From an uncultured Leptospirales bacterium (GTDB lineage: Bacteria > Spirochaetota > UBA4802 > UBA5368): 64,000 nucleotides of DNA. A model generated the notes under the pieces. It ran no database searches, was not told where the DNA came from, and saw only the letters and a list, made by a program, of their open reading frames with translations. The stretch covers positions 35,668 through 99,667 of the forward strand of contig CAZUXY010000002.1 in NCBI GenBank assembly GCA_964624235.1. Direction: 5' to 3'. Position numbers and translations under genes: made by a program. Below, in pieces: positions 1-64,000 of this stretch (its first letter is position 1; each line of letters starts with the position of its first letter).

Positions 1-2
1 GG

Positions 3-3000
3 CGGCACCTCCTCAACCTCCCTTCGGTAATTGAACCGCTCTGCATCGAAGAGGCCATGAGGAGCATGGACGGCAATGTCGATGCGGTCGTCTCGATGGG
101 GGGCGAGGACCTGGTGGTCTACACCGTGGACCGGGACAACAGGATTATTACGAGTTTTTCCGGCAACAAATGCGCCTCGGGAACCGGCGAGTTTTTCAGG
201 CAGCAGCTGGGGCGGATGGATATGTCGCTTGAAGATGTCGACCGCATTCCCGCGGATTCCCGTGTACTGAAGCTTTCCACCCGCTGTTCCGTTTTCATGA
301 AAAGCGATTGCACCCACCGGCTGAACAAGGGAGAGGCCACCAGGGGAGACATAGTGCTTTCCCTCTGCAACGTCATGGCGATCAAGGTTTCGGACTTTCT
401 GACGAAGGCCAGGATTACCGAGGGGCGCATAGCGCTTACCGGCGGTGTGACTAGAAATCCGCACCTTCTGGGCCTGCTGAGGGAGAAAATGCCCCGCCTG
501 GATATACTGGTGCCGGTACAGGCCCCGTTTTTTGAAGCCTACGGCGCCGCCCTCCTGGCCCGCAGTTCGGGAAAACCGCTGCCCTCTCTCAACCATATCG
601 CGCGGCCTCACAGTATTAAGTTTGACCGGTTTAAAAACCTTAACGCCGCCGCCGGGAGGGTGAAGTTTCTTCCTTCGAAAAAAGGAAAAGTTAAACCGGG
701 CCGGGAGTACCTCCTTGGGGTGGACGGAGGGTCCACCACCACCAAAGCGTGCCTGGTCGACATGGAGACCTCTGAAATCACCGCGTCATTTTACGGCCGC
801 ACCCACGGCGATCCGGTAGGGTCTCTGAAGAAATGCCTCGAAGAAATGAAAGCGCAGATACGCGACGATATCGGCGACGCGGAGATCGTTATATCCCAGG
901 CGGCGACCACCGGGTCATCGCGGGAGATCCTGGGGGTTTTTCTTGAAACGCCCGCGGTGTACAACGAAATCATCGCCCATTCCGTCGGCACCACCTTTTA
1001 CCAGGGCAACGTGGATACGATTTTCGAGATAGGCGGCCAGGACGCGAAATACGTACTGCTCAAGAACCGTGTCCCCATCGACTATGCGATGAACGAGGCC
1101 TGTTCGGCCGGCACCGGGTCCTTTCTCGAGGAATCCTGCCGCGGGGATCTCAACATCGAACATGCGTGGGAGATCGGCGATATAGCCCTCAAAGCCATGG
1201 AGCCCCTGAAGTTCGGCGAGCATTGCTCGGCCTTTATAAATTCGGACATACGCAAGGCCGTCCAGCAGGGGGCCTCCCGTGAGGACATCACCGCCGGGCT
1301 GGTTACCTCCATAGTATCGAATTACCTCAACCGTGTGGTGGGAAACCGCACCATCGGGAGCCATATAGTGCTTCAGGGGGGAGTGGCGCTCAACCGGGCG
1401 CTGCCGCTGGCATTTTCCCTTCTGCTGAACAAAGACATCATCGTTCCGCCAGACCCCGAGCTCATGGGTTGTTTCGGAGTGGCCCTGCTTGTAAGGGAAA
1501 AGATGCAGGAGGGGCTGATCGGGAAGAGCTCTTATCGATTAGACGGTATTCTCTCCACAGAGATCAGTTACGAGAAGGAATTCACCTGCCGCGGGTGCGA
1601 TAATTACTGTCCCATCAGGGTCCTCAGGGTGAACGAGCACCGTTACATGTTCGGCGGCCGGTGCAATAAATACGCGAACATGCGAAAGAAGAAAAGCATC
1701 GATGAATCAGGTATCGCCGATTTCATACAGATAAGGAACGATCTGCTGTTCGGGGGATGCGTCCCCGATCCGGGAACACTCTCGCTGAAATCAGATCTTA
1801 AAATTCTGGTGCCCCGCTGCTTTTCCGTGTACAGCCTGTGGCCTTTTTATTCGTGGTTTTTTCACGAACTGGGTGTCAGGGCCGAGCTGACGCGGGAGGT
1901 TTCTCCAGAGGGAGTGGCCAGGGTTGAGAGCGGATACTGTTTTCCCGCCGAGATCGCCCACGGTGCGGTGCAGACCGCCCTGGATGCGGGCTTTGATTAT
2001 ATTTTTCTTCCCCATTTCCGTGACCTGGAAAGCTACGAGCAGGAGGCGCCCGCTGGTTTCTGCCCCATTACCCAGGCCCTGCCTTATTACATACGGCAGG
2101 CGTTTCCCGAGATTGGTCCGGAGAAAATCCTCGCACCGGTGGTGAGTTTCAAATACGGGAAAGACAAGGCGCTGGAGTCTTTTACCGCCATGGGTAAAAC
2201 ACTGGGTTTCACCGGGGCCGAATCCAGAGCGGCATTTGAGAATGCGCTGCGGCGTCAGATAGAATATGAGGAAAAGTCGATGGCGCTGGGCGAGTCGGCC
2301 CTGGAGCATGCCCGGAAATCGGGTAAGCCCGTGATCGCGGTCCTTGGACGTCCCTACAACGCCTTCACGCAGGACGCGAACATGGGCATCCCCCGGAAGT
2401 TCACCTCTAGGGGCTACACCGTGATACCCTTCGATATACTGCCTTTCCGGGAAAAGGAGATATTTCCCAACATGTACTGGTATTACGGCCAGCAGAATAT
2501 GAAGACCGGCGTGCTGCTGAAAAACGAGCCTAACGTATTTGTGACTTACATATCCAACTTCTCATGCGCGCCGGATTCTTTCATGCTCCATTATCTGAAA
2601 TGGATCATGGGTACCAAACCCTTCCTTATACTGGAAATGGATTCACATACCGCCGACGCGGGCGTCGATACGAGAGTGGAGGCCTTTCTGGACATCATTG
2701 ACGGATTTCGCGCAAGGTACGAGGAACTCGGCGGGGAACGGTACGACAACGGTCTCAGGTTTATGGTCGGCGACGATCTATATGTGGTGAACCATGCAAC
2801 CGGGGAGCGGATTCCCGTGCGGCACAATCCCAGCGTGAAACTCCTGCTGGCTAATATGGGCCGCCTGGGCGCGGAGCTCCTGGCGGCTTCACTGCGCTCG
2901 GCCGGCATCAGCACCGTCGCGATGCCGCTCGCCGACGCGGCTACGGTCCAGATGGCAAGGAACTATGCATCGGGAAAGGAATGCCTCCCCTCGCACCTGG

Positions 3001-4127
3001 TGTTGGGGAGCGCCCTGCGGTACTTCGCCTCGGACAATTACCGCAAAGACGAACTGTACCTGCTCTTCGTCCCCTCCACCACCGGGCCGTGCCGCACGGG
3101 ACAGTACTTCGTTTTTTTCGAGAACCTGTTCCGCGACCTGCGGCTGGAAAACGTCGTGGTGGTCACCCTGAATTCGGACAACTCGTACAATGAACTGGGC
3201 CCGGTTTTCTCGAAACATGCCTGGTGGGGTTTATGCATCAGCGATTACATGAAAGACGTCGAGACGGTGCTGAGAGCCTGCGCCGCCGACCCGGTTAAGG
3301 CCATGGCGCGCTATGACGAACTCTGGCACGAACTGGTCGCCGTGGCCGAAAAGGACGTTACCGGCGTATTGCCGGCGCTGAAGCGAATTGCGCGTGAAAT
3401 AGCAAAGATCCCCCTGAAACGGCGTCCCGGGGAATGTCCTAAAGTACTTATAGTGGGAGAGATTTACGTGCGCCGGGATGATTTCGCCGTAGATGAACTG
3501 GTACAGCATTTCAGCGGCAGGGGCATCATCGCCAAGGTGTCGGGGATAACGGAGTGGATATATTACTGCGATCACACCCGCCGTCACGAACTGGTCAAGA
3601 AGCTGCGCCTGCTGCCGTGGTTCCGCAGGGTTTTTTCGGGCTCGTTCCGGGAGCTGATCGGCTGGCACATTGAGGCCGCCTATAAACACCGGGTCGAGGA
3701 CCGAATAAAAAGCGCACTGGGCATAACGGGCCTGCTGCCCGATACCCCCCACAATATGATCCGTATCATGGACAACGCGGAAAAATACTTCGTGACTGAC
3801 GAGCTGCATTCAGAGATCAGCGTTTCGAGTGGTGTCGCGGCGACCGCCATGATGAACGGTTACTCAGGGATCGTCAATATCGCCCCCTTCGCCTGTCTCA
3901 TCGGCAGGGTTATCGAAGGACTGATCACGCCGTGGGCGAGAAACCGGCGTTATCCCGTTATGTCGGTGGAGATAGACGGGAACCTCTTACCCCCCAATAT
4001 CGTGAGCAAACTGGAGATCTTCATGCTGAACGTGCTGCGGTTCAGGGACAATCCCGATATCGGGGAGATGATAGAGACCGGGAGCGGGGAACAGGCCCTG
4101 TTGAGCCGCAAGATCATGAAGGAATAA
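3..4127 (+). CDS. CoA-substrate-specific enzyme activase (2-hydroxyacyl-CoA dehydratase activator type; tandem BadF/BadG ATPase domains plus DUF2229-like region), 5' end off-window
   Basis: Frame is open from the window edge (RHLLNLPSVIEPLCIEEAM). Motifs NKCASGTG, GVDGGSTTTK, EIGGQDAK, MNEACSAGTG and the Fe-S cysteines STRCSVF and GEHCSAF. Confidence 0.9.
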   Translation, partial: RHLLNLPSVIEPLCIEEAMRSMDGNVDAVVSMGGEDLVVYTVDRDNRIITSFSGNKCASGTGEFFRQQLGRMDMSLEDVDRIPADSRVLKLSTRCSVFMKSDCTHRLNKGEATRGDIVLSLCNVMAIKVSDFLTKARITEGRIALTGGVTRNPHLLGLLREKMPRLDILVPVQAPFFEAYGAALLARSSGKPLPSLNHIARPHSIKFDRFKNLNAAAGRVKFLPSKKGKVKPGREYLLGVDGGSTTTKACLVDMETSEITASFYGRTHGDPVGSLKKCLEEMKAQIRDDIGDAEIVISQAATTGSSREILGVFLETPAVYNEIIAHSVGTTFYQGNVDTIFEIGGQDAKYVLLKNRVPIDYAMNEACSAGTGSFLEESCRGDLNIEHAWEIGDIALKAMEPLKFGEHCSAFINSDIRKAVQQGASREDITAGLVTSIVSNYLNRVVGNRTIGSHIVLQGGVALNRALPLAFSLLLNKDIIVPPDPELMGCFGVALLVREKMQEGLIGKSSYRLDGILSTEISYEKEFTCRGCDNYCPIRVLRVNEHRYMFGGRCNKYANMRKKKSIDESGIADFIQIRNDLLFGGCVPDPGTLSLKSDLKILVPRCFSVYSLWPFYSWFFHELGVRAELTREVSPEGVARVESGYCFPAEIAHGAVQTALDAGFDYIFLPHFRDLESYEQEAPAGFCPITQALPYYIRQAFPEIGPEKILAPVVSFKYGKDKALESFTAMGKTLGFTGAESRAAFENALRRQIEYEEKSMALGESALEHARKSGKPVIAVLGRPYNAFTQDANMGIPRKFTSRGYTVIPFDILPFREKEIFPNMYWYYGQQNMKTGVLLKNEPNVFVTYISNFSCAPDSFMLHYLKWIMGTKPFLILEMDSHTADAGVDTRVEAFLDIIDGFRARYEELGGERYDNGLRFMVGDDLYVVNHATGERIPVRHNPSVKLLLANMGRLGAELLAASLRSAGISTVAMPLADAATVQMARNYASGKECLPSHLVLGSALRYFASDNYRKDELYLLFVPSTTGPCRTGQYFVFFENLFRDLRLENVVVVTLNSDNSYNELGPVFSKHAWWGLCISDYMKDVETVLRACAADPVKAMARYDELWHELVAVAEKDVTGVLPALKRIAREIAKIPLKRRPGECPKVLIVGEIYVRRDDFAVDELVQHFSGRGIIAKVSGITEWIYYCDHTRRHELVKKLRLLPWFRRVFSGSFRELIGWHIEAAYKHRVEDRIKSALGITGLLPDTPHNMIRIMDNAEKYFVTDELHSEISVSSGVAATAMMNGYSGIVNIAPFACLIGRVIEGLITPWARNRRYPVMSVEIDGNLLPPNIVSKLEIFMLNVLRFRDNPDIGEMIETGSGEQALLSRKIMKE

Positions 4128-4164
4128 GGACGGTTCCGGCACTCCCGGCACTGCGGCGGAAGGA

Positions 4165-5700
4165 TTATTTCTTCCCCTTTTTACCGTAGTCTTCCCTCAG
4201 CTTGTATTTGAGCACTTTGCCTGAAACATTGCGTGGAAGGGCGGATACGGTTTCAAGAAGCCTCGGTATCTTGTAATCGGCGATCCTGGTTTTAAGGAAC
4301 GTCTTCAGTTCATCCAGGGTAATGGTCTCACCCTGCTTGGGCGCCACCACCGCCATTACGGTTTCGCCCCAGCTCGGGTGCGGCACGCCGATGATGGAGG
4401 CCTCCTGTACCTTCGGGTGTTCATAGATGGCGTCCTCCACTTCCTTGCTGTAGACGTTCTCACCCCCGGTTATGATCATGTCTTTCTTGCGGTCCACCAG
4501 AGTGATATAACCCTCATCGTCCATGACCCCCAGGTCGCCCGAATAGACCCACCCGTCGCGGATGGCTTCGGCGGTGGCCTCCGGGTTCTTGTAATAACCT
4601 TTCATGATGGTGTCGCCCCTGACACAGAGTTCGCCTATCACACCGGCTTCGGTGATGGTGTTTCCCTTTTCATCGGCGATGCGGCTTTCCATGTTGACGA
4701 CGTATTTACCGCCGGCGCCGGCTTTTCGTATCTGGTCTTCGGGCAGCAGCGCTATGCCGCCGGGCCCGCCCTCGGTGAAGCCGCAGAGGCAGAAGAAACT
4801 CTCGGTCTTGAACTTCTGTATCATCTGGCGCACCGATTCGGCCGCCATGGGGGCGGCCCCGTAGCCGTAAAAACGTACGGAGGAGAGATCGTACTTGTCG
4901 AAGTCGGGGACCAGCATCATGAAGCTGTACATTACCGGAGCGCCGAAAAACTGGGTGATCTTCTCGTTCTGGATCAGTGAGAGGATTTTATCGGGGATGA
5001 AGTCCTTTACCACGACATGGGTACACCCCAGATACGTACCCGGGTTGAGATAAAGGTTCAACTCGGCCGAATGAAAGAGCGGCGCCGCGTGCAGAACCCG
5101 GTCACTGGGATTGAGCCCTACAAGGCTCGATACCGTAGTGGTCAGCACTATCTGGTTGTGATGGGTGAGGACTGCCCCCTTCGGTCTGCCGGTAGTGCCC
5201 GAGGTGTAGATTATTTCGCTTTCATCAAATTCGCCGATCTCGATCCCGGGCTCGTCTTTCTTACCTGATGTCATGATGCCGGACAGGGTTTCGAACTCCT
5301 TGAAGGCGGCAGTTCCCGCGGAAATGAACTTTTTTATGTTTTTCAGACGGGGTTTCATTTCACGAACCGCCGGCTCAAACAGGTCATCGAAGATCAGTAC
5401 CCTGGCATCGCAGTGGTTGAAGATGTATTCCGCTTCGGGCGGCGCCAGCCTGAAGTTCACCGGTACAGCGACACAGCCTGCCTTTACCGTGCCGTAGAAT
5501 GCGAACACGAACATATCGGAATTGAACATCCACATTGCGACTTTGTCCCCTTTCTTGAGACCCAGTTTCAACAGTTCATTGGATACGGTATTGACCCGTT
5601 CGTTCACCTCCTTCCAGCGATATCGCCTGTCTTCGTAGACAAGCGCCTCTTTTTCGGGAATCATACGGGAGTTGCGCGCGACCAGTTCGCCTAAATTCAT
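4165..5700 (-). CDS. Long-chain fatty acid--CoA ligase (AMP-binding family)
   Basis: YTSGTTGRPKG P-loop, GFTEGG, SGDLG..D, DRKKDMIITGGENVY, terminal GKVLK; RBS GGAGG upstream. Confidence 0.93.
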   Translation of the reverse strand: MNLGELVARNSRMIPEKEALVYEDRRYRWKEVNERVNTVSNELLKLGLKKGDKVAMWMFNSDMFVFAFYGTVKAGCVAVPVNFRLAPPEAEYIFNHCDARVLIFDDLFEPAVREMKPRLKNIKKFISAGTAAFKEFETLSGIMTSGKKDEPGIEIGEFDESEIIYTSGTTGRPKGAVLTHHNQIVLTTTVSSLVGLNPSDRVLHAAPLFHSAELNLYLNPGTYLGCTHVVVKDFIPDKILSLIQNEKITQFFGAPVMYSFMMLVPDFDKYDLSSVRFYGYGAAPMAAESVRQMIQKFKTESFFCLCGFTEGGPGGIALLPEDQIRKAGAGGKYVVNMESRIADEKGNTITEAGVIGELCVRGDTIMKGYYKNPEATAEAIRDGWVYSGDLGVMDDEGYITLVDRKKDMIITGGENVYSKEVEDAIYEHPKVQEASIIGVPHPSWGETVMAVVAPKQGETITLDELKTFLKTRIADYKIPRLLETVSALPRNVSGKVLKYKLREDYGKKGKK

Positions 5701-6160
5701 TGAATGACCTCCTGTGTATAGTGGTTTGTAAACTTAAATAACGGGTCGCGGTCCCCGGCATAAATAATACAGGCAGGGGGAAAGGGGTGTAAGGACCGGG
5801 CGCGGTTTACGCAGGACCTCGGACCGTTGTTCAGAATGTATGTATTGCAACACAAAATATTTATGTGTTAACATATAATTTTTCAAGCATTATTTCATTT
5901 TATCGGTCGCAACACCGGCCTTTGTCTTCACGTCTGCGTGAGCGGGAAGTCATTCTGTTGCGGCTGTGAATTCAAGTGCCCCTTCGGCGGTGCAGGGGTT
6001 TTTTTTCTTGCTATAAAACTTAACCGTTCTATACTAATCGGGAATGATGTAAAACCGAGAAATGTAATGTTTTCCCGGCAATTGCACTACGGCGGGTTAA
6101 TGATAACCGGTTATCGTCACTTCGCGTAGCCGAACATCTTCCGGAGCGGCAAATCCAGAC

Positions 6161-9103
6161 ATGGCAGAAAAGAAAAAAAAATCCTCGGCACGCTCGTTGA
6201 TGAAAGATGAAGCGGAGGTAAAAGCCGGCAAAGAAAAAACCGTTGAGGCTTCAGATACCAAGGTGCCAGACCAGGGCCCTTCTCCGGCCCAACCCCGCGG
6301 GTCCGGGGCAAAAAGAAGAAGTTCACGCCCGCTCTCCCTGGCAATAACGCTCAACGCACTCAAGATATTGTGTATATGGGTCCCGTTGTCGCTGCTGTTT
6401 CTCCTGGTGCTGGTCTTACTTACGGCCCAGCTGTACCTTACGCCGCAAAGGGTGGAAAACCTTGTGGTGGCGGGTTTCAGGTCGGCCTCCCACGGCGATA
6501 TCTCGTTGAGGGTACGACGGTTCAATCCCTACCGGGGTTTTGTTATAGAAAATCTGGAGATCAGGAACGGAAAAGCGTTCGGTGGTACAAAGTTTCTGGA
6601 AATAGAGCGACTGGTGCTGGATTACCGTTTTTTCCCCCTCCTGATAGGCAACGTCTATTTCAATGAAATCGGCATTTATAAACCGCGAATATACCTCGAG
6701 CAGAAGAAAGGTGTCTGGAACGCCGCGGTTCTTATGAAGGAACCGGAGAAACCCACTGAAAAGAAAAAAGAGAAGAAAGAAGAAAAAAAACCCGTACCGA
6801 AAGCCTCTTCAAAAGAAATCAATCTTCCGGTTTCGGTAACGGTTAAGTTTAAATTTGTCCTTGAGGATTTAAGGGTTTACGCCAGAAGCGTGGCCTTCAC
6901 CTCGTCCATGGAAGGGTTGAGCGCGGGCATGGAAATTTACATTCCCCCTTTCAAGCGGATACCAAAATCCCTGGAAGCGGTCTCCATACTGGAGCGTATG
7001 AAGATCGTGCTGAACCCGCGGGAGGAAATGGATGTATCCTTCGTCTCAAAGGAGATCGGCGTACAGCCGCCGCTGGTCCTCACCTGGAAACTGTTGTATG
7101 AAAGAAAAAAAGAAGGACCGTCGGTGTTTACCAGCCTGTTCAAATTCGGCACCTATAAAACCCCGGTCCGGTTCAAGAGAACACACCTGGCCCCGCTGCA
7201 TTTCATGCTGAGCTACGACCTTTATTATGATCCTTCGGCTGACCGACTTTCGGTGAACCACTTCGGGCTCAGGTTTCTGGGCAGAAAATGGCTGTTCCTC
7301 ACGGGAACCGTGGACAGGGTGACCACGACCCAGAACGTGGACCTGAGGATGACCGAGAGCACCATTATGCTTGACGACCTTTATCCCTATTACCGCGCCC
7401 TTACGGCGGACCGGAACACCGTTTTCGGCGGCGCCCTTTCCCTCTGCCCCCTGTATATAAAGGGTACGCCGGCGAATATGGACATCAGGGGAGAGGTGAA
7501 CCTGCGCAACCTGAACTTCAAGAATCCCGCGGCGCAGGCCGCGGTGCCGCGACTGCAGGCCGCCTATACCGTGCTGAAACGGGGAGATTCCATGAAGGTG
7601 ACGTCAAGAATAAAGGCCCCCGTCTTCACCTACGCCCTGGGAAGAAACCGGTCGGGAGACAACGGAATCGATATCGGTCTGGATCTTAACGCGCTGGATG
7701 GATTTACGCGGGTGAAGCTCGACGGCCTGACAATGAGGTACTATAATCCGGCAAGCGGCAAGAACGCGCTCTTTGTATCAATGACCGGAGACGTGGGACT
7801 CAAGCCCGGAACGGCCGGCACCCTCCGCATGGAGACATTGAGGTTCGAAAAGGGGCCCATGCTCGATATGCTTCCGCGCAACATCCGCAAGACCCTGGCG
7901 TCGGTCCCGCTGAACCGTCCTGTAGACATGACCATAGACCTTACCTTCGGCATGGGTAAGGATTTTGTCAGGGCGGGACTGGGCATGCTGGTAAAGGTGC
8001 CCGATTTCGACATCAGCGACCTTACCGTAAGGGCCGACATGGTCCAGGATAACCGTAAAAAACGCGTCACCCTGAACAATGTGAGCGTCGGCAGCCGTTC
8101 GCGTAACCTGCTCGCGTCGATACGGGGCGCCGTGGACATGAAAACGCCGCCGCTTTCAGACTCGAACCTGAAAGTCTCGGTGAAACTGGACTCCCCTCAG
8201 ATGAACCCGGTGTACGGCGCCTGGAACGTTGCGGGGCTTGTGGAACTTTCGGCCGCTATGAAAGGAGATCTGAAAAACGGGAAGGCCTTCGGATCGGTGA
8301 GAATAAAAGATTTCAGCGTGAAAAACGTCCCGGCGAAGATGTATGTCGACGGCGTGAACATGAATTTCCCCTTCGAATACTACTTTACGCCGCGCTACAG
8401 GGGCGAAACCCGCCTGGTGGTCGACAAGACCAGCGTCATTGAAAACGAATTCTTCCGCGCCGGGGAAAACTTCTCCATAAGTTCAATCCGCGTGAAACAT
8501 CCTTCCCGGGACCGGCTGGTGGAATACCTGAAGGACTTCTCCGCCTCGATGTCGTTCAGGAACAATACCTTCGAGATCGTGACCCTGAAGGCCACGGTGC
8601 TCGACGGCACTCTGTACGGGAGGGACATCTTCTTCAACCTTGCCGACATGAAGACGCGGAACATGGAGTTCAGGCTGGTCATGGACGTGACCAACGTGGA
8701 TGTCGGCGTGCTGGACGATCCCGACCGGGCGAAGAAGATCCGTGACGCCGAGCTTTCGCTCAACGCGAACTTTTCTGGCCGCGGGGTAGATATACGAAGG
8801 GAACTGAATATGCAGGGATATGTAAATATATATAAAATCGGGGACAAGTTCGCCAATCGGCTTATGACGGGGCTCAGCGAAGAGAAGGGGAAGTCAAAGC
8901 TGGGCGCGATCGGACAGTTTGCCATGGATAATTCAATGAATGTGAAGGGTTTCAATTTCAACCTGGACAAGGGGCTGGTATACACCACCGTTACCCTGTC
9001 AAGGAGGGTGATCGGATACTTATTCGGGGTAAAAGATGAGAAAGTCGAATTTGAACGCATGCCCATCCAGGAGTATTTACGCAAGGTGAGAGAGGTGGAA
9101 TAA
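6161..9103 (+). CDS. AsmA-like / YdbH-like bridge-type envelope protein
   Basis: One N-terminal TM followed by a long beta-rich region; stop TAA overlaps the ATG of the DUF1318 gene, as in ydbH-ynbE-ydbL. Confidence 0.65.
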   Translation: MAEKKKKSSARSLMKDEAEVKAGKEKTVEASDTKVPDQGPSPAQPRGSGAKRRSSRPLSLAITLNALKILCIWVPLSLLFLLVLVLLTAQLYLTPQRVENLVVAGFRSASHGDISLRVRRFNPYRGFVIENLEIRNGKAFGGTKFLEIERLVLDYRFFPLLIGNVYFNEIGIYKPRIYLEQKKGVWNAAVLMKEPEKPTEKKKEKKEEKKPVPKASSKEINLPVSVTVKFKFVLEDLRVYARSVAFTSSMEGLSAGMEIYIPPFKRIPKSLEAVSILERMKIVLNPREEMDVSFVSKEIGVQPPLVLTWKLLYERKKEGPSVFTSLFKFGTYKTPVRFKRTHLAPLHFMLSYDLYYDPSADRLSVNHFGLRFLGRKWLFLTGTVDRVTTTQNVDLRMTESTIMLDDLYPYYRALTADRNTVFGGALSLCPLYIKGTPANMDIRGEVNLRNLNFKNPAAQAAVPRLQAAYTVLKRGDSMKVTSRIKAPVFTYALGRNRSGDNGIDIGLDLNALDGFTRVKLDGLTMRYYNPASGKNALFVSMTGDVGLKPGTAGTLRMETLRFEKGPMLDMLPRNIRKTLASVPLNRPVDMTIDLTFGMGKDFVRAGLGMLVKVPDFDISDLTVRADMVQDNRKKRVTLNNVSVGSRSRNLLASIRGAVDMKTPPLSDSNLKVSVKLDSPQMNPVYGAWNVAGLVELSAAMKGDLKNGKAFGSVRIKDFSVKNVPAKMYVDGVNMNFPFEYYFTPRYRGETRLVVDKTSVIENEFFRAGENFSISSIRVKHPSRDRLVEYLKDFSASMSFRNNTFEIVTLKATVLDGTLYGRDIFFNLADMKTRNMEFRLVMDVTNVDVGVLDDPDRAKKIRDAELSLNANFSGRGVDIRRELNMQGYVNIYKIGDKFANRLMTGLSEEKGKSKLGAIGQFAMDNSMNVKGFNFNLDKGLVYTTVTLSRRVIGYLFGVKDEKVEFERMPIQEYLRKVREVE

Positions 9104-9720
9104 TGAACTCTTGTGCACAATATGGCGTTTCGTTCATCCTGACGGCTTTCCTGGCCGCGACAGGATGCGCATCGAGTCAAAACTGCGCCGGTTTTCCCAG
9201 CTGTCTCGAGATTTCATCCCCCGACATTCACCTGACCGGCGAGAAGACCGTGATCGAACGGCAGATGGTGGGGGAATACCGGGAGCTGGAAAAGGACGCC
9301 TGGATCATCGCCTCGGTCAAGACCGGGGTGGGCGACGCCAAGGGTGCGCCCCCGGTGCTCGGCGGCGACGAGGTGCTCTTCAGGGCAATGAAGATACGGG
9401 AATTCAATTCAGACAAGCTGCGCCGCTATAAGGACCAGGGCGCCCTGGGCGAAGGGTCGACCGGGCTTATCGCCTACATTTCACACCGCACCTACGAGCA
9501 GGACGGCGAAGCGAAAAAACTGCTGATACGCGTCGTCGAAGACGAGAATAACGCGCGCAGGACCATCTTCCGCCGCAGCCTCGAGAAAGCCGGTATCGAA
9601 AAACCCGGCGGCGAAGCGGTCGAGGCCTTCGGGTCGCGTTTCGCAGAAGAGCAGCGTGCGCTTGCGCGCCGTAACGACTGGGTACAGGAAAAATCAGGTC
9701 AGTGGGTGAGGAAGAAATGA
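9103..9720 (+). CDS. DUF1318 / YdbL-family lipoprotein
   Basis: Lipobox-like AATGC; GEKTVIERQMVGEY; GALGEGSTGLI; VVEDENNARRTI; C-terminal WVQEKSGQWVRK typical of YdbL. Confidence 0.8.
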   Translation: MNSCAQYGVSFILTAFLAATGCASSQNCAGFPSCLEISSPDIHLTGEKTVIERQMVGEYRELEKDAWIIASVKTGVGDAKGAPPVLGGDEVLFRAMKIREFNSDKLRRYKDQGALGEGSTGLIAYISHRTYEQDGEAKKLLIRVVEDENNARRTIFRRSLEKAGIEKPGGEAVEAFGSRFAEEQRALARRNDWVQEKSGQWVRKK

Positions 9721-12700
9721 GACGGCCGGTCGGAATATTCTTATCGCTGCTCGTCGGCTTTTCAGCGCCGGCCGGCTGTTACAGATCGGGCCCGCCGCCG
9801 GTTCAGTTCAATTATGGTGAGATACTGAAAAAGGCCTTCCGTTTCGAGGGCGAGGGCAGGGCCGTTCCCGTCACCATAGAGCAGTCCATAGAGGTAGACG
9901 GTACCGTCACGAACGACGGCATGTATTTCTTTTTCTCATCCGACCGAGAGAGAGGGAACTTCGATATCTACCTGCGCTCCCTCGCCGACATTACCACCGT
10001 GCGGATCACCTCCCATCCCTCCCGGGACTCTTCCCCCGCAATATCGCCCAGCGGCCGCTACCTGGCCTTCGTTTCCCGGCGGGAAGATCCAGAGGGTGAC
10101 ATTTTCGTGATTAAAGTTGACTGCAGCTCTCTCATAAAAAAAGCCGCGTCTTCGGTGAGCGGCGTCCCACCGCTGGACCCCTCGGCGGTGAACCTGACCA
10201 TGGGCGCCGATCCCGTGACGAAAGCTCCCACGGTGGTCAGGGACGATTCGCCCGCATGGTCCCCCGACAGCCGCATGATCGCCTTTAGCTCCGCCCGCGG
10301 CGGCACGCAGAACATATGGATAATGGAGCGCAGCGGCGCCAACCCGAGAAAGCTTACCACCCGTGGAGGGCTCTACCCCAGGTTCTCACCCGACGGGAAG
10401 AGCATCATATTCATCTCGTACCGCGACGAGGGGAGCAACGGCGACATCTATATCGTTGATGTGGAAAGCGGCCGGGAACGCCAGGTGACCAGGGGACCTT
10501 CCCTGGAGATGAACCCCTCCTTCATGAGAAACGCTTCCGCAATCGTCTATACCCTGATAGACCGCGACACCAGCGGTGACGGTAAACTGGATCTCAAAGA
10601 CAACTCGGTGATCTATTATAAAAACCTTACTGACGGGAGCGAATACCCCCTGACCCTATACTCGGGGTCCTCCTTCAGTCCGCGCTGGGCGCCCCTCTAT
10701 GAAGGCATCGTGGTATATTCTGAACAGGTCGGCAGGAACATAAACATCAACATAATTCCCGAACGCGGCGTCATACCGCTCAGGGAAAGCGCGGCCGCCC
10801 AGTACGATCTGGCGGTAAGGTACCTGAGGGAGTTCGACGACGCGGAACGTTACCTCATGGGACTGGAAAGGGTCTATTTTTTCTTCGGGAAGAAACGCGA
10901 TGTCGAATCACAGGTGCTCTGCGCCAGGGCACTCGCGGACGCGGCGGTTTATTACCGGCAAAAAGGAAATCGCGGTAGTGAGGAACGCATACGCGGGCAC
11001 CTTGCGTTCATGGCGTCGGCGAAAAACGAATACGCCGCCGTGACGCTGCGCTACCTGGACGAGCGGAAAGCACGGGGAAACGGGGCGGCGGCGTTCCTGG
11101 ACTCCCTGTACGCCATGCGCAAAAAGGCCCCCGCGGCTGATATGGTGCCCTACCTGCTGGAAGCGCTGGGGGATGAGTACGCACGTATCGGCAGGCCGGA
11201 GGAAGCGAGCGCCGGTTACCGTGAAATAATAACCTCCCACCCCGGATTCAAAAGGATCATCCATGTAAAATATAAACTCGCGGTATCTGGTCCCGTGGTC
11301 TTAAAGGAAGAAATATCACCCTACCTGCTCCAGGTGCTCAACACTAACATAACTTATCTGCGGAATGATGCAGTGGCGCATGTGCTCAAACTGCTGGAGA
11401 GTGAAAAAGACCTGGGGCGCAGAAGCGCCCTGATAGACCGGATGATGGTAAGGTACCGCAACGTTAAACCCATGCCAGGGTTGCTCCTCTATGCGGCGGG
11501 CAGTGCGACGTACCAGGCGGGCGACCTGAAGACCGCACGGACCCGGCTGCTCGAGGCATTGAAACTGGCCGGCAGGACCGACCTCCTGTCGTACAAGGCC
11601 AATGCCCTCCTGGGGACCATCGCCGAGCGGGAGAGAAATCCCGTTGAGATGGAGAAACACTACGCGGAGGTGGCCAATAATTACCAGACGAACTGGCCCC
11701 TGGGCGAAGCAAAAAAAATCGCCCTGAAACTGGTCGATTACTATGAGGACTACGGGGAGAGGGCGGAATACGCCGGTAATTACCGCGAGGCCGCGGCGCT
11801 GTACAAAAAATACGTCCATATGCTCACCTACCTGCACCTGAGAAAGCGTTTCGAGGACCTGTACAATGAACACGGCGCCCGAGCCCATGTGCTGTATATC
11901 GACGCCGGCGCCGATATGATCGGTGATGATTTTATTAAGCTCCAGGTGATCGAAAAGGAATACCTCAACCGCCTTAATATCGCCCGCATGGATTTCGACA
12001 AGGCCCACCTCTACGGGCTGGGCTATCTCTATGCACGAATGGCCCTGGTGAAGCAGCGGGATGAATCTGAGGGGATCAAGGGGGTGCTGCAATATTTTAA
12101 AATGGGGATCAACCAGCTGGACTGGGCGCTCTTCATCGACGACACCTTTATGGATCCGTACCTGCTCAAGGGATGGATCTACCAGTATGTGGACCTGGTC
12201 AGAAGTGAGGACCTGAAGCTGACCGGCGGCCGCAAGGAAAGAACGATAGAGGATTACTTTCCCCGCCACCTGTGGGAAAATTCCACGGGGCTGTACGAAA
12301 AGGCGCTGGCGACTAATCCCGAAGCCGAGAATCCCGAGACCGAGGGCAATCTGCACCTCAATCTGGCCAATACATACTTTCTGCTGAACAATTATCCCAG
12401 GGCGCTCGAGCATTACCGTCTTACCGCCCGCTATAAACGAAATTACTCTTCTAAAACCGTCGAGGCCTTTTTTCACTACCACTACGGTTACTGCCTGTGG
12501 CAGAGCAACCTGTACGCGGAGTCACGCGACGAAATGAACAAAGCGCTCTTCATTTATCAGATGCTGGGATCGGGGAAAAACCTGAAGCGGTACCGGTATC
12601 AGGTATTTTACCTCTACCGGTTTTTCGCGCTGCTCGCACGCGCCGAAAAGGACCATCGCGCGGCGATAGAATGGTATGTCAGAACGCTGGATTTCGCCCG

Positions 12701-15700
12701 AGCGAACCGTATCCACGTGGACCGCGCGCGTTATCTGCAGGAGATCGCCTCGTGCTACCGGGACCTGGGAGAAGAAGAAACGGCCCTTTCGTATCTGGAC
12801 CGTGCGTGGGCCCTCCTCGGCAAATACAGGGACACCAGGGAACAGTACAAGATGCGATGGAAGGTCCTGGGACTGGGACCCCTGAGGTTCTATGACCTCG
12901 GGCCCGACATCGCGGTCATCGGCGACAACAGGGTCTATACGGAACTGAATACCGCCGACAAACGTCTGCTTAACGTCTCCCTGCAGGAGGAGATCCATCA
13001 TGAAAGGGGCGATTATGCGGGGGCACTGACCTTCCTCCAGAGAAAAAACGAGCTGTTGAAAAAACCGGTCAACCAGACGGAACGTGAGGCCGCGGGGAAA
13101 ACCCTCAACAACATCGGTTTCGCCTGGTTCCGTATGGGTGAGTACCGTTACGCCCGGGAGTATTTTCTCAAGGCATGGGATTACGCGGCGCGGAAGGAGA
13201 TAAACGACCTCAATGGGATATTTGCTTCTATTATTAATCTTACCAATCTGTACGCCTTTCAGCTGGAGTCCGGTGCCGGGGAAAGCGACGCCGCGGCACG
13301 GGAGATAGAAGAACTGGCGTCCAGGGTTATGGCGTACCGCGACGGGTACGAGACCAGCCGTTACCAGAGTGAATTGAAGAGGCTTGAGCAGGAGGCCAGA
13401 ACAAAAAAGAGTACCCTCTCACCGGAGGAACTGTCGTCGCTCAGGGGAAAGATCAGGGAGGATGCCCTGCGGATATATTACTCTCTGGACATTGCGCTGG
13501 GCATACTCAAATTCTATAAGGCCGATACCATGCCGAATGTTCCGCAGGGGAAAGTCGGGACCGGTACGATGGACAGGGCCTATGAAATTTACGCCGACAA
13601 CCGCGACCGCTTCGCATTATACAACGAGGCGAGGATCCGTTTCGAGGCCGCCCTCGTCCAGGCGGGGGAAAGGATTTCAAAACGGCTGAAGGTGAAACTG
13701 CTGCTGAACCTCGCCTCATGCCAGGAACGCATCGGCATGATATCAGAGGCCTATGAAAGCTACGGCGAGGCCGAGAACGACGCCGCCGCGTACGAATACG
13801 GTGAGCTGAAATGGCAGGTGTACGCGGCCGTCGCCGGTTTTCTGCTGAAACACGGTGCTGAGATCGAGGGTAAGGATTACCGTACGGTCGCATGGGAATA
13901 TTACCGCCGCGCACTGCGGGAGATTGAAGTACTGCCGGCATTGTATGCGGCGGACATGCAGAGAATACTGCGCATATATGACGGGTATGCGGGGTTCCTG
14001 ATCGATACGGGAAGGCATAATGAAGCCCTGGAGGTGATGGAAAGGAAGTCCGAAGCGGAACGGATCATGTCCCTGTATCTCCTCGCGCCGGAGTTCCGTT
14101 CGGCCGACGACAACAGGGACTACCGGCGTTTCCGGGAATCGCTCTTCCGCCTAAAGGAATCCGGGCGGCAGGTTTCAGATCTGCTGGAAAGCGGACAGGC
14201 CAGGGATTCCGAAAAGGTCAGGCAGGAAATTGCTAAACTCGATGCGGTGAAAAAAAGCGTCGGAAAACTGGCGGGCGACTTACAGGAAAAACGCCCCCTC
14301 CTGGCTTCATATATGAAGTTTATGGAAGACAGGGTAAAACTCGATCCCGATACCGCGGGTTTTCGTTTTTTCATAAAAGGGGGGAACCTCTACGGCTGGG
14401 CGGTTACCTCGGAGGGAACCGTATTCAGGAACATCGGCGCGTTCGGTTCTGCGGAAAGGGACACCGAAGTTCGTCGTTTTATGGATTCTATTCCCCGAGG
14501 CCGCCGTCTGGTTGTTCTGGATAAGCATTCCGGATCGCTGCTGGGTGCGCTCGCCGTGCGTAATGTACCAACCGCACCACTTTTTGTCCCTTCTCTCGGA
14601 AGGGCCCGCTATCTTAACCGTAACGCAACCCTGGGGATATCCGGCGTATACGCAGACCAGAAAGGTATTATAAACCGGATCGCCGCTCATGAGGCGTTTT
14701 CATCCGTGATCTTCGAGGAGAACGGGCAAAAGAAAACCGGCTCCCTCCTCTATTCACTGATAATCGATGCCGGTGGTGAAAACGTTGCACAACGATTGTT
14801 TCGAGGGGATATGCGTCCGACGGTGCTGGTGAAAGGGGTTACGATGAAGGATATCCGTTCGATGCATATGATGATGGAAGCGTGTATGTACGCTGGGGTT
14901 GATTCCCTCATCATGTTTTCGGGGCTGGATTATGCCGGCATTGCCGGCCTCGTTCAAGAGCTTGCCGGGGTTAAATCGGCCGAAGGTGCGGCCCGTGGAC
15001 TGGTGTTACGATGGGGAGCGCCCGGGTCGGCGAAGATCGCCGGAAAAGGGAAAGATACCGCGTCTGCTGAACGCCTCTATGCTTCCTTCCAGAAGGAATA
15101 TGCCGCGGGAAACCTGCGCGAGGCTGAGATACGTCTGCTCAGATGGAAGACGGCGGCGGGGAATGCGCCCGATGTGGAGTCTCTGTACTGGCTTAAAAAA
15201 TCCGAGATCGAGACGGCAGAGGGACGCCACGACGCGGCCGTGCAGGCGGCGGATAAAGCCCTGGGCCTTTCCGCCACCGGCAGCCCGGGTATTTTTGCCA
15301 ACGCGGTTTCTATGAAGATATCTCTGCTGCTGTGGGAAGGCGACATTACCGCGGCAGATGAACTGATGCGGCGTACGAACACTGCGCTTTCCGGTACGCT
15401 GGATGGTCTGGTATATAACTCGATTGTCAGGATCATGAAGGGCGAATCACAGAAAACCGGTCTTCAGGCCATGGAAGGACTTAAATCGCTGGTCAGCCGG
15501 GACCGTCTGCGTATACTACAGGCTCTGTACCTTTCACTGGCAGGAATGGAGACCGTGGCACGTAATTCCCTGCACGATCTTGCGTTCGACATTCCCCTGA
15601 GTGAGAGGGAACTCTGCGCCGCGGTGTATATGGGGACTACGCCTCCCGGCGGGATACAGTCCCCGCGGGTCAGAGGACTCGCCAAACTTGCACGTCTGGC

Positions 15701-17555
15701 CGAAAACCCGGAACTGCTTAGGCGGGAAGCCGCCCTGCTAGCAGAGAAGGAAGGCGGGTATGACGACAGTTCCCCCTTTATAGTGCTGTCGGCGCTCAGG
15801 ATTATGGTCGACCAGAGCAGGTTCGATCAGGTCGATGCTCTTGTGAATCTGGTCGACCAGGGCGCGCTCTACAAAAAAGGGCACTGGACCGGCGCGGTCC
15901 TGCTGGGGATGTCGCTGGAAACGATCTATCGAGCCGAAGATAAAAGCGGTGATGCCCTCAATACCCTGGGGGCGGTACTGGAAGCGCTCGGGCAGCGTCC
16001 TGTCCCCATGGTACGCAGGGACCTTTTCTACCGTCAGGCGGCTCTTTATGCCTTCATCGACCGTTATTTTGAAGCTTATGAATCGGCACGTGCAGGTGAA
16101 AAACTGCTGATCGCGGGGGACACCGGACTTTCGACCCGGTATGGCCTGCTGCTTGCCGAATGCGAAATCTCGCTTGGTAGATTCGACGATGCGTCGCGAA
16201 GGCTGGACTCGATCGATAAATCCACGCCTGAAGTGGAGTTTGCCTATGCGTTGCACCTGTTAAGGGCCCGTCTTGAGATGGCAAAAATAATCAGGCAGAA
16301 AAAGGCCGAAGAGAGAGACTGGAAAACGGTAGAATCCCTTGTTTTGAAAGGGCTCGAGGCGATCGATCGAAACCCCGAAAGCCTGGTACGTTTCAACAAG
16401 GCATATATGGTGTTCCAGAGTCTTGATTTTCTCATCTCATATAAGATGAGCAGAAAGGACTATCTGACCGCGCTGTTATACGCTGAAATCAGTAAACAGA
16501 TACGAATACGGCTTCGCTTTCCGGAAACATACAGGGATTCGGATATCCCCGACGCAATAAGGACGGAATTTAAAAATATCAGGGACCGACGTGCCGGAGG
16601 GGACCGTTTTGTGCAACTGCTCGATCGGTATCCCGGTCTGATGTCTAATTCTCTGATAGCTTCGCTCCCCGTGGACCGGTTCCAGAAAAAAATTCCCGAA
16701 AACGCGGTGGTGCTTTATTTAACCAGGAACGGGAATGACATTCTTGCATGGGTAATAGACCGCCGGTTCATAGAACCCCTGCGGCTGAAAGACGGATACT
16801 CGAGAGCCGCGTCCGCTTCCGGGGCATACAGGAACGCCCTCGCGACATTTGGAAACACCATAACGGTGTCGAGAGATCTGTATTCGGTTTTTTCCCCCCT
16901 CGAAAGGTTTTACCGGAGTAAAAAAACGGTGATCTTTTGCACCGACAGCCATCTTGAAAGAGTGCCCTTTGAAATTATGGGCGATAAAAACATGCTTGAG
17001 GAGTCCCATTCCGTGGTTTTTCTCAGTTCGATCCTGTCCGGTCTGCGGGAATACCATCATGGTGCAAACCAGGTAGTGCTGGTTGAACCGGAGCGCCCCT
17101 CTATATATGCGGACCTCGAGATCACGGCGATACGCCAGTCGGGGATACCCTTCCGGCATGAAAAGATCATAAGCGGCGACAGGGGGCATGTGCTTTCTCC
17201 CGTATATTATAATCCATTGAAAAATGTGCTCATGGTCAACGGGAAGCCTTACACTGCAATGATGAAGAATGCCCGGACACTGTATTTTTCCGGTTCAGAC
17301 GGTACGGGCATCCTGGGAAACAATGAGCTTGCCCTGTATAATTCCCTCAGGGGAGTGAACGCGATGGTGGTAAACGACGCCGAAATACGCGATGTGAACG
17401 GCGCCGTCTTTGTTGATGGTTTTTACACCGTTCTCAGGACCTCAGGTGATGTTTTAAAAGCCTTTGAAGCCGCAAAAACATCCGTGAGGGGAAAGAGGCG
17501 GTTCAGTTATCCCGCCTATTGGGCCGAAATTCGATTGTACATAAATGGATTGTAA
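9717..17555 (+). CDS. Giant lipoprotein: TolB-like PD40 propeller, TPR array, degenerate CHAT-like module(s)
   Basis: ATG 9717 overlaps the upstream TGA. Signal peptide ending SAPAGC; PD40 repeats (DSSPAISPSGRYLAFVS, DDSPAWSPDSRMIAFSS, LYPRFSPDGKSIIFIS); TPR helices; CHAT hallmarks LERVPFE and YPAYWAEIRLY. Confidence 0.8.
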   Translation: MRRPVGIFLSLLVGFSAPAGCYRSGPPPVQFNYGEILKKAFRFEGEGRAVPVTIEQSIEVDGTVTNDGMYFFFSSDRERGNFDIYLRSLADITTVRITSHPSRDSSPAISPSGRYLAFVSRREDPEGDIFVIKVDCSSLIKKAASSVSGVPPLDPSAVNLTMGADPVTKAPTVVRDDSPAWSPDSRMIAFSSARGGTQNIWIMERSGANPRKLTTRGGLYPRFSPDGKSIIFISYRDEGSNGDIYIVDVESGRERQVTRGPSLEMNPSFMRNASAIVYTLIDRDTSGDGKLDLKDNSVIYYKNLTDGSEYPLTLYSGSSFSPRWAPLYEGIVVYSEQVGRNININIIPERGVIPLRESAAAQYDLAVRYLREFDDAERYLMGLERVYFFFGKKRDVESQVLCARALADAAVYYRQKGNRGSEERIRGHLAFMASAKNEYAAVTLRYLDERKARGNGAAAFLDSLYAMRKKAPAADMVPYLLEALGDEYARIGRPEEASAGYREIITSHPGFKRIIHVKYKLAVSGPVVLKEEISPYLLQVLNTNITYLRNDAVAHVLKLLESEKDLGRRSALIDRMMVRYRNVKPMPGLLLYAAGSATYQAGDLKTARTRLLEALKLAGRTDLLSYKANALLGTIAERERNPVEMEKHYAEVANNYQTNWPLGEAKKIALKLVDYYEDYGERAEYAGNYREAAALYKKYVHMLTYLHLRKRFEDLYNEHGARAHVLYIDAGADMIGDDFIKLQVIEKEYLNRLNIARMDFDKAHLYGLGYLYARMALVKQRDESEGIKGVLQYFKMGINQLDWALFIDDTFMDPYLLKGWIYQYVDLVRSEDLKLTGGRKERTIEDYFPRHLWENSTGLYEKALATNPEAENPETEGNLHLNLANTYFLLNNYPRALEHYRLTARYKRNYSSKTVEAFFHYHYGYCLWQSNLYAESRDEMNKALFIYQMLGSGKNLKRYRYQVFYLYRFFALLARAEKDHRAAIEWYVRTLDFARANRIHVDRARYLQEIASCYRDLGEEETALSYLDRAWALLGKYRDTREQYKMRWKVLGLGPLRFYDLGPDIAVIGDNRVYTELNTADKRLLNVSLQEEIHHERGDYAGALTFLQRKNELLKKPVNQTEREAAGKTLNNIGFAWFRMGEYRYAREYFLKAWDYAARKEINDLNGIFASIINLTNLYAFQLESGAGESDAAAREIEELASRVMAYRDGYETSRYQSELKRLEQEARTKKSTLSPEELSSLRGKIREDALRIYYSLDIALGILKFYKADTMPNVPQGKVGTGTMDRAYEIYADNRDRFALYNEARIRFEAALVQAGERISKRLKVKLLLNLASCQERIGMISEAYESYGEAENDAAAYEYGELKWQVYAAVAGFLLKHGAEIEGKDYRTVAWEYYRRALREIEVLPALYAADMQRILRIYDGYAGFLIDTGRHNEALEVMERKSEAERIMSLYLLAPEFRSADDNRDYRRFRESLFRLKESGRQVSDLLESGQARDSEKVRQEIAKLDAVKKSVGKLAGDLQEKRPLLASYMKFMEDRVKLDPDTAGFRFFIKGGNLYGWAVTSEGTVFRNIGAFGSAERDTEVRRFMDSIPRGRRLVVLDKHSGSLLGALAVRNVPTAPLFVPSLGRARYLNRNATLGISGVYADQKGIINRIAAHEAFSSVIFEENGQKKTGSLLYSLIIDAGGENVAQRLFRGDMRPTVLVKGVTMKDIRSMHMMMEACMYAGVDSLIMFSGLDYAGIAGLVQELAGVKSAEGAARGLVLRWGAPGSAKIAGKGKDTASAERLYASFQKEYAAGNLREAEIRLLRWKTAAGNAPDVESLYWLKKSEIETAEGRHDAAVQAADKALGLSATGSPGIFANAVSMKISLLLWEGDITAADELMRRTNTALSGTLDGLVYNSIVRIMKGESQKTGLQAMEGLKSLVSRDRLRILQALYLSLAGMETVARNSLHDLAFDIPLSERELCAAVYMGTTPPGGIQSPRVRGLAKLARLAENPELLRREAALLAEKEGGYDDSSPFIVLSALRIMVDQSRFDQVDALVNLVDQGALYKKGHWTGAVLLGMSLETIYRAEDKSGDALNTLGAVLEALGQRPVPMVRRDLFYRQAALYAFIDRYFEAYESARAGEKLLIAGDTGLSTRYGLLLAECEISLGRFDDASRRLDSIDKSTPEVEFAYALHLLRARLEMAKIIRQKKAEERDWKTVESLVLKGLEAIDRNPESLVRFNKAYMVFQSLDFLISYKMSRKDYLTALLYAEISKQIRIRLRFPETYRDSDIPDAIRTEFKNIRDRRAGGDRFVQLLDRYPGLMSNSLIASLPVDRFQKKIPENAVVLYLTRNGNDILAWVIDRRFIEPLRLKDGYSRAASASGAYRNALATFGNTITVSRDLYSVFSPLERFYRSKKTVIFCTDSHLERVPFEIMGDKNMLEESHSVVFLSSILSGLREYHHGANQVVLVEPERPSIYADLEITAIRQSGIPFRHEKIISGDRGHVLSPVYYNPLKNVLMVNGKPYTAMMKNARTLYFSGSDGTGILGNNELALYNSLRGVNAMVVNDAEIRDVNGAVFVDGFYTVLRTSGDVLKAFEAAKTSVRGKRRFSYPAYWAEIRLYINGL

Positions 17556-17626
17556 TTGATTTCTTCGATGATGATAATGGTTGCCGTTCAAGCTGGACAC
17601 AGTGCCGTGGGACGGGATACGCGCCG

Positions 17627-18838
17627 ATGAGTGAACCTTTCGATTTCAGAAGAAGAGTTGTGGTTGTTGATGATGATCGCATGGTCAATGACCTTTTATG
17701 TCGCATCCTCAGGGGACACTACGACGTGGAAAGTTATGACTGTGCCGAAAACATGCTGCACGGCACAGATCTCGCCCGGACCGATGTGGTCATTACCGAC
17801 AACCGGTTACCAGGCATGGACGGTTTGCAGCTGCTCAGGGAACTCCAGAAGACAGATTTTCATATTCCTGTTATAGTCATAACCGGTTATGCCGAGCTCG
17901 ATGATGCGATCTCCGCGCTGAAGAGCGGCGCCTTTGATTTCATACTCAAACCCTTCCAGAACGAACAGATCATCGTTTCGGTGCAGAAGGCTCTGGACAG
18001 CAGGGAACTGGTGATGCAGAATATCACCCTGCTGGAACAGCTCAAGATCAAGAACCGGGAACTGGAAAAACTGTATCGTAATATTCAGTCGAGAAACCTG
18101 GAAATAGAAAAGGAACTGGACATAGCGGGGAACCTTCAACGGTGCCTTTTCCCGGTGACATTTCCCGCGATCAAAGGTGTCGACTTCGCGCTGAAATACC
18201 TGCCGGTTGAAAAGATCAGCGGTGATTTTTTTGATTTTATAATCAGGAACGAAAACGAATTTTCCTTTATCTTTGCGGATGTGTCGGGTCACGGCGTGCC
18301 GGCAGCGCTTTATTCGGCCATGGTAAAAACAGCATTGAGTTCTGTGGGAGAGAGGGAGTTTACACCCTCAGGGGCGATTACGGAAATAAACCGGTTTCTC
18401 ATTACTGCACAGAAGACCATGAGCTATAATTACGCCACCGTTTTCTTCGGAACTTTTGATCTTGCGAAAGGGAAACTGGTATATAGTAACGCGGGTATGC
18501 CCGCTCCGGTGCTGCTAAGAAAAAGCGGAGGGGTGGAATACCTCGGACCGAACGGCACATTTGTGGGGATCTTCGAAACGGCCCACTACCGTGACGAGGA
18601 AGTATCCCTGGGGAAAGACGACCGCCTTCTCTTTTACACGGACGGTGTTTTCGAGTGTACCAACCGTGATGATAAGATCATGGGACAGAAGATATTCATC
18701 GACCTGCTTCAACACTATATCGGGGAAGATATCGATACTATAATCGAGTCCCTTTTCGGGGATGTCATTAAATACAGTAAAGACTCGCGGTATACCGACG
18801 ATATAACGCTGCTGGCGATGCACTACCGGGGTCGTTGA
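17627..18838 (+). CDS. Response regulator receiver fused to SpoIIE/PP2C phosphatase (RsbU-like)
   Basis: VVVDDD, ITDNRLPGMDG (acceptor Asp), FILKPF; PP2C motifs SGDFFD, ADVSGHG, YTDGV, DDITL. Start moved to ATG 17627. Confidence 0.92.
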   Translation: MSEPFDFRRRVVVVDDDRMVNDLLCRILRGHYDVESYDCAENMLHGTDLARTDVVITDNRLPGMDGLQLLRELQKTDFHIPVIVITGYAELDDAISALKSGAFDFILKPFQNEQIIVSVQKALDSRELVMQNITLLEQLKIKNRELEKLYRNIQSRNLEIEKELDIAGNLQRCLFPVTFPAIKGVDFALKYLPVEKISGDFFDFIIRNENEFSFIFADVSGHGVPAALYSAMVKTALSSVGEREFTPSGAITEINRFLITAQKTMSYNYATVFFGTFDLAKGKLVYSNAGMPAPVLLRKSGGVEYLGPNGTFVGIFETAHYRDEEVSLGKDDRLLFYTDGVFECTNRDDKIMGQKIFIDLLQHYIGEDIDTIIESLFGDVIKYSKDSRYTDDITLLAMHYRGR

Positions 18839-18989
18839 TTCTGCCGGAAAACCGCGGCATAAAAGTATGACGATCCCTTTTTTTTTGCTTTTATTGCATA
18901 CCAGGGCAGTAAAGAATATATGCCTGAACGATCATAAGGTATCCGGTTCCGGGATACTGTAAAAGAAGAAGTTTACCAGGAGGAAATAT

Positions 18990-20063
18990 ATGAATGTCCT
19001 TAAAACGGCTGCGGGAAAAATGCTGCCGGGCGCTTTTCTGGGATTGGTTTTCATGCTGATTGCCTCCGTTCCATGCCTGGCGCTGGAACTCAGTTTTTTT
19101 ATCGGTGATGTCGGGATAGTGCGAAACGGCAAGGCGATAACGCCTGAATTGAAGTTGATCGTGGCGGCGGGAGATGTGGTTATAACCGGTAAGGGTGGAA
19201 TCGCCGTACTGTCGTACAGTGACGGAAGCGAGATAAAGGTACTGGAGAAAAGCAGGGTCAGGATCGGGAGCCTGGCGGTCAAGGGCTCCGACGACGTATC
19301 GGTAATCACCGGCAACATCAACGCAAAGTTTAAAAAGATGGCAAGGGGGGGTGAACGCAAAGTGTACACGCCGACGACCGTTTGTTCGGTACGCGGCACC
19401 GATTTTCTCGTGGGAGTAAGCGATACGGCCGATTCCAGGATCGACCTTGCCCAGGGGAAAGTCAATGTGCGGAATCCTTACGGTGAGATCCGCCTCAAGG
19501 AAAACCAGAAATCGGAAATAGGCCTCGGCAAGGCGCCGGAAAAAAGCGATACGAAAACACCCATGAACGAATGGAAGGAAGCAGGCGACAGGGAACTGGA
19601 CAGGGATCCCGAAGGCAGGGGCAGAAAGTTTAAGGATTATATGAACACACTGGATAACCGGAGTTCCAAAAATACCGGCGAACTCAACGGGCTGAACCGG
19701 AAACTCAGCGGCAGGCCCTCCAGCAAAAAGGATCTGGAAAAAACAGGTACTGATATCGATAATCTCCAGAACACCGTCGTTGATGATATGTTCCTGTGCG
19801 AGGCGGCCGGATCGTCGATTGATGGAGTGCTCAAACGATTCCAGAAAGACAAGGCTGAAATATACAATACCTATTTAAAGATCAAGGAAGAGTCGAACAA
19901 GGTACTGGAACAGCAGCGCCGTAACTATGAGGCCATTGAAGCGGTGCGGCAGGCGTATCGAAAAGCATATGAGGAAATCATGAAGGGCCACAAGGAACGC
20001 ATGGAAAGGATCAGGGAGGGGATGGACAAAGGCAGCGTAAAACCCGAGATTAAAAAGAAATAA
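18990..20063 (+). CDS. Secreted FecR-domain protein with coiled-coil C-terminus
   Basis: Signal peptide; GDVVITG..G.A.L...DGSEI and TPTTVCSVRGTDF FecR motifs; RBS AGGAGG. Confidence 0.75.
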   Translation: MNVLKTAAGKMLPGAFLGLVFMLIASVPCLALELSFFIGDVGIVRNGKAITPELKLIVAAGDVVITGKGGIAVLSYSDGSEIKVLEKSRVRIGSLAVKGSDDVSVITGNINAKFKKMARGGERKVYTPTTVCSVRGTDFLVGVSDTADSRIDLAQGKVNVRNPYGEIRLKENQKSEIGLGKAPEKSDTKTPMNEWKEAGDRELDRDPEGRGRKFKDYMNTLDNRSSKNTGELNGLNRKLSGRPSSKKDLEKTGTDIDNLQNTVVDDMFLCEAAGSSIDGVLKRFQKDKAEIYNTYLKIKEESNKVLEQQRRNYEAIEAVRQAYRKAYEEIMKGHKERMERIREGMDKGSVKPEIKKK

Positions 20064-20135
20064 GATGCCTGCTTCCCTTCTTCAGCGATATCCCCCTCCC
20101 CGGTCTATACGCCCGTGAGAGAGGGGGATCACCGG

Positions 20136-20495
20136 TCAGGTTAAAGATGGTGCCCTTCTTTTACATTTTCCGTTCACCAGGTTGAATGAAAGATCGATCA
20201 TCGCGATGATCTCCTGTACGGGAATAGTCCCGTCAATCGTGACCGTATTCCAGTGGGTTTTATTCATGTGATAGCCTGGTTGAACCGCGGGGTATTTCCC
20301 GCGCAGTTCCATGGCAAGGAACGGCTCGCATTTAAGGTTGATGCACACCGGCAGTACACCCAGTCTGATCAGGGCATACATTTTGTTGCTGCCGGTTTTC
20401 ATTACCAGCACGTCGCCGCCGAAGGGAAAATCCTCGAAGGAACCGGGTTTGACGGCGCAGTACGCGCGTATACCGGCAAGGTCAAGCATTCTCAT
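20136..20495 (-). CDS. MmcQ/YjbR-family protein
   Basis: EDFPFG, INLKCEP, PGYHMNKTHWNTV; ATGA overlap with the patatin gene stop. Confidence 0.92.
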   Translation of the reverse strand: MRMLDLAGIRAYCAVKPGSFEDFPFGGDVLVMKTGSNKMYALIRLGVLPVCINLKCEPFLAMELRGKYPAVQPGYHMNKTHWNTVTIDGTIPVQEIIAMIDLSFNLVNGKCKRRAPSLT

Positions 20496-21397
20496 CTTCT
20501 GATGCTCCGCAGATAATCCCTCCCCCGTGCGATACCCTGTTCGAAACCCTCGAGGATCTTCCTCTCATCCCTCGTTAGCCGATCGACCCTGAATCCCTCA
20601 GGAGGATAGATCACGTCTATCCCCGTATATTTCTTTTCCAGATCGTCAAGCACGTGGTTATAAAAAGTGTAGCGGTTTTCCATGAATTCCACCAGGAAGC
20701 GGAACTGCTTGTCCTTATAGTATGACTCATAAAGGTTTTTAATCCAGAAGGACTCTTCCTTCTTGCGGTATCCCCTGTGACGGGTTACCACGACCAGTAT
20801 TTCATCTTCACTGTATCCCATATCGAGGGCTTTACGGAAAGGGATGGGATCGAGCAGGCCACCGTCCAGAAAATGATGGTCCTTGTACCGCACGAACCCG
20901 CGGTAAAGAAAAGGGATCGCGGCCGTGGCCTTCAGAGCGATAAAAAGATCATCTTTTTTTGAATGCAGATATACTGCCTCGGGCCGGTTGTGAGGAGGGC
21001 AGTCCGTTGCCGTTATGAGCACCGTGCATGATTTACGCAGTCTTTTAAGGTCCAGCGGTTCCCTGCCCTTTATGATATTGTCCACCATCCAATCCAGGTT
21101 CAGTATGTGCCGCTCTGGACGCAGTATATTGGTGATAGTGATGAATTTACCGGAGAGAAGTTCAGTGAAGAAAGCATCGCGGGCGATGTGGATCTGGTGT
21201 GCGGCATACGCAGTGCCGGTGAGTGCGCCCGCGGAAGATCCGATAATGAGTTTCCAGGGAAAGAATGAACGGTCTGCAAAAGACTGCAGTACACCGGTCA
21301 GGAATATCCCCCTCATGCCCCCACCCTCGAGGATAAGGACCTTTTTCTTTTTGTATACAGGTATTCCCCTGATTCTTTTCAGCAGATCAAGCGACAT
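20492..21397 (-). CDS. Patatin-like phospholipase
   Basis: EGGGMRG, GSSAG nucleophile elbow, DGG; start set at ATG 21397 behind GGAAAGAGG. Confidence 0.92.
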   Translation of the reverse strand: MSLDLLKRIRGIPVYKKKKVLILEGGGMRGIFLTGVLQSFADRSFFPWKLIIGSSAGALTGTAYAAHQIHIARDAFFTELLSGKFITITNILRPERHILNLDWMVDNIIKGREPLDLKRLRKSCTVLITATDCPPHNRPEAVYLHSKKDDLFIALKATAAIPFLYRGFVRYKDHHFLDGGLLDPIPFRKALDMGYSEDEILVVVTRHRGYRKKEESFWIKNLYESYYKDKQFRFLVEFMENRYTFYNHVLDDLEKKYTGIDVIYPPEGFRVDRLTRDERKILEGFEQGIARGRDYLRSIRR

Positions 21398-21562
21398 GGC
21401 CTCTTTCCTGAACCCCGGCATACTGTATGCAAAAAACCGCTGAAATTTCCAAGCATTTTTCTGTTTTACCAGACCGCGTTGACATGATTGATTAGAAATG
21501 GTTGCGGTATGGTGCGGAAGCGTATATAAATATACTCATCCAACAGCTGTCGGAGGTAGGGA

Positions 21563-22021
21563 ATGTACATTTTTCTGGTTCAGCACGGCGAGGCAGTTCC
21601 GGAGCAGACAAACCCCGAAAGACCACTTTCGGAAAATGGAAACGCACAGGTGTATCGTGCGGCGGAATTGCTGAAAAAGCTGTCTTTTTATCCGGAACTT
21701 ATACTGCACAGCGGGAAACAAAGAGCTCGTGAAACCGCGGCAATTATTTCTAAGGTTCTGGGCGGTATTAAAATGGAATCGAGAAGTTATCTCAATCCGG
21801 GTGATGAACCCGACAGGTTGATTGAGGAGATATGTAATGCGAAACACACACTCCTGATCGCCGGGCACATGCCTTTCCTCTCTAAACTGGCATCACGGCT
21901 CCTGTTCCCGGACGGGGGAGCGCAGGTTATCGATATAACCAACGCATCGCCTCTGATCCTGATGCTTACTGAACATGGATGGCGGCTCGACACGTACATC
22001 AAGAACGATTACATAAGTTAA
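21563..22021 (+). CDS. sixA: Phosphohistidine phosphatase SixA
   Basis: VQHGEA, ERPLSENG, HSGKQRARETA, AGHMPFL; RBS GGAGG. Confidence 0.88.
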   Translation: MYIFLVQHGEAVPEQTNPERPLSENGNAQVYRAAELLKKLSFYPELILHSGKQRARETAAIISKVLGGIKMESRSYLNPGDEPDRLIEEICNAKHTLLIAGHMPFLSKLASRLLFPDGGAQVIDITNASPLILMLTEHGWRLDTYIKNDYIS

Positions 22022-22060
22022 AAAAGGTATAAAACCAATTCCTTCGGTTTTTTGGAAGTA

Positions 22061-23875
22061 TTAAAACCGTACAGGAAGTATGGTGAAGTCGTCCATAAAA
22101 TAGCTGTCGGTTGCTCCGGCGGTGAGTTTGTTTTTGAAATGTTCCGTCAGATGCAAAGGGTCTTTATCGAAATTATCACTAACGATACCCAACAACAGGT
22201 CTTCTCCTTTTTCCAGGGATCCTTCGCCGAAGAAGTCCACCACACCGTCGGTGAATAGCAAGAGCAGGTCGCCGCTTTCGTAGGTTATAACCCGTTCTTC
22301 ATATGCCGAAGATTCCTTCAATCCCAGTGGACCGCCTTTCGCGTTAAGACGTTCTATTTTTCGGCCTTTATTTCTGATCAAAAACTGGTCGTTGTGTCCT
22401 GCGCTGCCATAGGTTAAAATGTTGTTGTGCACGTCGACCAGGGCGTAAAAGAGCGTTACGAACATTCCGGACTCGGATTCTTCATAGATATACCTGTTTG
22501 ACTGGGCCAGCAGCACTCCCGGCTGGTTGTGTATGCGCATTTCAGCGCGTATAATGTTTCTGGCTGAGTTCATGAAGAGCGCGGCGGGTATGCCTTTCCC
22601 CGATACGTCCCCTACCAGTACCGAGTATTTGTTTTCATCAAAACGAAAAAAATCATAAAAATCCCCTCCCACTTCTTTTGCCGGTCGGTTGAACGCGGCC
22701 ATTCGATGGTGGCGCACCTCCGCGGGTATGGGTTGAAGAATCTTACGCTGTATCTCCGCCGCGATTTCGATCTCCTGCGCAAGCAGCCGCTGTGCCTCCA
22801 TTCTTTTCTGGTACTGGATGTTCTGCCACGTTTCCGCCACATGGTTGGCCACGGTGGACACGACCCTCAGATCGAAGTCGGTGAAGGGGGTGCGGTCTTT
22901 TTTGTCTGATATGTTCAGTATGCCGATAATTTCGTCCATATACCTGATGGGGACCGAAACGAATGAACCGGTGCTGTACGACCGGTCGGAGGATGGAGGA
23001 ATGCCCGGCAGGTCCTTGATCCGGTCGGAAATAACCAGCGGCATTCCGCTGATGAATACGTGCCCGGCGACTGAATTGTGCAGTTCTACTTCGGCTCCCG
23101 TCTGAACTCCTTCGGGAAGGCCCCGCCCCGCGCTCAGCACCAGTTTTTTCAGCTCGCGGTTGTACAACAGCAGTGAGCATTTGTCGACGTGTAGTGATTC
23201 GGCGATGCTTTCCACAATGGTGGAGAGCGTTTGATCACCCGTCTTTGCGAGGGATATGGCCTGGGAAATCTCGAAAAGCGCCGTGAGCTCTGCGATGCGA
23301 TTGTTGAGTTCGTCGAATAATCTCCTGTTGGTAATGGCTATCGCCGCCTGGTCTGCAAGATAGGAAAGCAGTTCCAGGTCCCATTCGTCGTATCCCTCGC
23401 TCTTTACCGCGTTGACCGCGTCAAGCACACCGACCAGCTTCCCCTGTACCATCATGGGTACGCAGAGTATGCTGCGGGTCTGGAACTTGGATTTCTGGTC
23501 GATGTCCTTGAATATGCGCGGATCGTTTTCCCAGTCGTTTACGATCATGGGCTCTTCTGTCTGGGCGACCAGACCGACAATTCCCTTGCCCCGCGGGACC
23601 TTTTCTCCCTTGATGAGGTCTCCGCCGTCACCCAGCACGATGTTGAAGGTCAGATCCCCGCTTTTAGGTTCGGCAAGCAGCAGGGAGGCGCCTTCGGAAT
23701 GCACCAGTTCCTTGGCCGTTTCCAGTATGACGGTCAGGAGCTCATCCAGCTGCATGGTGGAGTTTATCTGCCGGGTAATGTTGCCGATTATCTCGAGGTT
23801 CAGATTTCTGGCTTTAATAAGGTTCCTCCCCGGTGATCGGTACGATTCAACAAAACGACCGCAGTAAAATACCAC
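22061..23875 (-). CDS. GAF-GAF-SpoIIE/PP2C phosphatase
   Basis: Two GAF repeats (SILCVPM..GKLVGVL; SFVSVPI...EIIGIL) followed by GGDFYD, GDVSGKG, FTDGV, DDFTI. Start uncertain. Confidence 0.92.
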   Translation of the reverse strand: MVFYCGRFVESYRSPGRNLIKARNLNLEIIGNITRQINSTMQLDELLTVILETAKELVHSEGASLLLAEPKSGDLTFNIVLGDGGDLIKGEKVPRGKGIVGLVAQTEEPMIVNDWENDPRIFKDIDQKSKFQTRSILCVPMMVQGKLVGVLDAVNAVKSEGYDEWDLELLSYLADQAAIAITNRRLFDELNNRIAELTALFEISQAISLAKTGDQTLSTIVESIAESLHVDKCSLLLYNRELKKLVLSAGRGLPEGVQTGAEVELHNSVAGHVFISGMPLVISDRIKDLPGIPPSSDRSYSTGSFVSVPIRYMDEIIGILNISDKKDRTPFTDFDLRVVSTVANHVAETWQNIQYQKRMEAQRLLAQEIEIAAEIQRKILQPIPAEVRHHRMAAFNRPAKEVGGDFYDFFRFDENKYSVLVGDVSGKGIPAALFMNSARNIIRAEMRIHNQPGVLLAQSNRYIYEESESGMFVTLFYALVDVHNNILTYGSAGHNDQFLIRNKGRKIERLNAKGGPLGLKESSAYEERVITYESGDLLLLFTDGVVDFFGEGSLEKGEDLLLGIVSDNFDKDPLHLTEHFKNKLTAGATDSYFMDDFTILPVRF

Positions 23876-23993
23876 CGCCGCACAAATAGTAATTGCCGTC
23901 CGTACGCTGTTCCCCTGTTATAATTGAATGGAACTACATCAGGTTGATTATAGCGTCTACCTTTTTTTAGGTCAAGAAATCCTTGAATGAACC

Positions 23994-25580
23994 ATGGAAC
24001 TGCTGTTTCACAATATAGTACTGCGTCCCGGTGAAGAGGAGAAATCCCTGCCGGAAAGGATCGGGTCTATGTACGGCATCGCTCCGCCCGCACGATGCCG
24101 AATTATACACCGGTCCCTTGATGCCCGTGATAAAAAGAGGATCGTATACCGCTACAGGGTCGCGGCCGAGGTTCCGGATGCGGCGGCCGCGCTGCTGCTC
24201 ACAGGGCGTGAAGGAGTCACCGTCTGTCCGGAGGTAAAGAAGACGGCTGCGGCGGTCCGTTGCGGCGGCCGTCGCAGGGTGATTGTCATAGGTGCCGGCC
24301 CGTCGGGGCTCTTCTGCGCGCTGCGGCTCATTGAGGCGGGCGTCAGGGTGGAGCTGATCGAGCGGGGATCTCCCGTAGAGCGGAGGATGGACGACATCCG
24401 CCGGATGAAATCATCGGGGTTGTTGAATCCCGAGAGCAACGTGCTCTTCGGTGAGGGAGGTGCGGGCGCTTATTCCGACGGGAAGCTCGTCACGCGGACT
24501 CACCGTCCTGAGATTTCATGGGTGTTCGACACACTGGTGGCCATGGGGGCGCCCGAGTACATACGATACGAGCAGAAACCGCACCTGGGGACCGACGGAC
24601 TTGTGCCGGTGATTCTTTCGGTGCGAAAAGCCGTGCTGGAGAGCGGATCGATCATACGTTTCAATACCTGTGTCAAAGATTTTATAATCCGTGAAGGGGA
24701 GATAATCGGGGCCGTTGACGCGTCGGGAGAGCAATACCGGGGTGACGCCGTGGTGCTCGCCACCGGGCATTCCGCAAGGGATGTGTACGAACTGTTGATG
24801 CACCGCATGATCAGAGTGGAAAAGAAACCATTTGCGCTGGGCGTCAGGGTGGAACACCCTTCTTCCATGATTAACGAGATACAGTACGGCGCCATGTCCC
24901 GCGGTGGAATTCTCCCTGCCGCCGATTATCGGCTTGCGTTCAACAACAGGCAAACCGGACGTTCGGTTTATTCCTTCTGCATGTGCCCCGGCGGCGAGGT
25001 CATAAATTCCTCATCTGAGGCCGGGATGCTGTGCACCAACGGCATGAGCTATTCCGGCAGGGACGGCCTGTATTCTAACGCCGCCATGGTGGTGACCGTA
25101 ACCCCCGATGACGGCGCAGAGGGTCCTCTTGGAGGCGTGATGTTACAGCGTAATATCGAGGAGCGGGCCTACGGGGCGGGCGGGGGAGGATTTTTCGCAC
25201 CCTGCCAGAGGATCACCTCGTTCATTACGGGGAAGCACGATATGAACCTGCCGCACGTAACGTATCTTCCCGGTGTAAAGGCGGCCCCCGTGCGCTCGTA
25301 TCTGCCCTCCTGGATAGCCGAAGAGATTGCGTGCGCCTTAAAAAGTTTTGACAGAAAGATGAAGGGGTTTATATCTGATGAGGGCGTGCTGATCGGTGCG
25401 GAGACCAGATCCTCCTCGCCGGTAAGGATCCCGCGCGGCGACGACTGCCAGTCGGTTTCGCACCCGGGATTATACCCCGTCGGTGAAGGCGCGGGGTATG
25501 CGGGCGGCATAATAAGCTCTGCGGTCGACGGGATGAGGGCCGCCGACATGATATGCAACAGGTTCAGGGACAATCGGTGA
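23994..25580 (+). CDS. FAD-dependent oxidoreductase (uncharacterised NAD(P)/FAD family)
   Basis: IGAGPSG, FGEGGAGAYSDGKL, PHLGTD, SFCMCPGG, GAETRSSSP, GEGAGYAGGIISSAVDG. Confidence 0.9.
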   Translation: MELLFHNIVLRPGEEEKSLPERIGSMYGIAPPARCRIIHRSLDARDKKRIVYRYRVAAEVPDAAAALLLTGREGVTVCPEVKKTAAAVRCGGRRRVIVIGAGPSGLFCALRLIEAGVRVELIERGSPVERRMDDIRRMKSSGLLNPESNVLFGEGGAGAYSDGKLVTRTHRPEISWVFDTLVAMGAPEYIRYEQKPHLGTDGLVPVILSVRKAVLESGSIIRFNTCVKDFIIREGEIIGAVDASGEQYRGDAVVLATGHSARDVYELLMHRMIRVEKKPFALGVRVEHPSSMINEIQYGAMSRGGILPAADYRLAFNNRQTGRSVYSFCMCPGGEVINSSSEAGMLCTNGMSYSGRDGLYSNAAMVVTVTPDDGAEGPLGGVMLQRNIEERAYGAGGGGFFAPCQRITSFITGKHDMNLPHVTYLPGVKAAPVRSYLPSWIAEEIACALKSFDRKMKGFISDEGVLIGAETRSSSPVRIPRGDDCQSVSHPGLYPVGEGAGYAGGIISSAVDGMRAADMICNRFRDNR

Positions 25581-27733
25581 ATGTGTCGGTAATTATAAAA
25601 AAGGCGGTATCGTCGCTTGAAAGGCCCATTGACGGAAAAAAATCAATAGTGACATTCTCGGCGACGGCCGGTATGGGGGTGTTTCTTCTTGAGTACCTCT
25701 GCTGCCTGCTGTATACTTCGACCTTCAGTATCATGGGTGTCACTGCGGGCGGGATCGAGAGAGTGGTCTTTGCGGAGTTCAAGACGGTTATCATACTCTC
25801 TCAGTTGAAAATAGCGGCAATATACGTACTGCTGGGCGCTTTTTTCGGCATTTCCATGGGATTTGCGCTTTTCATTGTTTCCTATCTAAGAAAAAACCCA
25901 TGGAAGGCAAAAGAAGCCGCGCGTATCGTTTCGATGTACTGTCTGCTCGTGTCTGTGGTGTTTCTGCTCCACGATATCTCCACCCGTCCCGCGCTTTATA
26001 ACGAGCATTTTTACGCACGCGGCATCGTTTTAAAGTATTTCCAGATCATGGTCACCGACTGGATCCCCAGGGACATACTGAATGTTTTACGCTGGAGCGT
26101 CCTCATCCCTCTGTTCCTGCCCACGGTCCAGGTGATGATACTCATTATTCACGGGACCGTATATCTCTGCCGCCGGTTTACCTTCATTATGAAGGTCACT
26201 GCGGTGCTGGGTCTGGTAATGATCGCGGGGGCATTGTTCTACCCGCGGGGGAGAAACAGCGGACCTAATATAGTGCTGCTGTCGGCGGACTCGTTCCGCC
26301 ACGACCGGGTATCGAGGTGGGGAGTCCGGAAAGGCCTTACTCCACAACTGGATCGACTCGCGTCTGAGGGAGTGAGTTTTCATAATTATCACGTTCAGCT
26401 GCCGCGCACCTTTCCCTCGTGGTACTCTCTGCTCTCGGGACTCTATCCCGGCGAGCACGGGATTCGGCACATGTTTCCCGCGAAAGGAGATCTCGCAAGG
26501 GCCGACGCGGCCCTGCCGAGAATTCTGACCTCCAGGGGATGGGCGGTTTCGGTAGCCGCTGATTATGCCGGGGATATTTTTTCCAGAATGAACGGTTTCA
26601 CGAGGAAGAGGGTCCCCTCATTTAACTTCATCACCCTTATACAACAGCGGAGCCTGGAGATACATTTTCTTCTGCTTCCGTTTCTTCAGAACAGGCCTGC
26701 CCGCGCGCTCTTTCCCGAAATCAGGGCCTTTGCCCAGAACTCGGATCCTGTTTTTCTGGTGGAACAGGTGCTTGATGAGATCAACCATCTTGGCGGCAGT
26801 GAAAAATTTTTTCTGACGGTGTTTTTCTCAGCCACCCATTTCCCTTATGCCGCACCTTATCCTTATTACAAAAAGTATACTGATCCGGATTACCGGGGAG
26901 AGTACCGTTATCTGAAAATCAACGATCCTACGAAAAGCACGCTGATTTCAGGCGATGACCGGACACAGATCAACGGCCTGTTCGACGGTGCGTGCAGCGC
27001 GGTCGATGACGCGGTCGGAACCGTGATCGCGCATCTGAAAAAAAAGGGACTGTACGACAATACCATCATCGTATTCACCTCGGACCACGGCGAGAACCTG
27101 TACGACGGTAAGCTTGACCTGGGCCACGGTGAGCATTTCAGGGGTGAATATGTCACGCGTGTGCCCCTGATCATAAAATTTCATAAGGGATACAGCCCAT
27201 CGGTCAGGATCAAGGATTACGAGGGCCTGCTCAGACAGGTGGACTTCGCACCGACGGTGATGGATCTGCTGGGGATAACCGAAGGCGGAAGGTTCTCGGG
27301 CAGATCGTTTCGCGACGCGGTGGAAGGAAAATCGCGCGATTCGTCCCGTACGGGGTATTCGGAAACGGGGATCTGGTTTGTCGACCGCGGTGATCAGTTT
27401 TTTCAGTCGCAGCGTATCAAATACCCCGATGTAAGCGTGCTTTGCGGTCTGGAAATGCCGGGTTACTCCATCGTACTGAAAGACGAATACCGGGATATGA
27501 TAACGATCGCTAAACACCGTGCGGTGTTTGACCGGGAGTATAAACTCATTTATATACCGACGCGCAATGGGGTCCGGTATGAGTTATACCGCATGGGCGA
27601 CAGGGAGCTGCGCAATATTTACCGTCCCGATCACCCTTCTTTCCTCAAACTCTCCTCATGGCTTGAACGGTATATGAAAGAGAACGAAAAGGCACGCAAC
27701 CTTAATCAAATGTACATTCCTGAGGTAAAGTGA
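25577..27733 (+). CDS. Membrane-anchored sulfatase-fold (alkaline phosphatase superfamily) protein
   Basis: About five N-terminal TM helices; PNIVLLSADSFRHD, PRTFPSW..LLSG, FTSDHGE, GHGEH, RVPLII. GTG start overlaps the upstream TGA. Confidence 0.85.
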   Translation: MNVSVIIKKAVSSLERPIDGKKSIVTFSATAGMGVFLLEYLCCLLYTSTFSIMGVTAGGIERVVFAEFKTVIILSQLKIAAIYVLLGAFFGISMGFALFIVSYLRKNPWKAKEAARIVSMYCLLVSVVFLLHDISTRPALYNEHFYARGIVLKYFQIMVTDWIPRDILNVLRWSVLIPLFLPTVQVMILIIHGTVYLCRRFTFIMKVTAVLGLVMIAGALFYPRGRNSGPNIVLLSADSFRHDRVSRWGVRKGLTPQLDRLASEGVSFHNYHVQLPRTFPSWYSLLSGLYPGEHGIRHMFPAKGDLARADAALPRILTSRGWAVSVAADYAGDIFSRMNGFTRKRVPSFNFITLIQQRSLEIHFLLLPFLQNRPARALFPEIRAFAQNSDPVFLVEQVLDEINHLGGSEKFFLTVFFSATHFPYAAPYPYYKKYTDPDYRGEYRYLKINDPTKSTLISGDDRTQINGLFDGACSAVDDAVGTVIAHLKKKGLYDNTIIVFTSDHGENLYDGKLDLGHGEHFRGEYVTRVPLIIKFHKGYSPSVRIKDYEGLLRQVDFAPTVMDLLGITEGGRFSGRSFRDAVEGKSRDSSRTGYSETGIWFVDRGDQFFQSQRIKYPDVSVLCGLEMPGYSIVLKDEYRDMITIAKHRAVFDREYKLIYIPTRNGVRYELYRMGDRELRNIYRPDHPSFLKLSSWLERYMKENEKARNLNQMYIPEVK

Positions 27734-27735
27734 GT

Positions 27736-29634
27736 ATGAAAACAAGGAAACTGGTGTTGAAGAACCTGTATAAAACCGGCGAGCGAGGGAATTTTCCAAG
27801 ACCTGACTGCCTCAGGAGCCCGACGTACCTGCTGGACGGCGAATGGGTATTATGCCCAGACGGGAAGGGCAGGGGAATGAAGGAGTCATGGTTCGGCACG
27901 GACTTCGGAAAAACCATTACCGGTGAGGAATCGGTTACGTTGCCTGAAAGTCTGGTCTTTTTCAAGGTGAAGGTGCCCTTTGCGCTCGAGTCGGAGGTAA
28001 ACCTGCATGAACTGGCCGAAGGAGGATTGACTCATGAGGAGATAACCAAAACCGGTAAGTTCTGGTATTTCACCCGGTTCAAAGCGCCGGCGGAGACTAC
28101 CAGCGGTGTTCTGCACTTCGGCGCGGTGGATTACAGGGCCGTTGTGTGGCTTAACGGACGGATGCTGGGGCGCCATGAAGGGGGATACACGCCGTTTTCA
28201 TTCCCTGTGGAACGTCTGGAAGATGAGAACATACTCGCCGTTCTGGTGGAGGATTCCACCTCCATGAGCCAGGTGAGGGGTAAACAGAGTTTTCGCCGAA
28301 AGCCTTTTCTGGTGTGGTACGACGGATGCACGGGCATATGGCAGTCGGTGTGGTTTGAACCTGTTAAAACCGCATATATTAATTCGGTACGTTGCAGAAA
28401 AGAGGGCAGGGGAAACGTGCAGTTCCAGTTTGAGATTAAAGGGCTGCGGTCCGCACCGGTACAGAAACTGGACGTATCCGTAAAGGTATACGCGTCACAG
28501 ATCCATGGGAAGGACGCTTCGGTGTTGAAAACCCCCCTCAGGGAATTCCGTGATTTTGCCCTTATGGACGCGATGAAGAACGCGGTTGTGGAAGTAAGCG
28601 TTCCCGAAAAAACCTTCAGCCAGTGGACACCTGAATGGCCGGCAATGCACCCGGTGCGGGTCTCACTCTCTACTGAAAAGAGGGAAATTGATGTGGTGCA
28701 CCTGCTCTACGGCCACCGCACCATGGAGGTCGACCGGGGTGAGATCAGACTGAATAAAAAGAAGTTCTACCAGAAGCTGCTGCTCCACCAGGGATATTAC
28801 CCGTCAGGACACTATACCCCTCTGGAGCCGTCGCAATACCGCAGGGACATTGAAATAATGAAACAGCACGGTTTTAACGGGTGCCGCATGCATCAGAAAA
28901 TCGAGCATCCGGCCTTTATGTACTGGGCGGACCTTCTTGGATTCGTCGTGTGGGAGGAGATGCCGTCATACTATCTTCCATCCAGAAAGAACATGTTGCG
29001 TCTTGAAGAGCAGATCGAAGAGGTAATGACGCGGGATTCGCTCCATCCTTCGATAACCACCCTGGTCCTTTTCAATGAAAGCTGGGGGTTATATGACATG
29101 TTCGTTTCGGGAAGGACCAGGAAGAACCTGACTTCTCTTTATCACAGATGCAAAGAACGTTATCCGGGATATCTGATCATAGACAACAGCGGGTTCCATC
29201 ACGTTGTCACCGATATAACCGATATCCATCACTATATCCCCCGTTTTGATGAGGTGGAGGATTTTTACCGTCTGCTTTCCCGGGGAGTGAGGGAGGCGCC
29301 GCTCTGGATAAACTTTTTAAAACTGCTGATCGGCAGGGAAAACGCCCAGACACCGTTTTTAAAGGGGCACGGGGATACTGAAAGCCCGCTTTTCATCAGC
29401 GAGTTCGGCGGATACGGATTCGACCTGTACCGGCATGAGGAAATGTCCCTCGAGGAATTCCTGAAAAAGCACCTTGAGCTTATTCACCGGTTCCCGGAAA
29501 TCCAGGGATACTGTTATACCCAGTTTGCCGATACATTTCAGGAGCGAAACGGCCTGTTTACGCAGGACCGGCAGCCAAAAAGTACTCAAATCGCCTCGAT
29601 AGTCAGAAAAACCGGGGGCAGCCGTGGTTTTTAA
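27736..29634 (+). CDS. Glycoside hydrolase family 2 (beta-galactosidase/glucuronidase-like), no signal peptide
   Basis: LHFGAVDY, HEGGYTPF, GFNGCRMHQK, LFNESWG (acid/base), ISEFGG (nucleophile), QERNGL. Start at GTG 27730 or ATG 27736. Confidence 0.92.
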   Translation: MKTRKLVLKNLYKTGERGNFPRPDCLRSPTYLLDGEWVLCPDGKGRGMKESWFGTDFGKTITGEESVTLPESLVFFKVKVPFALESEVNLHELAEGGLTHEEITKTGKFWYFTRFKAPAETTSGVLHFGAVDYRAVVWLNGRMLGRHEGGYTPFSFPVERLEDENILAVLVEDSTSMSQVRGKQSFRRKPFLVWYDGCTGIWQSVWFEPVKTAYINSVRCRKEGRGNVQFQFEIKGLRSAPVQKLDVSVKVYASQIHGKDASVLKTPLREFRDFALMDAMKNAVVEVSVPEKTFSQWTPEWPAMHPVRVSLSTEKREIDVVHLLYGHRTMEVDRGEIRLNKKKFYQKLLLHQGYYPSGHYTPLEPSQYRRDIEIMKQHGFNGCRMHQKIEHPAFMYWADLLGFVVWEEMPSYYLPSRKNMLRLEEQIEEVMTRDSLHPSITTLVLFNESWGLYDMFVSGRTRKNLTSLYHRCKERYPGYLIIDNSGFHHVVTDITDIHHYIPRFDEVEDFYRLLSRGVREAPLWINFLKLLIGRENAQTPFLKGHGDTESPLFISEFGGYGFDLYRHEEMSLEEFLKKHLELIHRFPEIQGYCYTQFADTFQERNGLFTQDRQPKSTQIASIVRKTGGSRGF

Positions 29635-29756
29635 CAGGAAGGAGAGCCCCTGTCGAAAGAACATATTTTCATAAGGGAAAACCTTCGCCGTTCCGATATA
29701 TTAATTGATTACCAGGGACATTCCATGCCCGGGCATGGGGTGTATCAGGTGAGGTA

Positions 29757-30734
29757 GTGCATACGGTTCCACCCATTATGATGAACATGTCAGTAAAAAG
29801 AACGTTTGTATCGATACTGGGGATAGCGGTGATGGTGTCCCTGGCGGTGATCGGAGTGTTGAGGGCCGACGAGAACGGGAGAGAGTCCCCGTTCAGGCTT
29901 TTTCTATACATGGACCGGTCGACTTTCACTGAAGATGATCCGGTCTTGCTGCACATGATTGTAAGGAATTTTTCCGACCGAAAGGAATATTTCGTGGTAT
30001 ACGACGAACTCTATACTACCTATAGACCGGTCGTTTACACCGCCATGGGGCGCGAGGCGGAACTGATTGTTGATTATCGTTTAAAAAACCTCAGCATTGA
30101 TGAAGTTATAAAGGATCGCTACCCGCGGATAGTGGAACTGATGCCGAACGAAACCTTCGTGTATTCGGTAAACCTGAAAAAACTCTATACCCTGGAAAAA
30201 GAGAATGAATACCGTGTAAAAGGATTCTTCGATCCCGACATCAAGAATCCCGGAACCATTGCCGGCGGAAACACCCTGACCTTTAAAATAACCAGGGCAC
30301 CCGATTTCACTCCGCGCAGCGGCGTCGCACGTGTTTCACGTGAAGTTTCTCCGTCTGAAGTGGTGCTCCTTGCCCTTACGGCGGAAAAAGAACAAAATTG
30401 GAATAATTTTTTCAAGTATATCAAGACCGAAAATTTTATAAACGCCTATCCTGAATACGTCAGGCTATATAACAGCGCCGACGAGATAGAAAAGTTGAAA
30501 ATACTTGAAGATTTTAATAAATTTCTAACACGTAAACGGACCGATTATATAAAAGAGTTTTCGGTTCTTGACGAAATGATACTTTCCGACAAGAATATAG
30601 CCTATGTGGATGTACGGGTGCGGCGCTACGGACCGCGGCTCCCCTTTGTGTACCGGTACCGTTATACTCTGGAAAAATTTCAGCGTCTATGGCTTATCAT
30701 AGATGTCGATGCCACTGTGGTAAAGGGTGAATAA
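29757..30734 (+). CDS. Hypothetical exported protein immediately upstream of fliM
   Basis: Hydrophobic N-terminal signal/anchor, Ig-like beta region and helical/NTF2-like C-terminus; stop is 2 nt from the fliM ATG. Confidence 0.7.
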   Translation: MHTVPPIMMNMSVKRTFVSILGIAVMVSLAVIGVLRADENGRESPFRLFLYMDRSTFTEDDPVLLHMIVRNFSDRKEYFVVYDELYTTYRPVVYTAMGREAELIVDYRLKNLSIDEVIKDRYPRIVELMPNETFVYSVNLKKLYTLEKENEYRVKGFFDPDIKNPGTIAGGNTLTFKITRAPDFTPRSGVARVSREVSPSEVVLLALTAEKEQNWNNFFKYIKTENFINAYPEYVRLYNSADEIEKLKILEDFNKFLTRKRTDYIKEFSVLDEMILSDKNIAYVDVRVRRYGPRLPFVYRYRYTLEKFQRLWLIIDVDATVVKGE

Positions 30735-30736
30735 TA

Positions 30737-31762
30737 ATGACCGAGATACTGTCACAGGACGAAATTGATGCCCTATTGACCGCGATCTCCACCGGAGAGG
30801 TGGATACCACCGATTACAGCGCGGCGAAGGAGCAGCGGAAGGTCAAGATTTATGATTTCCGCCGTCCCGACAAGTTTTCCAAGGACCAGATCAGGACCCT
30901 GCAGATGATGCACGAGACCTTCGCCCGTCTCACCACAACGGCCCTCTCCGCACAACTCCGGGCCCTGGTGAGCGTGCACGTGGCTTCGGTGGACCAGCTG
31001 ACCTACGAAGAGTTCATCAGGTCCATTCCCAATCCTACCACACTGGCCGTCATCAACATGGATCCCCTGAAAGGTTCGGCGGTGCTGGAGATAGATCCGT
31101 CCATTACCTTTACGATTATAGATAAACTCTTCGGCGGATTGGGTGAATCGGCGAAGATCAGCCGGGAGCTCACCGACATCGAACTCTCTGTAATGGAAGG
31201 CATTATCGTAAGAATACTGGGTAACCTGCGCGAGGCATGGTCGAATGTCATAGATCTGCGACCGCGCCTTGGGAACATCGAGACCAATCCGCAGTTCGCC
31301 CAGATCGTTCCTCCTAACGACATGGTGGTTCTTATCACCCTTGAAACCAAGGTGGGCGAGGTCGAGGGCATGACCAACCTCTGTATCCCCTATATCACCA
31401 TTGAGCCCGTGATCTCAAAGCTTTCGGCGCAGTACTGGTATTCCAGTATCAGGAAAGGGGCAACCGATGAGAATATGGTGATCATCCAGAACCGCCTTGA
31501 AAACGTTGAACTGCCCATCGTCGCGGAAATCGGCGAGGTGGAGATCACCATGCAGGAAATCCTTGATCTTACCGTGGGCGACGTGGTAAAGCTCCCCTAC
31601 ACCAGTGTTAATTCGGATATGGTGCTGCGCATAGGGGGCAGAAAGAAATACAAATGCCGCCCCGGACTCCTGGGTAGCAGGGTAGCCATCCAGATCGGCG
31701 AAAAGATCGAAGACATACCGGATGAACTTCTGATCAGCAAGCGCAGCGAAGAGGATATTTAA
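30737..31762 (+). CDS. fliM: Flagellar motor switch protein FliM
   Basis: LSQDEIDALL CheY-binding motif, YDFRRPDKFSKDQIRTL, ETNPQFAQIV. Confidence 0.98.
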   Translation: MTEILSQDEIDALLTAISTGEVDTTDYSAAKEQRKVKIYDFRRPDKFSKDQIRTLQMMHETFARLTTTALSAQLRALVSVHVASVDQLTYEEFIRSIPNPTTLAVINMDPLKGSAVLEIDPSITFTIIDKLFGGLGESAKISRELTDIELSVMEGIIVRILGNLREAWSNVIDLRPRLGNIETNPQFAQIVPPNDMVVLITLETKVGEVEGMTNLCIPYITIEPVISKLSAQYWYSSIRKGATDENMVIIQNRLENVELPIVAEIGEVEITMQEILDLTVGDVVKLPYTSVNSDMVLRIGGRKKYKCRPGLLGSRVAIQIGEKIEDIPDELLISKRSEEDI

Positions 31763-32281
31763 TGTCCCACACCCGCACCGGATTGTAACGCCCGGGCCTT
31801 CCTTCATGACGCGGTTGTAACAGATTATCGACACAGTAATCCCCTGCGGGAATGAGAAACTCCAGACGGGTATACCTCATGTGTTATTATGTAAGAAAAG
31901 GGTTGAGTGGATATATAAACCGTTATAAATTACGATACCCTCTTCGGATTCGCAAGCTCACATTACCGTAGAATGCGATAATATCTGGACGTTTGCCCCC
32001 TCCTGCACCATGAACACATTCATTGATTGTACCGCGGTTCAATGTCTTCGTGACTGTTTCAGCGGCGGATCATATTGAACAGAGTTGTCATGAAGACGGG
32101 ACATTCGTATCAACAGGGCTGACATTTCACGAGATGAAAACCTCAGGGAATATCCTCACAGGTATATCCTGCGGGAGTGAGGGGGCCCTCCGTTCCACTA
32201 TACCATGACAGGAAAGGGCCGGGTTTTGATACAAAAGCGACGTGATTATCGGCGTTATTTGAAGCGGGGGATTGGATCTTG

Positions 32282-33295
32282 TTACTGCACGATCTTATTA
32301 AGATAGGGTGACGGGTCTACGAATTCCGTACCGATTTTAATCTGATAGAAACACACAGGTCGCGTGGCCTTTCCGGTCTTCCCCACATAGGCTATAACCT
32401 CGCCTTTGGTAATCTTCTGGTCAAGAGTGACGGAAACCCTCTGGCAGTGAGAGTAGACGGTAATGAAACCGTATTTATGGGCCACCGAGACGGAAAGACC
32501 GTATACAGGATCCCACCAGATATTCTCAACTTTTCCGGGCGCGGTGGATTTAATTTCAGCACCGGGAAACGCGGCGATATCGATGCCCGGATGGTACTCC
32601 TTCTTGAATGTGTACGGCGAGGTTTTTTCCCCAAACCGGGATATTATGTATCCGTCCACCGGCCACAGGGACGGGGTGTTCTCAATGATCTTTTTTCTCT
32701 CGGCAAGAAATACCTTTATTTTTTCAAGGAGTTCCTTGGTGGTTTTGAGTTCGCGTTCCATCTCCTCAATGTTAAGTACTTCGATTGGGGGTGATTCCAC
32801 GTTTTCGTTTTCCGACTGAGGGTTGGGATTCGGCACCCCTCCTTTTGCCCAGAGTGAGTCAACGTCGTTGCCTGGGATCAGGGAATAAAGGTAAGTTATC
32901 TCGGGTTTGAACTTCTGAAAGATATCATAAAGACGGTTGATCTCTTCTTTGTATTTCGCTATCTGGATTTTGGTGTTGGAACCGAACATCTTGAGCTTTG
33001 ATATCTCTTTGATGGTGGAAGTATGGTTTACAATAAAAATCGATGTGATGACAACAGTGATAACCAGAGTACCCACGATAAGCGCGATGGCGAATAGTGA
33101 AACATGAAAATTGACGATTTTCTTCTCTGAGTGGGGAATGAACATAATGGTGATACGCTCTTTCCCCTTTTTTCTGAAGATCTCCCAGCGGCTTTTCAGG
33201 CTGGAATAATAACCACCGAAACTATCCCTGAAAAAATCAAGAATATTCTCTTGCAGGTCATTAAGGTTTGAATCTTTGAACGGATTTAACGCCAT
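32282..33295 (-). CDS. M23/LytM-domain membrane protein, probably catalytically degenerate
   Basis: TM and coiled coil, then PSLWPV, HPGIDI, YSHCQ; the second zinc motif (normally GPHLH) reads RPVCFY. Confidence 0.85.
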   Translation of the reverse strand: MALNPFKDSNLNDLQENILDFFRDSFGGYYSSLKSRWEIFRKKGKERITIMFIPHSEKKIVNFHVSLFAIALIVGTLVITVVITSIFIVNHTSTIKEISKLKMFGSNTKIQIAKYKEEINRLYDIFQKFKPEITYLYSLIPGNDVDSLWAKGGVPNPNPQSENENVESPPIEVLNIEEMERELKTTKELLEKIKVFLAERKKIIENTPSLWPVDGYIISRFGEKTSPYTFKKEYHPGIDIAAFPGAEIKSTAPGKVENIWWDPVYGLSVSVAHKYGFITVYSHCQRVSVTLDQKITKGEVIAYVGKTGKATRPVCFYQIKIGTEFVDPSPYLNKIVQ

Positions 33296-33834
33296 GTAAC
33301 CTCTAAATTATAAATCAAGTTAATAAAACGCAGCCGGAATGCAGAAAACACTTTTTTATCCCCGTCTTTTTGGACATACTCTCTTTATATCCGGTACCTG
33401 GGATGCAATATGCGACATAAGTGGTTATCTTTTAATAGACAAAAAACCAACTTACTATAGTTATCGGAAAAACAATGTCAAGTGTATTAATAAAATTATT
33501 TAATCCGGTATGCATCGAAATTACATGCGTCTATTGGATTTGCTGTTTTTCTTTTTATCAGTATTATGATGTCTCTGGAGGAATTTCCGGTTCAGTATAT
33601 TCACATCCGGATATCACATTCCGTCCAACCGGTATCTTATTATTCGCGGGTATAAGTATATCACACATTATGAAAAGTGTATTTGGCGGTTAAGTTCAGG
33701 CAGGCGATATTCCTGATGATGGAAAATTTCGTATGGGGCGTTCGCGCTGTAGAATTGTTTTCAGGATCAGATGTGTCTTTGTTATTCAGCATGGAAGAAG
33801 CATAATCAATTAAATTAAAATTTTTTAAAAAATG

Positions 33835-33862
33835 CTAAGGGTAAATTCTCATATGCCGACAT
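33835..33862 (+). promoter_or_regulatory. Sigma-28 (FliA) promoter, distal, for flaB
   Basis: CTAAG-N15-GCCGACAT in the AT-rich region upstream of a flagellin gene. Confidence 0.75.
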
Positions 33863-33974
33863 AAAGATTAAGGGGAATTATATGAAAAAATTGAGTACCA
33901 GGTAAATTTAGTATATAATCAGCTATATTTTGTAATATATACTGATATTAGCCTATAAACAGCCATAATCGACT

Positions 33975-34002
33975 TAAATATAGCAGTGGTTGATTCCGAC
34001 GA
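33975..34002 (+). promoter_or_regulatory. Possible second (proximal) sigma-28 promoter for flaB
   Basis: TAAA-N16-TCCGACGA about 80 nt upstream of the ATG. Confidence 0.5.
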
Positions 34003-34032
34003 TGTAATCGTAAGGTGGTATCCACCTTCAAG

Positions 34033-34078
34033 GCCGGCAAGGAGGCTGGTCATACTTCAAGGATTCACGGAGGAATCT
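34033..34078 (+). promoter_or_regulatory. Paired CsrA-type GGA hairpins in the leader of the first flaB
   Basis: GCCGGC-AAGGAG-GCTGGT (34033-34050, two G-U pairs) and GATTC-ACGGAG-GAATC (34062-34077), the second containing the SD. Confidence 0.7.
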
Positions 34079-34079
34079 G

Positions 34080-34925
34080 ATGATTATTAATCACAATCTT
34101 ACTGCTATTAATTCTCACAAGGTCTTAAAGTTCCAGCACTGGAAAGTAGACAAAAACATGGAAGCCCTTTCATCGGGGATGCGGATAAACCGTTCCGGTG
34201 ATGATGCTTCCGGTCTCGCGGTTTCAGAAAAGATGAGGACCCAGATAATGGGGCTTCGTCAGGCTGAAAGAAACACCGAAGACGGCATGTCACTTATCCA
34301 GACCACTGAAGGGTATCTCCAGCAGGTAACAGAAATCATTCAGCGTATGAGGGTACTGGCGATCCAGTCTTCCAACGGCATTTATACGCCGGAAGACCGG
34401 CAGCTGATACAGGTGGAGGTATCTCAGCTGGTGGACGAGGTGGACCGAATCGCTTCTCAGGCGGAGTTCAACAAGATGAACCTGCTCCAGGGTGATTTCG
34501 CCCGTCTCAGCCGCACAATGTCGATGTGGCTCCATATGGGGCCCAACATGCACCAGCGGGAAAGGATTTTTATCCAGACCATGACCGCACGTGCACTGCT
34601 GCTGAAAGATGTACTGGGGGAGCCCATCAGTCTTTCGACTCCTGAAATGGCCAACCGCAGTATCGGTGTGTTCGATCAGGCGATTCAGCAGATCGCGAAA
34701 CAGAGAGCTGACCTCGGTGCGTATTACAACCGTCTTGAGCACGCCGCCAAGGGACTCATGAACGCCTATGAAAACACCCAGGCTTCAGAGAGCCGCATCA
34801 GAGACGCCGATATGGCTGAGGTTACGGTGGATTACACCAAGAACCAGATACTGGTGCAGAGCGGCACCGCCATGCTGGCCCATGCAAACGTCAGGCCGCA
34901 GGGTGTACTGCAATTGCTGAGATAA
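34080..34925 (+). CDS. flaB: Periplasmic flagellar filament core protein FlaB
   Basis: [60 protein letters not shown]; short 281-aa spirochaete type. Confidence 0.97.
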
Positions 34926-34940
34926 AAACAGCGGTATAAA

Positions 34941-34970
34941 GCTTTCCGCCGGCGGTGGCCGGCGGAAAGC
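34941..34970. other. Perfect 13-bp GC-rich hairpin between the flaB genes (mRNA stabiliser or partial terminator)
   Basis: GCTTTCCGCCGGC-GGTG-GCCGGCGGAAAGC with no clear U tract. Confidence 0.6.
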
Positions 34971-35095
34971 ATATGATCTTTGAAAACTCCGGCAAAATTA
35001 GGCTTTGCTGCAAGCATCTCTTCCTGTTTCAGGACCTGATGGTTGCAGTAAATATAACGGTATTCCCTGAGTATTTAAGGCAACCTGGCTGTAAG

Positions 35096-35134
35096 CCTGA
35101 TAGGGAGATCAGGTTAAATAAAACAAAGGAGTGT
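35096..35134 (+). promoter_or_regulatory. CsrA-type GGA hairpins in the leader of the second flaB
   Basis: CCTGAT-AGGGAG-ATCAGG (35096-35113) and ACA-AAGGAG-TGT over the SD (35123-35134). Confidence 0.65.
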
Positions 35135-35139
35135 GCCGT

Positions 35140-35991
35140 ATGATTATCAATCACAACATGAGCGCCATCAATGCGAATAAGGTGTTGAAGTTCAAGCATT
35201 GGGACGTTAACAGTTCAATGGAGAAACTGGCATCCGGTATGCGCATCAACAAATCAGGCGATGACGCGTCCGGTCTGGCGGTTTCCGAAAAGATGAGGAC
35301 CCAGATAATGGGGCTCAGGCAGGCCGAAAGGAACACCGAAGACGGTATGTCATTTGTACAGACCGCCGAGGGGTATCTGGACCAGACGGCCTCCATACTC
35401 CAGAGGATCAGGGTTCTCGCGGTGCAGTCATCCAACGGTATTTATACCCAGGACGACAGGCAGCTGATCCAGGTAGAGGTTTCTGCCCTTATCGACGAGG
35501 TCGACCGAATAGCCTCACAGGCGGAGTTTAACAAGTTTAAGCTGCTGCTTGGAGAATTTTCCAGGACCAATCCAAAGGCAAGTATGTGGTTCCATATGGG
35601 GGCCAACATGCACCAGAGGGAAAGGGTGTACATCGGCACTATGACGTCGCAGGGTCTCAACCTTCGGGAAAAGACCGGCAAGTTCCTGGCGAACCTCAGT
35701 ACCGCCGACAACTCAAACAGGACCATAGGCATAGTCGATGATGCGCTTCAGAAAATAGCCAAGCAGAGAGCCGACCTGGGCGCTTATTACAACAGAATGG
35801 AGTATGCGTCCAAGGGCTTAATGACGGCCTATGAGAACATCCAGGCCTCGGAAAGCCGCATCAGAGACGCCGATATGGCTGAGACCATGGTAAGCTTCAC
35901 CAAGGACCAGATTCTTGTTCAAACTGGTACTGCGATGCTGGCTCAGGCGAACATGAAAGCACGTACGGTCCTTCAGCTTCTTGGGGGCTGA
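35140..35991 (+). CDS. flaB: Periplasmic flagellar filament core protein FlaB (second paralog)
   Basis: [10 protein letters not shown]...[22 protein letters not shown]; start is ATG 35140 after AAGGAG. Confidence 0.97.
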
Positions 35992-36034
35992 GATACAAAT
36001 TACCCTTTGAAAGAAAGGGAATACCTTGCAACTG

Positions 36035-36061
36035 AAAACCCGCCCGAAAGGGCGGGTTTTT
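36035..36061 (+). terminator. Intrinsic, probably bidirectional terminator after the flaB pair
   Basis: AAAACCCGCCC-GAAA-GGGCGGGTTTTT. Confidence 0.9.
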
Positions 36062-36102
36062 GTTTTATGCGGTAATGATAATCTAAGAATGTAGTTCCAC
36101 AC

Positions 36103-36128
36103 CAGGCGCCGATCATGATCGTCGCCTG
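36103..36128. repeat. Palindromic element copy 1
   Basis: CAGGCGCCGATCATGATCGTCGCCTG (one mismatch), just past the stop of the first OMP paralog. Confidence 0.8.
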
Positions 36129-36133
36129 AAAAA

Positions 36134-36736
36134 TCAATAATTCGACATGGCGGCGCGGTAGCCGACGCCCAGGTAAAGGACGATCTCGTAGTTGTATTTC
36201 AGATCGTTGTCGTCGGCGAACTGCTGTCTGGTGAGGTTGTACCCGAAGCGGCCTTCAAGGTTCAGGAACACGGCTTCGGCAACCGGCAGGTAATACCCCA
36301 GTATACCGTCGACCCAGAGGTCTATCTTCTTTTCAGGTTCATCAGAGCCGCCTGAAGGTATGTCAACGGCGATGAGGTATTTACCCGACAATCCGACCCC
36401 CACATAAAGACCTCCCATGGCGGCCAGTTTGGCGGAAATACGTGGCGTCAGGAACGAATAGATGACATCGGTCTTACTGTCGAAGTATACGCGTGAATAC
36501 TCGAGTCCGAATCCCAGCCAGAAGTTGTTGAAGTTAAGGTTGTATTCCCCCTGTAGCGCAAAACCGGAAAAATCCACCGGATCATTCACCTCCGTGTCAA
36601 GTTCGTAGGTATACAGTGGAATATATCCAGCTTTCAGAAAAACTATGTCGGTAGTCAGGGTCTGGGCATGCGTGTTGCCGGTATACGAAATAATCAAGGC
36701 GCACACGGCACAGAATATCAGCAATCGTGATTTCAT
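36134..36736 (-). CDS. Small outer-membrane beta-barrel protein, paralog A
   Basis: Signal peptide ending THA-Q; amphipathic strands (FALQGEYN, WLGFGLEY, YVGVGLSGKY, LYLGVGY); RBS AGGAGG. Confidence 0.8.
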   Translation of the reverse strand: MKSRLLIFCAVCALIISYTGNTHAQTLTTDIVFLKAGYIPLYTYELDTEVNDPVDFSGFALQGEYNLNFNNFWLGFGLEYSRVYFDSKTDVIYSFLTPRISAKLAAMGGLYVGVGLSGKYLIAVDIPSGGSDEPEKKIDLWVDGILGYYLPVAEAVFLNLEGRFGYNLTRQQFADDNDLKYNYEIVLYLGVGYRAAMSNY

Positions 36737-36931
36737 GGCTTCCTCCTGAATTTGGCGGTACGATGTCTTTTTCAGTCACAATGGTTATAATGATAAATAC
36801 TAACCCTGACAGGAAAAAATGCAATCGTTTTATGGCGTAGCGTACGATCGCTGAGCCGTATGATGTTACCAAAAGCTTTCGGTAAAGCAAGGTGAATTGC
36901 AGAATGGGCGGGCGTTTGAAATTTACCGTAT

Positions 36932-36978
36932 CACCAGGCGCCGATCACACAGGCGCCGATCATGATCGGCGCCTGGTG
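36932..36978. repeat. Palindromic element copy 2 with a duplicated left arm
   Basis: CACCAGGCGCCGATCA-CA-CAGGCGCCGATCATGATCGGCGCCTGGTG, just past the stop of the second OMP paralog. Confidence 0.8.
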
Positions 36979-36987
36979 GCAAAAAAA

Positions 36988-37629
36988 TCAATAATTCGAC
37001 ATTGCGGCGCGATAACCTATGCCTACATAAAAAGCGATGTCGTATGCGGATTTTGTCGCGATTTTCCCTGATGTCGCACCATTGTCATCATATTTTTCAA
37101 ACTGATTGTTGGTAAGGTTGTAGCCGAACCTGCCCTCGATATCAAGAAAGACCGCTTCCGCGATAGGCATGTAATAGCCCAGGTAGGCATTCGCCCAGAG
37201 ATCGAATTTTTTATCCCATTCGATATCGTCCCATTTTTCCGTGCTTATCAGATATTTCCCGGAAAGACCCGCACCCACATAGAGGCCTCCCATCGCCGCG
37301 AATTTGAAAGAAACCATCGGCTGAATGAACTGATTGACATGGCTTTTGTAGTTGTAAGAGTCGCTCTTGTAATCTGCATTAATATACTGGTACTCGAGCC
37401 CGAAACCGATCCAGAAATTATTGAAATTTAAATTATACTCTCCCTGGATAGCGAACCCCGATCCTTCAAGTTTATCATCATCGTCATTGTCAAAACTGGT
37501 GGTAGAAACTGGTATGTACCCTACCTTAAGAAAAACGATATCGGTCGTAAGGGTCTGGGCCTGAACTCCGAACGAAAAAGCAAAGACCATCGCGATCGCA
37601 GCCAGCACGACAGGAAACCTGGATTTCAT
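36988..37629 (-). CDS. Small outer-membrane beta-barrel protein, paralog B
   Basis: MKSR start after GAGGAGG (start moved to 37629); shares QTLTTDIVFLK.GYIP and GYRAAMSNY with paralog A. Confidence 0.82.
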   Translation of the reverse strand: MKSRFPVVLAAIAMVFAFSFGVQAQTLTTDIVFLKVGYIPVSTTSFDNDDDDKLEGSGFAIQGEYNLNFNNFWIGFGLEYQYINADYKSDSYNYKSHVNQFIQPMVSFKFAAMGGLYVGAGLSGKYLISTEKWDDIEWDKKFDLWANAYLGYYMPIAEAVFLDIEGRFGYNLTNNQFEKYDDNGATSGKIATKSAYDIAFYVGIGYRAAMSNY

Positions 37630-37839
37630 AAAAAACCTCCTCAAAAATTGTTGTTTGCTGATGTATTTTTATATGGGACCGTAAACTCCGATGAATATAT
37701 ACAAAATCTCCGGTATCGGCAAGTTATTTTTCAGGTATTTTCCACTGTTCCATGTTTTGAGGATCAAATGCTTTATAAATGAATAGTCAGAATACTGTTA
37801 ATGAGTGTGTTCTATTGCCTTGATGTGAGCGGGCGAAGA

Positions 37840-38139
37840 TCAGGCAAGGGCGTCAAAAAACATACCGGTCTGATATGACGGGTACCTGAGAGGAGTCACT
37901 TTGCCCTGGGAAGAGTATTCCCTGTATGAGGATGCGCTGAGTGATTCGATCAGTTTGTGATGATCTTCGACAGTGGGCTTGATATACGCTATGCTGCTTT
38001 CGGGGCGCCTGTCGACGCCGGTGACTCTGCTCACTTTGCCTGCATCATAGACGGGCCAGGTGTACAGCTTTTCAGATGCAACGCGGTTCCTATGCGGGGC
38101 AAAGGTATATATTTCAGCCATGCCGTTGGAGATCTTCAT
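37840..38139 (-). CDS. Small hypothetical protein under a sigma-28 promoter
   Basis: 99-aa ORF filling the intergenic space, co-oriented with neighbours; near-consensus sigma-28 promoter directly upstream; C-terminus YSSQGK...GMFFDALA. Confidence 0.7.
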   Translation of the reverse strand: MKISNGMAEIYTFAPHRNRVASEKLYTWPVYDAGKVSRVTGVDRRPESSIAYIKPTVEDHHKLIESLSASSYREYSSQGKVTPLRYPSYQTGMFFDALA

Positions 38140-38146
38140 GGTATAC

Positions 38147-38174
38147 TTATCGGCATATCAGGGGGAAAACTTGA
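38147..38174 (-). promoter_or_regulatory. Sigma-28 promoter
   Basis: Minus strand TCAAG-N15-GCCGATAA, with the same spacer length and spacer-terminal ATAT as the distal flaB promoter. Confidence 0.85.
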
Positions 38175-38223
38175 ATGTCGGCATTTCTTGGAAAAGGTAC
38201 ACAACGGAGGTATGCGGTTTGTA

Positions 38224-40185
38224 CTATTTCACCAGCGCGCGGTTCAGCATGTCGTAATCCCCCTTCGCGTTCCAGAAAGTATATCCGCTGTTATTGCTGT
38301 CGACCGCGCCGCGTATCTGGGCTTTAATATATCCGGGGCCCCAGGTGGGTGAGAGCATTTTAAAAGCCTGCAGGTAAGGACGTATCACGACGGTGTTACC
38401 CGTCAGCAGCAGGGACCTTATCCCGCTTTCGTATACGATTTGATAGGGATGTTCATCGCCGGCATGGTTGCGGTAAAACCGGCTTCCGAAGTGAGAAGGA
38501 TACACCATGGGGCATATCGCGTCGACGATACGGGAAAACTCCTCGATATCCTGTCCTATGGAATTGCCGAAACGGTACCACGCGTTGAATCCGTAAATGT
38601 CCACCGAAACCGGTATGCGCAGGGCCCGCTTCGCCCTTCTGAGGAAGTCCGCCAGTACTTCGGACTTGTAGGTCCCGCTGTTTACTCTGTACCGGTAGAG
38701 ACACTGGTGCACCGGGCCGTCGGAGGGGAAACGTATATAATCAAACTGGATTTCGTCGAAACCAAGTTGCTCCAGTTCGCGGCAGAGGGCGATATTGTAT
38801 TCCTGAACGAACACTGAATGGGGGTCAACCCAGTATTCATTCGTGTTCCCCGACCAGGGTGTATTGGTGCGCCCGTTCCATATGGCGTATTTATGACCGT
38901 AACCTTTATAGAGCCTGAGGTCCTTGAATACCACCACCCGGGCAACTGAGTGGATATTTTCCTTTTTCAAACGGGTAAGTATGGAACGGATATCCAGCGG
39001 GTTCCTCAAGGCCTTCGTTTCCACAGCGGTGGGATTTCTGGCGGGGAAGCACACGTTCCCGAAATCATCTTTCATATCGATGGTCAGAGCGTTCAACCCG
39101 TTCCTTTTGATATACCCGATAAGACGTTCCAGATTTTTGCGGACAACGGGGACGCCGGCGTAGATTCCTTTTTTGTCACGGGTTGCCGCAACTGACGATT
39201 TGCCGGCAAGGCTTATCGGGTTACTGAGATACACCAGCAGCGGCGGATGTGCTCTGCCTGTGTCGATGATGAGCATTGATTGAGGTGGGTCCCCTGACCG
39301 GATAGTGTTACGGACAGGCTCGACGTTGATTGCATACCATCTTCGTTCCTTTAAATTAAACTTCAATACGCTCGTACCGGCTGAAACATAGAGAGATCCC
39401 TCGTGTACGACCAGATGATGAATTCCCGAATGTCTGTTCCCGGTCTCAGGGAGTATAATGCGGCTCCAGTTCCTGCCTGAATCACGGGTTTCGTAAAGAC
39501 CGCCGCCGAAATTGAATCCTGCGTACCATGTGCCCCGTTTCCCCGGATCTGCCGCAAGGGCGGAGATTTCTTCGTAGAAGTATCTGCTTTCGGTGTAAGG
39601 TTCACGGTGGAACCCGTTCGAACGGTTGACCACGCCTCCTTTGTGGAGTACATACACTCCGTTGAAAGAAGTTCCCGCGAGGATTTCATCCTTACCCTTT
39701 GAGAAGGCCAGCGAAGTAATATACTGACGGCTGCCGGGCGGAGGGGGTATCTCGTGCCAGCTGATGCCGCCGTTACTAGACATGTAAATTGAATGTTTGG
39801 TCGCGGCCGCAATATTATCAGGATTCAACGGGTCCACCGCGAATGCGGAAATTTTCCGGAATGAACCCGCGGGCGCCGTCGTAGAGCGGGTCAAGAAACT
39901 CCTGTCGCTGATGCCGATCCATTCGGTTCTGTCGGGGGCGCATTTGAAAATGCCTGAATCCAGGGTCGATAAATAGAAGGTCCCCCGGGAATCGCAGTAT
40001 ATGCCCAGGGGGATCATCCTGCCGGGGAGTCCTTTGCTGAAGCTCCTCCATCCGTTACCGGCGTTTTCCGACAACAGCACTCCCCGGCCGGCTGTGGACA
40101 TGATTACCGTGGTCCCGGCATACAAATACGGTAAAGTTAAGAAGATCGACAGGCCGGTGCAAAAGAACCGGCTAAAACTTTTCAT
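38224..40185 (-). CDS. Putative glycoside hydrolase (DUF4015-like TIM barrel) with N-terminal beta-propeller
   Basis: BNR/Asp-box-like SSNGGISW and TRDSGRNW; IDMKDDFG, ARVVVFKD, WVDP, FDEIQFDYIRFP, PMVYPSHF, RPYLQAF. Start set at MKSFSR. Confidence 0.85.
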   Translation of the reverse strand: MKSFSRFFCTGLSIFLTLPYLYAGTTVIMSTAGRGVLLSENAGNGWRSFSKGLPGRMIPLGIYCDSRGTFYLSTLDSGIFKCAPDRTEWIGISDRSFLTRSTTAPAGSFRKISAFAVDPLNPDNIAAATKHSIYMSSNGGISWHEIPPPPGSRQYITSLAFSKGKDEILAGTSFNGVYVLHKGGVVNRSNGFHREPYTESRYFYEEISALAADPGKRGTWYAGFNFGGGLYETRDSGRNWSRIILPETGNRHSGIHHLVVHEGSLYVSAGTSVLKFNLKERRWYAINVEPVRNTIRSGDPPQSMLIIDTGRAHPPLLVYLSNPISLAGKSSVAATRDKKGIYAGVPVVRKNLERLIGYIKRNGLNALTIDMKDDFGNVCFPARNPTAVETKALRNPLDIRSILTRLKKENIHSVARVVVFKDLRLYKGYGHKYAIWNGRTNTPWSGNTNEYWVDPHSVFVQEYNIALCRELEQLGFDEIQFDYIRFPSDGPVHQCLYRYRVNSGTYKSEVLADFLRRAKRALRIPVSVDIYGFNAWYRFGNSIGQDIEEFSRIVDAICPMVYPSHFGSRFYRNHAGDEHPYQIVYESGIRSLLLTGNTVVIRPYLQAFKMLSPTWGPGYIKAQIRGAVDSNNSGYTFWNAKGDYDMLNRALVK

Positions 40186-41866
40186 TAAACATTTCTTCGT
40201 TGAGTATGATATAGACATATCCCTGCTCAGTGAGGAAAAGCTGACGGTTGTGGGCGAATTTTTCTTCTACGGTATTCGAGGTTATAATGGTGTAAAAATA
40301 CGCGCGGTTCTCTCCCTTCTTGGGCCTGAGTATCCTTCCCAGGCGCTGTGCCTCTTCCTGGCGCGAACCGAAGGTGCCCGAGATCTGGATCGCGACGTTG
40401 GCATCGGGCAGGTCAATTGAAAAATTTGCTACTTTGGAAACCACCAGGTTTTTTATCGTTCCCTTTTTAAAATCCGAATACAGGCGCTCCCGTTCCGAAA
40501 TGGGCGTACTGCCGGTAATGATCGGGAACCCGAATTGTCTCGCCAGGTCCTCGAGTTGCGATATGTACTGGCCTATGATGAGCACACTCGAATCCATGTG
40601 ATGGTTCAGGATTCTTCTTGTAATGGAGACCTTGTTTTCATTTTCCGATGCTATTCTGAATTTCTCCCGGTCCCTGGCGACGGAGTACTGGTAACGCAGG
40701 TGCTCGGGCAGTTCCACCCTTATCTCGGTGCACAATGCCTCGGCTATCCAGTTTGATTTTTCAAGGATCTTCCAGGGCATATCGAATTTTTTAGGGCCGA
40801 TCAGGCTGAAAACATCGGCCTCTAGACCGTCTTCACGGATCAGGGTCGCGGTCAGACCCAGGCGCCTTTTGGACTGTATCTCGGACGTCATGCGAAAAAC
40901 CGGTGCCGGCAGCAGGTGCACCTCGTCATACACTATGATGCCCCAGTTTTTTGTAGTGAAAAGATTGAAGTGAATGAAATCCTGGTTCTTCTTTTTACGG
41001 TAGGTGAGGATGTTATAAGTCGCAATGGTTATGGGTTTTATTTCTTTCTTTTCCCCGGAAAATTCACCGATCATTTCGGCGGGAAGATCGGTCTTGTCGA
41101 GCAGCTCCTCCTTCCACTGGCGAAGCGCGACGGTATTGGTGACGAGGATCAACGCCTCGGTCTGCAATATGGCCAGTATCCCGATACCCACTATGGTTTT
41201 ACCCGCCCCGCAGGGGAGTACTATCACACCGCTTCCTCCTTCAGGCCCTCCGCCGCGGTAAAAGGATTTGATTGCGCTTTCCTGGTAATCCCTGATTATA
41301 AAGGGTTGCCCGTGCGATGTGGTGTTTTTCAGGGTGACGGCACAGGGGTCGCCGTTTTCGTAGCCCGCAAGGTCTTCCACGGGATATCCCATTTTAATCA
41401 GGGCCTGCTTAATATGGCCCCTAAGGTGCGGTTTTATCTGTACGGTATGCTCATCGATGGTCTTATCGATATAAGGCTGGATTTTTTTTTCTCTGATTAT
41501 TTCCATCAGCAGAAGGGCGTCTTCGGAAACGAGGTACTGCGCATGACCGGCCATGGTTTCCCCGGGGCCCTTGACCAGCTTGAGCAGACCATATCGTTTC
41601 ATCTGTTCCTTTATGGTGACGAGAACCGCTTCTGGTATTTCGTACCTTGAATACCGTTTCAGGGATGAAAGGATGGTGTCTGTTCTGAGCCCGGATGCCG
41701 CCGCATTCCACAGGGAAAGAGGGGTAACCCTGTAGGTGTGGATGTGCTCGGGGCTTTTTTCCAGTTCGGCGAAGGGGGAAATCGAATCCCTGGCAACTTC
41801 GAATTCGGGATTGTCCACTTCCAGCAAAATGGTATTGTCACTTTGTACTATAATAGGTTTTGACAT
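40172..41866 (-). CDS. XPB/Ssl2/Rad25-family DNA helicase
   Basis: IVQSDNTILLE, ELEKSPEHIHTYRVTPLSLWNA, VLPCGAGKT, DEVH, GSRQEEAQRLGRILR. Start set at MSKPII. Confidence 0.95.
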   Translation of the reverse strand: MSKPIIVQSDNTILLEVDNPEFEVARDSISPFAELEKSPEHIHTYRVTPLSLWNAAASGLRTDTILSSLKRYSRYEIPEAVLVTIKEQMKRYGLLKLVKGPGETMAGHAQYLVSEDALLLMEIIREKKIQPYIDKTIDEHTVQIKPHLRGHIKQALIKMGYPVEDLAGYENGDPCAVTLKNTTSHGQPFIIRDYQESAIKSFYRGGGPEGGSGVIVLPCGAGKTIVGIGILAILQTEALILVTNTVALRQWKEELLDKTDLPAEMIGEFSGEKKEIKPITIATYNILTYRKKKNQDFIHFNLFTTKNWGIIVYDEVHLLPAPVFRMTSEIQSKRRLGLTATLIREDGLEADVFSLIGPKKFDMPWKILEKSNWIAEALCTEIRVELPEHLRYQYSVARDREKFRIASENENKVSITRRILNHHMDSSVLIIGQYISQLEDLARQFGFPIITGSTPISERERLYSDFKKGTIKNLVVSKVANFSIDLPDANVAIQISGTFGSRQEEAQRLGRILRPKKGENRAYFYTIITSNTVEEKFAHNRQLFLTEQGYVYIILNEEMFNEKF

Positions 41867-42335
41867 AATCTTTTTGGAGATCCTCTCGATAAGGGATAGG
41901 CATAATGCTTCCGGCTGATATAGTCCCCCAGACACTGTAACGGGGTAAAAAACAACCTGAAAGCATTTGTCTGTACTGCAGGCCCGGTCATAACAGATTC
42001 AATTCAATGGAAATACAGACACAACGACATTGCATTCAGTATAAATATGGGCATAATAATAGAATATGTTCACTTTTCCGCCATCATCAGGGCTAAATTA
42101 TGGTGGTGCGGCACTTTTTGTCAAACAGTTTCTCCCATTATGGCCTGCACAAAAACCGTCAACTAATAGTGGTGTACTGAAAGAGACCCACAGGTTTGTT
42201 TTGGGATCCTCGGGAGAAATTAATCTGTATTACTGCTACAATATTTTATTGTAATATTTATAAAAATGGTGTATTGAATTAATATCAGCACTGATTCACT
42301 GATTGTGCAATATTTCCGCGTCCCCGGAGCAGGCA

Positions 42336-43283
42336 GTGAGAACCGCATTCCTCTATAATGAAACCTTCCTTTTGCATGACACGGGAGCAGACCACCCTGA
42401 AGTTTCCGAGAGATTGACCGCTATAAAAAAGAGAATCGAATCACGTGAGCTTTACCGGCGGCTGGTGCCTGTAGAAATCGCAATGCCGGATATCGCCTAT
42501 ATTGAATTAATACACGATCCCGACTATATACGCCGGGTCCGAGCCGAAGTAGAGTCGGGTGCGGGATACTTTGATTCGACGGATAATACCATCAGCCCCA
42601 GGTCGTTCGATGTGGCCGTACTTGCCGTAGGAGGGTGTCTCAAGGTTTGTGACGCGGTAATGACGGGAGAAGCGGATAACGGGTTTTGCGCCGTAAGGCC
42701 TCCGGGACATCACGCAAAGTATAAAAAAGCCGGGGGTTTCTGCTTTTTTAATAATATAGCGATTGCGGCGCGATATCTGCAGCATCGTTACGGTATTCGA
42801 AAAGTCGCTATCGTGGATTGGGACGTTCATCATGGTGACGGGACACAGGACTGTTTCGATTCAGATGATACGGTGTACTACATCAGCCTGCACCAATACC
42901 CCTTCTATCCGGGGACCGGTTCAGAGATGGAAACCGGTTTCGGTAAAGGGGTGGGGTATACCATGAACATTCCCATGAGAGCGGGCAGCGGCAACAATCA
43001 TTACCTGCGCGCGTTCAGGGAAAAAATATTACCCGAGTTACGCAAGTACAGGCCGGAGATCATATTGGTCTCAGCGGGATTTGACGCTCATCGCGACGAT
43101 CCGCTGGCGTCTATAAACCTGACTTCGGATATATATTATACCTTAACAAAGATGCTGAAGGAGATAGCCCATGGATCGTCCAGTGACAGGATTATAGCTT
43201 TTCTGGAAGGCGGCTACAACGTGGAGGCCTGCGCAGAAGGTGTGGAAAAGGTGCTTGAAGCCCTTTTAGAGGACGAAACTTGA
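42336..43283 (+). CDS. Histone deacetylase-family (Zn-dependent amidohydrolase) protein
   Basis: HPEVSERL, RPPGHHA, GFCFFNN, DWDVHHGDGTQ, GFDAH..DPL, LEGGY. GTG 42336 chosen from a GGAG RBS. Confidence 0.93.
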   Translation: MRTAFLYNETFLLHDTGADHPEVSERLTAIKKRIESRELYRRLVPVEIAMPDIAYIELIHDPDYIRRVRAEVESGAGYFDSTDNTISPRSFDVAVLAVGGCLKVCDAVMTGEADNGFCAVRPPGHHAKYKKAGGFCFFNNIAIAARYLQHRYGIRKVAIVDWDVHHGDGTQDCFDSDDTVYYISLHQYPFYPGTGSEMETGFGKGVGYTMNIPMRAGSGNNHYLRAFREKILPELRKYRPEIILVSAGFDAHRDDPLASINLTSDIYYTLTKMLKEIAHGSSSDRIIAFLEGGYNVEACAEGVEKVLEALLEDET

Positions 43284-43386
43284 GCCGGTTAACGGGCAAA
43301 ATACTAAAGAACATTTGCAGATATGGTTATTCAGATCGGTAAGTGAATGTATGCCTATTGCAGCCGGGCAGGAAATTTTGCTGTAT

Positions 43387-44481
43387 TTACTGCTTCTTTT
43401 CTATCAAAGAACAATATAGAATGGAATTCCTGCACTCCACCCTTCCGGGAAATACAGAATTGAGCGGACGTGATATATCAACGAGGTGGTTTAAAAGAAC
43501 CGTGGCCTGATCGCCGTTCATGATCCTGGGCTGGAACCGGTGCAGTGGATCGCTGTTGCCGTTGACAGGATACACCTCAAGAGAGCTTAGTCGTTTTTCA
43601 ATGAATCTCAGGGCTACCACGATGTTGTCCTTTATATCCTCATTGATCGATCCGAAGAGAAAATTACCCAGAGAATATATTACAGGTTTCTCTTTGTATA
43701 TTTCTATCCCCTGGTAAATATGCGAATGATGGCCTATGATCGCATCGGCCCCTGAATCTATGATTGCGTGTGCCAGTTCCACCTGATCGCCTGAAGGGAA
43801 ATGTGAATATTCGTCGCCCCAATGCATAGAGATTATGATGACATCATTGAATCCCCTGAATTTCAGAATGTCTCTTCTTATCAGGTCCAGCTGGGCCCTG
43901 GCGATCCCCGGGGAGGACTTCTGGGCGTAGGTTTCAGGGTATCCAAGGTTGGTATAACCAAAAATTGCCATACTTATGCCGTTGATCTTCAGGAGGACAG
44001 GCAGATGGGCCGATTCGGCATCGATCCCCGCTCCGGTATAGTGTATGCCTTTCTCGTTGAGCACCGTCATGGTGTTGAGAAGTGCTGTTTCACCGAAATC
44101 TGATGAATGGTTGTTGGCGAGGGTGACCCCTCTGATATTTCCCAGCCTGAGAATATCCAGGGAGCCGGGTTCCGCCAGAAAAATATATTTCTTATCGATA
44201 TGGGGAGTCCCGTTTGAAGAAACGGGGCACTCAAGGTTGCAGAAACTATAGTCGAAAGCCTTCAGGAAGCCGGTGATCTTTCTTAAAGGATAGTCAGCCC
44301 CCTCCCTTTTGTAGACATCTTTAATCCCCCAGTCCAGCATCACATCCCCGCAGAAGACAATTGATGCGGTATACTGCCTGGGTGTGGATGCATTCAGGGA
44401 TTTCTCAAAACGGGTGGCGAAAACCATAAATGATGCTATTGCGAGGGACGTAATTATAAAAAAAAGTTTCCATCGAATCAT
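43387..44481 (-). CDS. CapA-family metallophosphoesterase (PGA_cap)
   Basis: Signal anchor; GDVMLD, NLECP, LANNH, MHWG, GHHSH, YSLGNFLF. Confidence 0.92.
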   Translation of the reverse strand: MIRWKLFFIITSLAIASFMVFATRFEKSLNASTPRQYTASIVFCGDVMLDWGIKDVYKREGADYPLRKITGFLKAFDYSFCNLECPVSSNGTPHIDKKYIFLAEPGSLDILRLGNIRGVTLANNHSSDFGETALLNTMTVLNEKGIHYTGAGIDAESAHLPVLLKINGISMAIFGYTNLGYPETYAQKSSPGIARAQLDLIRRDILKFRGFNDVIIISMHWGDEYSHFPSGDQVELAHAIIDSGADAIIGHHSHIYQGIEIYKEKPVIYSLGNFLFGSINEDIKDNIVVALRFIEKRLSSLEVYPVNGNSDPLHRFQPRIMNGDQATVLLNHLVDISRPLNSVFPGRVECRNSILYCSLIEKKQ

Positions 44482-44686
44482 AGTTTTACCATAATATTAA
44501 GCAAACCGCACAAACCCTGTACCAGTTGCGGGAGGCTGCGAAAGCCAGCCATGAGGATTTATTGAGGATTCATTGTCATTCATGAAGTGTCAAGAGAAAT
44601 AATGGCCCGCACACGGTATTGCGGTAAACTGTTCCGGTATTGATAATAAGCGGTCGACACAATGTTACGAATACTTTTTCACCGGT

Positions 44687-45202
44687 ATGAAGGTGCATCT
44701 TTATAAATCTACGGAGAAGATCGATGATTGCAGGGAGGCCCCAGTGACAATATTACGGAGGTGCGGATACGGTTTGGTTGTTATCACCACTCTTATGGGC
44801 TGTGTATGTTGTACGAAATCAGGAAAAAATTCCGGCATAGCCGTATCCCGCGACGGTCCCGGGCAAAAGGTGCGTAGCATTATAATACTCGCCAACAGGG
44901 GTCTTTATAATGAAATATCCGCGGATGTGGTATATGCGGTGGTGGCCACCCTGGACACGGGTATACGCTCCGGGGAAGACTGGACCTTTCAGCAGAAAAG
45001 GTCTTTCTGGGAAGCAGTGACCAGACACGGCACTGTTTCCGGGGTTGTGATCTCCCGCGAGATCGTCCGGGAACGTTTCGCGCGGGTAAAATGCCGTATA
45101 GAATTCAGGGACGGTACATCCAGGGAACATCTTTTTGAAATGCACCTGTCAGGGGACGGGCGGTGGGTGCTGCCGGTCTATCTGAAAATGCTGAAGCAGT
45201 GA
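44687..45202 (+). CDS. Hypothetical protein, possible lipoprotein with an NTF2-like C-terminus
   Basis: Hydrophobic stretch ending in Cys residues; C-terminal ARVKCRIEF...W fold pattern. Start uncertain. Confidence 0.5.
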   Translation: MKVHLYKSTEKIDDCREAPVTILRRCGYGLVVITTLMGCVCCTKSGKNSGIAVSRDGPGQKVRSIIILANRGLYNEISADVVYAVVATLDTGIRSGEDWTFQQKRSFWEAVTRHGTVSGVVISREIVRERFARVKCRIEFRDGTSREHLFEMHLSGDGRWVLPVYLKMLKQ

Positions 45203-45211
45203 TTTTGATAC

Positions 45212-46819
45212 TCAGAATGTGCCTGATGCGGATAGGTCAAGGGTGCTGTGCTGAGAGTTGTTTTTTTCGAACTGGTGCAGGTATCGAACTCCCAGGGTAA
45301 TATCGTTCCAGTGCAGATGTGCTTTACACACCAGGATATCAGAAGATTCGCGAATGAAAATTCCCGGTATGCTGGAACCCTCCATAGGCGCAAGCACTGC
45401 GTACATCGACCCCTTTTTTTCCATGAAAAAACGGGCATAGTGAAACATGACTGATCTGCCGGGTTTGCCTTTAAGCAGCACACCGGAAGAAAACATGAAC
45501 GCATCAGGTCCGTTTCGTTCCCACTGGTATGTTGAAGCCGCCTGCAGATAGAGTTGGTTTGTTACCGCCATGAACCGAAGGTTCTGATGCAACTGGCGAC
45601 TGAGCTCAGTGGTTCCTCCCGATTCTTTTTTTAGTGTTCTAAAAGAAATACGCGCGGTTTCAATGCGTTTAAAATTTAAATTCAGAGCAACACCTTCCCT
45701 TACCGTACGAGGCAGTTCCCTGTCAGACGATGAGGGATAGAGCCTTTTTTCAACGGCCAGGTAAGCCTCAGCCGATAGAAAAGGCAGCACGCGACAACCC
45801 GTTTCCATAAATACGGCGCTCTCGGGATAACGGTCGCCTATAGTATTATTGTAGGGGGCATTGTAAGAAGACTCTGTTTTTTTCCGAACCAGGGAAAGCT
45901 TGAAACGTTGATGGTTGAATCGAAAACCGTACAGCGCTCCAACCCCCCTGCTGACAGCCGTAGCCCCCCGGACAGTATGTCTGTGCGTGCTTGTAATGAC
46001 CGATTCAACGAAGGCGCTGAAATAACGGTCGGTATAGCAGACAATCATACCCGCCCCTCCTGCAGCTGAAACCGCCCCCCGCACGGTATCTTCTTCACCG
46101 TCCCAGAGGACTTCAGAACCTGCCGGTGTGCTGACCCATGTGGAAATGCAGTACACCTGCATCAGCAGCATTTCCCCCACGGAAATCGAAATCATCAGAC
46201 CGGTATTATTAATGAGTACTGGTTCTGTGTGGGAAATATCCGGTATATATGCCCTTTCTATGGTGCCGATTGACGACGATACGCTTCCGCTGAAGTACCC
46301 CTCTTCGTTGATAAAACGCCGGTTGACCGAATAATACGCATTTATCGTAAGGTCCATATTGTCCAGGCCGATGTTACAGACCGCGGCCGCGCCGTGGAAT
46401 GCATACGCCGGATTCCCGCTGTTTACCGGAGTATATATTCTGTTCTGCATGGAGGAGAAGCGGTAATCGAAACGGTCTGGATTGTAAGCCATGTATCTGC
46501 CTATCAGCAGTCCCATGCCGTAATTGACCTGAAAGTGTCCAAGAATCAGGGAAATGGCCGGGGATATGTCCATAAGCATGAGGTTCCAGGTCCAACTGCG
46601 CGATTCGTTGCTGGATCTGCATACCATGGCGATGTTCAGCATACTGCGGGGACTGAAGATCATGGAGTTTTTTATACGGTAAAATGACTGCGTGGATTCC
46701 TCATAGTCCACCGCATCATAACGGTATTCGGAACGGACGAATATCTGCGGATTTCCGTATGCCGGGTAGTGACACATCGTCGCCGCGTATAGAAGTATTA
46801 CCGCAAGACGTCGTTGCAT
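45212..46819 (-). CDS. Outer-membrane beta-barrel resembling the barrel part of FCB-group ComEA/HhH barrel proteins, without its own HhH
   Basis: Signal peptide; ILGHFQVNYGMGLLIG and NSGNPAYAFHGAA motifs; many amphipathic strands; terminal Phe (LSASGTF). Confidence 0.65.
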   Translation of the reverse strand: MQRRLAVILLYAATMCHYPAYGNPQIFVRSEYRYDAVDYEESTQSFYRIKNSMIFSPRSMLNIAMVCRSSNESRSWTWNLMLMDISPAISLILGHFQVNYGMGLLIGRYMAYNPDRFDYRFSSMQNRIYTPVNSGNPAYAFHGAAAVCNIGLDNMDLTINAYYSVNRRFINEEGYFSGSVSSSIGTIERAYIPDISHTEPVLINNTGLMISISVGEMLLMQVYCISTWVSTPAGSEVLWDGEEDTVRGAVSAAGGAGMIVCYTDRYFSAFVESVITSTHRHTVRGATAVSRGVGALYGFRFNHQRFKLSLVRKKTESSYNAPYNNTIGDRYPESAVFMETGCRVLPFLSAEAYLAVEKRLYPSSSDRELPRTVREGVALNLNFKRIETARISFRTLKKESGGTTELSRQLHQNLRFMAVTNQLYLQAASTYQWERNGPDAFMFSSGVLLKGKPGRSVMFHYARFFMEKKGSMYAVLAPMEGSSIPGIFIRESSDILVCKAHLHWNDITLGVRYLHQFEKNNSQHSTLDLSASGTF

Positions 46820-48123
46820 GTTCTGACGATTGTTTCTTTAATATGGGATGGTATCCCTTCCATGGAACCGACCAGCACCTTTAACTCTTTAAGACCGTGT
46901 TTTGCGGCAAGATCGCATATCCGTATTGCGGTACCTGAAGGCACTCCGGCATCGAGCAGCTTCTGAAACAGTTCTTTTCTTTTTGCCGTTCCATAACCGC
47001 CTCCCGGTTTTCTTTCACGGCCATGCTTCATTATTGCTTTTCCGGGATGAGGTTTGGTATCGGGAGCCAGTCCGCAAAGGTAATTCTGCAGTATCATGAC
47101 CTCCTTTTCCGAAAGACCGACCTGGTACAGTGATTTCAGGGTGATGGGGCCGACCAGCTCACGATAGCGTACCAAACGAACGGCGATCTCTTCGGTGACC
47201 ACCGGCAGGGAACGGAGTTCATCCAGGGAACAGCGGTTGATATCAACAGGCTTATCGGGGGGGTCGTAATGCGGTTCCCTGCGGCCGACAGAAGGAAATT
47301 TTACGGGTACTGCTTTCAAAGGAGTACCTGATATCGTTATCCCTATGGAATGTGTGGTGCCGAGCATGCTGTGGTATTCCATTCCGTAAGAGATTCGAAA
47401 CCGCCGGTAGAGTATGATAATCGACATTGAACACGCCGCCGTCTCCCTCGCATACCCGGCGTTTACTATAATGAAGGAAAGCAGGTTTACCGACGCCGAG
47501 ATACTGTTCCGGTATCCATAATAGGTTCTGCCGATGTTCCAGATGCAGTGTACTCCCTCAACGGGAGTAACCTGTATTGCACCGCACCATGAAGGATAAA
47601 GGAGATCCTTCCTGCCGGGATCGGCCAGTGAGCGGATATTGTCCTGTATGAAACTGAATTGAAGGAAATCGAAAGGGGTAAACAGTACGGCGGAGTACAG
47701 GTCTGACATATAACTGTTTACGGATACTGCATCAGTGCGTATGCGCAGATGGTATAGTGCTGATCCCAATCCGGCGGCAAGATATGGAAGCACACGATAA
47801 CCGACGGCGGCTTCCCAGGTCTGTTCGCGGTACTCGGTGATTCCGAAAGAGTTCCATGATACACCGATGCCCTTTTTCCCGTCAGAGTACCCTCCCGCAA
47901 CGGTCCCGGCATTGATTTCATCGAGTGTATAGGGTTTGCTGTATGAGGTACTGAGATAATATGTTTGCAGCAGCGGGATGAATGATGGGTTTAAGTGGTT
48001 CCCCAGGGGGGAGGGATCTCCAATGGCGCAGCGGTAATGGAACAGGTAACCCGGTGATGTTTCACGGTACTCAAAAGCCTGCAGGCTCAGATGAGGTATG
48101 ATCATGAGCAGAAGTAGCTTCAT
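46798..48123 (-). CDS. PorV/PorQ-like beta-barrel fused to a ComEA-type helix-hairpin-helix domain
   Basis: Signal peptide; NP.FI, SYSKPYTLDEI, YGMEYHSMLGTTHSIGI barrel; Pro-rich linker; VDINRCSLDELRSLP...IAVRLVRYRELVGP HhH. Confidence 0.72.
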   Translation of the reverse strand: MKLLLLMIIPHLSLQAFEYRETSPGYLFHYRCAIGDPSPLGNHLNPSFIPLLQTYYLSTSYSKPYTLDEINAGTVAGGYSDGKKGIGVSWNSFGITEYREQTWEAAVGYRVLPYLAAGLGSALYHLRIRTDAVSVNSYMSDLYSAVLFTPFDFLQFSFIQDNIRSLADPGRKDLLYPSWCGAIQVTPVEGVHCIWNIGRTYYGYRNSISASVNLLSFIIVNAGYARETAACSMSIIILYRRFRISYGMEYHSMLGTTHSIGITISGTPLKAVPVKFPSVGRREPHYDPPDKPVDINRCSLDELRSLPVVTEEIAVRLVRYRELVGPITLKSLYQVGLSEKEVMILQNYLCGLAPDTKPHPGKAIMKHGRERKPGGGYGTAKRKELFQKLLDAGVPSGTAIRICDLAAKHGLKELKVLVGSMEGIPSHIKETIVRTCNDVLR

Positions 48124-49145
48124 CGGCCGTAACGGCTCACAATGATATACACGACCGACGTTTCCTGTTTTTTGAGTTTTGTACTGGTTCCTTCAATACG
48201 GCCTATATAGAATCCGCTTGAAGCCCTGCGGCCGCGGCCCCGAAAATCCCAGGGAATTGAAAACTCTCCGGGGAACACATCGCGATAAAGCGGTGACTCA
48301 AAGATGCACAGACCCACCGAGGTGAATATCTTGAAACGGATATTGCAGGGGTTGTATACAAAAAGATCAATCTTGCCGGTACCCAGTGTGGGATGTGAAG
48401 GAACAAATGTGATCTTTTTCTTTCTGGATGAGAAAAGACGGGTATTCCCTCCGGTATTGATGGGTCCTATATTGTCTCGTCCCGGCGTCTGGAATGTGGT
48501 GACCGTGAAGTCGTCGGGACCGTTGGTGTCGTTTGTTCGGGTCCGAATTATACTCATATGGGACGCCAGGCCGTCATTGTCTATGGGCACCAAGCATAGC
48601 TGAAGGTTCGGCTCGCCGCAGACTGTCCATTGGCCCGCTCCCTGTGCGTCCAGTATATACGACATGATGGTTTCGTTAAGGCTCCCGTCCCTGTTGGAAT
48701 ACGCGCAAAAGTCGATAATGCCGCCGTTGCCGGGATCATCATCAATGTCTATGGCGACAATCCCGTCACTGTTCCAGAGACTGCCCGAATAGTTATTACA
48801 ATAAAGGTCTATGTATCCGTTGTGATTGGTGTCCCCGGTAAGATCAGTTTCGTCTGTAATGGGAGACGTAAGGTGCACCACCGCATAACGGTCGTCATAA
48901 GGGGTTTCGGGCCTGTCCCTGGAGCAGAGTGTGACCGGTTCGACAGCCAGAGGTTCATTGGTGCCGTAGTACATGGTGACATAAAGACCTGATATGTCCA
49001 TGCTGACGTCTTCGGTGTCGTATAGAAACAGCTCCACCCAGTCGTCACCGGCGGTTCCGCAGGCGATTTCGTTGATCATGAGTGCTGAAGTGGCCTGCAC
49101 CGGGATCAAGACCAATAAGAGTAACAGCAGGTATGGTTTCATCAT
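48120..49145 (-). CDS. Secreted lamin-tail-domain protein with a C-terminal FlgD-Ig / T9SS-CTD-like domain
   Basis: Signal peptide; INEIACG...DWVELF and DTN..DDF....TPG.DN (LTD); C-terminal FKIFTSVG...PGEFSIPWDFRGRGRRASSGFY. Confidence 0.78.
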   Translation of the reverse strand: MMKPYLLLLLLVLIPVQATSALMINEIACGTAGDDWVELFLYDTEDVSMDISGLYVTMYYGTNEPLAVEPVTLCSRDRPETPYDDRYAVVHLTSPITDETDLTGDTNHNGYIDLYCNNYSGSLWNSDGIVAIDIDDDPGNGGIIDFCAYSNRDGSLNETIMSYILDAQGAGQWTVCGEPNLQLCLVPIDNDGLASHMSIIRTRTNDTNGPDDFTVTTFQTPGRDNIGPINTGGNTRLFSSRKKKITFVPSHPTLGTGKIDLFVYNPCNIRFKIFTSVGLCIFESPLYRDVFPGEFSIPWDFRGRGRRASSGFYIGRIEGTSTKLKKQETSVVYIIVSRYGR

Positions 49146-49327
49146 GTCTCCCCGGAAGATATACGGGGAAGAGGTCTGAAATGTTAATTTTTTTAACTAA
49201 GGATTTATTGAGGTGCACAGTGTCCAAGGTATATATCGGCAGTGAAAGAGGGAGTGTGTGTGCGGCGACGGCTATTTTCGAAAATTATTTCTTGACCGGT
49301 ACCCGGAAAAAAGGAAAGGTATCGAGC

Positions 49328-49966
49328 ATGGTCCACCTTGATAATCCCTACCCGGCGCTCAGACCGCGGCCGGCAGCCTTTATTCCGCTTGTATTGCTGT
49401 ACATTGCCGGATATCTCTGTTTTTCCTTTCATGCTTTTTCCTTTATTTATCAATACACGCTGACAATTGTATTCCTGGTTTTTTCCGCGTCGTTTTTCGA
49501 CCGTGAATTATTGAGCAGGGCCAGGCTTTTCTCCCTGCCCGGGAAAAGAAATCCGCACTTGGTGTTCATTCTGCTTCTTGCGGCGCTGGTTGTGTTTCTT
49601 TACGCGGAAGGAAAGCTGCTTTCACGGAATTTGCTGGTTCGTGATTTCTATCTGAGAGGAACACAGGGGCTGCGTACGGAGCATATTATAGTACTGCTGT
49701 TCATCGCCGTGCCTTTCGAAGAGATTTTTTTCAAGGCGTATGCCCAGAGGAATCTCATGAACCTGCTTGGGCGTATACCCGGATGGGTATTGTGCGCTTT
49801 TGCATGCGGCCTCTTTTTTCTGCTTTCCGGCAACCGCAACCTTGCGCTCAAGATGACACTGACTGCTCTGTGTGTCGGTTATATCTACCATAAAACTGAT
49901 TCCATTCCTCAGGTGGTTACGGCACGTGTTCTGCTCACAGGCCTGGCACTGTTGCTCCCACTGTGA
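49328..49966 (+). CDS. CPBP (Abi/CAAX-like) intramembrane protein
   Basis: Multi-TM; VPFEEIFFK.Y.Q and YHKTDSI motifs. Start moved to ATG 49328. Confidence 0.75.
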   Translation: MVHLDNPYPALRPRPAAFIPLVLLYIAGYLCFSFHAFSFIYQYTLTIVFLVFSASFFDRELLSRARLFSLPGKRNPHLVFILLLAALVVFLYAEGKLLSRNLLVRDFYLRGTQGLRTEHIIVLLFIAVPFEEIFFKAYAQRNLMNLLGRIPGWVLCAFACGLFFLLSGNRNLALKMTLTALCVGYIYHKTDSIPQVVTARVLLTGLALLLPL

Positions 49967-50270
49967 CCGTTTCTTTATCTGTGGTGCGTTCGGTTGTACC
50001 CAGCTTTTATCTCCTTATAATCCACAATGTGTTAATTGCTTTATTCTGCGCAGTGTGTTTCACGATTTCACACGGATAAAAAATGAAAAGCTGCCGATGC
50101 GCCTGGTTGTCATAACGTTGTTCTTCAGTGCGTGGTAATAAAATGAAAAAAAGTCTCGACAGATAAGGCTATATTTACTATTAGCCATTTATGTCGGATT
50201 TTATGAAACAGAAGGTAGCGGGCGGGAAAAGAAAGAGATACTGAACTAAATAATACCGGCGGAATACACT

Positions 50271-51383
50271 ATGGAAATGAAAAGGAATCCGATCACTCCC
50301 GACGCGTTAACGGCCTTCGCCGCCGCTTCATATATTCCTTTCAAATCAGGTGCCTCAAAAGCGGATGTGGTCAGATCGATTGCGGAAAAAATATCTGCGG
50401 AACTCGGAAAACAACTGCATCCCGCCCTGCTCTCCCGTCCTGACGATGTGTCCGTGAAGTTCATTGAGCTGCTGGACCAGATAGTATTTGAGATGGAAAG
50501 CGCGCATAACGGTAACGGCAACAAAACCGAAGATTATATAATTGACGATCTCTACGGGCGTGCTGAAGTTTTCCTGGAGTATTATAATGACGTAGAAAAA
50601 TATAAAAAAGGACTCGCCAGCCGCATTCTCACCCTGGACGATACGGTCATTATCGGCCACAACCGCATGAATGAATATATACCGGTGCTGATGTCGGAAT
50701 TCAACGACCAGCCCCATCTCCGCTTCGCAATACTTCAATCCCTGTCGCTGTTCGACGATGAATCTTTGATCAATTTCTTTTATGAAATAGCCAATAATGG
50801 TCATGAAATAGAATTGAAAATTGTAGCTCTCCTGGGACTGAAGAACAACCGGAACAGGTTTTATAACTGGCACCGGCTGAACGGGCAGGAAGATCTAAAA
50901 TACAAGTCCCTTATATCCTATGTGACCGAAAATGGGAATTCCGGCCGTATCCACGTCTCAAATCCCTATGTTCTTTTTTACCGACTCCTCATACTGGACC
51001 ATACCCTGAAAGGCGAGATGAATGAAGCGCACTGCAGGGATTTGCTCGATATCCTTAATGATGTTGCGGATGCGGACCTGGAATCAACCGCGTTGAAAAA
51101 TGTGATGGAAGAGGTTTTTTCCAGTATACTCAGCAAGGTCAACAGTGAGGCCATGCAGCAGTTCCTGGAATGCGGGGATAACCTTGCCGCTTTCCTGAAT
51201 TCCCTCGAGTTTCTTCCTCCGGAGATTTTTGAAAAGGCCGTGGTAATGATCGGTTCAATGAATGATCATCTAATTTTGGAGATTGAGAAGCTGTCGGCGA
51301 AGGGATTAATCAGCATCAGCGACCGGAATCTGAAGTTCTCGGCATATCTCTTCCCCCACGAACCGGGGAATATCGAATTTTAG
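50271..51383 (+). CDS. Hypothetical all-helical (HEAT/ARM-like) protein
   Basis: 370-aa ORF with plausible codon use and no recognised family; LRFAILQSL and LKIVALLGL look like HEAT helices. Confidence 0.65.
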   Translation: MEMKRNPITPDALTAFAAASYIPFKSGASKADVVRSIAEKISAELGKQLHPALLSRPDDVSVKFIELLDQIVFEMESAHNGNGNKTEDYIIDDLYGRAEVFLEYYNDVEKYKKGLASRILTLDDTVIIGHNRMNEYIPVLMSEFNDQPHLRFAILQSLSLFDDESLINFFYEIANNGHEIELKIVALLGLKNNRNRFYNWHRLNGQEDLKYKSLISYVTENGNSGRIHVSNPYVLFYRLLILDHTLKGEMNEAHCRDLLDILNDVADADLESTALKNVMEEVFSSILSKVNSEAMQQFLECGDNLAAFLNSLEFLPPEIFEKAVVMIGSMNDHLILEIEKLSAKGLISISDRNLKFSAYLFPHEPGNIEF

Positions 51384-51516
51384 GTTTGCCAGGGCACTTT
51401 GTTGATCTTCAATTCTTGCCTCAATCCATTGTGTCGGCACAACGGCAACATGGGTTCAATACTGTAAAAGCTTTTAAAAACATAGATACTGGACATAACG
51501 AGAGGAGGTGCGTCAT

Positions 51517-52695
51517 ATGCGGGAAGTGGTGATTGCTTCGATCGTTCGTACGCCGGTTGGGACCTTCGGGGGCACGATTAAAGATGTGAACGTTGTCGAT
51601 CTGGGAATAATCGTTGTCAGGGAGGCGATGAAGAGGGCAGGCATTGAACCTGGTATGGTGGAAAATGTACTGATGGGTAACGTGCTTCAGTCGGGTCAGG
51701 GACAGAACACCGCACGGCAGGTGTTGATTTATTCAGGAATACCCCAGGAAATCCCGGCGATGACGGTAAACAAGGTATGTGCATCCGGACTGCGCGCGGT
51801 TTCCCTGGCGGCCCAGATAATAAAGGCGGGTGACGCCGATATCATCGTAGCCGGCGGGATGGAAAATATGAGTGCGGCGCCCTTTGCTCTTATGAATGCG
51901 CGGTGGGGGTACCGCATGGGTGACGCGAAAATAGTCGACCTGATGATCAAAGACGGTTTATGGGAACATTTCAATAAGTATCATATGGGTATTACAGCGG
52001 AGAACGTGGCGGAAAGATGGAAGCTGACGCGACAGGAACTTGATGAATTCTCCATGGCGAGCCAGCAGAAGGCGGAAAGGGCAATAAAGGAAGGGAGGTT
52101 CAAGGATGAAATCGTACCGGTAGAAGTAAAGGGTAAAAAAGGAGATACTGTGCTGTTCGATACCGATGAACACCCCCGGTTCGGTACCACGATGGAGATA
52201 CTCTCCCGCATAAAACCGGCTTTTAAGAATGACGGGCTGGTCACTGCCGGAAACGCATCGGGGATCAATGACGGGGCCGCGGCGGCGGTGGTGATGTCTA
52301 AGGATAAGGCAAAGGCGCTCGGGATTACTCCCCTGGCAAAAATTGTCTCTTATGCCTCGGCAGGAGTTGAGCCCGCGATCATGGGAACCGGTCCCATACC
52401 CGCCAGCAGAAAAGCGCTTGAAAAGGCGGGGTGGAAACCCGGTGATCTGGACCTTATCGAAGCGAATGAAGCTTTCGCCTCACAGGCCATAGTGGTGAAC
52501 CGTGAACTGGGCTGGGACACCGCGAAGGTGAACGTAAACGGTGGCGCGATAGCCCTGGGGCATCCTATAGGGGCCTCGGGCGCTCGTATCCTTACGACGC
52601 TGATATATGAAATGAAAAAGCGAAAAGCGAAAAAAGGCATAGCGACCCTCTGTATCGGCGGCGGTCAGGGGGCGGCGATTACCGTTGAAATGTAA
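51517..52695 (+). CDS. Acetyl-CoA C-acetyltransferase (thiolase)
   Basis: [26 protein letters not shown]; ATG 51517 after GAGGAGG. Confidence 0.96.
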
Positions 52696-52721
52696 TACTG
52701 TATAACTAAGAACTTAATGAA

Positions 52722-52748
52722 AGGACCCCGCCTGACCGGGGTCTTTTT
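52722..52748 (+). terminator. Intrinsic terminator after thiolase
   Basis: GACCCCG-CCTGAC-CGGGGTC-TTTTT. Confidence 0.85.
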
Positions 52749-52858
52749 GCATTTCTGTTGATTTTGCATGCATTATACGGAAATTCTTCTTGATCATGCT
52801 TTTCAGAGACCTCAATAATAGCTACTGTCATTGGAATGCCATACTTCGAAGAAATCGG

Positions 52859-54034
52859 GTGAAGCCATTGTCGTATTTAATTAAAACAGTATACCTGGTT
52901 ATAATTACCATCACCGTCTGGCCGGCGTTATTGAACTCCAGAGGTTATGCCCAGAAACGAGTGAATGGAATAAAAGACCAGATGCGGGAAGAAACATCCC
53001 TCAAAAGAGAAAATTCTGCGTTAAAAGAAGGCAAAGCGGTTGATGATACCGAAAAGAAAAAGACCGTTACTGTGAAAAATCCCGCGGTTATAGAAAAAGA
53101 CAAAGCCATGTTGGCAAAATATATGCGGGAATCCGAGATGGCCAGGATCAGAAAGCATTATCTGCATAACCGTCTGGGTGAACTTGAAAAAAGTCTGAAA
53201 ATCTATGGCGGAAAATACAAGGTAGAAAAAGACAGGGATTATCATTTCTATATGGGATTTTATCATGAAACCAGGGGAGATTACCGCAAAGCGGTAGAGA
53301 GCTATCTGCATGCGATCGATATCTCAGGTGATTATACCCGGGCCCGAAACAGCCTGGGCAATCTCTACTGTCGTCTCCACAAATACCACTTTGCCCTCCC
53401 ACATTTTCGGAAGGCCATGGAGATCAATCCCTACAATCCTTTTATCCATTTCAACATGGGCAGCCTTTATCTGGAGATAGGGGATCTCGACAACGCCCTG
53501 ATACATCTGGAACAAGCGGTGTCGTACAAACAAAATTTCGGCAGCGCTTATCACAAGCTCGGGATACTGATGTTTCATAAAAAGCAATACATGCGGTCGA
53601 TCGACTATTTAAACAGGGCGGTTTCATTCAACAGTGAGTCTCACAGCACCCATTATTATATGGGACTTTCATACTATTTCCTTGAGAGGGGAAGTCTGGC
53701 CATCGCAAGCATGAAAAAGGCCCTGCAGATGAAACCCGATTTCTTCGAGGCCGCCCTCGAGCTGGGCAAGATACATCATTCTTACGGTGAATTCTCTTAT
53801 GCCCTCGATTATTACAATCGGGCGAGTTCAATAAATCCCGATTTCAAGGATTTACGGTTGAGGATGGTGGAGTGCCACCGGGAATTGAAACAGTACCAGG
53901 ACGCGATCAAGATAATCAGGAATATGCTCGCGAAGGACCCGGAAAACGAGGTGCTGCAGCGTTATTTGAAAAACCTGCAGGAAAGAAAACTGATAGAGAA
54001 CCTGGAAATCCCCCATGATTACTACGGTTACTAG
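52859..54034 (+). CDS. Exported TPR-repeat protein
   Basis: Signal-like N-terminus and about eight TPR units (ARNSLGNLY, IHFNMGSLY, AYHKLGIL, AALELGKI). Start uncertain (GTG 52859). Confidence 0.85.
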   Translation: MKPLSYLIKTVYLVIITITVWPALLNSRGYAQKRVNGIKDQMREETSLKRENSALKEGKAVDDTEKKKTVTVKNPAVIEKDKAMLAKYMRESEMARIRKHYLHNRLGELEKSLKIYGGKYKVEKDRDYHFYMGFYHETRGDYRKAVESYLHAIDISGDYTRARNSLGNLYCRLHKYHFALPHFRKAMEINPYNPFIHFNMGSLYLEIGDLDNALIHLEQAVSYKQNFGSAYHKLGILMFHKKQYMRSIDYLNRAVSFNSESHSTHYYMGLSYYFLERGSLAIASMKKALQMKPDFFEAALELGKIHHSYGEFSYALDYYNRASSINPDFKDLRLRMVECHRELKQYQDAIKIIRNMLAKDPENEVLQRYLKNLQERKLIENLEIPHDYYGY

Positions 54035-54109
54035 CAGTGCTGATTGTTTCCGGCATGATGATGTGACCGGACTGATACAACATACACAAGGAGGACATGG
54101 CAGAACGGT

Positions 54110-55177
54110 ATGGATAATGCCTGTGATGTAAACCGGCTCGACAGACAGCGTCTGACTGAATCCGTTAAGGGAGCGGGGTGAGCTTCGAAGATAGGGCCGG
54201 CGGAGCTGGCCCTGGTAATGAAAAGCCTCGATATCCCCTATGACGCCAGGGTCATCGTTGGGATGGAAACCGGCGACGACGCGGGTGTGTACCGCTTGAC
54301 GGAAGATATCGCCCTTATTCAGACGGTGGATTTTTTCACCCCCATCGTGGATGATCCTTTTGTCTTCGGTCAGATAGCCGTGGCCAACGGCCTTTCTGAT
54401 GTGTACGCCATGGGTGGGAGGCCCCTTACCGCCTTGAATATAATCGCCTTTCCCTTGCAGAAATTCAGTCTCGAGGTTATGGGCCGCATAATGGACGGGG
54501 GTCTGAGTATTCTGAAAAAAGCGGGAGTTCAGCTACTTGGCGGCCACAGCGTGGAAGACGAAGAGCTGAAATACGGTGTGGCGGTGACCGGGTTGGTGCA
54601 TCCCGACAGGGTACTGAAAAACCGGGGACTCCGCGACGGGGACGTACTTGTCTTTACCAAGCCTCTCGGCACCGGCATCATCGGTACGGTACTTAAGGGC
54701 GGCCCCATCGATTCATTGATATACGATCCGTTTGTGAATTCCATGGTAACCCTGAACGCCGCCGCGGCGGAAGCGGCGGTAAAATATGACATCCATGCCT
54801 GTACCGATGTGACGGGTTTCGGACTCATGGGGCATCTGAAGGAAATGCTGGCCGGCGATCCCCTTTCCGTAATGGTTGAGTCATCGAAACTCCCCGTTCT
54901 GCCTGGGGCACTGGAATATGCCGCCATGGGAATGATACCCGGCGGTCTGTACCGCAACCGGGACCATGTCGGTGGTCTCTGTGATGTGTCTCCGGGGGTT
55001 AAAAGGGAAATCGCCGACCTCGTATTCGATCCCCAGACTTCCGGGGGATTACTGCTGTCGCTTACCCCTCCGGAAGCCGCCCTGCTTGTGGAAGATCTTC
55101 ACCGCACGGGATGTACGTATGCCGGGATAATCGGGAAGGTCGAGCGGAGCGCGAAACAGAAACTCATACTGGTGTAA
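54110..55177 (+). CDS. selD: Selenide, water dikinase SelD (selenoprotein; Sec at TGA 54179-54181)
   Basis: The frame upstream of the ORF-track start reads MDNACDVNRLDRQRLTESVKGAG-U-ASKIGP, then DDAGVY, QTVDFFTP, GGHS, TDVTGFGL, DPQTSGGLL. Confidence 0.95.
54193..54213 (+). promoter_or_regulatory. Bacterial SECIS element of selD
   Basis: AGGGCCGGC-GGA-GCTGGCCCT stem-loop beginning 11 nt after the UGA. Confidence 0.75.
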
Positions 55178-55211
55178 CACCATACCCCCGCTAAGGGGAA
55201 ACGCCGCCCGA

Positions 55212-55751
55212 TCAGGCGTTGCCCCCTCCTGAAATGAATCCTTTCGACGGGGGACCGGTATCGGCCGGCGTTCCGGCGATGCGGGCCAGATACGAGGCGC
55301 CCAGTTTTTCCAGATGGTCGCTTACATTATCGAAATAGTTGAAATGCTCCTGCTCCTCGTCGATGACGGTCTCAAACAGCTTCATGGTGCCGCTGTCGCC
55401 GTTTTCGCGGCAGACCAGAACGAACTGGTTGTAGATGTCTATCGTATCGTCTTCCAGTTTGGCGTCAAAGGGGAACACGGCGTCCACCTTCTGTCCCTTT
55501 TCCACCTTGTCGGCCGGATCGGTGGTGGGCTCTCCGCCCAGTTCCTTGATCCTTTCGGCGAACATTTCGGCGTGCCGCATCTCGTCAATGGCGATAAGCT
55601 TTATATTCGCCGCCAGCTCGCCGTAGTCGCTGTCGTCCAGGTTGTAATGCTGGTTCATGTACTGATGTATGGCGTGAAGCTCCATCGACCGGGCCTTGTT
55701 CAACACTTCGATAACTTTCTTTTTGCGTTCGTCTTTTGATGCCTGGGCCAT
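55212..55751 (-). CDS. bfr: Bacterioferritin
   Basis: MELHAIHQY, IDEMRHAE (heme Met), EDDTI.IY, DEEQEH ferroxidase ligands; RBS GGAGG. Confidence 0.88.
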   Translation of the reverse strand: MAQASKDERKKKVIEVLNKARSMELHAIHQYMNQHYNLDDSDYGELAANIKLIAIDEMRHAEMFAERIKELGGEPTTDPADKVEKGQKVDAVFPFDAKLEDDTIDIYNQFVLVCRENGDSGTMKLFETVIDEEQEHFNYFDNVSDHLEKLGASYLARIAGTPADTGPPSKGFISGGGNA

Positions 55752-56135
55752 TATACACCTCCGTTGAATTTTAATGATGCGTTATTATGGTCCTTTTACG
55801 CTGTGACCGATGCGGTGAATGTCGTGTCCATCACCAAGAATAACCCGGGCCGACTTCCCGCGTTCCGTAATATCTAGAAAACCGGGGACTTCCGGTATTT
55901 TACCAGTTTAACTGCTGTTGGGGAATTGTAAATGATCGAACTCATTTTTAAAATGATAATATGACGCCTAACAGGTCAACAGGAATTTTTATAATTTTAG
56001 AATATTCTTTAGTGTGTATAAAATTCAGCATGAATTGTGCCTTGAAAAAAACAAACCCTGATATGAGCATTACTGTCACACCGGCATGGTTTCTGAATAT
56101 TAAACTATAATGAATATACTGAAAGAGTGTGCTTT

Positions 56136-57089
56136 ATGCGTATAGACAGAATGCTGGCCATTACCGTGATGCTGCTCAACCGGCAAAGGATAAGCGCGCG
56201 GGAGCTGGCGGATAAATTCGAGGTTTCGGTCAGAACCATATATCGCGATATCGACGCGATCAACCTTGCGGGTATTCCGGTGGTTTCGTACTCCGGCAAC
56301 AACGGCGGTTTCGGGATCATGGAAAACTACAAGATCGATCGGCAGGTACTTACCCTTAACGATATGGTCGCCCTTCTATCGGCGTTAAAGGGAATCAGTA
56401 CTTCCATGGATTACCGTGAGCTGGATACGGCCATTGAAAAGATCAACAGCCTGCTCCCCAGGGACCGTAACGGCGGGGGAATGCCGGTAACCGAGCAGCT
56501 GGTGATCGATATACTGCCCTGGGGGTTCCGTAAAAAACAGAAGGAATACCTTCAACTGGTGCATCGTGCGATTTATCGCCTGCAACTCCTGGAATTCAGC
56601 TATAAGAATTCCCGCGGGGAGGAGAAGCGTCGTGTGATCGAGCCCATGACGCTGCTGTTCAAGGGATACGCATGGTATCTTTTCGGCTATTGCAGAATGA
56701 AAAAAGATTTTCGTATCTTTCGGCTCTCGCGTATCAGCGGGCTTAATACCATGGAAGAGGGGTTTGTGCGCCGGGATGTATCCTACAGGGCCTACATGCA
56801 GGAGGATGAGGCCGCCACGGGCATGGTCGATCTGATTATCAGGTTTGCTCCCCGCATGAGGTATCGCGTTGAGGATTACTTCGACGAAAATCAGATCACC
56901 GTCGGCGAAGACGGATCCGTTACGGTCAGGGCATCTTTTCCCGAGGATGAATGGATTTATTCGATGTTGCTCAGTTATGGTGAAAATGCCGAAGTCATCG
57001 CACCCCGGCGCGTAAGGGACCTGCTGCGGGAAAAATCGAAAAAAATCTGCGCGCTTTACAAACCTGACACAGTGGTGTCACGGTCATGA
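56136..57089 (+). CDS. YafY-family HTH-WYL transcriptional regulator
   Basis: ELADKFEVSVRTIYRDI, RVIEPMTL, AWYLFGYC, FRIFRLSRI, LLSYGENAEVIAP. Confidence 0.95.
   Translation: MRIDRMLAITVMLLNRQRISARELADKFEVSVRTIYRDIDAINLAGIPVVSYSGNNGGFGIMENYKIDRQVLTLNDMVALLSALKGISTSMDYRELDTAIEKINSLLPRDRNGGGMPVTEQLVIDILPWGFRKKQKEYLQLVHRAIYRLQLLEFSYKNSRGEEKRRVIEPMTLLFKGYAWYLFGYCRMKKDFRIFRLSRISGLNTMEEGFVRRDVSYRAYMQEDEAATGMVDLIIRFAPRMRYRVEDYFDENQITVGEDGSVTVRASFPEDEWIYSMLLSYGENAEVIAPRRVRDLLREKSKKICALYKPDTVVSRS
57065..57080 (+). promoter_or_regulatory. Candidate WYL-regulator operator
   Basis: Perfect inverted repeat TGACAC-AGTG-GTGTCA at the 3' end of the regulator gene, upstream of the next operon. Confidence 0.65.
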
Positions 57090-57127
57090 GGTACTCTGGC
57101 TGCAGTTATTACAACAGGAGGTAATTC

Positions 57128-57376
57128 ATGAGTACGTCATGTCAATCATGCGGTATGCCCCTTGCGGCAGACGCGGCACAGGGGGTTTACTGCGGCTTTT
57201 GCGTCGATGAGGCGGGCAGGCTTCGGCAAAAAGAACAGGTTCAAACGGGGATAGCCCGCTGGCTGGAAGGATTCGCGCCTGAAGGTACCGGGGCCGATTT
57301 CATGGAAAGGGCCGGGCACTACATGAAAGCAATGCCGGCTTGGGCTGAAAAATTACAGGGTGCGGGAGGAAAATGA
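57128..57376 (+). CDS. Small zinc-ribbon protein
   Basis: CQSCGMPL, YCGFC, terminal MPAW; RBS AGGAGG. Confidence 0.85.
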   Translation: MSTSCQSCGMPLAADAAQGVYCGFCVDEAGRLRQKEQVQTGIARWLEGFAPEGTGADFMERAGHYMKAMPAWAEKLQGAGGK

Positions 57377-57735
57377 TGAAGAGACTGATCGTCGCGTCGA
57401 TTTCGGGATTTCTCTGCGGTTTGATCTGCTTCGGCCTTGCCTCACGCGGTACGGGCGATTTTCCGTTTCCGGTAATACTGCAGATAGTTGCCAGCCGTAC
57501 GCTGATCGGGGTGGCCATAGGCATCAGCTGCGTACGGCTGGGCCACTGGTCGATACACGGACTGGTAATGGGACTGCTGTTCAGCATCCCTCTGGCGTTC
57601 AGCGGCCTCATGGCGCCGGAAAATCCCCAGTTCAGCAAAACCGGCATATTCACAAGTACGCTGATCATGGGAATGGTATACGGGTTTTGTATAGAACTGG
57701 TAACGTCGCTGGTTTTCAGGGCCAGGAGCAGATGA
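57373..57735 (+). CDS. Small four-TM membrane protein
   Basis: Four Gly-rich hydrophobic segments; ATGA overlap with the zinc-ribbon gene. Confidence 0.8.
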   Translation: MMKRLIVASISGFLCGLICFGLASRGTGDFPFPVILQIVASRTLIGVAIGISCVRLGHWSIHGLVMGLLFSIPLAFSGLMAPENPQFSKTGIFTSTLIMGMVYGFCIELVTSLVFRARSR

Positions 57736-57793
57736 TCACGCGCCTTTAACCCTGAGCGTCAGCGAAAGGATCGTGCGGTCGTTATGTAATGTT

Positions 57794-57823
57794 AAAAGGG
57801 TGTTCCATTAAGAACACCCTTTT
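57794..57823. terminator. Intrinsic bidirectional terminator closing the WYL module
   Basis: AAAAGGGTGTTC-CATTAA-GAACACCCTTTT, a perfect 12-bp stem. Confidence 0.85.
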
Positions 57824-57912
57824 CGCTCCAGACAGCGCAGAGCGTGGTAAAATATTTGACATGTCATCGAAGACTGCATATTTCTTGTATACCATCTTTT
57901 TTAAATCCAAAT

Positions 57913-58002
57913 GGAAGCGGATGGGGTCCGGTGGCCCCCGCGGTCTTCAAAACCGTAGACTGCAATATATTGCAGTGGCAGGTTCGATTCCTGCCCCTTC
58001 CG
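57913..58002 (+). tRNA. selC: tRNA-Sec (anticodon UCA), CCA not encoded
   Basis: GGAAG 5' end, 6-bp D stem with CGGT loop, GCGGT-CTTCAAA-ACCGT, long variable arm ACTGCAA-TATA-TTGCAGT, GCAGG-TTCGATT-CCTGC; adjacent to selA. Confidence 0.96.
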
Positions 58003-58016
58003 CATAGGCAGAACCA

Positions 58017-59411
58017 ATGGAAGAAACCGCCGACATCCTGCGCCGCATTCCACAGGTTGAAAAGCTGCTTCAATCGAAAGAGATACGCGGTTTTATCAGG
58101 GTAATAGGACACAACGTGGTTGCCGGGATAATCAAGGAAGAAGTGGCCCGGTTCAGGGAGATACTGAAAGTCAGGAACGGCGCAGACATGGGGGACCTGA
58201 TAAACAACGTGATCGCCGGCTGCGAACTGAAACGGCTCGAAAAACTGCAGAGGGTCATCAACGGAACAGGCATCATCATTCATACGAACCTGGGCCGTTC
58301 GCCCCTCGGCACGGACACACTGGATGATTTAACGAAAGCGCTTTCCGGTTACTGTAACCTGGAACTCTACCTCCCTGAAAAAAAGCGCGGACGCCGCGGG
58401 GGTTTTGCCGAGGGACTTTTAAGTTCCCTTGCCGGCGCAGAAGACGCACTGATTGTCAACAACAACGCCGCATGTGTTTTCCTGATTTTAAAGGAATTCG
58501 GTGACGGTAGGGAAGTGATCGTCTCACGCGGTGAACTGGTGCAGATCGGCGGCGGCTTCAGGATACCCGATATCATGAAACAGACGGGGGCGTCCCTGGT
58601 GGAGGTGGGCACCACCAACATCACCACCATTGAGGATTACCGAAACGCCGTTAACGATAACACCGCCATGATATTCTCCGCTCACCGATCGAACTTCCGC
58701 ATGGAGGGTTTCAGCTCTGGACCTGAGATGAGGGAGATCGCCGCCTTGAAATCCGACGCCGTACTTTACGTGAGAGATCTGGGCAGCGGCAACGTGGTAC
58801 ACGATACCCGGCTGCCCTCGTCTTTCGAGGTTACGGTTGAACATGAGCTGTCGCAGGGGGCAGACCTCGTATGTTTCAGCGGCGACAAGCTTCTGGGGGC
58901 CTGCCAGGCCGGGATTATCGTGGGCAGACGGGATCTGATCGCCCGACTGAAGAAGAACCCTCTTTTGAGAATGATCAGGGTCGACAAGATCACCTACTTT
59001 CTTTTACAGGAAACCCTGCTGAAATACGTGAACGGACAAACCGATGAGGTAAAACTCTGGTCGATAATCCACCAGAACAGGGATGACCTGGGGAAAAGGA
59101 TTAACAGGCTGATGCGTCTCATTTCATCGCCTCGCAGGAAAGAGTTTCTTGTGAGGACTTCACTGAAAAGCACGTACGGTGGGGGATCCATGCCGGGAAG
59201 CACTATAGAGAGCACGGGGCTGCGGGTTCGATTACCCGGAAAGAATGCCGAAGAGATCATTGCCTTCCTTACACGGCAGGAGGTGCCGGTGGTGGGTTAT
59301 ATTGAGGGCAATGATTGTATACTTGATTTTATGACCATCTTTGATGCGGACCTCAAAGATCTCGCCCGGGCATTGAACCTGCTTATCGCCCGTACCGTCG
59401 GAGCCGGCTGA
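58017..59411 (+). CDS. selA: L-seryl-tRNA(Sec) selenium transferase
   Basis: [51 protein letters not shown] (PLP Lys). Confidence 0.97.
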
Positions 59412-61234
59412 TGTATATCGTCGGTACCGCCGGGCACATTGACCACGGGAAAACCAGCCTCATCAAAGCGCTCACCGGCATTGATTGCGACCGTCTGCCC
59501 GAAGAAAAAGAACGGGAAATGACCATCGACATCGGTTTCGCCCGCATCGAATACCCGAAATTCGGTACGGTGAGCATTATCGACGTTCCAGGGCACGAAA
59601 GGTTCATTCGTAACATGGTGGCCGGCGCCTGGGGTATGGACCTTGCGCTTCTGGTTGTTGCGGTGGATGACGGCTGGATGCCCCAGACGGAAGATCACTT
59701 CCGCGTACTGTCGCTGCTCGGGGTAGAGAGGATGGTGGCGGTGCTGAACAAGATAGACCTTGCCGATGCCGAAATGATCGCGTTCGTCGAGGAGGAGGTG
59801 AGGGAAAAGGTTCGAGCATCGCGGTTTTCAGGTGCCGACCTGGCCAGGGTCTCGTCACGAACCGGCGGGGGGATCCCTGAGCTCCGGGAGCTCATATTAA
59901 AAAATCTTAAAATGCTGGCAAAAGCGGCGGATTCGCGGAAACCCTATCTTTTTGTGGACCGGGTATTTGCGGCAAAAGGGTACGGCACTGTGGTCACCGG
60001 GACACTGAAAAACGGATCGTTCCATGACGATGATTCCGTTGTAGTACTGCCGGAAGGCAGGGAGGTGAGGATAAAGAAGATCGAAAGCCATAACCGGGAA
60101 ATCCCTGAGGGTGTACCCTCCCAGAGGACCGCCCTGAATCTTGCCGGCATATCCTCTGATGAAATACACAGGGGCCATATCGTCGTAAGGAACAATTTTT
60201 TTACGGATTCCCCAGAGTTCATAGCGAGAATCGAGTTGCTGGACAGGGTAAGGGAAATAAAAAACAATACGGGGGTTGAAGTCCTCATAGGAACAGAGTC
60301 TCTGAAGGCAAAACTCATTTTTATTAATAATGCGCCAGAGGGGAGGAATCCATTTAACGCGCGAATCAAACCGGAAAAGCCGTGGCACTGTTTTCCTGGA
60401 CAGCATTTTGTCCTGACCAGGCCAGGCGGTTACCGCGTTATGGGCGGTGGAACGGTTGTCCTGCCGGACTACCGTTCTCTTCCGTCTCGACGTGCGGCAC
60501 ACCTGTTCCTCCCGCTGATATGTACCGGTAATGCTGAAGAATTGCTGCTGTACACGGTTTCGGCGCACGGGTTTATCCCGGAAAAACGTCTTGAGTCAAT
60601 GTTTCCACAAAGCGCAAAGGTTCTCGAAAAGATGATTGTGTCACTGATTGATACGGAAAAACTATTGCGGAAGGGTGAATATATTGTTGAAGGACGTTAC
60701 TACAAAGAAACCGCCGAAAAAATAGCGGAAGCGGTAAAGGGAACCATAGGACTCAAACTCAGGGAGATAGCCGATAAGGCCGGTATAAACGCTGATTTCT
60801 GCCGTGAAATTATGGCGTATGTCGCTGAAGAATACGGCATGGTGGAAAAAGACGGGAAGTATTTCACGGGAAGTGCAGTCACTCCCGAAACGCTCCCGCA
60901 CGCAATGAAATCCGCTTTAGCGGGCATCGAACGGAACGGTATCGAGGGAATTGAGCTTGAACGGGTTTCTGATGAGGCATTCAAGAAACTGATCAAGGAC
61001 CTGGTAAAGCTTGATCTTGCAGTCAGTCTGGACGGGAACATCATTCTGCACAGGAGTGTATATGAGGACCTGAAAGAAAAGATAATGGCCCTCTTCGCAA
61101 AACTCGAACGCATAACCGTACCAGACGCCAAAGATGCGACCTCACTCTCGCGAAAATATATTATTCCACTGCTGAACAGGATTGAAGGAGACGGCTTGAT
61201 AAAACGGATAGGCGATTTCAGGATCAAAGCGTAA
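59411..61234 (+). CDS. selB: Selenocysteine-specific elongation factor
   Basis: [34 protein letters not shown]-terminal SRKYIIPLL; TGATG overlap with selA. Confidence 0.97.
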
Positions 61235-61352
61235 TATCATTGACAGCGGTCCGGATGTTTTACTACAATGAACAGACGTTTGTGCAATAGATGGTGTTCC
61301 ATATTCCATCATGCACGGCCATATATAAAAAAACCAACTATGGATTAGAGCT

Positions 61353-62405
61353 ATGGGAATCTTCAGGCCCAATATCGACCGTTTAGTGGAAACAAATGAT
61401 ACACCCGCGTTGATGAAGCTCCTTACACACCGCAAACCCGACATCAGACTGCAGGCGTTCATGGCCCTGGCGAGGAGCAGGGACGAGGCGGTGATTGCTC
61501 AGTTAAAAAATCTGCTCAACGACCGGGACCCTAAGGTGCGTGCGATTGCCACACTGAAGTTCGGAGACCTGGATGAACCGGGAATTATTGAAAATATTCG
61601 CGCCATAATCGTCGCGGGTGCTACAAGGGATCAGATCGAAGCGTTGCGAATCCTGGCGGGAAGGGGCAGAACCGAGGACCTTGAAATATCACGGATTCTC
61701 TACATGGCTCTGAATGATAAGAAACCGCTGGTGAGACTGGAAGCAGTCAAAACCATGGGAGCGCTCAAGGACGGTTATTCGGTTGTCCACCTGCTGGATG
61801 TGCTGGAGGATAAAAGCTACCAGATGAGACAGCAGTCAGCACGTGCCCTGGGGGAGATCGGTGATGATTCCACCATACAGCCTCTTATCGGAGCACTGGT
61901 TGATAACCATCCCGAGGTGCGCAAGGAAGCGCAGGAAGCGCTCAGGAAAATCGGGACCGAAAAAGCGTTAAAGGCCATTACCGATGCTCCTTTTATGCTG
62001 CTGGTAAAAAAGATGACAGAGGGGGAATTCATCCGGCGTGAGACCCTTCGCCAGATCGGTCAGAAGAAAATCCGTGAGGCGGTGCCGTTGCTTAAAAAAG
62101 CATGCCGGGATGAATATAAAAATGTCCGCCTGGAGGCGATCCGTTCGCTCGGCATTCTAAGGGACAAATCGTCGGTGGGGATACTCAGCAAACTGCTTGA
62201 GGATTCTTATCATGATGTACGCCTTGAGACCGTTAAGGCGCTGGAGAGGATTTTTGATCCGCAGGCTCTGGTTGCGCTGGAACGGGCCATGAAAGATCAG
62301 AACCACAATGTACGCGACGAGGCACGAATAGGATACAATTCATTAAAATCCCGCATAGACCGTGCCTCGAAGAATAAAAACAAACCGTCCGGCGAAACCC
62401 CATGA
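61353..62405 (+). CDS. HEAT-repeat (PBS-lyase-like) protein
   Basis: Repeated D....VR..A..ALG units; N-terminal PNIDRL. Confidence 0.9.
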   Translation: MGIFRPNIDRLVETNDTPALMKLLTHRKPDIRLQAFMALARSRDEAVIAQLKNLLNDRDPKVRAIATLKFGDLDEPGIIENIRAIIVAGATRDQIEALRILAGRGRTEDLEISRILYMALNDKKPLVRLEAVKTMGALKDGYSVVHLLDVLEDKSYQMRQQSARALGEIGDDSTIQPLIGALVDNHPEVRKEAQEALRKIGTEKALKAITDAPFMLLVKKMTEGEFIRRETLRQIGQKKIREAVPLLKKACRDEYKNVRLEAIRSLGILRDKSSVGILSKLLEDSYHDVRLETVKALERIFDPQALVALERAMKDQNHNVRDEARIGYNSLKSRIDRASKNKNKPSGETP

Positions 62406-63193
62406 TTTTGGGGTTCAATATAGGAAACAGTAATACGATACTCGGCGTGTACCGGGGGAATGAGTTTATCCCTGCGGTTACCTTCAGTTATCCAACCCAC
62501 AGGCATGAAAAAGTCCCGATGCTTGAAGCCAGGATCCGCGGATTTTTGTCCAGGATTGAAGATGATAACTTTGATGACCAGGCAATCAGGGGTTTGGCGT
62601 TTTCAAGCGTAGTCCCTGAGCTGAATTCCCATTATCTGGCGCTCGGGAAGTTACTGGAATCGCGAAATGTACTTCAGATAGGTCCTCATTGCCTTCTCGG
62701 TATCACCATAAATTATGATACTCCTGAAAATCTTGGTGTGGACCGCATTGTCAATGCGGAAGCCGCCTATCATGAATACCGGAGGGACAGCATTATCATA
62801 GACGCGGGGACGGCAGTCACTTTCTGCGTGCTCCACGGTGACGGGACCTATGATGGAGGTATAATCAGCCCGGGAGCGGGAATAAGCGGTGAGGCTCTGG
62901 CCAGGGAAACATCCCAGCTGGGCAGGGTCCCCCTGCAAAAACCCCCCTCTCTGGTGGCTAGAAACACGGTTGATGCCCTGAAATCAGGGTTGTTTTACGG
63001 ATGGGTTGAAATGATTGATGGAATCTGCACTAGTATTGAACAATGGTATAATAAACCTTTTTTCAGGATATTGACCGGCGGATATGCTGAAATTCTGGGC
63101 GAGGAACTCAGATTACGAAAGGAAACTCAAATAGATACACTGCTGACCATGAAGGGAATAATGAGGATTTATTCTCTCAATTACCCATCATGA
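62402..63193 (+). CDS. coaX: Type III pantothenate kinase
   Basis: IGNSNT, SSVVP, LGVDR, IDAGTA, GGIISPG, ILTGG; ATGA overlap with the HEAT gene. Confidence 0.92.
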   Translation: MILGFNIGNSNTILGVYRGNEFIPAVTFSYPTHRHEKVPMLEARIRGFLSRIEDDNFDDQAIRGLAFSSVVPELNSHYLALGKLLESRNVLQIGPHCLLGITINYDTPENLGVDRIVNAEAAYHEYRRDSIIIDAGTAVTFCVLHGDGTYDGGIISPGAGISGEALARETSQLGRVPLQKPPSLVARNTVDALKSGLFYGWVEMIDGICTSIEQWYNKPFFRILTGGYAEILGEELRLRKETQIDTLLTMKGIMRIYSLNYPS

Positions 63194-63199
63194 ATTAAT

Positions 63200-64000
63200 T
63201 TTAATGCTCATTAATCAGTATTATGTTTAAAGATAACTGATCCTACCACTAAATCAAGCTTAATATACACGGCAGATCTTGCTCATAGGCACAACCATTT
63301 GGGTTTTCATTAAAATATAACATTTTATATTTTTTAAATAGTTATTAGAGCATTTTTTCGCGATCATCTTTACTTATTAACAAAGTTATCCACATTATCC
63401 ACAATTGTTCAAACTCATTACATTAATTTACTAAATTAATTTCTGATCTTTTTATAATGGTCGGGCAGTTCTTTCGTAAAAGACATAATTATGGTTTTAT
63501 CGTGCAGACATTGTGTTGAAAACCTCTGAATTTTTCAGGCAATTCAGATCAATAAAAAAAATGTGAAATCATAAAAAAATTTTTTCCGGCTTTTAAGAGA
63601 TTCTGTATAGCATCATCCATACTGAACGGATATTTGTCAATGGAACTTGTAGTGTTGATAAGTTGTAAGAATAATAACAAGTAGTCATATTTTAGTAAAT
63701 GTTATAAGGATATAAATAAGATGTTTTTGTTTACATAATGTCCGGATGAACCGTTAAAAACCGACATTTAACGCGTTATCTGTTTCCTGTACGCGGAATT
63801 TACCTGTTATCAGTTTTGGCATTCGCTGTATAATAGTGTTTTGATGGTTGTGTATGCGGCATAGGGGATATTTCATGATATTTTTTACGAAGCGGCATAT
63901 TGGTACAGGTGTTCTGCCTTAAAATGGTTATTTCAGTATCTTCGTGCACCAATAAGTTGATCCGATCCTTTGTTGATAAAAAATATTGTATTGCCTGTAT
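63200..64000. other. Probable replication origin (oriC) or dnaA upstream region
   Basis: About 800 nt of AT-rich non-coding DNA with tandem perfect DnaA boxes TTATCCACA at 63386-63394 and 63395-63403, plus one-mismatch boxes at 63374-63382, 63514-63522, 63653-63661 and 63971-63979. Confidence 0.7.

Follow-up and report, generated by a model that had tools for sequence, protein, structure and literature searches.

In the T9SS of Bacteroidota, the PorQ-PorZ and PorV-PorU pairs, and PorV with its type A cargo, join a 14-stranded barrel of the FadL family to a secreted protein with a C-terminal, 7-stranded Ig-like handle and a basic residue close to the cargo C-terminus. SprB and SprF of Flavobacterium johnsoniae, where the cargo carries a type B CTD, are encoded by a cargo gene followed by the gene of its cognate outer-membrane carrier, in a one-to-one relationship, with sprB and sprF adjacent. 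Type A CTDs have a terminal basic residue, while type B cargo exits on alternative carriers that anchor it to the surface (PMC10994853). In the BAM machinery of Bacteroidota, the FadL-family barrel BamG, essential in Flavobacterium, anchors the extracellular protein BamH by means of extended strands that form an extracellular pillar, and both proteins have been reported from most FCB phyla (PMC12611786). The anchoring of extracellular proteins by FadL-family barrels has precedent, then, in both PorV and BamG-BamH (PMC10994853, PMC12611786). Among spirochaetes, TP0548, TP0859 and TP0865 (UPF0164) of Treponema pallidum are 14-stranded FadL-family barrels with an NPA/NAA hatch, the NPA motif being a hallmark of the family, and FadL orthologues of this species carry an alpha-helical C-terminal extension that is presumptively periplasmic (PMC8407342). 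This extension is a TPR-like three-helix bundle, and the proteins have no CTD-tailed cargo as a partner, their presumed role being the import of hydrophobic nutrients. Finally, in natural transformation the DNA receptor ComEA, either periplasmic or anchored to a membrane, places an HhH of the HHH_3 type in the periplasm. No PorV or PorQ is known to carry a periplasmic HhH fusion.

Layout and conservation of the three-gene locus

The locus described here lies in a window of 64 kb, the whole stretch of DNA analysed, from an uncultured Leptospirales bacterium. The ORF list places three overlapping reading frames at 45212-49145, all on the minus strand:

48120 to 49145, minus strand: gene 1, ORF of 341 aa; putative secreted cargo with a signal peptide, an LTD and a C-terminal Ig-like tail
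46798 to 48123, minus strand: gene 2, ORF of 441 aa; PorV/PorQ-type FadL-family barrel, as modelled, fused to a periplasmic HhH tail
45212 to 46819, minus strand: gene 3, ORF of 535 aa; signal peptide, beta-rich, C-terminal Phe, probable large outer-membrane barrel

The coupling described in the original prediction is read directly in the sequence, with an ATGA stop/start overlap between genes 1 and 2 (48120-48123), a 22-nt overlap between genes 2 and 3 (46798-46819), and a Shine-Dalgarno motif, GGGGAG, upstream of gene 1. The signal peptides it had assigned to all three products fit the N-termini, which open with a short charged segment, followed by a hydrophobic stretch and an AxA-like site, with no conserved lipobox Cys; judged by eye and from alignments, all three appear to be of the Sec type.

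Conservation of the three genes together, also anticipated, was observed throughout: order and strand are kept in 65 of 65 genome loci and in all of the approximately 42 metagenome loci with enough DNA, while the flanking genes, of the housekeeping type, vary. This co-conservation is far beyond chance. No paralogue of any part of the module occurs in ~1.3 Mb of flanking DNA, which indicates a one-to-one pairing of its components. The locus comparison shows, at the level of sequence, that the genes are translationally coupled, always co-inherited and present as a single copy of each per locus. That they are adjacent only, with no joint function, is hardly credible in view of the overlapping reading frames, of an order that does not vary across over 100 independent loci although their neighbours change, and of the existence of an equivalent triad in another phylum.

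The latter, which would represent an independent recurrence, is found at an Elusimicrobiota locus (L080) beside other cargo-plus-barrel pairs: the triad is followed by S8 and C10 peptidases with CHU_C/FlgD_ig tails, each adjoining a PorV_fam or a BamG-like barrel (1.7e-30 for the latter). Both triad barrels have canonical ComEA-type HhH, with four HHH_3 domains in total, whereas the protease-associated barrels have none.

When the window proteins were searched directly against Pfam and NCBIfam profiles, only HHH_3, in gene 2, exceeded its curated threshold, and PorV, CTD and FlgD_ig were all without a match at E<=1; domain identities rest mostly on bridging homologues rather than on direct matches. 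No T9SS core protein was found among the ten largest ORFs of the window, and SprA, PorKLMN and PorU were absent near the module. On these 64 kb of the genome, the independence from a full T9SS that the original prediction gave the module is a possibility only. The locus would bring together a lamin-tail protein that has calcium loops and a tail of the secretion type, a fusion of a PorV-like barrel to a ComEA-type HhH, and a new protein that is probably a barrel, reusing parts familiar from the Bacteroidota T9SS in a setting without prior description, an uncultured spirochaete group.

The lamin-tail protein encoded by gene 1

Homologues of gene 1 that share 50-65% identity with it number 274 or more, and none is named. 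The window protein, which contains the motif WDFRGRGRRASSGFY, is modelled by AlphaFold (pLDDT 86) as two beta-sandwich domains:

48456 to 49088, minus strand: LTD (aa ~20-230), with acidic Ca-loop-like motifs and a helical insertion
48123 to 48434, minus strand: C-terminal Ig-like domain (aa ~238-341), FlgD_ig/T9SS-CTD-like, basic, with a K/R end

The proposal of an LTD followed by a CTD- or FlgD_ig-type domain holds at the family level, through bridges in Thermoplasmata and at the Elusimicrobiota locus, but the direct match to Pfam LTD is weak (E 0.079) and a direct CTD match is lacking. The gene 1 family HMM matches LTD repeats of giant proteins of archaeal Thermoplasmata, on which Pfam LTD itself scores 1e-61 at overlapping coordinates; these giant proteins also have an FG-GAP match that is not placed on the gene 1 motif and is consistent with Ca-binding loops. 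In archaeal proteins, LTDs of the gene 1 type are fused to PLD-type domains. Two acidic, Ca-loop-like motifs, DETDxTGDTNxNGxID and DxDDDPxNGG, are invariant in the LTD, as are the D/E/N/G columns of its alignment. With a median net charge of -22 and a pI of 4.05, the domain is so acidic that it is unlikely to bind DNA directly without bridging cations. Its mean pairwise identity of 59%, versus 26-34% for the barrels, is unusual for a surface-exposed domain, and a periplasmic location would also fit.

The tail is modelled as a beta-sandwich of ~7 main strands (9 DSSP segments), has a net charge of +8, and carries a TGLY motif and a terminal K/R, as T9SS cargo has a basic residue close to its C-terminus and type A CTDs a terminal one. 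Sub-threshold Pfam matches among 38 orthologues are mostly to CHU_C, the model of type B CTDs (10/38, versus 3/38 for FlgD_ig), and a marginal profile match links the tail to the T9SS CTD of NucA (8glk_D, E 0.087). Moreover, the alignment of the family HMM extends across the FlgD_ig domain of the Elusimicrobiota homologue, which exceeds the Pfam cut-off (E 4.9e-9), and this homologue has weak matches to the CTDs of PorZ and PorU. These results support, at the family level, a relationship of the tail to FlgD_ig domains and T9SS CTDs. Distances for the tail follow those of both barrels (r of 0.85 and 0.89) more closely than distances for the LTD do (0.59 and 0.76), a comparison that constitutes weak evidence for a joint complex.

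Gene 2 and gene 3 as candidate outer-membrane barrels

The gene 2 protein was modelled by AlphaFold with a pLDDT of 79, and comprises the following regions:

47962 to 48075, minus strand: N-terminal segment resembling a hatch (aa 17-54); its NPA-type motif reads NPS in the window protein
47329 to 47961, minus strand: beta-barrel (aa 55-265), 14 strands by DSSP of the AlphaFold model
47074 to 47268, minus strand: ComEA-type HhH (aa 286-350), Pfam HHH_3
46801 to 47073, minus strand: linker (aa 351-378), K/R-rich and disordered, and four-helix C-terminal domain (aa 379-441), basic

The N-terminal region folds, in AlphaFold and Foldseek, in the FadL/PorV-like manner that had been predicted: the model shows 14 strands, a barrel of the FadL/PorV type and a hatch with an NPA-type motif. 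The hatch consensus AFEYRE...NPAYLP is conserved in the orthologue alignment, an N-P-[AS] motif being present in 26/40 proteins. Foldseek ranks FadL (2r89) on top with an E of 4e-8, lists OmpG, and places PorV (6h3i_F) third with 9.5e-8; the best query TM-score is that of PorV 8gl6_F. An HMM built on the barrel alone matches the Elusimicrobiota PorV_fam protein over its full length (60 bits), and this bridging protein in turn matches NCBIfam PorV_fam with 6e-15 and 55.6 bits, under the curated cut-off of 90 bits. The PorV/PorQ likeness claimed for gene 2 is upheld by the model, Foldseek and the HMM bridge, but not by direct PorV matches, PorV_fam being matched by 0/40 spirochaete gene 2 proteins at E<=1. 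Besides lacking direct HMM membership and belonging to a phylum outside FCB, the spirochaete protein differs from PorV and PorQ in its much smaller barrel (~250 mature residues) with short loops, in its fusion to a periplasmic HhH, and in being part of a dedicated one-cargo operon.

It is conceivable that gene 2 imports a hydrophobic or amphipathic nutrient in the FadL manner, as proposed for its T. pallidum UPF0164/FadL counterparts, with genes 1 and 3 in an accessory role, as channels or binding proteins, and with no more than a protein-protein adaptor in the HhH. The top rank of FadL, the conserved hatch and a weak UPF0164 match in one gene 2 orthologue are in keeping with this idea, as are the structural roles of HhH folds (PsbU and GspK are among the HhH profile results) and the periplasmic helical extension of 3/5 T. 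pallidum FadL orthologues (PMC8407342). We nevertheless regard it as unlikely, since it leaves unexplained both why an LTD protein with a CTD-type tail is an obligate partner and why cargo-plus-barrel pairs recur in Elusimicrobiota, and since the bridging homologue matches PorV_fam over its full length, while its FadL/Toluene_X match covers just 38 residues (E 0.0019).

Strands 4-6 of the barrel are long (15-18 residues by DSSP), and these three unusually long strands recall the extended strands of BamG. Gene 2 could be pictured as a BamG-like pillar for an extracellular canopy protein, with genes 2 and 3 tethering or organising the outer membrane and DNA uninvolved. The BamG-BamH precedent, the BamG-like barrel of the Elusimicrobiota array, a weak BamG match in one gene 2 orthologue, the high conservation of gene 1 and the single-copy state of the module among housekeeping-type neighbours would agree with such a role. 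It is made distinctly unlikely by the reported FCB distribution of BamG and BamH, by the lack of linkage of BamA, BamD or BamH-like genes in the locus survey, and by the HhH conservation across two phyla, for which it offers no explanation. As for the pair itself, BamH is a lipoprotein held via its N-terminal tail, whereas the presumed handle of gene 1 is a C-terminal Ig-like domain, and BamG binds BamA and has no HhH.

The ComEA-type HhH foreseen in gene 2 was confirmed by HHH_3 (E 5e-7, 30.1 bits against a curated threshold of 27), present in 9/9 orthologues, and PDB profile matches include ComEA (8dss/8dfk) and EEPD1. In contrast to ComEA, the domain is fused to an outer-membrane barrel, and hairpin 1 is degenerate, its G-x-G signature being lost in most spirochaete members. 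The linker (net charge +3) has a pLDDT <50 at aa 357-375, and the C-terminal domain (+4), with helices at 379-440, is possibly a second, degenerate HhH pair, a true second HHH_3 occupying this place in the Elusimicrobiota homologue. HhH, linker and helical tail all come after strand 14, and barrel topology thus makes them periplasmic; the HhH therefore cannot bind DNA outside the cell, which limits the earlier suggestion that the unit binds or imports extracellular DNA.

Gene 3 has no match in Pfam or NCBIfam, and no meaningful one in a PDB sequence search. Its relatives number only 121 among 1.84 billion representative proteins and are orthologue-sized or fragments, except for one spurious repeat protein; the family is closed, with ~120 clusters and no known relatives. 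The crude Chou-Fasman predictor gives 37% strand and 4% helix for 48 orthologues, and the C-terminal Phe noted earlier ends the window protein and 40/58 orthologues. Gene 3 probably represents a new family of large barrels in the outer membrane.

A possible cargo-carrier complex at the envelope

We tentatively propose, at somewhat under an even chance, that genes 1-3 form one dedicated cargo-carrier outer-membrane complex, comparable to PorZ-PorQ and SprB-SprF, that probably handles DNA. The gene 1 tail would dock onto the gene 2 barrel from the outside of the cell, as may be supposed by analogy with PorQ-PorZ, PorV-PorU and SprF-type carriers of type B CTD proteins, and would stay docked and uncleaved, keeping the LTD at the cell surface. 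Gene 3, a putative new barrel of ~510 mature residues, would co-assemble with genes 1 and 2 and, of the candidate paths across the outer membrane, would be the likeliest for the cargo. In the periplasm, the HhH tail would most likely bind nucleic acid, in which case the task of the module would be DNA handling at the envelope, by capture and then hand-over to the periplasm, rather than general protein secretion.

Another role for the same parts would be an outer-membrane DNA import route independent of PilQ secretins, gene 3 being a wide DNA conduit, the HhH tail an outer-membrane-tethered, ComEA-type ratchet and the LTD a receptor or gate at the surface that depends on cations. The co-inheritance of an LTD with a ComEA-type HhH in two phyla, the four canonical HHH_3 on the two Elusimicrobiota barrels, the basic periplasmic tail of gene 2, the fusion of such LTDs to PLD-type domains and the size of gene 3, which would allow a barrel of at least 20 strands, all count in favour of this scheme. 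It is improbable, given that gene 3 is only a putative barrel or pore, that the LTD charge and the degenerate hairpin 1 are unfavourable, and that comEC, dprA and pilus genes have no conserved linkage in the 65 loci. The link to DNA first put forward survives in part: the pairing of LTD and HhH barrel in Elusimicrobiota and the archaeal LTD-PLD fusions speak for it, but the acidic LTD, the degenerate hairpin and the periplasmic HhH do not.

Against the cargo-carrier complex stand the lack of direct PorV_fam and CTD matches, the conserved LTD, the degenerate hairpin, the putative state of the gene 3 barrel and the absence of conserved competence neighbours; the module also has no evident energy source for export. 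Unlike PorP/SprF systems, it has no evident T9SS translocon and a carrier that resembles PorV/PorQ. In favour of the complex, at this same tentative level, are the gene overlaps, the synteny, the one-to-one pairing, the barrel model, the PorV_fam bridge, the CTD-like tail and the Elusimicrobiota locus. A DNA-related function within it is probable from sequence comparison, as indicated by HHH_3 in 9/9 orthologues, the HhH barrels of Elusimicrobiota, the archaeal LTD-PLD fusions and the basic periplasmic tail.

Organization and spread of the triad

The three genes of the module are arranged head to tail on the minus strand, with an ATGA common to the stop of gene 1 and the start of gene 2, and with a 22-nt overlap between genes 2 and 3. 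The original prediction had described three coupled genes on this strand, and the ORFs and both overlaps, read directly in the sequence, confirm that description:

48120-49145, minus strand: gene 1, ORF of 341 aa, putative cargo with a probable lamin-tail domain (LTD) and a C-terminal Ig-like tail
46798-48123, minus strand: gene 2, ORF of 441 aa, PorV-like barrel followed by a helix-hairpin-helix (HhH) domain
45212-46819, minus strand: gene 3, ORF of 535 aa, second probable barrel

A GGGGAG ribosome-binding site lies 5' of gene 1, and a scan for promoters and terminators returned sites that are rarer than in shuffled sequence. In the sequences and alignments, all three N-termini begin with a few charged residues, continue with a hydrophobic stretch and have an AxA-like site, and no conserved lipobox cysteine is present in any of them.

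Homologues of gene 1 number at least 274, share 50-65% identity and stem nearly all from Spirochaetota MAGs, and every named one is labelled hypothetical; genes 2 and 3 diverge faster, yielding 9 and 3 matches, respectively, by word-seeded search. A scan with the gene 1 alignment, covering one genome per GTDB species, provided 76 loci, 72 of which belong to Spirochaetota MAGs or a SAG, with no cultured species among these 72. Wherever enough downstream DNA was available (65 loci), genes 1, 2 and 3 were consecutive, on the same strand and usually overlapping, in every case, and a gene 1 alignment retrieved approximately 42 further complete triads from metagenomes, all of spirochaete type and with zero exceptions. 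The predicted co-conservation of the three genes is thus borne out in order and strand, and the notion that they sit together without any joint function is, in the face of such an arrangement, extremely improbable. The genes that flank the triad differ between the 65 loci, and no paralogue of the gene 1 tail, the gene 2 barrel or gene 3 was found in the window or in any flank; therefore, the unit is limited to genes 1, 2 and 3, in a single copy each. The commonest neighbours, located upstream and approximately 372 aa in size, are homologues of the protein encoded at 50271-51383, yet they occur in only 26 of the 65 loci.

In the window, this neighbour (plus strand, 370 aa) is divergent from the triad, is apparently cytoplasmic, and has no NCBIfam match at E<=1. 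Between the two lies a membrane protein ORF (49082-49966, plus strand) that runs opposite to gene 1, sharing the 5' end of the latter, and is not among the recurrent neighbours of the triad at other loci. Its weak CPBP-type matches are to MrtJ, MrtS and MrtP (E 0.013-0.36, far under the cut-offs), which are intramembrane glutamic proteases of C-terminal sorting systems.

In an Elusimicrobiota MAG (JBDRKX010000061.1; locus L080, positions 1-10440), seven consecutive genes lie on the same strand; a metagenome scan with the gene 2 homologue of this locus gave no match.

Genes of the Elusimicrobiota locus L080, in order
Gene 1 (36-1118): LTD and FlgD_ig cargo
Gene 2: PorV_fam barrel with two HhH domains
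Gene 3: two HhH domains and a large barrel, with a weak co-linear match to the gene 3 HMM of the triad
Gene 4: BamG/FadL-like barrel
Gene 5: S8 peptidase with a CHU_C/FlgD_ig tail
Gene 6: PorV_fam/UPF0164 barrel
Gene 7: C10 peptidase with a CHU_C/FlgD_ig tail

Probable lamin-tail domain and C-terminal tail of gene 1

The AlphaFold model of gene 1, built from an alignment of 38 sequences (pLDDT 86), consists of two beta-sandwich domains, spanning aa 20-230 and aa 238-336. The first opens with an LTD-like LLINE...DWVEL motif and carries two acidic loops that are invariant in the alignment, DETDxTGDTNxNGxID and DxDDDPxNGG. The direct match of the window protein to Pfam LTD (PF00932) is under the cut-off (E 0.079), and 4 of 38 orthologues match at E<=1; beside this weak match, the LTD identity is suggested by a transitive link, in that the gene 1 HMM recognizes repeated domains of giant Thermoplasmata proteins (loci L079 and L075) which are themselves Pfam LTDs at 1e-61, with coordinates that overlap those of the gene 1 HMM matches. 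An FG-GAP match in the same giants would be consistent with calcium-binding loops. The LTD profile found no lamin tail among PDB sequences, and whole-chain Foldseek of the model gave generic multi-Ig matches with low TM-scores, with PorZ at rank 6 and no lamin-tail entry evident in the top 50.

In two loci from uncultured archaea (L074, 9944-13057, and L078, 9863-12949), proteins of approximately 1030 aa start with a gene 1-type LTD, to which two PLD-like (phosphodiesterase-family) domains as well as CarboxypepD_reg domains are fused. These fusions link the gene 1-type LTD to putative phosphodiester-cleaving exoenzymes.

The second domain is an Ig-like beta-sandwich whose modelled strands (within aa 244-336, pLDDT of approximately 90) conform to the 80-100 residues and approximately seven strands of C-terminal domains (CTDs) of type IX secretion systems (T9SS). 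Nearly all 38 orthologues end in SRY[RK] or KK, a basic terminus as found in CTDs; an invariant lysine is carried by type A CTDs (PF18962/TIGR04183; PMC10994853). In the window protein, the tail has no match to CTD or FlgD_ig models at E<=1. Sub-threshold matches to CHU_C (PF13585, the type B T9SS signal) are present in 10 of 38 orthologues, the best at 2.7e-4, and to FlgD_ig (PF13860) in 3 of 38, and the tail profile, compared with PDB sequences, produced NHL-repeat noise and a marginal match to the CTD of NucA, from a T9SS substrate complex (E 0.087). A further link is provided by the Elusimicrobiota homologue at L080 36-1118, through whose C-terminal domain the gene 1 HMM aligns continuously: this domain lies above the FlgD_ig cut-off (E 4.9e-9, 36.5 bits vs 27) and weakly matches the CTDs of PorZ and PorU. 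The expected pairing of an LTD with a CTD-like tail is supported for the LTD by way of the archaeal repeats and for the tail by way of its Ig-like model and the FlgD_ig match in L080, but not as a direct CTD or FlgD_ig match of the window protein itself.

Gene 1 is also strongly dipolar, with an acidic LTD (48456-49088; median net charge -22, pI 4.05) set against a basic tail (48123-48434; net charge +8, pI 9.8).

The barrel of gene 2 and the probable barrel of gene 3

An AlphaFold model of gene 2, obtained from 9 sequences (pLDDT 79), displays 14 strands at aa 55-265, strands 4-6 being unusually long, in the antiparallel barrel arrangement of FadL, PorV and PorQ. Foldseek places FadL at rank 1 (E 4e-8), followed by OmpG and then PorV (6h3i_F, E 9.5e-8), and the highest query TM-score is that of 8gl6_F, the PorV of a substrate-bound translocon. 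N-P-[AS] occurs in the N-terminal segment of 26 of 40 orthologues, the window protein having NPS, at a place where the model is of low confidence; NPA is the hatch signature of the FadL family (PMC8407342). A FadL-type nutrient importer with accessory proteins would be in keeping with the first of the Foldseek ranks and with such a hatch; this role is unlikely for the triad.

The link to PorV is transitive. None of the 40 spirochaete orthologues matches the NCBIfam PorV_fam model (NF033709) at E<=1, and sequence and profile searches of PDB chains with gene 2 returned HhH proteins only. An HMM restricted to the barrel, however, matches the L080 neighbour of the gene 1 homologue from end to end (60 bits, E 2e-17 at Z=3210), and this bridging protein, which carries two canonical HHH_3 domains, in turn gives 6e-15 against PorV_fam, covering positions 12-326 of the 326 in that profile, with 55.6 bits for a cut-off of 90. 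With a FadL/PorV-type model and a PorV_fam link that is transitive only, gene 2 therefore belongs to the FadL superfamily as a remote relative of the PorV/PorQ type and is not a canonical PorV. The proposal of a PorV/PorQ-like barrel is consequently upheld by the 14-strand model and its Foldseek matches but not by family membership; a canonical PorV or PorQ orthologue was considered and rejected, as gene 2 does not reach the curated PorV_fam cut-off.

When the window's own triad proteins were scanned against Pfam and NCBIfam, the only match above a curated cut-off was the HHH_3 domain (PF12836) of gene 2 (aa 291-328, 30.1 bits vs 27); models of PorV, PorP, CTD and FlgD_ig gave no match at E<=1 among the triad proteins. 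The domain is present in 9 of 9 orthologues (best 3.5e-11) and its PDB matches include ComEA, as foreseen in the original prediction. In ComEA-type domains, two G-hydrophobic-G hairpins contact DNA phosphates. Hairpin 1 of gene 2 is variable (PVV, NLF, GIA, PGL), most members having lost G-x-G; in hairpin 2, Q-[IVLM]-G-[LMIV] is retained and contains only one Gly. A true DNA conduit, favoured by the ComEA-type HhH and disfavoured by the state of hairpin 1, is unlikely.

In the model, the region following the barrel consists of the HhH helices (aa 300-346), a disordered K/R-rich linker (aa 357-375) and a four-helix tail (aa 379-440), with charges of +2, +3 and +4 that make it basic overall. Outer-membrane barrels of 14 strands have both ends on the periplasmic side, and therefore the HhH tail of gene 2 is periplasmic. 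The proposal that the HhH binds extracellular DNA is incompatible with this topology and has been rejected. Periplasmic helical extensions are also borne by the FadL/UPF0164 barrels of T. pallidum (PMC8407342). From the charges, an electrostatic contact in the periplasm between the acidic LTD of gene 1 and the basic tail of gene 2 is possible.

Gene 3 has no Pfam or NCBIfam match, its matches among PDB sequences are designed toroid repeats only, which are taken as spurious, and profile-profile comparison gave no relationship to gene 2. A HMMER search of 1.84 billion representative proteins with the gene 3 profile recovered 121 relatives, all of orthologue size or fragments, save for one spurious repeat protein, with no bridge to a known family; the family is closed and confined to its lineage. 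By Chou-Fasman prediction, 48 orthologues (37% strand, 4% helix) resemble the gene 2 barrel region, and the terminal Phe noted in the window protein recurs in 40 of 58 orthologues, the remainder ending mostly in L or Y. Mean-field DCA of 149 sequences (Meff 124), with antiparallel-ladder summation for strand count, gave a marginal excess over the parallel control (99 vs 68 above threshold). Gene 3 is likely a barrel.

It is of note that the mature N-termini of genes 2 (aa 17-21, window 48060-48075) and 3 (aa 29-34, approximately 46718-46735) have an E-Y-R motif in common, with consensus AFEYRE and EYRxDAxDY, respectively. It may represent a common recognition or pairing element, or a coincidence.

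Proposed cargo-carrier pairing and its implications

In the L080 array, genes for tailed cargo repeatedly adjoin genes for FadL-family barrels, an adjacency that supports cargo-carrier pairing as a principle and suggests that a PorV-and-tail sorting scheme of wider scope exists in a phylum not belonging to FCB. HhH-bearing barrels accompany the LTD cargo only, in both Spirochaetota and Elusimicrobiota, which by gene association ties LTD and HhH functionally. Among known carriers, PorV conveys substrates with a type A CTD, and those of type B exit on alternative carriers, which then anchor them (PMC10994853); BamG, a FadL-family barrel, forms a pillar that holds the extracellular protein BamH (PMC12611786). 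L080 itself encodes a BamG/FadL-like barrel, along with PorV_fam barrels paired with tailed cargo; a BamG-like architectural role for the triad is quite unlikely.

The best-supported reading, a tentative one, is that of a dedicated outer-membrane complex in which the gene 1 tail would dock on gene 2, possibly within gene 3, thereby holding a calcium-loop LTD at the cell surface; gene 3 would be a co-assembled second barrel and candidate export route, and the periplasmic HhH tail of gene 2 would bind nucleic acid. Docking is suggested by gene pairing and by the fact that gene 1 tail distances correlate with those of both barrels better than LTD distances do, a weak co-variation confounded by shared phylogeny. 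Against this reading stand the missing direct membership in PorV_fam or CTD families, the high conservation of the LTD (59%), which fits a periplasmic protein too, the degenerate hairpin 1, the absence of competence genes linked to the triad, and the lack of any known source of energy to drive export.

Carriers of the PorV type and Ig-like C-terminal sorting domains count as hallmarks of T9SS in Bacteroidota and their relatives. The ten largest ORFs in the 64 kb of the window include no T9SS core protein (SprA/Sov, PorK/L/M/N, PorU), and no core gene is recurrent in the flanks of the 65 loci; in the literature, T9SS is confined to Bacteroidota/FCB (PMC4793230). Independence of the triad from T9SS is plausible. 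A self-contained outer-membrane machine lacking the T9SS motor and translocon, in which gene 3 would serve as minimal translocon, as DNA conduit or as both, with the PorV-like barrel as carrier and tethered ComEA, and the LTD protein as sole cargo and surface receptor, is improbable. Overall, the original description is confirmed; its interpretation is supported in the list of parts and their co-conservation, and only partly in function.

No description of this module, of PorV in spirochaetes or of LTD with ComEA was found in the literature searched, and named proteins of the three families are labelled only hypothetical or "helix-hairpin-helix domain-containing". The FadL/PorV-type barrel, Ig-like sorting tail, LTD and ComEA-type HhH are of known kinds; what is new is that they occur in a fixed combination, that a PorV-like barrel is fused to HhH domains, and, in addition, the gene 3 family and the host phyla. 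Here, uncultured Spirochaetota have a PorV-type carrier and an Ig-like tail in an operon that is strictly conserved and serves a single cargo, and the two recur in an Elusimicrobiota genome, with parts fused to ComEA-type folds and joined to a barrel-like family that has no known relatives. If the tail does dock on the barrel, the cargo-carrier principle would predate T9SS and exceed it in modularity, and the triad would offer a small, tractable three-protein system for how FadL-family barrels hold surface proteins; a true link to DNA would mean undescribed DNA handling at the diderm envelope. Were the self-contained machine to exist, no PorV-CTD system would have been shown before it beyond the FCB superphylum, and it would imply secretin-independent crossing of the outer membrane by DNA.

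Two further regions of the window are of interest. At 57912-61234, two ORFs, of 464 and 607 aa, come after a tRNA-SeC (anticodon TCA); their sizes match those of SelA and SelB as called next to the triad at locus L001, where a SelD-like gene is present as well. The organism therefore appears to use selenocysteine. At 9702-17555 (plus strand), a giant ORF of 2617 aa combines PD40 beta-propeller and TPR repeats with a CHAT (caspase-like) domain at its C-terminus; the genes that come next encode a response-regulator/SpoIIE phosphatase and a protein with a FecR domain.
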